The notes under the pieces: generated by a model | What the model was told of the DNA's origin: nothing | What the model saw: only the letters and a program-made list of their open reading frames with translations | The model's database searches: none | Position numbers and translations under genes: made by a program | From: Methanocaldococcus jannaschii DSM 2661 | GTDB lineage: Archaea; AGJL01; Methanococci; Methanococcales; Methanocaldococcaceae | Reading direction: 5' to 3' | DNA: 32,000 bases | Assembly: GCF_000091665.1 (NCBI RefSeq) | Contig: NC_000909.1 | Span: 730,712-762,711 of the forward strand | In this document: piece after piece, positions 1-32,000 of the stretch | Position numbering within the stretch: position 1 is the first letter of the stretch | Layout: each line of letters opens with the position of its first letter

Positions 1-93
1 ATGAAATCGAAGCGTAAGCTTCAAGCTACAAAACCGTAGTTTTTCAACTTTCTTAAAGTTTCTTACAGAGATATTTGCCGTTAGAGGGAAATT

Positions 94-1095
94 ATGAGAG
101 AAGCAATGTTCTATGAAAAATTAGATGACAATAAGGTTAGATGCCATATCTGTCCAAGACACTGTATTATAAAAGAAGGGGAGAGGGGTTTTTGTTGGAA
201 TAGAGAAAATATCAATGGAGTTTTATATGCTGTTGGTTATGGGAAAGTTTGTTCTTTAGCAATTGACCCAATAGAAAAAAAGCCATTATTCCACTTCTAT
301 CCAACAACTCAAGTAGTTTCTTTAGCAATTGGAGGATGTAACTTTAGATGTTTGCACTGCCAAAATTGGACAATTTCTCAATTTCCGCCAGATGAAATTC
401 CTTATAGAGAGATGACACCAGAAGAGATTGTTGAAGTTGCTATAAGATACAACTGCCCCGGAATATCTTACACCTATACAGAACCAACAGTATATTATGA
501 GTTCATGTATGACACTTCAGTTATAGCAAGGGAAAATGGAATGTTCAATGTAATGATAACCAACGGCTATATTGAGAAAGAGCCATTAAAAGCCCTTCCA
601 GTGGATGCAATGAATATAGATATTAAAGGGAATGCTGATTTTTATAAGAAAGTGTGTAAAGCTACGTTAGAGCCTGTCTTAGAAACCTGCAAATTAGCAA
701 AAAAATTAGGAATTTGGGTAGAGGTAACGAATTTAATTGTTCCTAACTACAATGACAACATAGATGATTTATTATTTATAATACACTTTGTAAGGGATGA
801 GTTAGGGAGAGAAACCCCTCTACACTTCTCAAGGTTTCATCCAGATTATAAACTAACTGATGTTCCTCCAACGCCTATAGAAACCTTAGAGATGGCAAGG
901 AATTTGGCTATAGAAGAGGGGCTTAAGTATGTTTATATTGGAAATGTTCCAGGGCATGAGGGAGAAAACACTTATTGCCCAAACTGTGGAGCTTTGTTGA
1001 TAGAAAGATATATATTCAACGCCAAAATAATTAATTTAGATGTAGAAACTAAAAGATGTAAGATTTGTGGAGAGAAGATTGATATAGTTTTATAA
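94..1095 (+). CDS. Radical SAM enzyme, AmmeMemoRadiSam-system / PflA-like activase family
   Basis: 333-aa ORF with the CxxxCxxC motif CNFRCLHCQNW. It also has an N-terminal Cys cluster (CHICPRHC..FC) and a C-terminal zinc-ribbon-like CPNCG...CKICG. An SD-like AGAGGG lies just upstream of the ATG. AMMECR1 lies 1.8 kb downstream on the same strand. Confidence 0.85.
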   Translation: MREAMFYEKLDDNKVRCHICPRHCIIKEGERGFCWNRENINGVLYAVGYGKVCSLAIDPIEKKPLFHFYPTTQVVSLAIGGCNFRCLHCQNWTISQFPPDEIPYREMTPEEIVEVAIRYNCPGISYTYTEPTVYYEFMYDTSVIARENGMFNVMITNGYIEKEPLKALPVDAMNIDIKGNADFYKKVCKATLEPVLETCKLAKKLGIWVEVTNLIVPNYNDNIDDLLFIIHFVRDELGRETPLHFSRFHPDYKLTDVPPTPIETLEMARNLAIEEGLKYVYIGNVPGHEGENTYCPNCGALLIERYIFNAKIINLDVETKRCKICGEKIDIVL

Positions 1096-1226
1096 TGTAA
1101 TATTTTTTATGATTTTGAGGATTATGAAGGTAGTTAGAGATTCAAAAAATGAGTTGAAAAAGAAAGAAGCTAAATAACTTTGGATAGGTTTTTAGACAAA
1201 GATAAATGAGAATATTTACTATTATA

Positions 1227-1643
1227 TTAAATTTTGAGATCTTTTTCTATCATTCGTATTTCTTGCTTAATTTTTATTATTTGATCCTCCATCATTACTA
1301 ATTGTTTCATTAGCTGTATATTTTTTTCTATTTCTCTCATAAAACTTTCTGCAAAGATCCTGCCAATGCCACTATGTGAATCAAGATATTCGCACATGTC
1401 TTCAAATGTTTTACTATAGATCATATTACTTCTGTTAGATTCTACTCTTAGTATATCAAATTCTATTGAATATATTTGTCGTTTTATTTTTTGAATCGTC
1501 TGATTTTGTTGATCTGATAAATTATTCTGCTCTATAATTTGTATTTGTTTCTTAATTTGTGTTATTTGTTGATTTAGTTCTTGTATCTTTTGCGTCATTT
1601 TCTCTCGAATTTTATCATAATCATTCTTAATCTCCTTAAGCAT
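1227..1643 (-). CDS. Hypothetical Gln-rich coiled-coil protein (orphan, atypical composition)
   Basis: 138-codon stop-free ORF in roughly 22-25% GC DNA. GGTGATAAG sits immediately 5' of the ATG. Heptad-like I/L/Q/K repeats occur at both ends. 17 Gln in 138 aa, which is atypical for this window. No family recognised. Confidence 0.55.
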   Translation of the reverse strand: MLKEIKNDYDKIREKMTQKIQELNQQITQIKKQIQIIEQNNLSDQQNQTIQKIKRQIYSIEFDILRVESNRSNMIYSKTFEDMCEYLDSHSGIGRIFAESFMREIEKNIQLMKQLVMMEDQIIKIKQEIRMIEKDLKI

Positions 1644-1847
1644 CTTATCACCACATAGGGAATTAATTATCCATATTCACTTTTCCCTAGATTTAATAAC
1701 TAAGTAGTGCAATAACTTTAACTTAATCAAGGACTTGTCCGCTTTTATTACATGGTTTATATACTCAACAAAAAAGTACTGTTCTAAAAGCGAAACATCA
1801 TAAGATATGCATTGATGGCATGTTATCTTAAATTATATTCTTCTTTT

Positions 1848-2105
1848 TTATTTAATTACGATATTTGCTGACTCGGGTATCCAATATTTATGTTGAATCC
1901 ATGACGGATTGACATATCTATCAGAAGTAAGTGTGAATGGTGTATTAGCATTCTGCACTTTTTGAATATTTGTCATATTATTGCTACTCCCCCAAATAGC
2001 AATTTTTCCTTTATCAGTTTCACATTCGATATATGCACCTTTTGAAACATATTTTATTGGGCTTATTTTTTTGACTACAAAGGTTATAGATTGCATTACA
2101 ACCAT
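1848..2105 (-). CDS. Hypothetical small protein (85 aa; N/S/T/W-rich, orphan)
   Basis: ORF with GAGGGGAATT immediately 5' of the ATG; an alternative start is Met4. Composition is unlike the K/E/I-rich neighbours. No family recognised. Confidence 0.4.
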   Translation of the reverse strand: MVVMQSITFVVKKISPIKYVSKGAYIECETDKGKIAIWGSSNNMTNIQKVQNANTPFTLTSDRYVNPSWIQHKYWIPESANIVIK

Positions 2106-2324
2106 AATTCCCCTCTCTTTTTGATTTTAGTAGGTATCAAACATCAATTTTTGAACAATTATGCTTATAAAAATCAATAAAAATTCTATATCAAATTATA
2201 TAAATATATTACTAAATTGTTTTTTTTTTGCCACACTTTTCCACAATTAAAGAATTTTAAAGGTGTAAATCAACCAAAAACTATAACTATAATCAACACA
2301 AAATAACTTATTATGGTGATAATT

Positions 2325-2816
2325 ATGCCAACAACTTATGAGTTAAAAATTTACGGAAAAGTTCAACACGTAGGATTTAGAGATAGAATTGAAAATATTG
2401 GAAAAGGTTTAGGCATTAATGGGATTATTTATAACTATAAGGATGGGACTGTTAGAATCTTAGCAAACTTTGATGATGAGGAAGATAAAGAATTATTTAA
2501 AAAATACATTGAGAGGTTAGAAAAGAAAGATAAATTAATTGAAATTGAAAAAATAGAAGAAAAAAGATTAAATACTTACATTGAGTTTCCAGAAGGTATT
2601 AGTAGATTGTCCTCTGATGATATATTGGAATTAAACAAAAAATTAGATGAAGGAGTTAAATACATAAAGCTAATATTTGCTGAATTAGAAGAGCATAAAA
2701 AAGTGTTATTGGAAATTAAGGATATGCATGTAAAAACAGTTGAAATATTAAGTGAGCATACAAGAATACTAAATGAAATTAAAGACACTCTAAAGGATAT
2801 AAAAGATAAACTTTAA
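2325..2816 (+). CDS. Acylphosphatase-like domain protein with C-terminal coiled-coil extension
   Basis: N-terminal [14 protein letters not shown] and [13 protein letters not shown] match the two acylphosphatase signature segments. I place the start at ATG 2325 because the track start at 2313 is the AT of ATGGTGAT, i.e. it lies inside the SD GGTGAT (2315-2320). Confidence 0.75.
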
Positions 2817-2835
2817 AAATATTCTTTAAAAATAT

Positions 2836-2897
2836 TAACGCGATGATGAGTGCCGACTTCACTGAACTGTGATGAAACCTGGGACAGCTGAGCGTTA
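2836..2897 (+). ncRNA. Archaeal C/D-box sRNA (2'-O-methylation guide)
   Basis: C box ATGATGA 2843-2849. 12-nt guide GTGCCGACTTCA 2850-2861. D' box CTGA 2862-2865. 3-nt loop. C' box GTGATGA 2869-2875. 12-nt guide AACCTGGGACAG 2876-2887. D box CTGA 2888-2891. Terminal stem TAACGC (2836-2841) pairs with GCGTTA (2892-2897). The spacing is canonical for archaeal sRNAs. Confidence 0.88.
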
Positions 2898-2940
2898 CTA
2901 TTTCTTTAGTTATTTTTATCAATTTTTATTGGTGGGAATT

Positions 2941-3546
2941 ATGAGACTATTAACCTTAGAAGAAGGAACTTTTGCTGTAAGATATGCAAGAGCAGTTATA
3001 GAAAATTATTTGGCTGGTAAAAAAATAGTTATAGAGAGTTATCCAGAGGTATTTAATGAAAAAAGGGGATGTTTTTGCACATTACATACTTATCCAGATA
3101 AAGAACTTAGAGGTTGTATAGGGATTCCAGAACCAATAATGCCATTAATTGAGGCTTTAGAGGAGGCAGCAATAAGTGCGGCAACAAAAGACCCAAGGTT
3201 TCCTCCAGTAACATTGGAAGAGATGGATAGCATCGTGGTTGAGGTAAGTATATTAACTCCTCCAGAACTTATTAAAGTTAATCATCCAAAAGAGTATTTG
3301 GAAAAAATAAAAATTGGTAGAGATGGCTTAATTATTGAATATGGCTTTTATAGAGGGCTTTTATTGCCACAAGTGCCAGTAGAGTATGGATGGGATGTTG
3401 AAGAGTATTTAGCTCATCTCTGCTTAAAAGCTGGACTACCACCAGATATGTGGCTGGCTGAGGGAGTTAAGATTTATAGGTTTGAAGCTCAAATATTTGA
3501 AGAGGTTGAGCCAAGAGGAGAAGTTATTGAGAAAAAATTGCTTTAG
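2941..3546 (+). CDS. AMMECR1 domain protein (AmmeMemoRadiSam system protein A)
   Basis: RGCFCTLH...LRGCIGIPEP is the AMMECR1 hallmark (C-x-G motif), followed by LLPQVP. I place the start at ATG 2941 (MRLLTLEEG), preceded by GGTGGGAATT. The track's 2869 GTG start lies inside the C/D sRNA. Confidence 0.9.
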   Translation: MRLLTLEEGTFAVRYARAVIENYLAGKKIVIESYPEVFNEKRGCFCTLHTYPDKELRGCIGIPEPIMPLIEALEEAAISAATKDPRFPPVTLEEMDSIVVEVSILTPPELIKVNHPKEYLEKIKIGRDGLIIEYGFYRGLLLPQVPVEYGWDVEEYLAHLCLKAGLPPDMWLAEGVKIYRFEAQIFEEVEPRGEVIEKKLL

Positions 3547-3643
3547 AATAGGATTTATTACAGTTTATATATTGAATAGGGTATTTAGATTCCCTTTTGG
3601 GCATCAACTTTCCCTTAAACATTTTATTATTGTGATTTAAGAT

Positions 3644-4963
3644 TTAAGATATAGATTTATAAATCTTCCTTGCCTCTTCATCTGCCAAATCATAAACCTT
3701 TATTACCTCATCAGAAATAGCCTTTAAAGTTTCAGTTGGGAATGTTTCAACAAACACAGAGATTAATTTAGCATTATACTCATTTTTAAACTTATCAAAC
3801 TCTTTTAAAAATACATCATTCACTTCAGCATAACCGTCAGTTATAAGCAAGATGTCAGCATTTTTAAATGTCTCATGCTCTTTTATTATACTCATAGCCC
3901 TATTCAACGGCATTATAAAGTTTGTTCCTCCACCAAAATATAATGATGCTATTTCAATTATTTCATCAAATGTTATAGTTTTTGGATTTATCTTCTTCTC
4001 AAATCTAACTCCATCATCAAAGGCAATGTAGTAGATATCTCTATTTTCCCTCTTGGCAATCTCTATTATGGATAAAGCAACGGCCTTCCCCCAAATCTCC
4101 CTATCTCCATACATTGAACCACTGTGGTCTAATAAAATAATTATAGGTCCTTTCTGCTTCTCCAACTTATTCTGAATATCATAGATTAAGAGCTTTTTAT
4201 CAACGAATCTTCTTAAAAAGTCATAATATAGAATCTCATCTGAAAGATTGACGATTTCTTTTGGAAGTAGATGCTTTAAATCCCTCCCAATTTTTGTTGA
4301 ATAAATTTCTCCAGAGTAGTGCTTAATCTTTGATTTATATTCATTTATAGCCAACAATCTCAACTTACCAAGTTTTTTAACAATCTCTCTAATCTTTTTG
4401 TTTTGCAAGATTTTATCTGCCAACTTTATCCTATCCTCTGGCGATAGTAGCTTTTTATCTCCCTCCCCTTTCCCAAAGTTTTCAACGGCATTGAATCCTT
4501 GTATAACTTCAGAAACCTCCTCTGCTATATCTTTCATAGTATTTTTGGCTATTTCTTTTAATTTATCCTCTAACCCCTCTCCTTTTCCTTCAGATGCAAA
4601 TTTCTTTAACTCTTTATTTAGTTTTGCAAGTTTTAAGTTTTCAAAGAATTTCTCACAGAACATTATTGTGGCAGTTCCAGCATTTACCTCATCCAGTTCA
4701 GTTAATAGCTTACTCTTCTCATACTCAATATTTTTTATAGCTCCCTCTAATATAGCCTTGTTTATCTTAAATTTTTCTTCAACATACTCATTGAATTCAA
4801 CAACATATTTAAAGAATGCATAAAATGTGTCTTCAGCCAATTTTTCATGAATTGGATGATATTGAGAATAATAACTAATGAGTTTTTGCAAATATTTGCT
4901 GTTCTTTAAAAATCTCTCATAAGCCTTTTTATCATAAGCATCGTGCTTTATAATGTTTTTCAT
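3644..4963 (-). CDS. ViaA-like von Willebrand factor A (VWA) domain protein
   Basis: C-terminal VWA domain with the MIDAS motif ILLDHSGSM, plus GGGTNF and LLITDG. The N-terminal helical region is long. The start is 3 nt after the stop of the RavA-like ATPase. Confidence 0.8.
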   Translation of the reverse strand: MKNIIKHDAYDKKAYERFLKNSKYLQKLISYYSQYHPIHEKLAEDTFYAFFKYVVEFNEYVEEKFKINKAILEGAIKNIEYEKSKLLTELDEVNAGTATIMFCEKFFENLKLAKLNKELKKFASEGKGEGLEDKLKEIAKNTMKDIAEEVSEVIQGFNAVENFGKGEGDKKLLSPEDRIKLADKILQNKKIREIVKKLGKLRLLAINEYKSKIKHYSGEIYSTKIGRDLKHLLPKEIVNLSDEILYYDFLRRFVDKKLLIYDIQNKLEKQKGPIIILLDHSGSMYGDREIWGKAVALSIIEIAKRENRDIYYIAFDDGVRFEKKINPKTITFDEIIEIASLYFGGGTNFIMPLNRAMSIIKEHETFKNADILLITDGYAEVNDVFLKEFDKFKNEYNAKLISVFVETFPTETLKAISDEVIKVYDLADEEARKIYKSIS

Positions 4964-4966
4964 AAC

Positions 4967-6088
4967 TTATCCCTTCAATAACCCTTCAACATACTTTTTA
5001 AAGCCCTCTACCTCTTTTAAAACATCTTCAACAAGTTCATAAGGTTTGTTAGCCTCAATTGCTTTATTTTTAACATCTTTTAAAGTTATGGACATGCTAT
5101 TCAACTTCCCTAAAATCTCAAGGCATTTTCTATATTCTATTCCTCCCAATTTAATTCTATCTTTGTTGATTTTCTTTATCTCATTCATTAAGCTGTCTAA
5201 AATTTCCCTCTGTTCTAATGCAAATCCAGCAAAGTGATTTGATATTTTAAAAATTTCTACTGAAACCTTATAGAACTCATCTGGCTCATTCCAATAGATA
5301 TGCCTCAAAATGTCTAAATCATTTTCATCAGCTTTTTCTTTGCCGTTTAGATAGGCAAAGCACTTAACTGCTTTAACTGACTTCTTAAATCTCCTGTCAG
5401 AGATTCTTATTCCCTCACTTTCAAGAGACAATTTTATTTTAATTAAATCATCTTTTATATTTGAAATATCAACCTTTAACGCTTCATTCTGCATTTTTTT
5501 AACATCTTCAACATCAATTATAGTTTTTGGCTTATATTCTTCCTCTAAATCAATCAACTTTGAGAGATTTTCATAGCTTCTTATTCCCCTAACCACTTTT
5601 CTAAACAAAAATCTATCATAAAATGCTAATAACTCATTCTCTTCTGGTAGTTCGTTTGAAGCACCGAATAAACTTATCAAAGGAACTTTCTCAATCCTAT
5701 CTCCATTGTGATAAATCCTCTCATTGATTATTGATAATAAAGCGTTTAATATTGAACTGTTAGCCTTAAAAACTTCATCTAAGAATGCTATTTCTGCAGT
5801 TGGTAGATAACCAGATGTTTTTCTAACGAATCTGTCATTATCCTTTAACTCTTTAATGCTTAAAGGGCCGAATAACTCATCTTCGGTTGTGAATCTTGTT
5901 ATAAGTTTTTCAAAGTAGTTGGCGTTTATATGGGAAGCTATAGCCCTAATTAATTGTGATTTAGCTACTCCTGGATTTCCTAAAAATACAGTATGTTCAT
6001 TAGCCAAGATTGAAGTTAAAGCAATATCAATCTCCTCCCTCCTTTCTAAAAAATATGAGTTTAACTCCTCTCTGATTTTTTCAAGCAT
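4967..6088 (-). CDS. MoxR-family AAA+ ATPase, RavA-like
   Basis: Walker A GNPGVAKS and Walker B AFLDEVFKA. The stretch TRFTTEDELFGPLSI..LKD..RFVRKTSGYLPTAEIAFLDE...ILNALLSIINER...ASNELPE...YDRF is colinear with E. coli RavA as I remember it. Confidence 0.85.
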   Translation of the reverse strand: MLEKIREELNSYFLERREEIDIALTSILANEHTVFLGNPGVAKSQLIRAIASHINANYFEKLITRFTTEDELFGPLSIKELKDNDRFVRKTSGYLPTAEIAFLDEVFKANSSILNALLSIINERIYHNGDRIEKVPLISLFGASNELPEENELLAFYDRFLFRKVVRGIRSYENLSKLIDLEEEYKPKTIIDVEDVKKMQNEALKVDISNIKDDLIKIKLSLESEGIRISDRRFKKSVKAVKCFAYLNGKEKADENDLDILRHIYWNEPDEFYKVSVEIFKISNHFAGFALEQREILDSLMNEIKKINKDRIKLGGIEYRKCLEILGKLNSMSITLKDVKNKAIEANKPYELVEDVLKEVEGFKKYVEGLLKG

Positions 6089-6098
6089 AATTTTTCAC

Positions 6099-6848
6099 CT
6101 AAATTTTATATTTATCTAAATAGCCTCTTGGTGTAATCATCTTGCCATTGATAATCTTTGTTGAAGAATTACCAATGATTAATATTGTATTCATGTCTAT
6201 AAACTCCAAGTATTTTTCTAAGTTTTTATAAAGATCTTTGAAGTTTGTAATTACAACTTCTTCTTTATTTCTACCAGCATTTTTAACTATCCCAATTATA
6301 TAATCTTTATCCTTTGCAAACTCAGCCAATATTTCCATAGCTTTTAAGAATGGTTCTTTCCTCCTTTTACTTAGTGGATTGTATATGCATATAACAAAAT
6401 CTCCCTCTAACGCACATCTAAACCTCTTTAATATTGTCTCTAAAGGGGTTAATAAATCACTAAAGCTTATAACAACAAAATCATGATTTAACGGACTTCC
6501 TAAGATTGCTGAAGCTAATGAACATGCGGTTATCCCTGGAACAACCTTTATATCTACGTTATAACCTTTAACTGCGTTTATCTCATAAGCTAACGAAGCT
6601 AAGCCATAAATTGTTGCATCACCACTTGAAACTAATGCAACATCTTTATCTTTAGCCTCTTTTAAGGCATAATCAACTCTATCAATTTCCCTTGTCATTC
6701 CAGTTGTATATATTGGCTTGTTAAGCCTCTCAACAAACTTTTTGTAATTTTTATAACACACTATTAAATCCACTTTATTTAAAATCTCCTCAGCCTCTTT
6801 TGTAAAATGCCTCTCATTACCGCTTCCTATACCTACAACATACAGCAT
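6099..6848 (-). CDS. cbiH: Cobalt-precorrin-3 / cobalt-factor III C17-methyltransferase (CbiH/CobJ family)
   Basis: Tetrapyrrole methylase fold: VVGIGSG at the N-terminus, VSSGDATIYGLAS, and DFVVISFSDLLTP...ICIYNPLSKRR, which is typical of CbiH. Confidence 0.85.
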   Translation of the reverse strand: MLYVVGIGSGNERHFTKEAEEILNKVDLIVCYKNYKKFVERLNKPIYTTGMTREIDRVDYALKEAKDKDVALVSSGDATIYGLASLAYEINAVKGYNVDIKVVPGITACSLASAILGSPLNHDFVVISFSDLLTPLETILKRFRCALEGDFVICIYNPLSKRRKEPFLKAMEILAEFAKDKDYIIGIVKNAGRNKEEVVITNFKDLYKNLEKYLEFIDMNTILIIGNSSTKIINGKMITPRGYLDKYKI

Positions 6849-6852
6849 ACTA

Positions 6853-8872
<2,020 letters not shown>

Positions 8873-8936
8873 AATTTTTGTTATTAAGATAGATTGGAGT
8901 AACAGCAATTATTAATTTTAAGTATAGGCAAATATT

Positions 8937-9830
8937 TTATTTTATCATTGATAAAATTTCTTCAGATGCATCTGTTGGTTCTTTAAAGCCTTTATAAACC
9001 TCTTTAACTACCTTTTTTATAAACTTCTCTTTATTTTTATCAATTTTACAACTTTGAATGCATAGAGGACAGTAATTTAAATAATTCTCATCCTTTTTAA
9101 TTTTTATTGGAAAGAGTTCAAAAAAGTTTATAATCGTTCCTTTATTATATTTAAAAACTGCAGTATCTAAACAGCTTGTAAATACGTAGCCCTCTAAATC
9201 TTCTATAATCTTATCTTTTAAAAATCCGTAGGGAAAGGAATCAATAAGATTTTTTATCTTATCCTTTGTAATGTCTAATTTTAAAAATTTATGGCCTATA
9301 TCTTTATTATTTAAAAAATTAGCAATCTTCTTCTTGGTTTTATTTGGGATTAATGCTGGGAAATCATAAGTTATTGCTTTAACATTAAAAATATTTGATA
9401 AAATATCTAAGGCATATAAATCATATTGGCAGTGAATTAAGCATATAATATTCTTTTTCTCTTTAGGAATCTTTCTGTATAAAAAATAGTTACAGATGTC
9501 TTGGATAACTTCATCATCAAATAAAGATTTAATTGCCTTTACAATTTCTTCAAATAAAACTTTGTCAGTATAATCCTCAACCCTTATAATCTCAAATCTA
9601 TTTTTCATCTCCTCCCTTAATTTTCCAACTACCCAGCCGCCAGGTCCAATAATTGTTGATTTGTCAGTTCTGTTTTTTGTGTAAATAATTAAAACTTTCC
9701 CTTCTATCTCAATATCTACAATATCAAACTCTACCTTCTTCAGTCCTAAATCTTCTCTAATCTTTAAAACTCTTTTTTTAATATCATTAATTATCTGTTC
9801 TTTTAACTGCAATAATTGTTTGTCCTGCAT
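8937..9830 (-). CDS. Hypothetical protein with N-terminal KH-like GxxG motif
   Basis: [12 protein letters not shown] is a KH-type GxxG loop. There are C-terminal Cys pairs (CPLCIQSC). A good SD (GGAGAGAGGGTG) is present. The ORF overlaps the psd 3' end by 44 nt. Confidence 0.6.
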
Positions 9831-10407
9831 ACACCCTCTCTCCTACTTTAACTGTTATATTGTAGTTGGCTGGGATTATTACTGCTGTTTGAGAACCAAG
9901 TTTTATCATTCCTATTTTTTGCCCCATATTAATACATTCTCCCTCTTTTATGCTTAACCAGCATCTCCTTGCAACAAATCCGGCTATTTGAACCACTCCA
10001 ACATATTCAGAACCATTTTTTATAATCACTATATTTCTCTCATTTATCTTCTCCACACCTTCTAAGAATGCAGGGTAAAAACTACCATCAATATGTTTTA
10101 TATATACTATCCTCCCACCTATCGGAGCTCTATTAACATGCACATCCAACGGAGACATGAAGATACCAACAACATAGCATCCGTTTGGGAAGTATCTTGA
10201 AACATTTAAAACATAACAATTCCCATCTTTAAAAACCTCTGGATTTCCATTTTCGTAGAATTTTATATATTCAACAGTCCCATCAGCTGGAGATAAAATT
10301 ATGTTATTTCCTTTTGTTATTACTCTATCTGGGTCTCTATAAAAATAAACAGTAAATAACAGTAGAGAACAAACAGCTATGGCGAAGAATTTTTTATATT
10401 TTCCCAT
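9787..10407 (-). CDS. psd: Phosphatidylserine (archaetidylserine) decarboxylase proenzyme, archaeal type
   Basis: N-terminal TM segment. The self-cleavage-type motif KLGSQTAVI is near the C-terminus and HVNRAPIGG upstream of it. SD GGTGGT is present. The start is 2 nt after the upstream stop. Confidence 0.85.
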
Positions 10408-10409
10408 AA

Positions 10410-11021
10410 TTAACCACCATGTTCTTCACACCACTTACATTTTTCATAACCAAGTGCCTTTGCATCATCTTCAGAATAAAAATATATTATATTTTCCTCT
10501 TTTAATCTTTTTCCATAAGGACAGTTTTTTGAAGTGTGGTATTTTTTTCCATACTTTGAAGCGTAGATACCTGTTGGTGTTGGAGATAGATAAATATCTC
10601 TCTCAAAGTTATTCTTTTTTAGAAGTTTGAAATCCTTAATATTATTTAAAATTATTTCATACTTCCCCTTATATAAGGTTACCCTTCCTTTAACTTCGAT
10701 ATAATCTCCTTCTTTAATCATAGGATTATAGCTTAGTATGTAGGTTAAAAGTTCTTCTCTTGTCTTACCAAAAGCAACAACATCCAAATTTCCAGTGCCA
10801 TCATTTATAACAATTCTTGAAATATTAATAACGTGTCTATATTTATCTCTTTTAACATACATCTCTTGGATATATCCTTTTATAACGACATAATCTCCTT
10901 CTTTTATTTCAGCTATATGCTTTTCTTTTGGTTGAATTGGGTTTAAAAATAGCCACGTAGTAGATATAATTACAAAACAAGTTAGAGCAAATAAAGTAAT
11001 GTTTTTTTCAGTTAGTTTCAT
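10410..11021 (-). CDS. Membrane-anchored OB-fold protein with C-terminal Ada-like zinc-binding domain
   Basis: N-terminal TM helix. Two IKEGDY..(V/I)KG(Y/R) repeats suggest OB-fold beta-barrels. The C-terminal YHTSKNCPYGKRL..NIIYFYSEDDAKALGYEKCKWC resembles the Ada metal-binding domain. Confidence 0.6.
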   Translation of the reverse strand: MKLTEKNITLFALTCFVIISTTWLFLNPIQPKEKHIAEIKEGDYVVIKGYIQEMYVKRDKYRHVINISRIVINDGTGNLDVVAFGKTREELLTYILSYNPMIKEGDYIEVKGRVTLYKGKYEIILNNIKDFKLLKKNNFERDIYLSPTPTGIYASKYGKKYHTSKNCPYGKRLKEENIIYFYSEDDAKALGYEKCKWCEEHGG

Positions 11022-11029
11022 TATATCAC

Positions 11030-11085
11030 TTTAGAAATTCTTTAGTAACTTGCTATTTTTTAATAAGGCAGGATTATCCTAATAA
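11030..11085 (-). promoter_or_regulatory. Putative promoter region of the 8-gene minus-strand array
   Basis: On the minus strand, an A/T-rich TATA-like TTATTAAAAAATA lies about 40-50 nt upstream of ATG 11021. An 11-bp perfect palindrome AGGATTATCCT (11070-11080) lies just upstream of that. Confidence 0.3.
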
Positions 11086-11094
11086 ATTATAGTA

Positions 11095-11146
11095 ATCTTT
11101 TTATAGCGTTCCAAATTAAAAAGCTTTGAGGTTTTAAAAGAAACTT
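11095..11146 (-). repeat. Extra copy of the 3' end of the archaeal-ATPase paralogue (gene remnant)
   Basis: The minus strand encodes ..LKPQSFLIWNAIKRLL*, versus LKPQSYLVWNAIKMLL* at the end of ORF 11184-11513 (copy B DNA 11194-11235). Several differences are synonymous (cct/ccg, caa/cag, agc/agt, tta/ctt). An in-frame TAA sits 4 codons upstream. Confidence 0.7.
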
Positions 11147-11183
11147 TTAGAAAAAGTTTCATCAAAATTGAATATATATCTTA

Positions 11184-11715
11184 CTATAATAACATCTTTA
11201 TAGCGTTCCAGACAAGATAACTCTGCGGTTTTAAACTCCCTTTTTGTGGATTTAAGAATAAGATGTTATTCTTAACTAAGAACACTCTAATTTTTTTAGG
11301 TATTTTTATATCCTCAATTTCATAATTTTCTTTAAACAGTTTTAATGCATCAACTATTTTATTATAAAGTTCCTCATCCTCTTCTTTAACATCCTCTAAG
11401 AAATATTTTAATTTTTGAACTTCATCTCTAAACATTTCATCTAAAATTTCTTTTAAGTTTTCATATCTTAAACTATCAATAACAATTTCTATTAATTGGC
11501 TTCCCACCAACATAGGAATAAATTAATTCTTTCTCATCCTCAGATAATTTTTTATTTAGAATCTCTTCAGCTAAAAAATCCATAAATTTTATTGCGGTCT
11601 CTTTATCAAAGTCATCCACTAAAATATAATCAGCTCTTCCTTCTAACTCTCCAGTCTTATAAACATATTCAATAAATAAACTATCCGACGATAAACAAAA
11701 AACATGGCATAAATG
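11184..11715 (-). pseudogene. Archaeal P-loop ATPase family paralogue, C-terminal two-thirds, frameshifted
   Basis: One frame reads ..[39 protein letters not shown] and then stops at 11476. The continuation [12 protein letters not shown]... lies in the next frame (ORF 11184-11513). The implied 1-nt indel is near 11496. There is no start codon and no N-terminal domain. Confidence 0.7.
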
Positions 11716-11742
11716 TTGGACTTTAGTTAAAGCAACTAAGAA

Positions 11743-11973
11743 TTGGGTTTAAAGACAGGGATAACAATAATATTAGGATTAGGAGAAAAAGAGGAAGATA
11801 TTGAGAAGTTATTAAATTTAATTGAGGAGTTGGATTTAAATAGAATTACCTTCTACTCTCTAAATCCACAAAAAGGAACTATTTATGAAAACAAACCATC
11901 AGTAACTACAATAGAGTATATGAACTGGGTTTCTTCTGTTAGGTTGAATTTCCCACTGTTTAAAGAACCATAG
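11743..11973 (+). pseudogene. BioB/HmdB-like radical-SAM protein fragment (C-terminal half only)
   Basis: [43 protein letters not shown]...VRLNFP matches the post-barrel region of biotin-synthase-like radical SAM enzymes. There is no CxxxCxxC part, and stops lie immediately upstream. Confidence 0.7.
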
Positions 11974-12053
11974 ATAAAATAAATTAAATTTGGCTCTCCT
12001 TCTATAATTGATAAGATTTTGTTAATCTCTTTCTCTCTGTTAAAAAATTTCAT
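11883..12053 (-). pseudogene. N-terminal fragment of the same archaeal ATPase family (ends just after the Walker A GK)
   Basis: Minus-strand reading gives MKFFNREKEINKILSIIEGEPNLIYFIYGSLNSGK, followed by unrelated sequence that is the antisense of the radical-SAM fragment. It is a 56-codon ORF, below the track cutoff. Confidence 0.65.
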
Positions 12054-12093
12054 AATTTCACCAATTAATTTAAATTTATGAATTAAATCATCT

Positions 12094-12113
12094 AAAAAAA
12101 TAAAAAAGAAAAA
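12094..12113 (-). terminator. Oligo-T terminator downstream of the S-layer gene
   Basis: The minus strand reads CTTTTTCTTTTTTATTTTTTT starting about 10 nt after the stop. Archaeal terminators are T-runs. Confidence 0.5.
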
Positions 12114-12123
12114 GTTAAGGAAT

Positions 12124-13800
12124 TTAGAGGTTTTTGATTAACTCTAAAGCAGCTTCTCTTGTCTTCTCTCTGTCTCCACCAGCAACAACAATTACATCAT
12201 GTCCGTTTGCAGCATCTGGAATGAGTGCGATTGTTGCTGGGCTGTTGTTGTCTAATGCTAATTTTCCAGCATCAACTAACTCTTTTGTTAATTTGTTTGC
12301 AACCGGTCCTCCAACTAAGACCAAGTTTTTGTCAGCTGTGTCTAAGCTAACTTCTGTATCTAACTTAGCGATTGGTGCTGTTAATGAAACTGGTTCAACT
12401 GCATTAGCTTTTATATCTTTTAATTTAACTTCTGCGTTGAGTGCTTTTACTTTCTCTCCAATGTTTAATGTAGCATCAACATCTTTGTCCATTGAGAAGT
12501 ATACTTTTAATTTGTCATTTGAATCTTCGTCATCTAATTTAAACTTAACATAGTCTAAAATATCTACTTCGTCTCCACTATCTAAGTCGTCTAATTTATC
12601 TCCATCGTATCTTAAAGCAATACCTACAACTTTATCTACATTGTTATCATTTAAGTCATCTTCTAATTTCATTGTTCCATTATCGTTTAATACAGCGTAT
12701 GCTTTCCAATCAGTTACGTATTCTTCGTCAAGTTCTAATTTTTTAAGGTCTTTTGAAATAACTAATTCTGCATATCCGTAATCTCCACCAACATTTTCCC
12801 AAGCTTTATGGACTGTTACACCAACGTCATCTTTGTATTCTAATTCTAATGGAGCCTTATCATATTTTTCTGCTACAACTTTTCCATCTTTTAATATTTG
12901 GACATCTACTTTATAGACATCAGTGTTATTTACAGTAGTTTTTAATATTGCTTTTATTTTGACTTGGTATCCATTTCCTAAATCGTAAGTTTCTCCTTCT
13001 TTTATGATTCCATCATATACTGGAGTACCTAAGTATATTGCATCATCATCTTTGTCAATATCAACAACAACCATCTCTTTTCCTAAGAATGGAATTCTCA
13101 TACCTTCTTCCATTTTTGTTGTGTTAGCAAAGTTCTCTTCATCATCTTTATAAACTAATGTTTCATATAACATGTTCTTTTTATAGACAGTGAATCCATC
13201 ACTAGTATCGTTCTTTAATTCGACCATTACAATTTCTCCTGCATCATCATCACTGTCATACCAGTCTGATGGGTCAACATCATCAACTTTCATCATTGTT
13301 GCAATATCTCCTAAATCAACAGTTTTGTTTATTTTGTCAGCATCGCCTAAAACACCATTGTCCATAAATGATGGTTTTCCAGTATCATTTTCGAATTTTT
13401 CTGAATAGTCTCCATCTGATGCAGCAACGAATAATGCGTATGCATTTGCAGGCATTGCACTATTGTTCCAATCTTTCTTTAAGTCGAAGTCATCGGAATT
13501 AGCTTCTGCATGAACGGTTATGTCAGCACTTCCATCTTCAACTGTTCCTTCTTTGTAGCATAAGCTTCCTATTTTAGCAGCAATATCAGCAGCTGAAACA
13601 ACGTCCATTGTTGATGGAGCATCAGCACCTACAACAACATAGCAGTTTGGCTGTCCATCTTTAACTAATATATCTTTTAACTCTTTGTAGTCACTGAATC
13701 CTGATGTTGTTACTTCAGCAGCAACTCCACTTGCTAAAGCTGTAGCAACCATTGCCCCTCCAACTGCAATAGCACCGATTTTCTTTAAGCTCATTGCCAT
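12124..13800 (-). CDS. slmj1: S-layer protein (acidic, signal-peptide bearing)
   Basis: The signal peptide is MAMSLKKIGAIAVGGAMVATALASGVAA. The protein is very D/E/V/K-rich with almost no Cys or Gln and has several N-x-S/T sequons. A strong SD AGGTGAT is present. I recognise it as the Methanocaldococcus S-layer protein from memory. Confidence 0.9.
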   Translation of the reverse strand: MAMSLKKIGAIAVGGAMVATALASGVAAEVTTSGFSDYKELKDILVKDGQPNCYVVVGADAPSTMDVVSAADIAAKIGSLCYKEGTVEDGSADITVHAEANSDDFDLKKDWNNSAMPANAYALFVAASDGDYSEKFENDTGKPSFMDNGVLGDADKINKTVDLGDIATMMKVDDVDPSDWYDSDDDAGEIVMVELKNDTSDGFTVYKKNMLYETLVYKDDEENFANTTKMEEGMRIPFLGKEMVVVDIDKDDDAIYLGTPVYDGIIKEGETYDLGNGYQVKIKAILKTTVNNTDVYKVDVQILKDGKVVAEKYDKAPLELEYKDDVGVTVHKAWENVGGDYGYAELVISKDLKKLELDEEYVTDWKAYAVLNDNGTMKLEDDLNDNNVDKVVGIALRYDGDKLDDLDSGDEVDILDYVKFKLDDEDSNDKLKVYFSMDKDVDATLNIGEKVKALNAEVKLKDIKANAVEPVSLTAPIAKLDTEVSLDTADKNLVLVGGPVANKLTKELVDAGKLALDNNSPATIALIPDAANGHDVIVVAGGDREKTREAALELIKNL

Positions 13801-13837
13801 ACTTTATCACCTAAGTTTTTGTATTGTTATTTGATTG

Positions 13838-13872
13838 ACGGTATATACCTTCGACAAACTACTATATAAATC
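13838..13872 (-). promoter_or_regulatory. Putative S-layer gene promoter (TATA candidates)
   Basis: The minus strand has TTTATATAG (13862-13870) and the palindromic GGTATATACC (13840-13849), about 40-70 nt upstream of ATG 13800. Confidence 0.35.
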
Positions 13873-14117
13873 TTACGATATGAAACGGTTATAACAATAG
13901 TTTCTGAATGAAAAATTTTATTATATCTTTGTTATACAAAATTTAATTTATAATATCGCTCTATTAAAAAATAAAAAAAGTTACAAATGTTTGCAACTTT
14001 TTTAAATGGATAAAAATTAATTTTGATATATCCAAATATTTAGTAGAAACTTATAAAAATATGTGGGGGTTTATAATGAATTAGAAATTTTTTCTTTAAA
14101 AAATCTTAAGGGATAAA

Positions 14118-14891
14118 ATGAAAATAGCAATAACTGGAAAAGGAGGAGTAGGAAAAACATTTATTGCTTCAACATTAATGAGATTATTTGAAAAAAATGG
14201 ATTTAAAGTTATTGGAGTTGACTGTGATCCAAACCCTACATTGGCATTAGCTTTTGGAGTTGAGGAAGAGATAGTTCCATTATCAAAAAGACATGACATA
14301 ATAGAGGAAAGAACTGGAGCTAAACCAGGGACTTATGGAAATATTTTTAAAATAAATCCAAAAGTTGATGATTTAATAGATAAAGTTGGCTATAAAATAG
14401 GAAACATAACTCTCTTGGTTATGGGAACTATTGAAGAAGGGGGGGAGGGTTGTGTTTGTCCAGCCTCTGTTTTATTGAGAAGATTGTTAAGGCACTTAAT
14501 TTTAAAGAGAGATGAAGTTGTTATCTTAGATATGGAAGCAGGAATTGAACATTTCGGAAGAAAAACAATAGATACTGTTGATTTAATGTTAATTGTTATA
14601 GAACCAACAAAAAAATCTCTAATAACTGCAAAGAGAATGAAAAAATTAGCTAATGATTTAGGAATAAAAAACTTAGGAGTTATTGTTAATAAAGTAAGGA
14701 ATGAAGATAAAGAGTTACTAAAAGATATTATTAAAGAGGAACTTGGTTTAGAAGTTTTAGGATTTGTTCCTTATGATGAAGAAGTTATAAAAAGTGAATT
14801 CTTAGGAAAACCTATTAACTTAGATTCAAAAGCTGCAAAAGAGATTGAAAAAATATTCAACTATATCATAAAATTAAAAAATACTACTTAA
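14118..14891 (+). CDS. cooC: CooC-type nickel-insertion accessory ATPase (MinD/ParA superfamily)
   Basis: Deviant Walker A GKGGVGKT and the CooC-specific metal-binding motif EGCVCPAS (CxC). Confidence 0.8.
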   Translation: MKIAITGKGGVGKTFIASTLMRLFEKNGFKVIGVDCDPNPTLALAFGVEEEIVPLSKRHDIIEERTGAKPGTYGNIFKINPKVDDLIDKVGYKIGNITLLVMGTIEEGGEGCVCPASVLLRRLLRHLILKRDEVVILDMEAGIEHFGRKTIDTVDLMLIVIEPTKKSLITAKRMKKLANDLGIKNLGVIVNKVRNEDKELLKDIIKEELGLEVLGFVPYDEEVIKSEFLGKPINLDSKAAKEIEKIFNYIIKLKNTT

Positions 14892-15780
14892 TCTTGAAGT
14901 ATGGCTCTCTTCTATTTATACATTCAATAAAATATGGTTCTAAATTCTCTCCTTTTCTTAATGGAGTTAATACATCAACTAAGTTATCATCCCTCAACAA
15001 ACATGGTTTTAAATAGCCATCATAAGTTAATCTTATCCTTGTGCAGTGCATGCAAAACTCACTATTATCCATAGGCCTTACGAACTCTATTTCCAATCCA
15101 TCAACGATATATTTTTTCCTATTCTGCATGAAGTTTCTTGTAATAACTTTATCAGCTTTTTCTTTAATTTCATTTTCTATTGGAGAGATGTTATAATAAT
15201 AGCCCTTAAGCTCTTCTTTCAAAGGGATGAATTCAATAATTTGTAAAATAGCCCCAATATCCCTACAAAATTCCATAATATCTGGTAAATCTTTAATATT
15301 TATACTCATTGCTAAAAAATTGACCTTTAAAGGGGTTAAGCTAACATCTATTGCTTTCTTTATCCCATTTATTACTCTCTCAACATCTCCAAATTTTGTA
15401 ATTTTTTTATATAATTCGGGATTTAATGTGTCTAAGCTCACATTAACTCTATTTAGCCCAGCATCTTTAAGTTTTTCAGCTAAATTTTCTAAAAGGATTC
15501 CATTGGTTGTTAAAGAAATGTCTTTTATTCTTTCATCTTTGATATTTTCAATAATTTCACAAACATCTTTCCTCAGTAATGGCTCCCCACCAGAGATTTT
15601 TATTTTTTTAACTCCAAATTTTGTTGATGTCTTTGCTATAATCCCAATTTCTTCTGGAGTCATATATCTATCGTTATTTGAATCATGCCCCTCTCTATGG
15701 CAATAAAAGCACTGTAAATTGCATTTATTTGTTATAGAAATTCTAAGAGACCTAATTTCCCTACCAAATTTATCTTTCAT
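14884..15780 (-). CDS. moaA: GTP 3',8-cyclase (molybdenum cofactor biosynthesis protein A)
   Basis: Radical SAM CNLQCFYCH, GGEPLLR, and a C-terminal second-cluster Cys motif (CMHCTRIRLTYDGYLKPC). There is an 8-nt convergent overlap with cooC. Confidence 0.9.
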   Translation of the reverse strand: MKDKFGREIRSLRISITNKCNLQCFYCHREGHDSNNDRYMTPEEIGIIAKTSTKFGVKKIKISGGEPLLRKDVCEIIENIKDERIKDISLTTNGILLENLAEKLKDAGLNRVNVSLDTLNPELYKKITKFGDVERVINGIKKAIDVSLTPLKVNFLAMSINIKDLPDIMEFCRDIGAILQIIEFIPLKEELKGYYYNISPIENEIKEKADKVITRNFMQNRKKYIVDGLEIEFVRPMDNSEFCMHCTRIRLTYDGYLKPCLLRDDNLVDVLTPLRKGENLEPYFIECINRREPYFKIK

Positions 15781-15880
15781 ACTTACTCACTACTAAAAAA
15801 TTAAGGTTTTAAAAATAGAATTGGGAAATTAATTATAAAAAAGCTACGTAATGATTTTAGATTAATTAAAGTATATAAAT

Positions 15881-16576
15881 TTATTTGTTCTCTTCTTTAG
15901 TTTCCTTTTTTCTTTCAAATGTCTCAACAAAGCTAACTTTTTCAGCATCTTCTAATCTCTTCAATATTTCGTTAGCAATAGCCATCTTAGCTGTTTGAAT
16001 GTTTGGAATAAATGGAGCAAATTCAGGCAATTCTATCTTAACTGTTCCATTTCTGATAGTTACTTTTACATCACTCAATCTTGGAACATACATTTTTACA
16101 ATTTCTTTTACAATATTCTTTTTATCATCAACAACTTCTTCAATTTTTATCCTATATTTTACCTCTTTTCCAGCTAATTCATGGTTAAAATCGACTAAAA
16201 CTCTTCCACTGTTTATGCTAACAATTTTTCCAGGAATTCCATCAATAGTTATGGTTAATCCTTTTATTGGCTTAATTCCTCTTTTTGTAAATTCTGATAA
16301 TGGGATTAATTTTATCTTTGATGGGTCTCTCTTACCAAAAGCTTTCTCTGGAGGTAAAACAACTTCTCTTTCCTCACCAACATCCATTTCTAATATGGCT
16401 TCGTCTAATCCAGGTAATACTTGTCCTTCTCCAGCAAAGATAGCAACAGGACCATAAATCATTGCAGGGTTGTAAATCCCCTCTTTTTTAGCCAATTCTT
16501 CGTTAGTTGTATCAAATAGTTTTCCATCAACGTATCCGTCATAGCTAATCTTTACCATTTTACCCTTTTCTACCAT
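15881..16576 (-). CDS. Long-type FKBP peptidyl-prolyl cis-trans isomerase
   Basis: FKBP core ([37 protein letters not shown]) with an IF-flap insert and a C-terminal domain. I place the start at ATG 16576 behind GAGGTGGA. The track's TTG at 16603 is less likely. Confidence 0.85.
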
Positions 16577-16749
16577 ATCTTCCACCTCTATTAATTTAGC
16601 CAAAGTTCAATGATTAATGAGTTTAAAAAATCTTTCATAATTTTAATATAAACCCTATATAAACATAACTGAACAAAAACGAAAAATTTTAAATATTATA
16701 ATAAATCATAATTAATTAAGCAACTGGGAGATTGTAATGTGTGATATAG

Positions 16750-17166
16750 ATGGAGATTGGCTATATCTTTATATTGGCAGGCTTTTTAGTGATAGCATTG
16801 GAAGCTATAGTGCCAGGATTATATTTTCCTGCCTGGGGGATAGCACTTTTGATATATGGAGTAGTTTTATTAATAATCCCACAATATGCATTTATTTCTG
16901 CAATAATTGCTGGAGTTTTGACGATAATTATCTTACATAAATTTGTTTATGGCGTTGGAAAAGAGATAAAAGTGGGGGCTGAGAGATTTGTTGGAATGAT
17001 TGGAATAGCAATAGAAGATTTTGAAGAAAATGGTTATGGAAGGATTAAGATAGAGAACCAAATATGGTTAGCAAAGTCTAAAGATAAAATAAAGAATGGA
17101 GATAAAGTTGAGATTGTAGGAGTTGAAGGAGTCTCACTAATAGTTAAAAAAGTTGAAGGTGAATGA
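16750..17166 (+). CDS. NfeD-family membrane protein (short form, C-terminal OB domain)
   Basis: Three or four N-terminal TM helices, then GRIKIENQIWLAKS...GDKVEIVGVEG..LIVKK, the typical NfeD OB domain. It is immediately followed by the stomatin gene, which is the classic operon pairing. Confidence 0.8.
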   Translation: MEIGYIFILAGFLVIALEAIVPGLYFPAWGIALLIYGVVLLIIPQYAFISAIIAGVLTIIILHKFVYGVGKEIKVGAERFVGMIGIAIEDFEENGYGRIKIENQIWLAKSKDKIKNGDKVEIVGVEGVSLIVKKVEGE

Positions 17167-17167
17167 T

Positions 17168-17752
17168 ATGTTTTGGTTTTGGCTAATATTAGGAATTATA
17201 GCATTATTTATAATTGTTAAAGCAATAGTTATAGTCAATCAATATGAGGGAGGATTAATCTTTAGATTGGGGAGGGTTATTGGAAAATTAAAGCCAGGGA
17301 TAAATATAATAATTCCATTCTTAGATGTGCCTGTTAAGGTTGATATGAGGACGAGAGTTACCGATATCCCTCCTCAAGAGATGATTACAAAGGATAATGC
17401 AGTTGTAAAAGTGGATGCGGTTGTTTATTATAGGGTTATAGATGTTGAAAAGGCAATTTTAGAAGTTGAGGATTACGAATATGCTATAATAAACTTAGCT
17501 CAAACCACATTGAGGGCAATAATTGGTAGTATGGAGTTAGATGAGGTTTTAAATAAAAGGGAGTATATAAACTCAAAGTTATTGGAAATTTTGGATAGAG
17601 AGACAGATGCATGGGGAGTTAGGATTGAAAAGGTTGAAGTTAAAGAAATAGACCCACCAGAGGACATTAAAAATGCCATGGCTCAACAAATGAAGGCAGA
17701 GAGATTGAAGAGAGCAGCAATATTAGAGGCAGAGGGAGAGAAGCCAGAGTAG
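17168..17752 (+). CDS. SPFH/band-7 (stomatin/prohibitin-like) protein, prematurely terminated N-terminal part
   Basis: A TM helix followed by the SPFH core ([13 protein letters not shown]...DAVVYYRV...LRAIIG...). The probable start is ATG 17168, 1 nt after the NfeD stop. The ORF ends at TAG 17750-17752 in the middle of the conserved AEGE repeat region. Confidence 0.8.
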
Positions 17753-17984
17753 AATTTTAAGGGCAGAGGGTATTGCTGAGAGTTTGAGGATTGAAGCTGA
17801 AGGGCAGGCAAAGGCAATACAAATAGTAGCAGAGGCAGCAAGACAATACTTTAAAGATGAAGCTCAATTGTATAAGGCTTTGGAAGTGGCTAATAATGTG
17901 TTAAAAGATAATGCAAAATATGTTATCTCAGAAAATATATTGGATGTTGTTAGAAACTTTATTAAAAAGGATAAATCAGCTTAG
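17745..17984 (+). pseudogene. C-terminal remainder of the stomatin gene in the +1 frame
   Basis: From 17745 the next frame reads [32 protein letters not shown]..., the expected continuation of ...AILEAEGEK. It is separated from the N-terminal part only by a 1-nt frame change at CC 17744-17745. Confidence 0.75.
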
Positions 17985-18126
17985 CAAAATTATATATAAA
18001 TCTTTTTTTAATAATATTTTACACTCAATATTCATGTCTCATTTTAAAAACACACTAATCATTTTTACGATTTTAAAAATTAGATACCAAAAATAAATTT
18101 AAAATAAAAGTCTCATGGTGATAGTT

Positions 18127-19392
18127 ATGGCATCAACTGATTCAAAACAATTATATTTATTTAAAAAGATGTTGAAAGAATTAAAATCTAAGAAAGGTAA
18201 GGGGACTGAGCTTATCAGCCTTTATATTCCAGCAGGTAGAAGGATATCTGATGTAGCTCAGCATTTAAGGGAGGAGATGTCACAGGCATCAAACATTAAA
18301 AGTAAAAGCACAAGGAAAAATGTTCAATCAGCAATAGAGGCAATTTTGCAGAGATTAAAGTTATTAAAAGAGCCATTAGAGAAAGGAGTTGTTATATTCG
18401 CTGGAATGGTTCCAAGAAGTGGGCCTGGAACAGAAAAGATGGAAACCTACGTTATAGAGCCACCAGAACCAATAAAAACATACATCTATAGATGTGATTC
18501 AGAATTTTATTTAGAGCCGTTAGAGGAATTCTTAGAGGATAAAGATGCGTATGGAGTTATATTGGTTGATAGAAACGAAGCTACAATAGCGTTAGTTAAA
18601 GGTAGAAACATAAATATCTTAAAAAAACTAACAAGTGGAGTTCCTGGAAAGTTTAAAGCAGGAGGGCAGTCAGCAAGAAGATTAGAAAGGCTTATAGATT
18701 TAGCCGCTCATGAGTTCTTGCAGAGAGTTGGGCAGAAGGCAAATGAGCAATTCCTTCCATTATTGCAAGAGAAAAAACTTAGAGGAATCTTAGTTGGAGG
18801 GCCAGGACATACAAAGAATGAGTTTGTTGAAGGAGATTACTTACACCATGAACTTAAAAAGATTGTATTGGATACATTTGATTTATGCTATACAGAGGAG
18901 TTTGGTATAAGAGAGCTCTTAGAGAAAGCAGCTCCATTATTAAAGGATGTTGAGTTGATGAAAGAGAGAGAAGCTGTTCAGAGATTTTTAAAGGAATTAA
19001 TTAAAGAGGATGGAGGATTAGCTTGCTATGGAGAGAAAGAGGTTTTAGAGGCTTTAATGATGGGAGCTGTTGATACTTTAATTGTTTCTGAAGAATTGGA
19101 GAAATATAAGGTAAAGATAGCATGTAACAATTGCGATTACTTAGAGGAAAAAACTGTCAATAAGCTTGAGCTTATTAAATTGGAAGAAGAGCTTAAAAAT
19201 GCCCAATGCCCAAAATGTGGAGGAGCTTTAAGTATCGTTGAGGAAAAAGACTATATTGAATACCTCTCAGAACTATGTGAGCAGAGCGGGGCTAAACTTG
19301 TAACAGTTTCATCAGAAACAGAAGAAGGGGCTATGATTTTAAATGCATTTAAGGGAATAGCCGCTATATTGAGATATAAGATTCATCAATAA
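18127..19392 (+). CDS. prf1: Peptide chain release factor aRF1
   Basis: NIKS motif (ASNIKSKS), GGQ motif (KAGGQSARR), and a C-terminal Zn-ribbon insert (CNNCD...CPKCGG). ATG 18127 lies behind SD GGTGAT. The track's 18115 is the ATG of ATGGTGAT. Confidence 0.92.
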   Translation: MASTDSKQLYLFKKMLKELKSKKGKGTELISLYIPAGRRISDVAQHLREEMSQASNIKSKSTRKNVQSAIEAILQRLKLLKEPLEKGVVIFAGMVPRSGPGTEKMETYVIEPPEPIKTYIYRCDSEFYLEPLEEFLEDKDAYGVILVDRNEATIALVKGRNINILKKLTSGVPGKFKAGGQSARRLERLIDLAAHEFLQRVGQKANEQFLPLLQEKKLRGILVGGPGHTKNEFVEGDYLHHELKKIVLDTFDLCYTEEFGIRELLEKAAPLLKDVELMKEREAVQRFLKELIKEDGGLACYGEKEVLEALMMGAVDTLIVSEELEKYKVKIACNNCDYLEEKTVNKLELIKLEEELKNAQCPKCGGALSIVEEKDYIEYLSELCEQSGAKLVTVSSETEEGAMILNAFKGIAAILRYKIHQ

Positions 19393-20144
19393 CTCCTGTA
19401 TATCTCTAAATTTATGCATACTTTTTTAAATCCATAATCCTTAAATTTTTTAATAATTTCTTCTTTTTCATTAATTATCTTACTTAAATCATCTTCAATT
19501 TCAATAACAGCCAAATTTTTATAATCTCTAACTCTTATAGCTCCTTTTACATAATTTCTTAAAAATTCTTCTAATTCTTCTATCTTTTTTAAATCTTCTA
19601 TTGAAATTTCCCTATTAAACTCAAATCTTGTTAATAGACACGTTTCTTTTGGAGGGATATTTATATTTAGCTCTTTAGCTATCTCTAAGATATCTTTTTT
19701 ACCAATCTTAAAATCTGCAAATGGAGAGCCTATATTAAATTCTTCTTTAGCTCTTAAACCGGGTCTATCTTCAAATAAATCATCATAGTTAGTTCCATCA
19801 ACAACAACATCGTAATTATATTTTTCCTTCTCTTTAGTTAAGATTTCAAAAAACATTTTTTTGCACAAATAACATCTCTCTGGGACATTTTTAATAATTT
19901 TATCAATTTTAATAACTTTTAAATTTAAGTTATACTTTTTTGCATTTATAATTGCATTATTTAAAGACCATTCTGAGATGTAGGGGGTTTTTATAAAAAT
20001 ACATAGAGTTTCAGTAATTTCTGACAATAATATAGATAGAAGTAAGCTATCAATCCCACCAGAATAGGCAATAATAATTTTTTTATTTTTAAATTTTTCT
20101 TTAAGGTTATTTTTTAATTTAATTAGTTTTTTCAAAAATACCAC
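19386..20144 (-). CDS. PP-loop ATP pyrophosphatase family protein (LarE-like / adenine nucleotide alpha-hydrolase)
   Basis: SGGxDS PP-loop motif in IIIAYSGGIDSLLL. The track's start codon is the GTG of GGTGGT, so TTG 20135 is more likely. There is a 7-nt convergent overlap with aRF1. Confidence 0.7.
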   Translation of the reverse strand: MVFLKKLIKLKNNLKEKFKNKKIIIAYSGGIDSLLLSILLSEITETLCIFIKTPYISEWSLNNAIINAKKYNLNLKVIKIDKIIKNVPERCYLCKKMFFEILTKEKEKYNYDVVVDGTNYDDLFEDRPGLRAKEEFNIGSPFADFKIGKKDILEIAKELNINIPPKETCLLTRFEFNREISIEDLKKIEELEEFLRNYVKGAIRVRDYKNLAVIEIEDDLSKIINEKEEIIKKFKDYGFKKVCINLEIYRSY

Positions 20145-20237
20145 CGTTAAGTAATTTTAGAAATCAATTTTAGAAATTATTAAATATATTATTCCATCTT
20201 AATAAAAAGTTAAAGATAAAGAAATAGGGGGAAGATT

Positions 20238-21536
20238 ATGATGGAAAAACTTAAAGAAATAGAAAAAGTGACTAAAGCTATTAAAGAGAAGATTTTAAAC
20301 CATTATGGATATATTAGAGTCATAACCCATCACGATACAGATGGATTGAGTAGTGGAGGAATCTTAGCTAAAATGTTAATGAGAACAAACAAATTATTCC
20401 ATTTAACTGTTGTTGAACACCTATCAAAAGAGGTTATTGAAAAATTAGCTAAGGAAAATGAGGTAAATAAACCACTTTTTATATTTGCAGACATGGGTAG
20501 TGGGCAAATAGAGGAAATAATAAAACACAACTTTAATGCAATTATATTAGACCATCATCCTCCAGTTATAAAAGATAGCTTTATCAACGAAAACATCATC
20601 CAGCTAAACCCACACATCTTTGGGGTAGATGGATCAAGGGAGATAACTGCAAGTGGAGTTTGTTATTTAGTGGCAAGAGAATTTGGCTACTATGATTTGA
20701 GTGTCTTGGCAATAGTAGGAATTATTGGAGATATGCAATACAACCCTCTCTTAGGTTTAAATAAATTTATTGTAAATGAGGCAAGGGAGTATAGATACGT
20801 TAAGATAATGAACGATATTGTCTATAATATCTACGATGTTGAAATATACAAAGCAATTGCTTATTGCACAAAACCATATATCCCAGATTTAGCCTCTGAA
20901 GGAAAGGCATTTAAGTTTTTAAAAGATATTGGTATAGACCCAAATAAAAAACAATTGGATGACACAGACAAGAAAAAACTCTTATCAGCTATAATCTTCA
21001 AATACCCAAAGATTGAGAACTTACTGATTGATAGATATTTAATTGAGCATAAGGTTAGAGATGCCTTTTTGTTGTCAGAAATGCTAAATGCCGTTGGTAG
21101 AAATGGCTTATTTGCTGTAGGTATTGGAATCTGCTTAGAAGATGATGAATGCATAAAGATAGGTAATCAAATCCTATGGGAGTATAAAAAGAACTTAATC
21201 AATGAACTTAAAAGTGTTAAACTAAAAAAATTAAACAACATCTATTACTTTGAGGGTAAGAAGGGGATGATTGGGATTATTGCCTCTATATTGGTTGATG
21301 ATAAGCCAGTTATTGGTTACCACATTGAGGGAGATATAGCTAAATTCTCTGCAAGAGGGAATAGGGATTTAGTAAATAGAGGTTTAAATTTAAGTGTTGC
21401 TATGGCTGTTGCTAAGGAGTTTGGTGGTAATGGAGGGGGGCATGATGTTGCCTCTGGAGCAGTAGTTTCAAAAGATAAAGTGCAAGAATTTTTAAAGAGA
21501 GTTGATGAGATTATTGGGGAGCAGTTAAGGAGATAA
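20238..21536 (+). CDS. RecJ-like DHH-family phosphoesterase / exonuclease
   Basis: DHH motifs are ITHHDTDG (I), FADMG (II) and ILDHHPP (III). The DHHA1 motif is GGNGGGHDVASGA. Confidence 0.8.
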   Translation: MMEKLKEIEKVTKAIKEKILNHYGYIRVITHHDTDGLSSGGILAKMLMRTNKLFHLTVVEHLSKEVIEKLAKENEVNKPLFIFADMGSGQIEEIIKHNFNAIILDHHPPVIKDSFINENIIQLNPHIFGVDGSREITASGVCYLVAREFGYYDLSVLAIVGIIGDMQYNPLLGLNKFIVNEAREYRYVKIMNDIVYNIYDVEIYKAIAYCTKPYIPDLASEGKAFKFLKDIGIDPNKKQLDDTDKKKLLSAIIFKYPKIENLLIDRYLIEHKVRDAFLLSEMLNAVGRNGLFAVGIGICLEDDECIKIGNQILWEYKKNLINELKSVKLKKLNNIYYFEGKKGMIGIIASILVDDKPVIGYHIEGDIAKFSARGNRDLVNRGLNLSVAMAVAKEFGGNGGGHDVASGAVVSKDKVQEFLKRVDEIIGEQLRR

Positions 21537-21795
21537 AAATATAAATTAATCCTTATCAATATTTCAACATAATAAATCAATATAAATTGCTCTTTAGTTA
21601 AATAAAGGGATTCTTCCATTTATATACTATTTTAAAAGATTATCGCACTTATTTAAAATATTTAAGCGGAAATCCATTCCGTTAGGTTTATATGTTATTA
21701 CTGAAAAACTAAATACACATTCCTAAGATAAGTAATAAAGTCATCCATTAAAATCTACAAATAATTTTATTTTTTACTATTTTTTGGGTGATTAA

Positions 21796-24700
21796 ATGAT
21801 AAGTGCTAAAGATTTTGCAGAGAAAGTTATGGAATTCTATGTAATAAAGAGAGACAAAAGAAAGGAGAAATTCAATGTAAATAAATTAGCTAAATCTTTA
21901 ATAAACAGTGGGGTAAATTATGGCGATTTAGACACAATAATATCCGAAGTTTGTGCTAAAGTTTATAATGGAATAACAACCGATGAGTTAAAAGACATTG
22001 TTTATAATGTTTTAAAGAAGATTGATAAGGATGTAGCTGAGAATTATAGAAATGGGATTATATTGAAGGTTAGAACATCTGAAAAAGAGTTTGAGTCATT
22101 TGACAAAGAAAAGATTGCAAAAGCATTGATTAGAGAGACAGGGGCAGATGAAGAAACAGCTAGAAAGATAGCTGATGAGGTTGAGAGAGAACTAAAAAAA
22201 CTTAAAGTCAAATACTTAACAGCACCGATGATTAGGGAAATAGTCAATTACAAGTTAATAGAGTATGGATTTGAAGAACTAAGACATAAGCACACAAGAT
22301 TAGGAATGCCAGTCTATGATATAACCAAATTGATAAAGAGTGGTTCAAGAGAGAATGCCAACTTAATGTATAACCCAGAATCAATCCATAAATGGGTTGC
22401 TGATGAAACAATGAAGCAATATGCTTTATTAGCCATCTTCCCAAAACACATAGCTGATGCTCATATAAAAGGGGATATACACTTACACGATTTGGAATAT
22501 GCAGCAACAAGACCTGTTTGTTTGCAACATGATTTAAGACCATTCTTTAAATATGGTTTAAAAGTTGATGGAACTGGATTGCATACTTCTGTTTCAAAAC
22601 CTGCAAAGCATCCTGAAGTAGCTATACAGCATGCGGCTAAGGTTATGATGGCCGCCCAGACAAATATGAGTGGAGGACAAAGTATAGATGAGTTTAATGT
22701 TTGGTTAGCTCCTTATGTTAGAGGGCTTAGCTATGAAAAAATAAAGCAGTTAATGCAGATGTTTATTTATGAACTAAATCAAATGTACGTAGCAAGAGGA
22801 GGACAGAGCTTAGGTAGAGATGAATTAATCTTCATAAAAGAGGGAGATAAATTAAAAGTTTGCAAAATTGGAGAAGCGATTGATGAATTTATGGAGAAAT
22901 ATAAAGATAAAATAATAGTAGATGGAGACACGGAAATCCTCTACTTGGATGGCATTGCTGAAGTTTATACAATATCAGTTAATGTTAAGACTGGAAAGGC
23001 AGAGTTTAAGAGAGTTTATGCGATATCAAGACACAAACCAAGAGGGAAGGTTTATAAAGTTATTGGTAAGGATGGGACTTCTATAATAGTAACAGAAGAC
23101 CATTCATTATTTAACTATGATGAAAACGGTAATTTAGTCTGTGTTAAGCCACGACAAATGAAGCATATTATCAGAAACTTTAACAATCCGTATGATGTTG
23201 AGTATAGAATTGGAGATTATATAGAAACTAACTACCAAAGAACTGATTCAAAATATAATAGCAGACAAAATGATATCCCAGAAAAATTAAAAATAACAAA
23301 AGAACTTTGTCAATTCTTAGGTTTGTTTGTTGCTGAGGGAAGTTATATTACAAACGGCATTTCAATAACTACAAAAGATGATGACATAGCTAAATTTATT
23401 GAGAGATTTGTGAAGGAGCAGATAAATGAAAATATTGCAGTTAAAAGATATGAGGACTCTGTAAGATTTGTAAATAAAGGATTCTATAGGTTCTTAAAGG
23501 AACATATAAATGGAAAGGCAATAAACAAAAACAGCCCAGAGTTCATACTAAAAGGAGACAAAGAAATGAAATTAGCATTCTTGGGAGGATTAATAAGTGG
23601 AGATGGGTATGTTAGTAAAGATGGAAGAGTGCAGATATATACAACATCTGAACAACTATTAGGACAATTACATTTGTTGCTATCTGACTTAGGAATGATT
23701 TATTCAATAACCAAAATAAAAGAGGAAGGGGAAAAGATTGAGATTAAAAGAAATGAAATAGTAAGAAATTACAAACTATACGTCATTGAAATTGCTAAAA
23801 ATTGCACAGAAGATTTAAAACCTTATGTAATTCCAAAATACAAAAAAGAGAGAATAAAGCCAGCTAACTATGACCAATTACCTTATGACTATAGAATAAT
23901 AAAAGAACATCTAAGAAAAATAACAGATAAAAAACCATACAACGATTATGCATGGAAATCAAATAATAGAAAATTAAAACTCAACACATTAGAAAAAATT
24001 GAGCAACTTAATCCACATTTAAGAGAAGAAATAAATAAATTTAAGCTAAATATCCCATTTGAAATAAAAGAGATTAAAGAGATTGACTATAATGGATATG
24101 TCTATGATTTGAGCGTTGAGGATAATGAGAACTTTATAACAGCTACTGGTATCTTATGCCACAATACAATATTCAGCTCCATTAACTTAGAATTGGAAAT
24201 CCCAGAGTTTTTAAAGGATAAGCCAGCAGTGATAGCTGGAACTACAAGAGGAACTTATGGAGATTATGAGGAGGAGGCGAAGTTAATCTTAGAGGCATTA
24301 GTTGATGTGATGATGGAAGGAGATGCAATGGGAAAACCATTCTTATTCCCAAACTTTATAATTAAGTTGAGAGAGAATGCCTTTAAAGATGAAAATAAAG
24401 AACTTATGTATAAAATCCACCAATTGTCTGCTAAGTTTGGGATTCCTTACTTTATAAACATGCTTCCAGATTGGCAGGTAACTAATACAAATGCAATGGG
24501 TTGTAGAACAAGGTTGAGTGGAAATTGGACAGGAGACGCTGAGATAGACACTTTAAGAACTGGAAACATGCAGTGGTACTCTCTAAACTTACCGAGAATA
24601 GCTTATGAGGCAAATGGAGATGATACTAAGTTATTTGAGATATTGCATGAAAGGTTAGAGATTTTGAAAGAAGCATTATTAATAAAACATGAAGTTACAA

Positions 24701-27048
24701 AAGAGAGGTTGTATGTTGATAACTTAATGCCTTTCCTAACTCAGGAGTTTGATGGAGAATCATATTATAGGTATGAGAACACAACAAAAACATTTGGATT
24801 TGTTGGATTGAATGAGATGCTTAAATATCATTTGGGAGAAGAATTACATGAGTCAAAAGATGCAGTTAAGTTTGGTGAAAAGGTTATTGAATATATTAGG
24901 GAGTATGCTGATAAGTTAAAGGAAGAGACTGGTTTAAGATGGACTGTAACACAAACACCGGCTGAAAGTTCGTTACCTTACGATGAGAAGATATTGATAT
25001 TTGAAAATAATGAATACAAATTAGTTAAAATTGGTGAATTTGTTGAGAAATATCTGAACAGATATAAAGATAGAGCAATAACTTATGGAGATAACAATAT
25101 TGAGGTTTATATTAAAGATGAAAACATCTATGCTCCTTCATTTGATAAAGATGGAAAAATTGTCTTAAAACCAATTACTCATGCTATCAGACATAGGGGT
25201 AAAGAAATCTATGAGATAGAATTGGAGAGTGGTAAAAAAGTTAGAGTTACTGGAGACCATAGTGTATTCACTATAAATGACAATTTAGATGTTGTAGAAG
25301 TAAAGGCATCTGATTTAAAGGTTGGAGACTTTATAATAACTCCAAAGATTATTCCAAGCATAAGTAAAGATAAGATTTACTTAAGTGAAATCGTTAAAAA
25401 TAAAGACAAATACTATGTAAAAATAAAAGACCATATCAAATTCATTGAAGAGCATGAAGAAATTCTAAAGGAGAGCTATAAAGAATATAAAACTAAATGG
25501 AAAGATTTAAAACCAGTATTAAAGAAGAAAAATGCCTTCAGATTAGATTTAATTGAAGATTTAGTCGATAAAGAGAAAATTGAAAAAATAAGCTATGGAC
25601 ATGCAAATTACATTAACAATAAGATAAAACTTGATGAGAAATTTGGTTATCTAATTGGAGCATTCTTGTCAGAGGGTCATTGGAATGACAAATGTGTTGA
25701 AATATCGAGCACCAATAAAGAGTTTATTGAAAACTTAGTAGAGATTATTGAAGAAATATTAGGAAAAGATGCATATTACATTACTGTTAAAGGTGATAAG
25801 AGAAGGTATAAAGATTTGTATGTAATTGGACTAAATAAAACAGTAGCCATGATATTTGAGAGTTTGGGATTAAATAAACTAAGCTCAAATAAAGAGATTC
25901 CATCCATATTATTGTCAAATGAAACATTCTTAAAAGGTTTAATTAAAGGCTATATAGATGGAGACGGAAGTATATATGTGGATGAATCAAAAAGAGATTA
26001 TAGCATAAGGTTATACACAACATCTGAAACATTAAGGGATACCTTATGTTTAGCTTTGAAAATCCTTGGAATTAACTATAGACTAAGCATAGATAAAAAA
26101 TCAAAAGTAAATGAAAATTGGAGAGATTGTTATGTTATAAAAATTACTGGAAAAGAAAATATTGAAAAGCTATTGGATGTTGAAATTAAGAACAACGGAG
26201 GAAAGGATGTAATTCCAAAAATAGCAGAGAAGTTTAAAGAAATAATAAATCAATATTCACAAAGAGAGTGGAAAGAAAGATTTGGTATTGATGTTAATAA
26301 TCTGCATATATGGGAAGACTTAAAGAAGGGATACATGAGTAGATATAGAGCTAAAAAAGTTTTGAATATAATGAAGAATGTTAAAGAAATTGAAGAAAAA
26401 TATGGTAGGTTGTTGGATAAAATAGGGCAGTTGATAGATAATGACTTACTCTTTGAAAGAATAAAATCAATAAGAGTATTGGATGAAATTCCAGAATATG
26501 TATATGATATCTCAGTTGAAGGTACTGAGAACTTTATTGGTGGAGAAGGGTTTATTTGCCTACATAACACAGCAGGAAGATTTGCAAGGTTGGATTACAA
26601 ATACTACAAAGAAGAAACCATAAGTGTTGTTAGAGGAGACTTAAATGATGTGGATAGTCTCTACTATACAAATTCTTCTCATGTTAGAGTTGATGCCCCT
26701 ATAACTTTAGGAGAGAAAGTTAGGATTGAAGAGAAGTTCCATCCTTTGTGTAACGGTGGGCATATAATGCATATTTGGAATATTGAGAGTGCTGCAGACC
26801 CTGAGGTATTGATGGATATAACAAAAAAGATAACAAAAACACATATCGGTTTCTGGACATACACAAAAAATCTAAGCGTTTGTAATAGATGTGGAATAAG
26901 TATGGGAGGTTTGAGAGATAGGTGTATAAATTGTGGTTCTGAGGATGTAGCTAAGTTCAGTAGAATAACAGGATATCTACAAAATATTTCAAACTGGAAT
27001 AGAGCTAAGCAAAAAGAGTTAGAAGATAGGAAATTACCAAGGATTTAA
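21796..27048 (+). CDS. nrdD: Anaerobic (class III) ribonucleoside-triphosphate reductase precursor with two inteins
   Basis: Two N-terminal ATP-cone-like segments. Extein motifs YVARGGQ | TIFSSINLE and TQTPAES | TAGRFARLD flank the inteins. At the C-terminus are a Zn ribbon (CNRCG..CINCG) and the glycyl-radical loop [16 protein letters not shown] is 4 nt before the ATG. The mature protein is 764 aa by subtraction. Confidence 0.95.
22807..24165 (+). mobile_element. Intein 1 of nrdD (453 aa) with LAGLIDADG homing-endonuclease domain
   Basis: It starts with Ser ([10 protein letters not shown]). Block B is VTEDH. The LAGLIDADG motifs are [14 protein letters not shown] and [14 protein letters not shown]. 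It ends [20 protein letters not shown], followed by Thr+1. Confidence 0.9.
24970..26568 (+). mobile_element. Intein 2 of nrdD (533 aa) with LAGLIDADG homing-endonuclease domain
   Basis: It starts with Ser ([11 protein letters not shown]). Block B is VTGDH. The LAGLIDADG motifs are [14 protein letters not shown] and [16 protein letters not shown]. It ends [21 protein letters not shown], followed by Thr+1. The N-terminal boundary could be one Ser earlier (24967). Confidence 0.88.
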
Positions 27049-27079
27049 TTATTCTTTTCTATTTTTCTATTTTTGTTTT
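27049..27079 (+). terminator. T-rich terminator after nrdD
   Basis: TTATTCTTTTCTATTTTTCTATTTTTGTTTTTT lies directly after the stop codon. Confidence 0.5.
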
Positions 27080-27508
27080 TTATTGGTATAGAGTAACAAT
27101 TACATGTGTCTCATCTATTTTAGTTATATTTGCAATTATTATTTTAGGGGTAGAAACTGTTTTATTTCCGTTTAAAATTATGTTAATATCACATTTTGCC
27201 GTTATGTTAAATTTAATATTTCCATCACGATAAAAATATAAAATATTATTATTAGCTCCCCAAGTTCCTGGGGGACATTTTATATAAACAATCTTCATAG
27301 TGCCTTCATCTGCAGAAGATACTAATTCTATGTTTTGCTTCATTTTAGACACAGCGGCATGAGCTAAACTCATGGAAGAGATACTAACTGTTTTATTAAA
27401 CCCAAACATTCCAGGATATCCAACGGCAATAACAATTGCAAGTAAAACCCCCAAAAATAATAAAGAAAATTCTAAGGATATCTGACCTCTTTTTCTAAAT
27501 TTGAGCAT
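27080..27508 (-). CDS. Pilin-like protein with class III (type IV prepilin-like) signal peptide, DUF361/QxSxEF type
   Basis: The N-terminus is MLKFRKRG|QISLEFSLLFLGVLLAIVIAVG: a basic n-region, Gly-1, Gln+1, a SLEF motif, then a hydrophobic helix. SD GGGGAT is 4 nt upstream. Confidence 0.8.
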   Translation of the reverse strand: MLKFRKRGQISLEFSLLFLGVLLAIVIAVGYPGMFGFNKTVSISSMSLAHAAVSKMKQNIELVSSADEGTMKIVYIKCPPGTWGANNNILYFYRDGNIKFNITAKCDINIILNGNKTVSTPKIIIANITKIDETHVIVTLYQ

Positions 27509-27523
27509 AAAAATCCCCGTAAG

Positions 27524-28351
27524 TTAATTATTATATTTATAATAAATTATGTAATAAAACCTTATTGGTTGATTTGATGAAGTTGTGAAAGCCATGGCAG
27601 GAACATCGAATATTTTAAATTTAAAGTGTGTATCATCACCCAACACATCATTATCCATTTTTGGAATTAGCGGGTCATTGTTATCTATATGGATATTTTC
27701 TCTTTCCATCTGATTTTTATACCATTCGTTATATGAGGAAATCCAAATATCGACGTTATCATCTCCAAATTTATGAAACTCATCATAATTGTCTATGACT
27801 AGAGGAGCAGGCACAATAATACTTAATGATTCTGTGTCATTTCCTTTTACAATATATCCACTAACATAAAGTTTGAATTTCCCAATTTTTATCCCTTCAT
27901 ATTTTGCATCTGGAAAGAGCTTATTTAAATCAATGACATTTACTTTATTAACTACAGCAGGTCCAACAACATCATAATTTTCTTGTGACTCATCAATTTT
28001 TATATCATAGGTTATTGGAGTATAGTGGTAGATGTTAATCTTTACTGTAGTATATGGAGGAATCCAAAATCCTTCCTTTCCATTAAATATCGTTTTATAA
28101 AAAACAATTCCAGAAGTTTGTGTAACGGAAGTACTAACATCTAAAAAATCTTCTGGTTTTGGCAATGTTTTCTCTTCAAATGTTATATTTGAAGGTACTG
28201 CGACAAATATTGAATATGGGTTAGTATTGGTTATTTCTCCAGTTAGCTTATATGTTATACTCATCTCTGCAATTGTTCTTTCTCCACAAATTGAATGTAA
28301 AAACAACGAGCATAGCACAATAAATACTATCAGTTTTATGAGTGATTTCAT
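27524..28351 (-). CDS. Secreted hypothetical protein (signal peptide, N-glycosylation sequons)
   Basis: MKSLIKLIVFIVLCSLFLHSICG is a signal-peptide-like N-terminus. ATG 28351 lies behind GGTGAT; the track start at 28357 is a TTG. The protein is beta-rich and Y/N/T-rich. No family recognised. Confidence 0.6.
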   Translation of the reverse strand: MKSLIKLIVFIVLCSLFLHSICGERTIAEMSITYKLTGEITNTNPYSIFVAVPSNITFEEKTLPKPEDFLDVSTSVTQTSGIVFYKTIFNGKEGFWIPPYTTVKINIYHYTPITYDIKIDESQENYDVVGPAVVNKVNVIDLNKLFPDAKYEGIKIGKFKLYVSGYIVKGNDTESLSIIVPAPLVIDNYDEFHKFGDDNVDIWISSYNEWYKNQMERENIHIDNNDPLIPKMDNDVLGDDTHFKFKIFDVPAMAFTTSSNQPIRFYYIIYYKYNN

Positions 28352-28367
28352 AAACAATCACCAAAAT

Positions 28368-29078
28368 TTATTTTAGATTAAACATTTCTTTTTTGATTTC
28401 AGCGTTTTTTGGATGATTCCACCAATCCAACTGTGTTATTAAAAATCGTCTATTATTGTGAGGAATTAAAAACATGTCAGGGGTATCAGCATAAAATTTG
28501 GGAATATATTTCATATCTCTAACTATAACAATGTTATTTAGATTATAATTTTTATAAATTATTGCATAGTCGGGACAGTAATAGTTTTCACATAAATATG
28601 TACTTTCAACTAACACCATTTTACCATTATCTAACTGAACTGCAACCCACATATGACTTCCGCTATTTCCATAGGTGTCCAATATTCCATATACTAAATA
28701 TGTTTTGAACCCATATCCCTCTAATATCCATTCTAACTGACATGATGCCTCTGAACAGTCGTAATAATTCTTTTTATACGCTGGCAATTTAATAGTTTTT
28801 AGAATATAACTTAATGTGTCTAAATCTCTTTTTTTAACATCAGGAAACATTTTATCAGAGAGTTCATAATAATTTTTCGGAAATTTATACATTTTTGGAT
28901 AAGTTTTTGGTAAATCATGATTTAAAAATATATTCTGGTCATAATTTGGATTTTTTGTGTTATTTGGTTCATTTAGTTCATAATGTCTGTTATATTCGAC
29001 AAAACTATATGATTTTTCGTAACATCCACAAAATATGGAAATTAGGATAATGGTTATAAAAAAATATTTATAATCCAT
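28368..29078 (-). CDS. Transglutaminase-like (papain-fold) putative cysteine protease, predicted lipoprotein/secreted
   Basis: A signal sequence ending in the lipobox-like SIFCGC. The core YYDCSEASCQLEWILEGYGFKTYLVYG...GSHMWVAVQLDNGKMVLVEST fits the Cys...His...Asp/Glu transglutaminase-like pattern. ATG 29078 is at SD-compatible spacing. Confidence 0.55.
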   Translation of the reverse strand: MDYKYFFITIILISIFCGCYEKSYSFVEYNRHYELNEPNNTKNPNYDQNIFLNHDLPKTYPKMYKFPKNYYELSDKMFPDVKKRDLDTLSYILKTIKLPAYKKNYYDCSEASCQLEWILEGYGFKTYLVYGILDTYGNSGSHMWVAVQLDNGKMVLVESTYLCENYYCPDYAIIYKNYNLNNIVIVRDMKYIPKFYADTPDMFLIPHNNRRFLITQLDWWNHPKNAEIKKEMFNLK

Positions 29079-29106
29079 AAACATCCCTTAACTCAAATCC
29101 CTGGAC

Positions 29107-30240
29107 TTATTCTTTGGACTTTATTACAATAACTATATCTTTAGGGTCTATTTGTATTATGTCAGGAATTTTATCATCAGGAATTGAGATAATTAAGAAA
29201 TAATTAACATTTTCATCGAATATTTGAGTATCATCTTCAATTTCATTTAATTTTTTTCCATATTCTCCAAACATCTTTTTTATTTTATCGTAATCGAGTC
29301 TGTCTATGACTGTTGCATGTAATATGCCTGGAAGGTTATTTAATGAGTAAGATATACTTGAAGAGGAAGATGAGGAGTAAGATTCTCCAAGCTCATTTAT
29401 ATTACTTGATGTTGATTTACTTTCACTGTAACTTATAGAGGATAAAATTACATAGGATGAATCTATGATACCATATGTTATGAACGAACCGTCTTTACTG
29501 TATATTGAAATTATATCTCCTTTATGTGGTAACTTACCACACTGTTTTGCAGATATTTCAATTGCTACTTTATTTAATTGTGATACTGGAGTTATTTTTA
29601 GAGATTTGAGTTCGGATAATGTCCAGAATTTTTTATATTTAAGAATTTCATCTCTTGTCATAAACATGGATTTTCCATTAATTTCTACATAATAATATTT
29701 ATCTCCTGAGGCTAAAACATAATCAATCTGCTTTTCTATGATGCTCCTAATGTCTTTTTCTATATCAACAGACTTTAATAGATTTTCAATCTCTTCAGTA
29801 GATTGTGCCAAGCTTATTTTATGCACTAATTCCTGAGCAGATAAACTTAGAGAATAATATTCCCCATACATACTTTTTATTTGGTTAATAGCCTCAATTT
29901 TATAATTTTTAAAGCTAATGTACTTTTTAGCTTCTTCCAACACTTCGTTAATTTCTTCAATATTATTCGCCATTTGGATTTTGTTTATATATATTAGTTT
30001 TTGTGGGTCGTTAGGGTATTTGGCAAACATCTGATTTATTGATTCAATAGCTGCTTTTTTCTGGTTTTCAAGCGTTATTTTTTCTTGAAACTGTAGGTTA
30101 CTGATTTCATTATATGCGATAAATGCTAATAACCCAACAATTACAACAACCAGTATTATCAATATAAATTTTAATGAACCAGATTTCACCGTTCTTCTAC
30201 TTTTCTCTTTTAATGCTTTAATTTTTGAAGTATCTACCAT
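29107..30240 (-). CDS. Single-pass membrane protein with coiled-coil ectodomain and poly-Ser linker
   Basis: A basic N-terminus, then the TM helix LKFILIILVVVIVGLLAFIAY, a long helical region, and a Ser-rich tract (SESKSTSS...SYSSSSSSSISYS). SD GGTGAT is 3 nt before the ATG. No family recognised with confidence. Confidence 0.6.
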   Translation of the reverse strand: MVDTSKIKALKEKSRRTVKSGSLKFILIILVVVIVGLLAFIAYNEISNLQFQEKITLENQKKAAIESINQMFAKYPNDPQKLIYINKIQMANNIEEINEVLEEAKKYISFKNYKIEAINQIKSMYGEYYSLSLSAQELVHKISLAQSTEEIENLLKSVDIEKDIRSIIEKQIDYVLASGDKYYYVEINGKSMFMTRDEILKYKKFWTLSELKSLKITPVSQLNKVAIEISAKQCGKLPHKGDIISIYSKDGSFITYGIIDSSYVILSSISYSESKSTSSNINELGESYSSSSSSSISYSLNNLPGILHATVIDRLDYDKIKKMFGEYGKKLNEIEDDTQIFDENVNYFLIISIPDDKIPDIIQIDPKDIVIVIKSKE

Positions 30241-30294
30241 ACAATCACCCTAACTTTAATATTACAAAATTATATGGTTTGTTATCATGGCCTA

Positions 30295-30687
30295 TTATGG
30301 ATTTACGGTTATATTATATTCACTTTGGTTTATTTTTGTGACATTATAAATATAGCTTACAATAAAATTCTTTATTTCTGGAGTAATATATGATTTAGGT
30401 GAGATATAAATGTATATATTTTTCTTATTCCCTGACCATGAAATTCCCCCATAGATTAAAGTGACATTTGGGTTAATTCCATTATATCCTGAATTTGCCA
30501 ATATTACAGCAGTTTTTGCTGCATTTTCAACATCACTTATAACCTTATCATCCTTTGTGAAATTCTGTGATAGAAAATGGCTTATTGTTATAATAGATGC
30601 CAACAATATAGCAAGGAATAAAAATGAGAATTCAAGAGATACCTGGGCTTTTTTTGATTTTATTATTTTATTTTCCATGGTATTCAC
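30295..30687 (-). CDS. Pilin-like protein with class III signal peptide, DUF361/QxSxEF type
   Basis: ...KIIKSKKA|QVSLEFSFLFLAILLASIITI has the same signature as 27080-27508. An alternative start is ATG 30678 (MENKII...). Confidence 0.8.
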   Translation of the reverse strand: MNTMENKIIKSKKAQVSLEFSFLFLAILLASIITISHFLSQNFTKDDKVISDVENAAKTAVILANSGYNGINPNVTLIYGGISWSGNKKNIYIYISPKSYITPEIKNFIVSYIYNVTKINQSEYNITVNP

Positions 30688-30690
30688 ACT

Positions 30691-31710
30691 TTAGATTATT
30701 GCTAACTTCATCAACATTAAAACTATAACATAACCAATGACAACAAACGGAACAAATGGGTAGGTTTTTATAACATTTAGTTTGTCAGGGATTTTTCCCT
30801 CCATATAGAGTTTTTTTATTTTTCGAATGTCTTCATTGGATAACCCTTCTCCATCGGTTAATATTATTTCCTTTTCATTTTCTTTGATTTCATGTTCTAA
30901 TAGAAATTTTATTCTTTTCATTATATTTAAGTTTTTTACCTCAACACCATCTTTGTCTATTATTATAACATCCCTCAAAATATCTCCTTCTTTTAATTCT
31001 TCAATATGTTTTTTGTCAGAAGTTTCTACACCCGTGAGTGCATAAATAACGATAGATATTAGTATTATTTCACAAAGGTATATTATGGATGTTAATAGCA
31101 CATTATATTTAATAAAATAAGTTGTATCAATAATATATAAGAATAACAAATAAGCAGGGAATAAATATCCTAATTTTTTCGTATATTCTTTGTATTTTGG
31201 AACTTTTCTTGAGACAAAGATAGATAGGACAATATAAGCCCATATAATTATTGAAGCGTATGGAATTTCGTAGATATTTATAAAATAATATAATATACCA
31301 AGCATCATAGTTAAATAACAAGCTGAAGGAATAATATCTTTCCAATATCTCATTAAAATTTTATACATCGGAAAAACTGCGGCGATAAACATACTAATTG
31401 CTATTAAGTAGAGAATATATTTTGGAATATAAAATACAAACGAGTTTGGATACGCAAAAATTGGAGCTAAAGCGGTGAATAGCTTAACATCTCCTCCTCC
31501 CATTCCAATACTTAATATTAAACATAATATTAGAGTAGAGAAAAACGCAATAATAGCATTAAATCCAAAATAGTAATAACCAACAACTAAGTTTATTATA
31601 ATCATGGCAATTGTGTATTTATGAGGAATAATTCTTTCTTTAATATCAGTTATTGCTGCTAAAAGGAGTAAAATAAAGTTAATAATATAAACTACATTTA
31701 GCAAATCCAC
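30691..31710 (-). CDS. eppA: Archaeal type IV prepilin peptidase, EppA-like (aspartic protease, polytopic membrane protein)
   Basis: The two catalytic Asp contexts are AAITDIKERIIP and GMGGGDVKLF (GxGDxK). There are many TM helices and a ~85-aa soluble insert before the last TM. The GTG start lies behind AGGTGA. The gene is adjacent to QxSxEF substrates. Confidence 0.8.
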   Translation of the reverse strand: MDLLNVVYIINFILLLLAAITDIKERIIPHKYTIAMIIINLVVGYYYFGFNAIIAFFSTLILCLILSIGMGGGDVKLFTALAPIFAYPNSFVFYIPKYILYLIAISMFIAAVFPMYKILMRYWKDIIPSACYLTMMLGILYYFINIYEIPYASIIIWAYIVLSIFVSRKVPKYKEYTKKLGYLFPAYLLFLYIIDTTYFIKYNVLLTSIIYLCEIILISIVIYALTGVETSDKKHIEELKEGDILRDVIIIDKDGVEVKNLNIMKRIKFLLEHEIKENEKEIILTDGEGLSNEDIRKIKKLYMEGKIPDKLNVIKTYPFVPFVVIGYVIVLMLMKLAII

Positions 31711-31714
31711 AATT

Positions 31715-32000
31715 TCACCTATTTGGATATTTGGCTTTAACCCTATCTTTTATTTTTAACATCAACTCATGGTTATCTAAGAGCTTTAAAGCCTCATCTA
31801 TATCTTTATCTTTGGTTAAATTTAAAATTTCTCTTAAGATTTCAGTGGCAACATCTTCCCTATGAACCCAAAAACACTTCATACAACTCCAAATCTTTGT
31901 TCCATCTTTTTTTTCAACATACTCTCCTAATTCTTCATCTTCACATGGATAGAAAGGGCAGTAACACCATAAGCAAACCTGTCCATCAAAGTGGCATGGG
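31715..32000 (-). CDS. Cysteine-rich small-domain protein, partial (5' end outside window)
   Basis: The minus strand gives an open frame from the window edge: PCHFDGQVCLWCYCPFYPCEDEELGEY...WSCMKCFWVH...KAKYPNR*. The stop TGA (31715-31717) lies inside the eppA SD. It is absent from the ORF track because no start codon is in the window. Confidence 0.6.
   Translation of the reverse strand, partial: PCHFDGQVCLWCYCPFYPCEDEELGEYVEKKDGTKIWSCMKCFWVHREDVATEILREILNLTKDKDIDEALKLLDNHELMLKIKDRVKAKYPNR

Follow-up and report, generated by a model that had tools for sequence, protein, structure and literature searches.

A probable accessory-genome islet with two minus-strand genes at a variable site in Methanocaldococcus jannaschii

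The 32,000-nt stretch of the Methanocaldococcus jannaschii genome analyzed here (hereafter the window) carries, between a radical-SAM gene and AMMECR1, two minus-strand ORFs encoding proteins of 138 and 85 amino acids, a plus-strand gene for a 167-aa protein, and a C/D-box small RNA (sRNA) gene (Table 1). A sequence-only reading had described the two minus-strand ORFs, separated by 204 nt, as an orphan island of non-thermophile-like protein composition that splits the radical-SAM/AMMECR1 pair. The layout is as described, and host-type Shine-Dalgarno strings precede both start codons (GGTGATAAG-ATG and GAGGGGAATT-ATG). Conserved in relatives, the C/D-box sRNA lies 25 nt to the right of the variable region and 46 nt ahead of the AMMECR1 start codon. 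The composition of the 167-aa protein is host-like, and its gene more likely starts at 2325, after GGTGAT, than at 2313. A repeat and paralogy check within the window found the coiled coils of the 138-aa and 167-aa proteins to be unrelated, and no other relatives of these proteins.

Table 1. Features of the variable region and its right flank (window positions; nt, nucleotides)
Feature	Position	Strand	Basis
Variable region, ~1.72 kb	1096..2814	.	blastn, junctions read directly, tblastn
Nested 974-bp indel, absent from MAG L010	1136..2109	.	alignment, sequence reading
T6 and T5 runs, candidate archaeal terminators, 66-83 nt after the 138-aa stop	1144..1161	-	sequence reading
138-aa ORFan	1227..1643	-	ORF list, searches, periodicity, composition
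Shine-Dalgarno GGTGAT, 3 nt before the ATG of the 138-aa ORF	1647..1652	-	sequence reading
Inverted repeat TAGGGAA/TTCCCTA, 7 bp, in the 138-aa leader	1656..1689	.	sequence, shuffles
TATA-like box TATATAAA, candidate own promoter, ~115 nt upstream of the 138-aa ATG	1756..1763	-	sequence reading
T6 run, candidate gene-separating terminator, 73 nt after the 85-aa stop	1770..1775	-	sequence reading
85-aa single-domain OB-fold protein	1848..2105	-	homologs, AlphaFold2 model, Foldseek
Leader of the 85-aa gene, 53 bp, including Shine-Dalgarno GAGGGG (2110-2115)	2108..2160	-	alignment with L010
AT-rich segment, 51 bp, absent from L010	2161..2211	-	alignment, sequence reading
167-aa protein, acylphosphatase-like domain and C-terminal coiled coil	2313..2816	+	profile and composition analyses
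C/D-box sRNA	2839..2894	+	RF00095, 43.4 bits, E 3e-7

The gap between the two minus-strand ORFs holds a T6 run and a TATA-like box, which argue for separate transcription, unlike the arrangement in typical toxin-antitoxin operons. From these signals and the T runs beyond the 138-aa stop codon, we infer that each gene has its own promoter and terminator. The 51-bp AT-rich segment contains the two TATA-like boxes that precede the 85-aa gene (2166-2173 and 2197-2204, minus strand). The inverted repeat in the leader of the 138-aa gene, with arms at 1656-1662 and 1683-1689, is present as the sequence-only reading had noted, but 22% of leader shuffles contain as many repeats, and it was dropped as a candidate regulatory element.

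The composition of both proteins is unlike that of a hyperthermophile. On the charged-minus-polar index (CvP), host genes score 13.9 +/- 6.8 (minimum -0.4), the 85-aa protein -11.8, and the 138-aa protein 5.8. Glutamine accounts for 17 of the 138 residues (12.3%) of the larger product, against a mean of 1.3% and a maximum of 3.7% among the 23 reference genes of the window; the earlier count of scarce glutamine elsewhere was likewise correct (3 in the S-layer protein and 14 in a 425-aa protein), as were the hand counts of GC content for 60-nt lines at 1261-1320 and 1501-1560 (25.0% and 21.7%) and within a typical coding sequence at 18301-18360 (33.3%). A scan of GC content and codon adaptation gave a mild GC dip, 26-31% compared with 34-36% in the flanking genes, but third-position GC (GC3; 0.232 and 0.235 for the two ORFs, host mean 0.239) and the codon adaptation index (CAI; 0.669 and 0.692, host 0.713 +/- 0.034) stayed inside the host range or at its margin. 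CvP and glutamine content deviate strongly, and synonymous codon use is near that of the host; the anomaly is therefore mainly one of amino-acid composition and not of codon choice. The match in GC3 and codon use also indicates that any transfer was either old or from an equally AT-rich donor.

The 138-aa protein contains no proline, and its two heptad-periodic arms flank a core with an SGIG motif holding the only glycines, Gly92 and Gly94. In the best 28-residue windows of the arms, 88% of heptad a/d positions are hydrophobic and a 3.5-residue periodicity is detectable (p = 0.02-0.04), bearing out the heptad-like repeats first seen by eye. The protein is probably a coiled coil and probably a self-associating helical protein. 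Short coiled-coil proteins of archaea and bacteria share its heptad periodicity and its high content of Ile, Lys, Glu, and Gln. Its weak profile matches, to V-type ATPase subunit D, FlxA, CdvA, and the IS110 linker, all fall under curated cut-offs and are driven by composition. Both a search of 5.8 billion proteins and a full HMMER search against 1.84 billion representative proteins recovered only the protein itself.

One reading of this ORF is that it is non-functional, a decaying or fortuitous frame that traveled with the 85-aa gene in A-rich, T-poor DNA. It would account for the lack of any homolog among the 1.84 billion representative proteins, for the low-complexity, Gln/Ile/Lys-rich sequence, whose glutamine content is extreme for a hyperthermophile, and for a codon/amino-acid score of 0.12, which is lower than in any host gene (minimum 0.26) and overlaps the scores of spurious ORFs (up to 0.14), so that a decaying or non-functional frame is conceivable. 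Against it, none of 2000 dinucleotide shuffles of 1096-2312, which preserve composition, produced an ORF of at least 138 aa, the frame scores far better than the remaining five (0.12 against -0.7 to -1.0), a perfect Shine-Dalgarno sequence stands 3 nt upstream, and heptads occupy both arms with no proline and glycine confined to the core. We regard a non-functional 138-aa ORF as unlikely, although it deserves to be taken seriously. The original argument that long ORFs are improbable by chance in such DNA thus stands for the 138-aa ORF but does not extend to the shorter one, since an ORF of at least 85 aa arose in 6.5% of the same shuffles and its length is not significant; the 85-aa ORF is validated instead by conserved homologs.

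Those homologs, about 12 metagenomic sequences (11 at E <= 1, with 3 further metagenome loci), make up a rare family that lacks annotation, so that the label "orphan" fits the 138-aa protein but not its neighbor. Full-length members are 53-65% identical to the 85-aa protein in amino-acid sequence and 68-75% identical in nucleotide sequence, and the M. jannaschii protein is an intact member that keeps all invariant residues (F9, C28, T30, W38, G39, S40, and N46). Nucleotide similarity ends at the coding sequence, and no conserved non-coding flanks were found among the homolog loci. No archaeal homolog was found among 5.8 billion proteins; the only relatives lie on metagenome contigs that look bacterial by their genes (GGDEF, RHS, CopA-like, and lipoprotein genes). 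As would be expected of an islet gene, its closest relatives therefore belong to distant taxa, as far as contigs called bacterial-looking by gene content can show. The homologs have CvP values of -3.5 to -14, in line with the -11.8 of the M. jannaschii protein and unlike the host.

Structure prediction places the 85-aa protein in the OB-fold class. An AlphaFold2 model built on a 10-sequence alignment reached a pLDDT of 92.3 and a pTM of 0.80; this alignment replaced an earlier one of 4 sequences, for which the model had a pLDDT of 65 and Foldseek matches were meaningless. The modeled topology, beta1-beta2-beta3-helix-beta4-beta5, is that of a single OB fold, with strands at residues 7-14, 23-30, 33-40, 57-61, and 82-84, short extra strands at 18-20 and 74-76, and a helix at 45-51. 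The leading Foldseek matches in the PDB are almost all nucleic-acid-binding OB domains (probability ~1.0), including the HIN domains of p202, AIM2, and IFI16, RPA, 2k50, and the LysRS anticodon domain. Because the E-values are weak (best 5e-3), these matches support the fold class only and not a specific family or ligand. No Pfam match above chance level was found for the 10 family members scanned, including the RPA/SSB and tRNA_anti-like families (e.g., PF01336), and the best match of the family profile among PDB sequences was XPA, which is not an OB fold (E 0.06).

From its fold class and conserved aromatic residues, the 85-aa protein may bind single-stranded or structured nucleic acid. The putative binding face is the one usual among OB folds; in the model, it would consist of beta2, beta3, and the long loop before beta5, bearing the conserved Y25, W38, W69, H72, and W75. 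The protein shares with RPA-type and stand-alone OB domains such as 2k50 a five-stranded barrel, a helix between beta3 and beta4, a size of ~85-110 aa, and conserved aromatics on beta2, beta3, and the pre-beta5 loop; TM-scores on the 85-aa query are 0.65 to 2k50 (an RFA-related protein of M. thermautotrophicus) and 0.52-0.64 to RPA domains. It differs from the RPA, SSB, and tRNA_anti-like proteins in having no sequence similarity to OB Pfam families or PDB sequences, in an invariant Cys28/Thr30/His72 set that is atypical of SSBs, and in a gene context that is not one of replication or repair. The best structural match is to the HIN-200 domains of p202, AIM2, and IFI16 (TM-score 0.70, rmsd 2.2-2.4 A over ~88 columns). 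HIN domains are tandem OB pairs of ~200 aa, found only in mammals, that act as DNA sensors of the vertebrate cytosol. They bind DNA in an immune context, and homologs of the 85-aa gene also occur in defense-type contexts; at 11-20% identity and E-values of only 5e-3, the resemblance is one of fold and not of homology.

Comparison with other Methanocaldococcus genomes shows that the locus is variable. Among the matches listed, the entire variable region is missing from Methanocaldococcus sp. 16A, Methanocaldococcus sp. 28A, and the MAG L008, in which the radical-SAM stop codon is followed by the C/D-box sRNA within ~15-45 nt; these matches do not include M. fervens, M. vulcanius, M. infernus, M. 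villosus, M. bathoardescens, FS406-22, or M. lauensis. Alignments of L007, L008, and L009 cover window positions 46-1106 and resume from 2815-2825. The usual order in the closest relatives listed is radical SAM, C/D-box sRNA, and AMMECR1, adjoining one another, so that the M. jannaschii island does split this pair. The expected sharp borders near 1100 and 2310 were found in part: the left one is at about 1096, but the right one is at 2814 and takes in the 167-aa gene, and the two minus-strand ORFs form a nested indel within the region. Thus, as for an islet, close relatives lack the DNA at the syntenic site, the borders are sharp, and by tblastn neither the 85-aa nor the 138-aa protein is present at any Methanocaldococcus locus, again among the matches listed; the two ORFs are lacking in sp. 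16A, sp. 28A, L008, and L010.

The MAG L010 represents an intermediate state. Its alignment runs through 1135, returns over the 53-bp leader of the 85-aa gene at 100% identity without the gene itself, and continues over 2212-2315, so that the upstream region of the 167-aa gene is kept while the two-ORF segment and the 51-bp TATA-rich piece are gone. The nested indel comprises both minus-strand genes, the T run and TATA-like box between them, and the T runs after the 138-aa ORF; because of a TT at both junctions, the limits 1136-2109 and 1134-2107 are equally valid. Since the indel does not include the Shine-Dalgarno sequence of the 85-aa gene, which L010 retains, the L010 state looks like a secondary deletion and not like the ancestor of a fresh M. 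jannaschii insertion. This shared DNA suggests that the genes were once present in the L010 lineage and were lost there by deletion, and an acquisition specific to M. jannaschii is not established.

These observations bear on the possibility that the M. jannaschii clade inherited the islet from its ancestor and lost it on several occasions, the odd composition reflecting protein function and not foreign origin. The leader and Shine-Dalgarno sequence left behind in L010 point to deletion, codon use and GC3 match the host, and L010 is sister to L008 on the radical-SAM tree even though L008 has none of the region, so that presence and absence do not track that tree. Set against this are an identical clean empty junction in three relatives that represent two lineages on the radical-SAM tree (among the matches listed), relatives of the 85-aa protein that are confined to bacterial-looking contigs while being 53-65% identical, the absence of any archaeal homolog, and a CvP that fits these homologs and not the host. 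We therefore consider an ancestral islet rather improbable.

The genomic contexts of the homologs were examined for clues to the source of the 85-aa gene. Of the four long bacterial contigs, three carry the homolog immediately downstream of recognized or candidate defense genes; this association rests on gene proximity on three contigs, the remaining contigs being too short to judge. PADLOC models matched directly upstream are an RT-associated NERD-helicase (1e-43), PDC-S68 (1e-95), and NsnA/PD-T4-2_A (2e-66 and 2e-48) accompanied by PD-T4-2_B. The homologs thus resemble accessory genes of bacterial defense islands in lying on the same strand as, and directly downstream of, DRT-type NERD-helicases, PD-T4-2/NsnA, and PDC-S68, in being AT-richer than their contigs (GC content below that of the contig in eight of nine loci), and in having variable neighbors. 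Unlike the adjoining defense genes, the 85-aa family appears in no defense catalogue (PADLOC). The position beside defense genes on bacterial-looking contigs fits both a foreign origin and a defense-island source. In M. jannaschii, no defense gene was recognized among the adjacent genes scanned.

The same contexts allow the two genes to be viewed as a functional two-component module (toxin-antitoxin or minimal defense), in which the OB protein would be a nucleic-acid sensor or binder and the coiled coil an effector or regulator. The genes are same-strand neighbors within a single indel, and the homologs occur in defense-type neighborhoods. Moreover, in five of eight bacterial loci a small, variable, same-strand ORF closely follows the homolog, which could represent a conserved adaptor with a variable partner, and at locus L093 the OB domain is fused to a helical domain of ~110 aa. 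The pairing itself, however, is not reproduced: there is no conserved partner gene at the homolog loci, where downstream neighbors all differ, and none carries a 138-aa-like gene. The C-terminal domain at L093 has no family match and no similarity to the 138-aa protein (E 1.2), and a Rosetta-stone link between the two proteins through this fusion was dropped. An integron-cassette origin of the small same-strand ORFs was also set aside, as inspection by eye of one spacer (L001 6571-6688) revealed no attC-like R''/R' pair. Type II toxin-antitoxin pairs are tightly linked, co-transcribed small genes with conserved pairing and one toxin fold. Here, the 204-nt gap with its T6 run and TATA-like box argues for separate transcription, the pairing is found at no other locus, neither protein contains a recognizable toxin domain, and no toxin or antitoxin family matched. 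No match passing threshold was obtained in PADLOC, Pfam, NCBIfam, or PHROGs; in PADLOC-DB 2.0 the 85-aa protein had no match and the 138-aa protein only coiled-coil noise (E >= 0.002). A functional module is accordingly doubtful. A bolder version holds that the 85-aa protein represents an unrecognized, rare, stand-alone OB family that serves as a mobile anti-phage accessory (a nucleic-acid sensor or decoy, or a counter to viral single-strand-binding proteins), passed from bacteria to a hyperthermophilic archaeon, and forms a minimal two-gene system with the coiled-coil protein; we see this as a long shot.

IS110-family elements combine an N-terminal DEDD (RuvC-like) domain with a C-terminal Transposase_20 domain. 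That the island is what remains of a mobile element, be it an insertion sequence of the IS110 type, a provirus, or an integrated plasmid, is very improbable and already largely refuted: the 138-aa protein weakly matches the same part of two IS110 models (NCBIfam NF033542, 155-241, E 5e-4; phrog_2199, positions 149-246, E 2e-3) and the right border lies close to a small RNA gene, but the score is 19 bits against a cut-off of 140, the matched part is the coiled-coil linker, no match at E <= 1 was obtained to Pfam DEDD_Tnp_IS110 or Transposase_20, the place upstream where a catalytic-domain remnant would lie is occupied by the OB gene, there are no terminal inverted repeats, no integrase, and no copies elsewhere in the window, PHROGs matches are noise only, and searches of 2.9 million viral contigs, of 50,697 phage records, and of 72,556 plasmids yielded no relatives.

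The best explanation of the data, to which we assign a probability of about 0.6, is that the variable site holds a small islet of the accessory genome, built in two layers and containing foreign minus-strand genes that form no recognizable system. The outer layer would consist of the host-like, acylphosphatase-like 167-aa gene and its upstream region, and the inner layer, of ~0.97 kb, of two separately transcribed minus-strand genes whose non-hyperthermophile composition points to a foreign origin. The 85-aa gene would have reached Methanocaldococcus by horizontal transfer, both the transfer and its direction being inferred; its relatives, where enough flank is present, are mostly found at the 3' end of recognized or candidate anti-phage gene clusters. 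The 138-aa gene would encode a Gln-rich coiled-coil protein without relatives, and the two genes would be neighbors by history and not a demonstrated functional pair. The horizontally acquired module proposed by the sequence-only reading is thus retained as accessory DNA of odd composition, one gene of which has relatives beside defense genes, but without its functional pairing, and the viral, plasmid, defense, or toxin-antitoxin families that it had suggested were not matched. Family and structure searches have moved the 85-aa protein into a rare OB-fold family and left the 138-aa protein without a homolog.

We would like to emphasize that this is a modest example of gene import and not a new system, and that it leaves current understanding unchanged unless a function is shown. 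On this interpretation, a gene pair that has been "hypothetical" for 30 years would be accessory DNA outside the AmmeMemoRadiSam neighborhood, a small variable site is documented in the genome of a model hyperthermophile, and a rare, unannotated OB-fold family would join the small genes that travel with bacterial defense islands. Because it is tiny, confidently modeled, and has an invariant Cys/Thr/His/Trp set, the 85-aa protein is a candidate for functional testing, and the locus may offer a natural test of how a protein of mesophile-like composition survives at 85 °C.

The region between the radical-SAM and AMMECR1 genes (1096-2814) is a real accessory islet, within which at least the 85-aa gene is probably foreign. 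A scan with the radical-SAM protein as query, taking one genome per species, recovered at least four close relatives with 86-88% nucleotide identity. In Methanocaldococcus sp. 16A, sp. 28A and the metagenome-assembled genome (MAG) L008, similarity ends at the radical-SAM stop codon and restarts at 2815-2825, just ahead of the C/D-box sRNA, AMMECR1 and the next gene, leaving 1096-2814 (~1.72 kb) missing. The sequence-only reading had placed a foreign orphan module of two minus-strand ORFs at 1096-2312; its absence from relatives was borne out, but its extent was not, as the missing region also includes the 167-aa gene. In the more distant L011 and M. indicus, the radical-SAM gene is followed by other core genes.

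Features between the radical-SAM and AMMECR1 genes (transcription signals, read from sequence only, are in order of transcription)
Feature	Position	Strand	Remarks
Radical-SAM gene	94-1095	+	
138-aa ORF	1227-1643	-	
85-aa ORF	1848-2105	-	
167-aa ORF	2313-2816	+	Acylphosphatase-like N-terminal domain (Pfam E 4.6e-14), coiled-coil tail
C/D-box sRNA	2839-2894	+	Rfam RF00095, 43.4 bits vs gathering score 45, E 3e-7
AMMECR1	2941-3546	+	
TATA-like boxes	2197-2204 and 2166-2173	-	Followed by leader with Shine-Dalgarno sequence (SD), then 85-aa ORF
T6 run	1770-1775	-	After 85-aa ORF
TATA-like box	1756-1763	-	Followed by GGTGAT SD, then 138-aa ORF
T5 and T6 runs	1144-1161	-	After 138-aa ORF

On the right, the variable region stops 25 nt short of the C/D-box sRNA, which precedes the AMMECR1 ATG by 46 nt and has kept its sequence and position in three relatives. 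Because the GTG-start ORF called by the ORF finder (2869-3546) traverses this sRNA, the ATG at 2941 is the true AMMECR1 start. The start of the 167-aa gene is probably at 2325, after GGTGAT. Its acylphosphatase-like domain keeps the VQHVGFR motif and the Asn and is fused to a C-terminal coiled coil; the composition is strongly host-like, yet the protein is absent from three close relatives.

A fourth close relative, MAG L010, presents an intermediate arrangement. Its alignment runs through 1135, joins directly to 2108-2160 (53/53 identical), lacks 2161-2211, and restarts at 2212-2315 (87.5%), reaching the contig end at the ATG of the 167-aa gene. Both minus-strand genes are thus contained in a nested indel of 974 bp relative to L010 (1136-2109, TT being present at each junction), whose right edge lies 2-4 nt away from the 85-aa start codon. 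This gene's SD (GAGGGG, 2110-2115) and 53-bp leader lie outside the indel and persist in L010, while the absent 51-bp piece holds both upstream TATA-like boxes. Two insertions could produce this arrangement; they are less simple, since promoter and ORF would have had to land by coincidence around a pre-existing SD, and we infer two deletions from a filled ancestor. The 53 bp shared by 2108-2160 and L010 3503-3555 are 100% identical between two indels, with flanking DNA ~87% identical; allowing for possible positions, the probability of such a stretch is ~0.1, and the identity may be fortuitous or due to constraint on a leader or promoter element. The radical-SAM gene tree pairs L010 with L008 (91%) and 16A with 28A (93%) as sisters, with M. 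jannaschii roughly equidistant from all four. Presence and absence of the islet conflict with this tree, which marks the site as a hot spot at which DNA is gained, lost or exchanged.

The counts of the sequence-only reading were all right (17 Gln, the 204-nt gap, line GC of 25%, 22% and 33%, two SD strings and a 7-bp inverted repeat), the leader repeat being no more than expected by chance (22% of shuffles equal it). Among 2000 dinucleotide shuffles of 1096-2312, none had an ORF reaching 138 aa and 6.5% had one reaching 85 aa; validation of the 85-aa ORF comes from conserved homologs instead of ORF length. Protein-level composition of the two ORFs is clearly unusual: Gln makes up 12.3% and 4.7% of the 138-aa and 85-aa proteins, with charged-minus-polar (CvP) indices of 5.8 and -11.8, against a Gln mean of 1.3% (maximum 3.7%) and a CvP of 13.9 +/- 6.8 (minimum -0.4) in 23 host genes. 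The 167-aa protein (Gln 0.6%, CvP 28.1) is thoroughly host-like. Synonymous codon use of both ORFs is not foreign, with GC3 of 0.232 and 0.235 (host 0.239) and CAI of 0.669 and 0.692 (host 0.713 +/- 0.034). Their combined codon and amino-acid log-likelihood scores (0.12 and 0.15) fall below every host gene (minimum 0.26), but greatly exceed those of their other reading frames. From the host-like codon use and the leader left behind in L010, both genes have probably resided in Methanocaldococcus for some time, and the layout of predicted signals suggests two separate transcription units, not one operon.

The 138-aa protein had been called an orphan, and it held up as one: a word-indexed search and a full HMMER search of 1.84 billion representatives returned self matches only, and PDB sequences, plasmids, phages and viral contigs gave no match. 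It most likely folds as a helical coiled coil, which may be a hairpin turning at SGIG. It contains no proline and has glycine at 92 and 94 only; heptad a/d positions are 88% hydrophobic in the best 28-residue windows per arm (e.g., 8-42, 50-77, 106-133), and 3.5-residue periodicity has p = 0.02-0.04. Weak matches to IS110 transposase models fell in the coiled-coil linker, and none of the features that define the IS110 family was found.

Orphan status did not survive for the 85-aa protein. Pfam, NCBIfam, PADLOC (defence-system models) and PHROGs (phage protein families) gave no meaningful match, whereas searching 5.8 billion proteins gave three homologs (59-62% identity), profile searching gave 11 proteins at E <= 1 (the query itself counted, one distant at 33%), and a metagenome scan gave three further loci, one a fusion. 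Every invariant family residue is present in the M. jannaschii copy, which is intact. An AlphaFold2 model from a 10-sequence alignment (pLDDT 92.3, pTM 0.80) has the topology beta1-beta2-beta3-helix-beta4-beta5. Foldseek against PDB matched it to nucleic-acid-binding OB folds, with probabilities of ~1.0 but E-values of only 5e-3 to 1e-1, including HIN domains of p202, AIM2 and IFI16 (TM-score on query 0.70), RPA subunits, an M. thermautotrophicus RFA-related protein and LysRS anticodon domains; a viral structure library likewise gave a generic OB-type picture. The evidence is good for the predicted OB-fold class but not for placement in a named OB family. The family alignment shows C28, T30, W38-G39-S40 and H72, the single Cys and single His being kept even in the 33%-identity homolog. 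Plain ssDNA-binding OB folds do not usually show such retention, which could point to a site for ligand or metal binding or for catalysis. The fusion (L093 3513-4145, 210 aa, on a 60%-GC contig) joins the OB domain to a ~110-aa helical C-terminal domain without family match, and adjoins a multicopper oxidase/CopB-like pair.

The metagenome contigs carrying homologs look bacterial, with lipoprotein, GGDEF, RHS and CopA-like genes and strong AGGAGG SDs. Four loci have several kb of upstream sequence, and in three the immediate same-strand upstream genes match defence models: a NERD-helicase and a UvrD/GajB-like helicase in L001 (PADLOC RT-associated NERD-helicase, 1e-43), a two-gene cluster in L006 (NsnA, 2e-66, or PD-T4-2_A, 2e-48, with PD-T4-2_B), and a large helicase in L089 (PDC-S68, 1e-95). 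The fourth, L092, has RHS toxin genes and, at 543-3601 on the minus strand, two tandem MutS2-like ATPases (~510 aa each, GxNxGGKST motifs) near the OB gene, none of them recognised by PADLOC. In 8 of 9 loci, the OB gene has a higher AT content than the contig it lies on; nucleotide similarity between loci and to M. jannaschii (68-75%, full-length copies) is confined to coding sequence. The downstream gene differs in each locus and is nowhere 138-aa-like. Two genes downstream in L001 (7018-7524; also L002-L004) is a 168-aa protein that consists of CxxC...W/H repeats (some eight Cys pairs) and has no family match, and 24 nt past the OB gene in L005 lies an 84-aa ORF (640-894) with a conspicuous HNHRMPVCCEVM motif and no Pfam or NCBIfam match.

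A virus, a plasmid, an insertion sequence, or the toxin-antitoxin or defence pair proposed earlier is not demonstrable, and the 85-aa gene probably came from a bacterial defence island. Most useful among the by-products is a new and rare family of OB-fold proteins that accompany bacterial defence genes and share an invariant Cys/Thr/Trp-Gly-Ser/His signature.

Follow-up and report, generated by a model that had tools for sequence, protein, structure and literature searches.

A RavA-type ATPase without a LARA domain and its ViaA-like adaptor in Methanocaldococcus jannaschii: a probable accessory protein-remodelling chaperone

We analyzed a 32,000-nucleotide stretch of the chromosome of the heat-loving methanogen Methanocaldococcus jannaschii (the window) and found that two adjacent genes in it, both real and well conserved, encode a MoxR AAA+ ATPase of the RavA subfamily and a ViaA-like VWA adaptor. 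It is probable that the LARA-less RavA-type ATPase and the ViaA-type adaptor together form a self-contained, ATP-driven protein-remodelling chaperone, which the Methanococcales acquired as an accessory and which acts on a non-cobamide client. Our mechanistic model is drawn by analogy from RavA, NorQD and CbbQO. Here, the ATPase would assemble into a hexameric ring on which one VWA protein docks, and the Mg2+-loaded MIDAS of the adaptor (D279/S281/S283/T347/D376) would grip an acidic side chain of the client. ATP hydrolysis would then be transmitted through the VWA domain, and the client may thus be loosened or reshaped.

The gene pair and its surroundings

The features discussed here are the following, with positions counted in the window:
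3644..4963, minus strand: ViaA-like VWA adaptor (VWA1), 439 aa; from the ORF, profiles, BLASTP and an AF2 model
4115..4129, minus strand: MIDAS motif DxSxS of the adaptor, D279-H-S-G-S283 (DHSGS); from sequence and homologue alignment
4964..4966, minus strand: spacer of 3 nt separating the stop of the ATPase gene from the start of the VWA gene
4967..6088, minus strand: MoxR AAA+ ATPase of the RavA subfamily, LARA-less (MoxR1), 373 aa; from the ORF, profiles, BLASTP, an AF2 model and a fold search
5774..5791, minus strand: Walker B, IAFLDE, residues 100-105; F102, D104 and E105 invariant in 47 homologues
5957..5980, minus strand: Walker A, GNPGVAKS, residues 37-44; G37, G40 and K43 invariant in 47 homologues
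6099..6848, minus strand: cbiH (cobalt-precorrin-3 C17-methyltransferase), the conserved upstream neighbour, listed for context only
6853-7965: dys (deoxyhypusine synthase), upstream of cbiH
7982-8908: MfnD-equivalog ligase, upstream of dys

The ATPase gene ends with a TAA stop at 4967-4969 and the ATG of the VWA gene is located at 4963; the two genes are probably translationally coupled across the spacer. On the other side, 10 nt separate the end of cbiH, which is identified by TIGR01466 (330 bits, cut-off 246), from the start of the ATPase gene, and an AGGTGA sequence is found upstream of this start. An earlier note on this DNA had reported the open reading frames, the 373-aa ATPase, both gaps, the DHSGS motif, dys and an MfnD-like ligase, and our coordinates agree with it throughout. 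The pair is flanked by cbiH on one side and by a convergent AMMECR1 gene on the other, and the co-directional array comprises eight genes of mixed function, with archaetidylserine decarboxylase, MfnD, deoxyhypusine synthase and CbiH representing four unrelated pathways. A scan of the array for TATA boxes and T-runs was uninformative. Literature searches with MJ0811, MJ0812 and MJ0077-0079, which we take to be the locus tags of the pair and of the paralogous module described below, returned nothing relevant, the sole 'MJ0811' paper being an unrelated bile metaproteome study; searches on MJ0815 and MfnD likewise found nothing relevant.

Comparisons with four species gave dN/dS values of 0.02-0.06 for the ATPase and 0.05-0.10 for the VWA gene (rough values, as dS is saturated), which are equal to or below that of cbiH. 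Strong purifying selection thus acts on the two genes.

Family, motifs and fold of the two proteins

The ATPase has the single AAA+ module of MoxR proteins, with intact Walker A and B motifs, sensor 1, arginine finger and sensor 2; N145 of sensor 1, R159 and R232 of sensor 2 are invariant in the 47 homologues. It matches the Pfam families bpMoxR (184 bits), AAA_5 (100 bits) and AAA_lid_8 (58 bits), and the same search gave no match to AAA_3, CbbQ_C or Mg_chelatase (PF01078). The earlier note had held the protein to be colinear with RavA across the AAA+ core. This is indeed seen in a BLASTP alignment with E. coli K-12 RavA (33% identity over 341 aa, E 3e-56), in which Walker A (GNPGVAKS), Walker B (FLDE), sensor 1 (ASNE), DRF and SDRR all correspond. 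RavA is also the nearest sequence in the PDB (phmmer E 8e-49, followed by the MRP-type 2r44 at 2.6e-4) and the nearest fold, with 3nbx (Foldseek E 2.6e-21, TM 0.68) ranking before 2r44 (2.4e-12) in a search with the AF2 model (pLDDT 94). A VWA partner adjoins the ATPase gene, directly downstream in 13 genomes, as is the case in the RavA subfamily in the sense of Snider and Houry, summarised in PMC3893208. The ATPase is a RavA-subfamily MoxR protein whose nearest characterised relative, by sequence and by fold, is RavA, and it did not group with another MoxR subfamily.

The ATPase is distinct from RavA proper, scoring 200 bits against the RavA equivalog model (NCBIfam NF010054), below its cut-off of 681. 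Neither LARA_dom (PF20265) nor RavA_C (PF12592) could be detected in it, and both were found in the control, E. coli RavA, with 135 and 83 bits. In the model, a C-terminal bundle made up entirely of helices (residues 269-372) comes after the AAA+ core and lid, the chain being purely helical over residues 193-372. These features bear on a polyamine link that had been thought conceivable, in which a RavA-LdcI-like regulation would be tied to deoxyhypusine synthase or spermidine; dys is located two genes upstream of the ATPase gene in core Methanocaldococcus species. The two missing domains and the helical model speak against such a link. So does the lack of any match to the LdcI-type decarboxylase family PF01276 in the 99.9%-complete genome, where positive controls did match, in line with the earlier statement that LdcI has no obvious counterpart in a methanogen. 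The dys adjacency, moreover, has been lost in M. villosus and in both Methanotorris species, and we consider the polyamine link almost certainly wrong.

The adaptor VWA1 consists of a helical N-domain (residues 1-214), a conserved linker (215-270) and a VWA domain (270-439), with Pfam VWA_2 extending across residues 274-377. Its MIDAS (DxSxS...T...D) is complete: D279, S281, S283 and D376 are invariant in 33 homologues and T347 is nearly so, with DHSGS corresponding to residues 279-283. The VWA1 homologues contain no conserved Cys/His motif outside the MIDAS. Residues 228-380 align with E. coli ViaA in BLASTP (33% over 170 aa, E 1e-19), and hhalign relates residues 162-425 to ViaA 183-471 with a probability of 99.9, the pre-VWA linker thus being homologous and the N-terminal ~160 aa remaining unaligned. 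Against the ViaA equivalog model (NCBIfam NF008230) the adaptor scores 80 bits, below the cut-off of 500. Its AF2 model (pLDDT 87.6) resembles VWA domains, including NorD of the NorQD complex (9qhe_G); every Foldseek match in the PDB was to the VWA domain and none to the helical N-domain. These findings together support the earlier description of a RavA/ViaA-type pair.

The VWA domain additionally gives a weak match to the cobaltochelatase model TIGR02442, scoring 21 bits where the cut-off is 779. Class I chelatases had been offered as an analogy, and the pair would then be the AAA+/VWA motor of a CobN-type enzyme, comparable to the AAA+/VWA pairs CobS/CobT and ChlI/ChlD; the genome does hold two CobN homologues. 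However, the ATPase is devoid of PF01078, and one CobN gene is already adjoined by a ChlI/ChlD-type AAA_5 gene. We rejected a co-variation of CobN with the gene pair: CobN is present irrespective of it, in 28 of 31 good genomes including all pair-less lineages, ~100 kb or more away and never adjacent. The analogy is not supported, and a chelatase motor appears very improbable.

The cbiH junction, a paralogous module and the spread of the family

In 15 of 16 genomes cbiH is found directly upstream of the ATPase gene, including genomes that have no dys and mfnD there, and the earlier expectation that this adjacency is conserved among related genomes was confirmed. M. villosus and both Methanotorris species have kept the junction despite rearrangement on both sides, which makes it the most persistent junction of the array. 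This persistence could reflect selection for co-expression, a point that counts against our preferred explanation.

A survey by GTDB phylum yielded only Methanococcales, and a related-locus search was used for the wider comparison. Among good Methanococcales genomes, cbiH occurs in all 31 and the gene pair in 17 of 30, with none in the seven genomes of genus g4. Because cbiH and MCR are universal and the pair is present in about half of the genomes, the pair would be at most accessory. Outside the Methanococcales a cobamide neighbour was seen at one of 85 family loci (cobQ in M. conradii) and is not conserved, homologues of CobQ, CbiH and CbiE being absent within 7 kb at three other Methanocellaceae, 22 further archaeal and 60 more loci. 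We rejected the M. conradii cobQ as independent cobamide support, as the three other Methanocellaceae and the further loci are without such genes. As a cobamide-pathway component the pair fails on co-occurrence and on recurrent linkage in independent lineages, and it does not represent one of the core steps in making cobamide. The cbiH adjacency is old and stable but does not reveal what the pair works on; an ancient junction in a tightly packed operon is a likelier explanation for it than a shared function.

The same genome contains a second module adjoining MCR II, composed of a NikR-like gene, MoxR2, a 207-aa protein and VWA2. Identity amounts to 71% between the two ATPases and, along the whole length of the proteins, to 37% between VWA1 and VWA2. 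The second module differs in the added 207-aa protein, in the RHH/NikR-fold gene upstream, and in its location beside mrt, not cbiH. No paralogue of the 207-aa protein was found elsewhere in the genome, and the idea that it is hidden inside the longer VWA1 was rejected, no similarity being found. We also rejected the NikR-like gene as a nickel link, its product containing neither His nor Cys. In our tree MoxR1 and MoxR2 fall together into a single Methanococcales clade (support 100), and the MoxR1 clade and the MoxR2 clade each hold Methanocaldococcus and Methanotorris. Judging from these sequences, the two paralogous modules arose inside the Methanococcales. The MoxR2 module is divergent from mrt (MCR II) in nine genomes from two families. 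In M. fervens mrtBGA have become pseudogenes through frameshifts and the deletion of 182 aa from McrA, and the VWA2 gene there has two frameshifts with the ATPase intact; in M. formicicus, cbiE is one gene away from MoxR2. MoxR2 is present without MCR II in three genomes, and M. igneus has MCR II without MoxR2. A literature search combining 'MoxR' and 'methyl-coenzyme M reductase' found nothing relevant. Both modules touch tetrapyrrole-enzyme genes, which again counts against the best explanation.

The pair may be a chaperone dedicated to maturing or repairing an enzyme with a tetrapyrrole cofactor, and would open its client for insertion or exchange of cobamide or F430/Ni, by analogy with NorQD for FeB and CbbQO for inhibited Rubisco. 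Here, the client of the MoxR1 copy would be a corrinoid protein or an enzyme of the cobamide pathway, and that of its paralogue would be MCR II. The cbiH junction that outlasts the loss of dys and mfnD, the divergent arrangement with mrt, the M. fervens pseudogenes and VWA2 frameshifts, and cbiE in M. formicicus are all consistent with this idea, and among the MoxR/VWA pairs that have been characterised, factors that remodel metallo-cofactors or active sites predominate (PMC3893208, PMC9976466). However, cbiH and MCR are universal and the pair is patchy, MoxR2 and MCR II occur without each other, the 'NikR' protein is devoid of His and Cys, and a cobamide neighbour occurs at one of the 85 outside loci. 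The adaptor N-domain, the expected client picker, is shared with phages of Firmicutes, and a conserved Cys/His motif outside the MIDAS is absent. We regard this alternative as unlikely. The cofactor-insertion hypothesis of the earlier note fares alike: the cbiH adjacency is conserved and the ATPase groups with no other MoxR subfamily, but the universal cbiH, the mixed array, the single cobamide neighbour and the full-length homologues that both genes have in phages of non-methanogens weigh on the other side, so that it is neither refuted nor well supported and amounts to a guess with a low chance of being right. A bolder and still less likely version would make both modules ATP-driven maturation/repair chaperones needed mainly at high temperature, the MCR II copy for F430 loading or reactivation and the cbiH copy for a corrinoid protein, e.g. 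the Mtr methyltransferase. If true, they would correspond, in methanogens, to Rubisco activase (CbbQO) and NorQD.

The ATPase has more than 4,400 homologues, and its VWA partner is represented by 4,701 clusters at 50% identity, many matched over their full length; in the LARA-less branch, the adaptor alone accounts for 700 or more such clusters with strong similarity. By these sequence searches the family is very large and occurs in archaea, bacteria and viruses, its LARA-less branch also circulating in phages. In Moorella phage MTATph1, a 373-aa ATPase is 35.5% identical to the window ATPase, and a 493-aa protein aligns to VWA1 residues 3-395 (E 5e-53). The entire module, with the N-domain of the adaptor, recurs in tailed phages, strong PHROG matches were obtained (phrog_19600 and phrog_24053; 250 and 189 bits), BFVD gave full-length matches, and ATV ORF892 and halovirus VWA proteins, such as that of HVTV-1, are among the fold matches. 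The nearest relatives outside the Methanococcales are 45-49% identical, and three of those inspected are in virus-like or integrated mobile-element contexts. These relatives, the full-length pairs in jumbo phages and the placement of ATV p618 in the RavA subfamily (PMC3893208) would fit a module derived from a virus or mobile element, domesticated or selfish, that acts in virus-host conflict or in the assembly of a virus-like structure, as may ATV p618/p892. Yet its chromosomal position is fixed among housekeeping genes in two families, no integrase, capsid or effector genes are found near the pair, and its dN/dS does not exceed that of cbiH. What marks MoxR-vWA ternary conflict systems is an additional partner, which may be VMAP, iSTAND, FtsH or a beta-propeller, as the third component, together with effector genes that vary (Kaur et al. 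2020, PMC7159879); at our locus the third component is absent and PADLOC gave no match. We rejected the 'conflict system' label of PF20030 as diagnostic because E. coli RavA itself matches it with 191 bits. A viral or selfish role is improbable in our estimate.

We conclude that the gene pair is genuine and probably encodes an accessory remodelling chaperone. For this preferred explanation we envisage a module that moves among bacterial and archaeal chromosomes and viruses, that would have been acquired once by the Methanococcales, and that would have duplicated before the Methanocaldococcus/Methanotorris split. The MoxR1/VWA1 copy may then have come to lie immediately after cbiH, and (hyper)thermophilic lineages may have retained it as an accessory factor.

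Comparison with known MoxR/VWA systems

MoxR/VWA pairs are among the most widespread prokaryotic ATPase systems still without known function, and what RavA-ViaA acts on physiologically is a matter of dispute even in E. coli. The LARA-less branch is very large and extends to phages; any function found would therefore annotate thousands of genes. Two paralogues, one next to a cobamide gene and the other next to the MCR II operon, offer a cheap, testable lead for methanogen biology, and M. jannaschii is genetically tractable. Our evidence at the same time warns against annotating cofactor insertion from adjacency alone.

E. coli RavA-ViaA shares with our pair the two-gene order and tight coupling, the colinear AAA+ core and lid, and the linker and VWA/MIDAS region of the adaptor, and RavA is the best match in sequence and fold. 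In contrast, the window ATPase is without the LARA and RavA_C domains, the genome is without LdcI, both proteins score far under the equivalog cut-offs, and the first ~160 aa of the adaptor are unaligned. Among the viral pairs we compared (ATV p618/p892, haloarchaeal siphoviruses, Moorella phage MTATph1 and Bacillus phage 0305phi8-36), both MTATph1 proteins are homologous over their full length to ours; unlike these, the window pair lies on the chromosome between housekeeping genes, in a position that is syntenic across genera, with no viral genes close by. CobS/CobT and ChlI/ChlD follow the same AAA+ plus VWA/MIDAS logic, but our pair has no significant match to their families and neither co-varies with nor adjoins CobN. 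NorQ/NorD and CbbQ/CbbO, cofactor-insertion and Rubisco-activase systems of the CGN subfamily, combine a MoxR ring with a single VWA adaptor whose N-terminal domain confers specificity and whose C-terminal domain carries the MIDAS, a layout that our pair would share, and they are the source of our mechanistic model (PMC9976466). They belong to another MoxR subfamily, however: the window ATPase has no CbbQ_C and is far closer to RavA, and their client genes adjoin and co-vary with them. In NorQD, one NorD is bound per NorQ hexamer and the MIDAS binds client carboxylates, an arrangement proposed to apply to MoxR/VWA pairs in general (PMC9976466).

Gene array and placement of the pair

The window ATPase (MoxR1) and its VWA-domain adaptor (VWA1), which we take to be MJ0811/MJ0812, belong to a co-directional array in a host genome of 1,739,927 bp on three contigs.

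The pair, followed by the same-strand genes upstream of the ATPase in their order
4967-6088, minus strand: MoxR1 ATPase, 373 aa (ORF table)
3644-4963, minus strand: VWA1, 439 aa (ORF table)
upstream of the ATPase, same strand: CbiH (TIGR01466, 330 bits against a cut-off of 246)
6853-7965, minus strand: deoxyhypusine synthase, dys (NF003052, 633 bits)
upstream of dys, same strand: MfnD equivalog (446 bits against a cut-off of 400)
8937-9830, minus strand: 297-aa protein without Pfam or NCBIfam match
far upstream members of the array, same strand: archaetidylserine decarboxylase, then OB-fold protein

Intergenic gaps are tiny throughout, and a convergent AMMECR1 gene closes the end of the array. 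The ATG of VWA1 follows the ATPase stop after 3 nt, and the 10-nt gap between cbiH and the ATPase gene contains an AGGTGA motif; the ORF table and family searches bear out these spacings, and the upstream dys and MfnD-like ligase genes, as the earlier note had read them. The dys ORF encodes 370 aa (orthologues, 336-350 aa), and its family-model alignment begins at residue 35. Judged from sequence, dys probably begins at an internal Met, in which case a gap of ~100 nt would follow mfnD. Within Methanocaldococcus the array retains the 297-aa protein (76-82% identity), whose gene shares 44 nt with that of the decarboxylase. Not adjacent to the pair but 8 kb away, a 257-aa P-loop protein of the CbiA/MinD/ParA family, weakly NifH-like at its N-terminus (14118-14891, plus strand) could be a metal-centre accessory ATPase.

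MoxR1 matches bpMoxR, AAA_5, and AAA_lid_8, and the sole NCBIfam family that it matches strongly is RavA, with 200 bits where the equivalog cut-off is 681. It shares 33% identity over 341 residues with E. coli K-12 RavA as taken from its database record (E 3e-56), with all catalytic motifs aligned. Among MoxR subfamilies, RavA is nearest both by sequence to a solved structure (8e-49; next best, 2.6e-4) and by fold, as compared with a predicted model of pLDDT 94 (3nbx, E 2.6e-21, TM 0.68; MRP-type 2r44, 2.4e-12). LARA_dom and RavA_C, which are involved in LdcI binding and score 135 and 83 bits in E. coli RavA, are both absent from MoxR1, in whose model everything after residue 193 is helical. 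A counterpart of the LdcI client had not been expected, and indeed no PF01276 decarboxylase was found in the host genome. In the VWA1 model (pLDDT 87.6), residues 1-214 form a helical N-domain, joined by a conserved linker to a C-terminal VWA domain; the intact MIDAS of the latter, already noticed in the earlier note, is seen in the model and in homologue comparison. Its Foldseek matches in the PDB are VWA domains only, including NorD of the NorQD complex. Homology to ViaA spans residues 162-425 (hhalign probability 99.9), and the first ~160 residues lie outside it. Purifying selection on the two genes is strong (dN/dS 0.02-0.10). These homology and fold results for ATPase and partner thus assign the pair to the RavA subfamily as broadly defined in PMC3893208, but it is not orthologous to RavA-ViaA proper. 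The designation RavA/ViaA-type fits the homology to both proteins; the domain content and the sub-equivalog score set the pair apart.

The cbiH junction and a possible cobamide function

The adjacency of cbiH to the pair is conserved: of 16 genomes in which the junction is visible, 15 have cbiH directly before MoxR1, the one exception being M. indicus, with a Ham1 gene upstream. M. villosus, M. igneus, and M. formicicus have lost the dys and mfnD neighbours and kept cbiH, so that cbiH-MoxR1 is the most persistent junction of the array. The same losses dispose of the proposed polyamine link through dys, for which the PF01276 decarboxylase and LARA_dom are missing as well, and which we find scarcely credible. 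In Methanotorris igneus (G028, L067), the cbiH-ATPase and ATPase-VWA gaps are both widened by a repeated hairpin element of ~36 nt (15748-15806 and 17546-17581).

Whereas cbiH occurs in 31/31 good genomes, the MoxR1/2 type occurs in 17/30, with 0/7 in Methanococcales genus g4 and few in g2. Among genomes G000-G040, MoxR1 and its paralogue MoxR2 are restricted to g1, g3, g5, and part of g2, genera holding hyperthermophiles or thermophiles, and their distribution largely parallels that of MCR II. A patchy pair beside a universal cbiH can be at best accessory, at best a factor of thermophilic lineages. Since the array joins four unrelated pathways, adjacency inside it says little.

A 470-480-aa sister clade of the ATPase is common in Methanocellales, Methanomassiliicoccales, Methanoregula, Methanosarcina, and some Asgard archaea. 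In Methanocella conradii, cobQ (cobyric acid synthase, 601 bits) lies directly upstream of a 481-aa RavA-like ATPase, followed by a 510-aa VWA protein and a DUF2115 protein (L060, 6459-11541). We rejected this locus as independent cobamide support and regard it as a lookalike: the adjacency was not found in three other Methanocellaceae, nor were CobQ-, CbiH-, CbiE-, or McrA/B-like genes in the flanks of 25 other archaeal loci, these three among them, and of 60 further loci. On a Methanomassiliicoccaceae chromosome (L065/L084), a long-form ATPase/VWA pair lies directly 3' of a ZnuA/ABC/ABC-3 metal-uptake operon, an arrangement seen once. Of the cofactor-insertion role suggested in the earlier note, the conserved junction survives; the patchy pair, the mixed array, and the 85 outside loci, devoid of cobamide genes except in M. 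conradii, argue against it, as do the phage homologues and family size described below. The analogy to class I chelatases is not supported, as the presence of CobN homologues across genomes does not track that of the pair, and a chelatase motor is very improbable. We somewhat favor an accessory general remodelling module whose adjacency to cbiH is historical.

The paralogous module beside MCR II

MoxR2, encoded in the same genome, is 71% identical to MoxR1; behind it come the genes for a 207-aa protein and for VWA2, a VWA protein 37% identical to VWA1. An RHH/NikR-fold gene precedes this module, which is divergent from the mcrBGA-type operon of MCR II (mrt). In a RavA-rooted tree of 126 ATPases, the Methanococcales sequences all group in a single clade (support 100), dividing into MoxR1 (99) and MoxR2 (85). 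Methanocaldococcus and Methanotorris are present in each, so the duplication is older than their split.

The pair could accordingly be a tetrapyrrole-enzyme maturation or repair factor: nine genomes, drawn from two families, have the MoxR2 module next to MCR II, cbiE lies one gene from MoxR2 in M. formicicus, and in M. fervens (G006, L048; 1908-5244 and 8021-9284) mrt pseudogenes accompany two frameshifts in VWA2. There, McrA lacks residues 92-273 (a 182-aa deletion), McrB and McrG are frameshifted, and MoxR2, the 207-aa gene, and the NikR-like gene are intact; co-decay of client (MCR II) and adaptor is possible. However, the module persists in three genomes that have no MCR II. In one of them, the Methanocaldococcus genome G010 (L068, 8750-10175), a clean deletion has removed mrtBGA from between the NikR-like gene and the conserved gene that comes next, and the NikR-like/MoxR2/207-aa/VWA2 module is intact. 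Conversely, M. igneus keeps a NikR-like gene divergent from mrtBDGA, with no MoxR2 module following (L067, 652-19473); in this species, 8.8 kb separate mrtA from the cbiH-MoxR1-VWA1 set downstream. Encoded upstream of MoxR2, the NikR-fold protein (L029, 7124-7507, minus strand; genome C1:73799-74182) has 0 histidine and 0 cysteine residues, and nickel sensing in the manner of NikR is therefore unlikely. Among the papers that could be searched, none linked MoxR with methyl-coenzyme M reductase. We consider a tetrapyrrole-enzyme role unlikely.

Phage homologues and proposed mechanism

Tailed phages that infect non-methanogens encode full-length homologues of MoxR1 and VWA1 alike, in agreement with PHROG and BFVD searches. 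In Moorella phage MTATph1, a 373-aa ATPase is 35.5% identical to MoxR1, and an overlapping gene encodes a 493-aa protein aligning to VWA1 residues 3-395 (E 5e-53). The closest sequences outside Methanococcales share 45-49% identity, and those inspected come from integrated-element-like regions and from a virus-like contig made up of small co-directional ORFs. A virus- or conflict-related role nevertheless appears to us quite improbable. The virus-like metagenome contig (L063, ~30 such ORFs) has seven tiny ORFs between the ATPase and VWA genes and a TnpB/Cas12f-like gene downstream. At 50% identity the adaptor family falls into 4,701 clusters with a threshold of E <= 0.001, or 739 with E <= 1e-30, and many of them match VWA1 over its full length. 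On these sequence grounds, a methanogen-specific client would be hard to reconcile with so widely common an N-domain, although N-domain specificity could drift at 27% identity.

As a general remodelling module, the pair would form a hexameric ATPase ring with one bound adaptor, whose MIDAS may hold an acidic residue of the client while ATP hydrolysis remodels it. CbbQO and RavA are further models for such a ring/adaptor mechanism, next to NorQD. From NorQD (PMC9976466) the ring, adaptor, and MIDAS scheme is modelled. RavA/ViaA-like pairs lacking LARA are of an already known kind; what is unusual in the window pair is its stable neighbour.

Follow-up and report, generated by a model that had tools for sequence, protein, structure and literature searches.

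A Methanocaldococcus jannaschii gene cluster that probably represents the promoter-proximal half of an Epd-type pilus operon, with MJ0834 as a lineage-specific extra gene

Does a compact minus-strand gene cluster of Methanocaldococcus jannaschii, in which a prepilin peptidase and two pilin-like proteins accompany three exported proteins that had seemed uncharacterised, build or decorate a type IV-like fibre that has not been described? The six ORFs on which an earlier note had based this proposal are all present in the window (the whole 32-kb stretch of DNA that was analysed), with the gaps of 3, 54, 22, 10 and 15 nt that it had reported; from 5' to 3', their products are MJ0835.2 (EppA), MJ0835.1, MJ0835, MJ0834, MJ0833 and MJ0832.1. 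We found that eppA is not the first gene of this set, as had been supposed: a seventh, overlooked gene, encoding a Cys-rich, 119-aa zf-like protein (PF04071), terminates 4 nt ahead of eppA. Positions 31715..32000 (minus strand) hold the 3' part of this gene, which extends to about 32074 and is therefore cut by the window end; the protein, read at full length from L001, is 64% identical to that encoded next to eppA in Methanococcus maripaludis. We conclude that the operon really starts with this gene. At its other end is MJ0832.1, which faces a convergent nrdD gene with a stop codon ending at 27048. SD-like motifs (GGTGA/GGGTGAT/GGGGAT) lie 5' of eppA, the DUF515 gene (MJ0835), MJ0833 (at its ATG start) and MJ0832.1; the earlier claim of SD sequences holds for these genes, the signals ahead of MJ0835.1 and MJ0834 being weaker. 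Gene callers and SD positions point to slightly shorter products of 127, 236 and 275 aa. All seven ORFs are intact and retain their SD motifs, and all genes are under purifying selection (dN/dS 0.11–0.16 versus FS406-22; for MJ0834 versus Methanotorris igneus, dN is 0.21 and dS 1.5). Bearing in mind these SD motifs, the gaps of 3–54 nt, and the demonstrated co-transcription of the M. maripaludis orthologues, we infer that a promoter 5' of the zf-like gene, just outside the window, would drive one seven-gene transcript.

The eppA gene (30691..31710, minus strand) encodes a polytopic A24 aspartyl prepilin peptidase of the kind that acts upon Gln+1 class III signals. Both of the Asp motifs that had been pointed out are there, DIKERIIP (D22) and GGGDVKLF (D74), and the two Asp residues are invariant in 12 Methanococcales homologues. 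The protein reaches 543 bits with NF053826, the EppA equivalog of NCBIfam (cut-off 450 bits), also matches Peptidase_A24 and Arc_PepC, and shows 100% identity to EPPA_METJA (UniProt) and 53% to M. maripaludis EppA; it has already been catalogued as MJ0835.2 (PMC4343526). Two minor pilin precursors accompany it: MJ0835.1 is of the EpdA type (30295..30687, minus strand; 127 aa if translation begins, as is likely, at the ATG at 30678), with predicted cleavage at KKA|QVSLEF, and MJ0832.1 is of the EpdB type (27080..27508, minus strand), with predicted cleavage at KRG|QISLEF. Both match PF04021 (Class_IIIsignal; E 1.1e-10 and 6.6e-10, respectively), which bears out the two Gln+1 class III signals that had been claimed, and they occupy the same operon positions as M. 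maripaludis EpdA (38% identity) and EpdB (43–45% identity); the names on record are 'Probable pilin MJ0835.1' and 'Probable pilin MJ0832.1'. This signal motif does not occur elsewhere in the six frames of the window, and an N-terminal alignment shows that (G/A)|Q(I/V/L)S(L/F/V)E(F/L) is kept across species in both pilin types.

EppA requires Gln at +1 (PMC4371748) and, by means of Asp22 and Asp74, would strip a short basic leader from the pilins and leave Gln as the mature end. At the locus it has two candidate substrates, MJ0835.1 (A|Q) and MJ0832.1 (G|Q), as judged from EppA family membership, cleavage itself having been demonstrated only in M. maripaludis; it may also act on one or more small major pilins encoded elsewhere. 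The archaellum (fla/arl, FlaK) is similar in having class III signal peptides, an A24 peptidase and type IV pilus-like assembly. On the other hand, EppA reaches just 19 bits against the FlaK model (cut-off 330), FlaK refuses the Gln+1 substrates of EppA (PMC4371748), and there are no fla/arl genes at the locus. These results support the earlier description of a cluster that resembles one transcription unit and serves a type IV-like fibre that depends on EppA and is not an archaellum, with two pilins of the EppA type.

The key comparison is with the epd operon of M. maripaludis (L018), the pilus of which serves in surface attachment and natural DNA uptake. The M. jannaschii cluster shares gene order and strand with mmp0231-mmp0236, at protein identities of 35–64%: the zf-like protein is the orthologue of MMP0231 and is followed by EppA, the EpdA-like pilin, the DUF515 protein (MMP0234/EpdF), MJ0833 (MMP0235) and the EpdB-like pilin. 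The shared order recurs in Methanocaldococcus FS406-22, M. fervens, M. indicus and Methanotorris igneus. RT-PCR and deletions in M. maripaludis have established that the 11 genes mmp0231-0241 form one transcript, and that mmp0234, mmp0239, mmp0240, mmp0241, eppA, epdB and epdC are essential for piliation whereas mmp0235 and mmp0238 are dispensable (PMC4187195, PMC3875500, PMC4371748); furthermore, natural transformation is lost upon transposon insertion in eppA, epdA, epdF or the gene between epdF and epdB (PMC10133366). We conclude that M. jannaschii very probably carries here its own version of the Epd type IV-like pilus operon of M. maripaludis, in the form of the promoter-proximal half.

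It is extremely unlikely, in our estimate, that the locus instead builds or decorates a distinct and undescribed type IV-like fibre with novel middle proteins, perhaps one that dispenses with a conventional ATPase and platform. The features that would fit such a fibre are that neither MJ0834 nor MJ0833 matches a Pfam or NCBIfam family, that no fold match could be recognised for the MJ0833 model, and that ATPase and platform genes are absent, there being, as the earlier note had observed, no PilB/FlaI-type or PilC/FlaJ-type protein among the other ORFs of the window. This last absence is less notable than it was taken to be; it is expected because the M. maripaludis ATPase (mmp0040, EpdL) and two platform genes (mmp0038/0039, EpdJ/K) map to another locus (PMC4187195, PMC3875500, PMC4371748) and are essential (PMC4187195, PMC3875500). 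The one-to-one synteny and orthology with the characterised mmp0231-mmp0236 genes also argues against an undescribed system, as does the fact that the orthologues of the DUF515 protein and MJ0833 have already been tested genetically. Two of the three middle proteins are thus known Epd components, namely MJ0835 (EpdF) and MJ0833 (MMP0235); the third, MJ0834, falls outside the M. maripaludis operon, and with the exception of this lineage-specific extra gene the locus is already known in kind.

The two operons each have an EppA of their own, pilins with Gln at +1 and a DUF515 protein, with the ATPase and platform encoded outside the operon (PMC4187195). They differ in the extra MJ0834 of M. jannaschii, which is flanked by the genes for the DUF515 protein and the orthologue of MMP0235, and in that the M. 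jannaschii cluster stops after the EpdB-type pilin; therefore, the distal five genes are not contiguous with it. In both M. maripaludis and M. igneus the genes for EpdC, EpdG, EpdH and EpdI/DUF2341 come after EpdB, whereas none of the distal genes (EpdC, MMP0238, and EpdG/H/I with DUF2341) is present in the window, or within 10 kb downstream in the Methanocaldococcus loci examined (M. jannaschii, FS406-22, M. fervens and M. indicus). Together with the situation in M. okinawensis, in which the zf-like gene and eppA are the only ones still together, this could indicate a partly decayed or reduced remnant that retains the proximal half only and makes no pili, EppA being left to process scattered pilin-like proteins. 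We consider that very unlikely, in view of seven intact ORFs with SD motifs and low dN/dS, a gene order retained across four Methanocaldococcus species, and the finding that split pilus loci are normal for the Epd-type system (PMC3875500, PMC4858521).

For the Epd reading we assume a complete Epd system in the M. jannaschii genome, since its distal half was not located, nor were its ATPase, platform and major pilin. By orthology, the processed EpdA- and EpdB-type minor pilins would help to prime or complete a major-pilin filament, the assembly of which would fall to an EpdL ATPase and two platform proteins (EpdJ/K) with genes at a distant locus. This arrangement has parallels in the bacterial Tad/Flp pilus, which likewise has an aspartyl prepilin peptidase of its own, small pilins in which a Glu at +5 is conserved, and two platform paralogues with one ATPase (an analogy drawn in PMC4371748 and in a 2026 preprint). 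In contrast to Tad/Flp, Epd has no secretin or outer-membrane part, the archaeal peptidase is longer and carries an Arc_PepC domain, and DUF515, MJ0833 and MJ0834 have no Tad homologues.

The first of the middle proteins, MJ0835 (29107..30240, minus strand), is a bitopic DUF515 membrane protein (PF04415, 491 bits) and the orthologue of MMP0234 (EpdF), with 46% identity to the M. maripaludis gene product at the equal position. The single TM segment and Ser-rich stretch agree with the earlier description of a TM-anchored protein with a Ser linker. Its basic N-terminus (+5) is predicted to be cytoplasmic, and the large part bearing the Ser-rich linker would lie outside the cell; no conserved class III cleavage motif was found in a six-species alignment. 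Piliation needs mmp0234 (PMC4187195), and by analogy MJ0835 may be an essential structural accessory at the assembly site beneath or within the S-layer.

MJ0833 (27524..28357, minus strand; 275 aa when read from its likely ATG start at 28351) is a secreted or N-terminally anchored protein, orthologous to MMP0235, with 35–36% identity over its full length to the 297-aa product at the equal position in M. maripaludis; nearly all of its 42 homologues are from Methanococcales. The AF2 model (pLDDT 81, pTM 0.74) places a helix at residues 3-23 ahead of a body of beta strands, and is consistent with the beta-rich exported protein that had been proposed; it has no convincing fold match in PDB or BFVD. 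The counterpart mmp0235 is dispensable for piliation (PMC4187195); its product has been proposed to be an adhesin and is claimed to contain an adhesin-like domain (bioRxiv 10.64898/2026.04.22.720090). We hypothesize that MJ0833 is likewise dispensable for fibre building, and would most likely function in adhesion or surface recognition. Neither the DUF515 protein nor MJ0833 has a fold or sequence match to a characterised protein, and these suggested roles are analogies.

Between these two genes is MJ0834 (28368..29084, minus strand), with a membrane or lipid anchor, a disordered Asn-rich tether and a probable Cys-His-Glu domain (C110, H144, E160); its N-terminal hydrophobic segment terminates in FCGC. 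We found 10 close homologues and, more broadly, a family with 295 representatives; across 62 diverse members of it, C110, H144 and E160 each show conservation of at least 90%. The AF2 model places C110 at a helix N-terminus and H144 on a following strand, with E160 directly after strand 156-159. This resembles the arrangement in transglutaminase/papain-like enzymes, where the Cys starts a helix and the His and acidic residue lie on or beside the strands that come after it, except that their third residue is usually Asp. The best-ranked Foldseek matches in the PDB are mostly transglutaminase-like Cys enzymes (probability up to 0.98), the likenesses including S. pyogenes TglA, vasohibins, arylamine N-acetyltransferases and the pseudomurein endoisopeptidases PeiP/PeiW. 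The scores are weak (E 0.01-0.1, TM 0.2-0.33), an hhalign comparison with PeiP gave E 0.03, and no significant sequence or profile match to these enzymes was found. The earlier description of a transglutaminase-like protein is therefore moderately supported: because of the conserved Cys-His-Glu residues, their placement in the model and the fold matches, we regard MJ0834 as probably a transglutaminase/papain-like enzyme.

The loci of FS406-22, M. fervens, M. indicus and M. maripaludis lack MJ0834; the gene is found in M. igneus and MAG L024, and we conclude that it is a lineage-specific insert in the operon. Since distant homologues (38-42% identity) stand outside pilus loci, alone between NFACT and arginyl-tRNA synthetase genes, it is only the position of MJ0834 that suggests a pilus role. 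These stand-alone relatives, the gene's absence from this operon in M. maripaludis and in the nearest relatives (FS406-22 and M. fervens), and the varied extra domains (e.g., zf-AN1 and CARDB) in the wider family are all features to be expected of a general cell-envelope cysteine enzyme, engaged in S-layer or pseudo-periplasm upkeep, that is in the operon by chance and has no pilus-specific role. We view that as a real possibility, though a doubtful one, given that the slot between the DUF515 gene and MJ0833 is retained in M. igneus, that the MJ0834-MJ0833-pilin trio stays intact in MAG L024 even though it is apart from eppA, and that the gaps of 22 and 10 nt make for a tight operon fit. Furthermore, transglutaminase-family peptidases are reported to be strongly linked to this pilus class in Methanococci (PMC4858521, 2016 census); a link with a Cys-rich cytoplasmic protein is noted there as well. 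The Clade 1 or 'system 1' archaeal T4P (Makarova et al. 2016 census; MacSyFinder models of a 2026 preprint) share with the present cluster a peptidase of the 9-TM EppA type, more than one minor pilin, additional membrane proteins, a Cys-rich cytoplasmic protein and an associated transglutaminase-family peptidase (PMC4858521); the census names arCOG02164, to which MJ0834 could not be assigned. As part of the Epd pilus, MJ0834 would be an optional add-on, a tethered cysteine enzyme that may trim, degrade or cross-link pilins or neighbouring envelope proteins; this is the weakest step of our scheme.

The six open reading frames that the earlier note had grouped into a surface-structure operon all lie on the minus strand, and an exact look-up supplied the names of their products: MJ0835.2 (30691–31710; publicly annotated as EPPA_METJA, ‘Prepilin peptidase EppA’), MJ0835.1 (30295–30687; ‘Probable pilin’), MJ0835 (29107–30240; DUF515), MJ0834 (28368–29084; uncharacterised), MJ0833 (27524–28357; likewise uncharacterised) and MJ0832.1 (27080–27508; ‘Probable pilin’). 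Successive ORFs are separated by 3, 54, 22, 10 and 15 nt, as previously read. Gene callers, together with Shine-Dalgarno (SD) spacing, point for three genes to products of 127, 236 and 275 aa. SD sequences had been ascribed to all six; a GGTGA-type motif stands 5–8 nt ahead of four starts, namely those of eppA, the genes for the DUF515 and 275-aa proteins (the latter at its ATG) and the final pilin gene, but the sites of the two genes with 127-aa (pilin) and 236-aa products are weaker. The placing of eppA at the head of the operon was mistaken: 4 nt upstream of it is a Cys-rich zf-like gene (PF04071, 119 aa, minus strand) that occupies 31715–32000 and runs on to ~32074, past the end of the window, and this orthologue of MMP0231 is the operon’s true first gene. 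Upstream of it, in the longer M. jannaschii locus (L001), we found a TATA-like element, TTTAAATA, and an AAGGTG SD. A scan with sigma-70 promoter and terminator models, which are inapplicable to an archaeon, returned sites no more numerous than those in shuffled controls.

We conclude that this cluster is very probably the Epd pilus system; this confidence attaches to the identity of the system and is much lower for the roles of individual accessory proteins. Evidence comes from a BLASTP comparison of all ORFs in the Methanococcus maripaludis eppA neighbourhood with the genes of the window, in which order and strand are the same as in mmp0231–mmp0236, at 35–64% identity: the zf-like gene matches the MMP0231 position (64%), EppA its M. 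maripaludis namesake (53%), the 130-aa pilin MJ0835.1 EpdA (38%), MJ0835 the 382-aa DUF515 gene MMP0234 (46%; this is epdF by gene order in PMC10133366), the 277-aa MJ0833 the 297-aa MMP0235 over its full length (35–36%), and the 142-aa pilin MJ0832.1 EpdB (43–45%). In M. maripaludis, mmp0231–mmp0241 form one transcript; normal piliation requires eppA, epdA/B/C, mmp0234, mmp0239, mmp0240 and mmp0241, while mmp0235 and mmp0238 are dispensable for it and, having signal peptides, were suggested to be possible tip adhesins; a deletion of mmp0231 was not obtainable (PMC4187195, PMC3875500, PMC4371748). Co-transcription, pilin cleavage by EppA and pilus formation have all been demonstrated for the M. 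maripaludis orthologues (PMC4187195, PMC4371748), and natural transformation is lost on transposon insertion in eppA, epdA, epdF or the gene between epdF and epdB (PMC10133366). An adhesin-like domain has been ascribed to mmp0235 in a 2026 preprint. The three middle proteins of the cluster had been described as fitting no characterised pilus component; that description holds for MJ0834, but the DUF515 protein and MJ0833 correspond to genetically tested components of the Epd operon.

The peptidase and the pilins strengthen this assignment. EppA (339 aa) scores 543 bits against the EppA equivalog NF053826 (NCBIfam, cut-off 450), with additional matches to Peptidase_A24 and Arc_PepC, and is a long-form A24 prepilin peptidase of the kind that belongs to an Epd locus. 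Both Asp motifs noticed previously (DIKERIIP and GGGDVKLF) are present, and their D22 and D74 are invariant across 12 aligned Methanococcales homologues. The protein is 100% identical to that encoded on the 1.66-Mb M. jannaschii chromosome; a 2015 review enters it as ‘MMP0232, MJ0835.2’, citing Szabo et al. 2007 (PMC4343526), and a 2016 census of archaeal type IV pili places the 9-TM EppA in ‘clade 1’ systems (PMC4858521). A collection-wide genome scan with the EppA alignment was dominated by the generic GMGGGD of bacterial A24 peptidases and yielded two useful loci. That two of the genes encode pilins with class III signals is borne out by PF04021 matches to the 130-aa and 142-aa products. 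Their signals, KKA|QVSLEF in MJ0835.1 and KRG|QISLEF in MJ0832.1, are conserved in orthologues and both have the Gln +1 and Glu +5 of Epd pilins; a six-frame scan of the 32-kb window finds such motifs at these two sites only.

The absence of a PilB/FlaI-type ATPase and a PilC/FlaJ-type platform from the window was also read correctly, since Pfam scans of its other ORFs found neither; nor does the window contain an EpdL-type ATPase, an EpdJ/K platform or an EpdE-type major pilin. This is the expected arrangement, because M. maripaludis has its ATPase gene, mmp0040, and a pair of platform genes, mmp0038/0039, at a separate locus (PMC4187195, PMC3875500, PMC4371748). Neither tblastn nor BLASTP detected EpdC, EpdG, EpdH or the DUF2341 protein EpdI in the window, or in the 10 kb that follow at four Methanocaldococcus loci; all four clusters end at the EpdB-type pilin, against nrdD, and M. 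maripaludis and Methanotorris igneus alone have distal epd genes directly after EpdB. In the M. igneus locus (L019), an archaeosortase D / PIP-CTERM cassette (15230–18226) sits within the epd operon, between EpdC-like and EpdG-like genes; its genes encode a beta-helix/PKD/CARDB protein of 775 aa, a class III protein of 75 aa that matches TIGR04205 (75 bits), and ArtD (TIGR04175, 191 bits). An archaeosortase homologue, artE, is among the candidate transformation-associated genes of M. maripaludis (PMC10133366). In Methanothermococcus okinawensis (L020, 9523–12111) the epd operon is broken up, since the zf-like gene and eppA alone are still adjacent; next come a pair of small, unrelated ORFs and a cluster of hydrogenase/antiporter type.

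MJ0835 matches DUF515 (PF04415) over its full length with 491 bits. It is predicted to be bitopic, with one TM segment, an N-terminal charge of +5, and the remainder, including the Ser-rich linker, outside the cell. We considered whether MJ0835 might be a cryptic pilin on account of a ‘KSG|S’ sequence, and rejected this possibility because the motif is not conserved in the DUF515 alignment. Furthermore, neither MJ0835 nor MJ0833 matches PF04021, and no (G/A)|Q motif is conserved in the DUF515 alignment or turned up for either protein in the window scan. In the model of MJ0833 (pLDDT 81), a helix at the N-terminus leads into a body rich in beta structure, whose strands are long. Its Foldseek matches in PDB and BFVD to pore-forming toxins and capsid proteins were dismissed as noise (low probability, TM < 0.25), and sequence and profile searches of the PDB with the DUF515 and MJ0833 families returned nothing meaningful.

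MJ0834 has only 10 close homologues among 5.8 billion proteins, and a profile search gathers a wider family of 295 representatives. A homologue with 60% identity occupies the same position in M. igneus; it is missing from the epd loci of M. fervens, M. indicus, M. maripaludis and Methanocaldococcus FS406-22, the EppA of this last being 91% identical. The AlphaFold core of MJ0834 (residues 71–200) has block-mean pLDDT values of 79–95, but 67 for residues 101–110. In this model C110 is the N-terminus of a helix (110–123) that is followed by strands 127–137, 140–150 (which bears H144) and 156–159, with E160 directly after the last; this is how transglutaminase/papain-like enzymes are arranged, Cys opening a helix and the strands after it bringing in His and an acidic residue. 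All three residues reach at least 90% conservation over 62 diverse members of the family and are invariant in the close homologues. The best-ranked Foldseek matches in the PDB are mostly transglutaminase/papain-like and include TglA, vasohibins, arylamine N-acetyltransferases (one with Cys-His-Glu) and the methanogen-virus pseudomurein endoisopeptidases PeiP and PeiW, all with weak scores (E 0.01–0.1, TM 0.2–0.33). Neither MJ0834 nor the commonest families in its 62 relatives matched Transglut_core or related Pfam or NCBIfam entries; PDB sequence and profile searches with MJ0834 and its family produced nothing meaningful; and in an hhalign comparison of the family with PeiP the Cys and His motifs align without significance (E 0.033, probability 1.5%). 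In view of these weak scores and missing sequence matches, we regard the transglutaminase/papain-like fold of MJ0834 as probable rather than established. The 2016 census describes, for Methanococci clade 1 loci, a linked Cys-rich cytoplasmic family and transglutaminase-family surface peptidases (PMC4858521).

The remainder of MJ0834 bears on its location. Residues 17–65 are Asn-rich and modelled as disordered, which suggests a tether, and a putative lipobox, (F/S/L)CGCYE, is retained in five operon-type homologues; distant family members do not have the Cys at this position. A glutaminyl cyclase acting on the Gln+1 ends of the pilins is an unlikely identity for MJ0834, because the M. maripaludis epd locus has no gene of this type. 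In the metagenome-assembled genome JBMXQY010000020 (L024, 7243–10000), MJ0834-, MJ0833- and EpdB-like genes stand together as a trio, away from eppA and the DUF515 gene and beside an IS605 OrfB-type HTH gene. Relatives with 38–42% identity (290–342 aa, without the lipobox Cys) occur as stand-alone genes in three further loci (L025, 6496–7524; L026, 3029–3901; L027, 1442–2314), each time between an NFACT (RqcH-like) gene and an arginyl-tRNA synthetase gene.

Another observation to emerge from these comparisons is that divergence is unevenly distributed across the locus. Relative to M. jannaschii, the zf-like protein and EppA of M. fervens are 84–87% identical and both pilins ~70% (flanking genes, 69–87%), whereas in the segment that corresponds to 27524–30240 of the window (L022, the M. 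fervens locus, 11459–13763) identity falls to 43% for DUF515 and 38% for MJ0833; the more distant M. igneus retains 67% and 53%, respectively. Against FS406-22, dS doubles across the central segment, from 0.41 in eppA to 0.88 in MJ0833. Purifying selection acts on all genes: dN/dS against FS406-22 is 0.11–0.16, and the comparison of MJ0834 with its M. igneus counterpart gives a dN of 0.21 and a dS of ~1.5. From the M. fervens and M. igneus identities, together with the rise in dS, the central DUF515-(MJ0834)-MJ0833 segment acts as a co-varying cassette that is either exchangeable or fast-evolving; such mosaic divergence suggests cassette replacement or accelerated evolution. A variable central cassette fits surface-exposed, interacting proteins.

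We envisage the following scheme. A single transcript would start at a promoter that precedes the zf-like gene. EppA would strip the leaders off the pilins with Gln at +1, and minor pilins of the EpdA and EpdB types would help an ATPase and a platform, both encoded in another part of the genome, to assemble the filament of major pilin. The DUF515 protein would be an essential membrane accessory, MJ0833 an exported and non-essential protein, probably an adhesin, and MJ0834 an optional, tethered cysteine enzyme whose targets may be the pilins or nearby envelope proteins. A more specific proposal is that MJ0834 is a transglutaminase-like enzyme dedicated to the pilus, which covalently modifies the MJ0833 adhesin or the Epd pilins (it would trim them, cross-link them through isopeptide bonds or act on glutamine), and that DUF515, MJ0833 and MJ0834 make up a fast-evolving surface-recognition cassette that is swapped between lineages of Methanococcales on its own, apart from the conserved genes for the peptidase and pilins. 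We hold this proposal to be rather unlikely as a whole; it is consistent with the divergence of DUF515 and MJ0833 in M. fervens and with the doubling of dS against FS406-22.

The earlier note rightly recognised a non-archaellum, EppA-type pilus locus, but in proposing undescribed accessory factors it over-rated the novelty of a system that is already known; what interest is left concerns MJ0834 and the variable cassette at the centre of the locus. Epd pili are the methanococcal organelle for adhesion and DNA uptake, and genetics has defined the zf-like protein, DUF515/EpdF and MMP0235 as accessory proteins. The hyperthermophile version retains the proximal operon while its DUF515-MJ0833 segment varies, and some lineages insert a probable cysteine enzyme there: MJ0834 is a concrete candidate for the post-translational handling of archaeal pilins. 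In practice the analysis is chiefly of use in that MJ0832.1–MJ0835.2, together with the zf-like gene before them, can be correctly annotated as an epd operon.

Several other genes in the window deserve mention. Two minus-strand ORFs have no significant Pfam or NCBIfam family: one of 297 aa (8937–9830) and one of 138 aa (1227–1643), the latter with a weak IS110-transposase-like match (E 5e-4). A MoxR-VWA pair, comprising a MoxR-type AAA+ ATPase (bpMoxR, AAA_5) and then a VWA-domain protein, occupies 3644–6088 on the minus strand. An S-layer protein gene (S_layer_N/S_layer_C; 12124–13800, minus strand) lies near a plus-strand gene for a MinD/CbiA-type P-loop ATPase (14118–14891). We draw no link between this ATPase and the pilus as a FleN/MinD-type partner: it scores 83 bits against archaeal MinD (cut-off 202), and is only weakly similar to a ParA-like gene near the L024 pilin trio. 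Finally, the anaerobic ribonucleotide reductase NrdD (21796–27048, plus strand; 1750 aa) carries two inteins; its orthologues in M. fervens (764 aa) and M. maripaludis (770 aa) have none, and that of FS406-22 (937 aa) has one.
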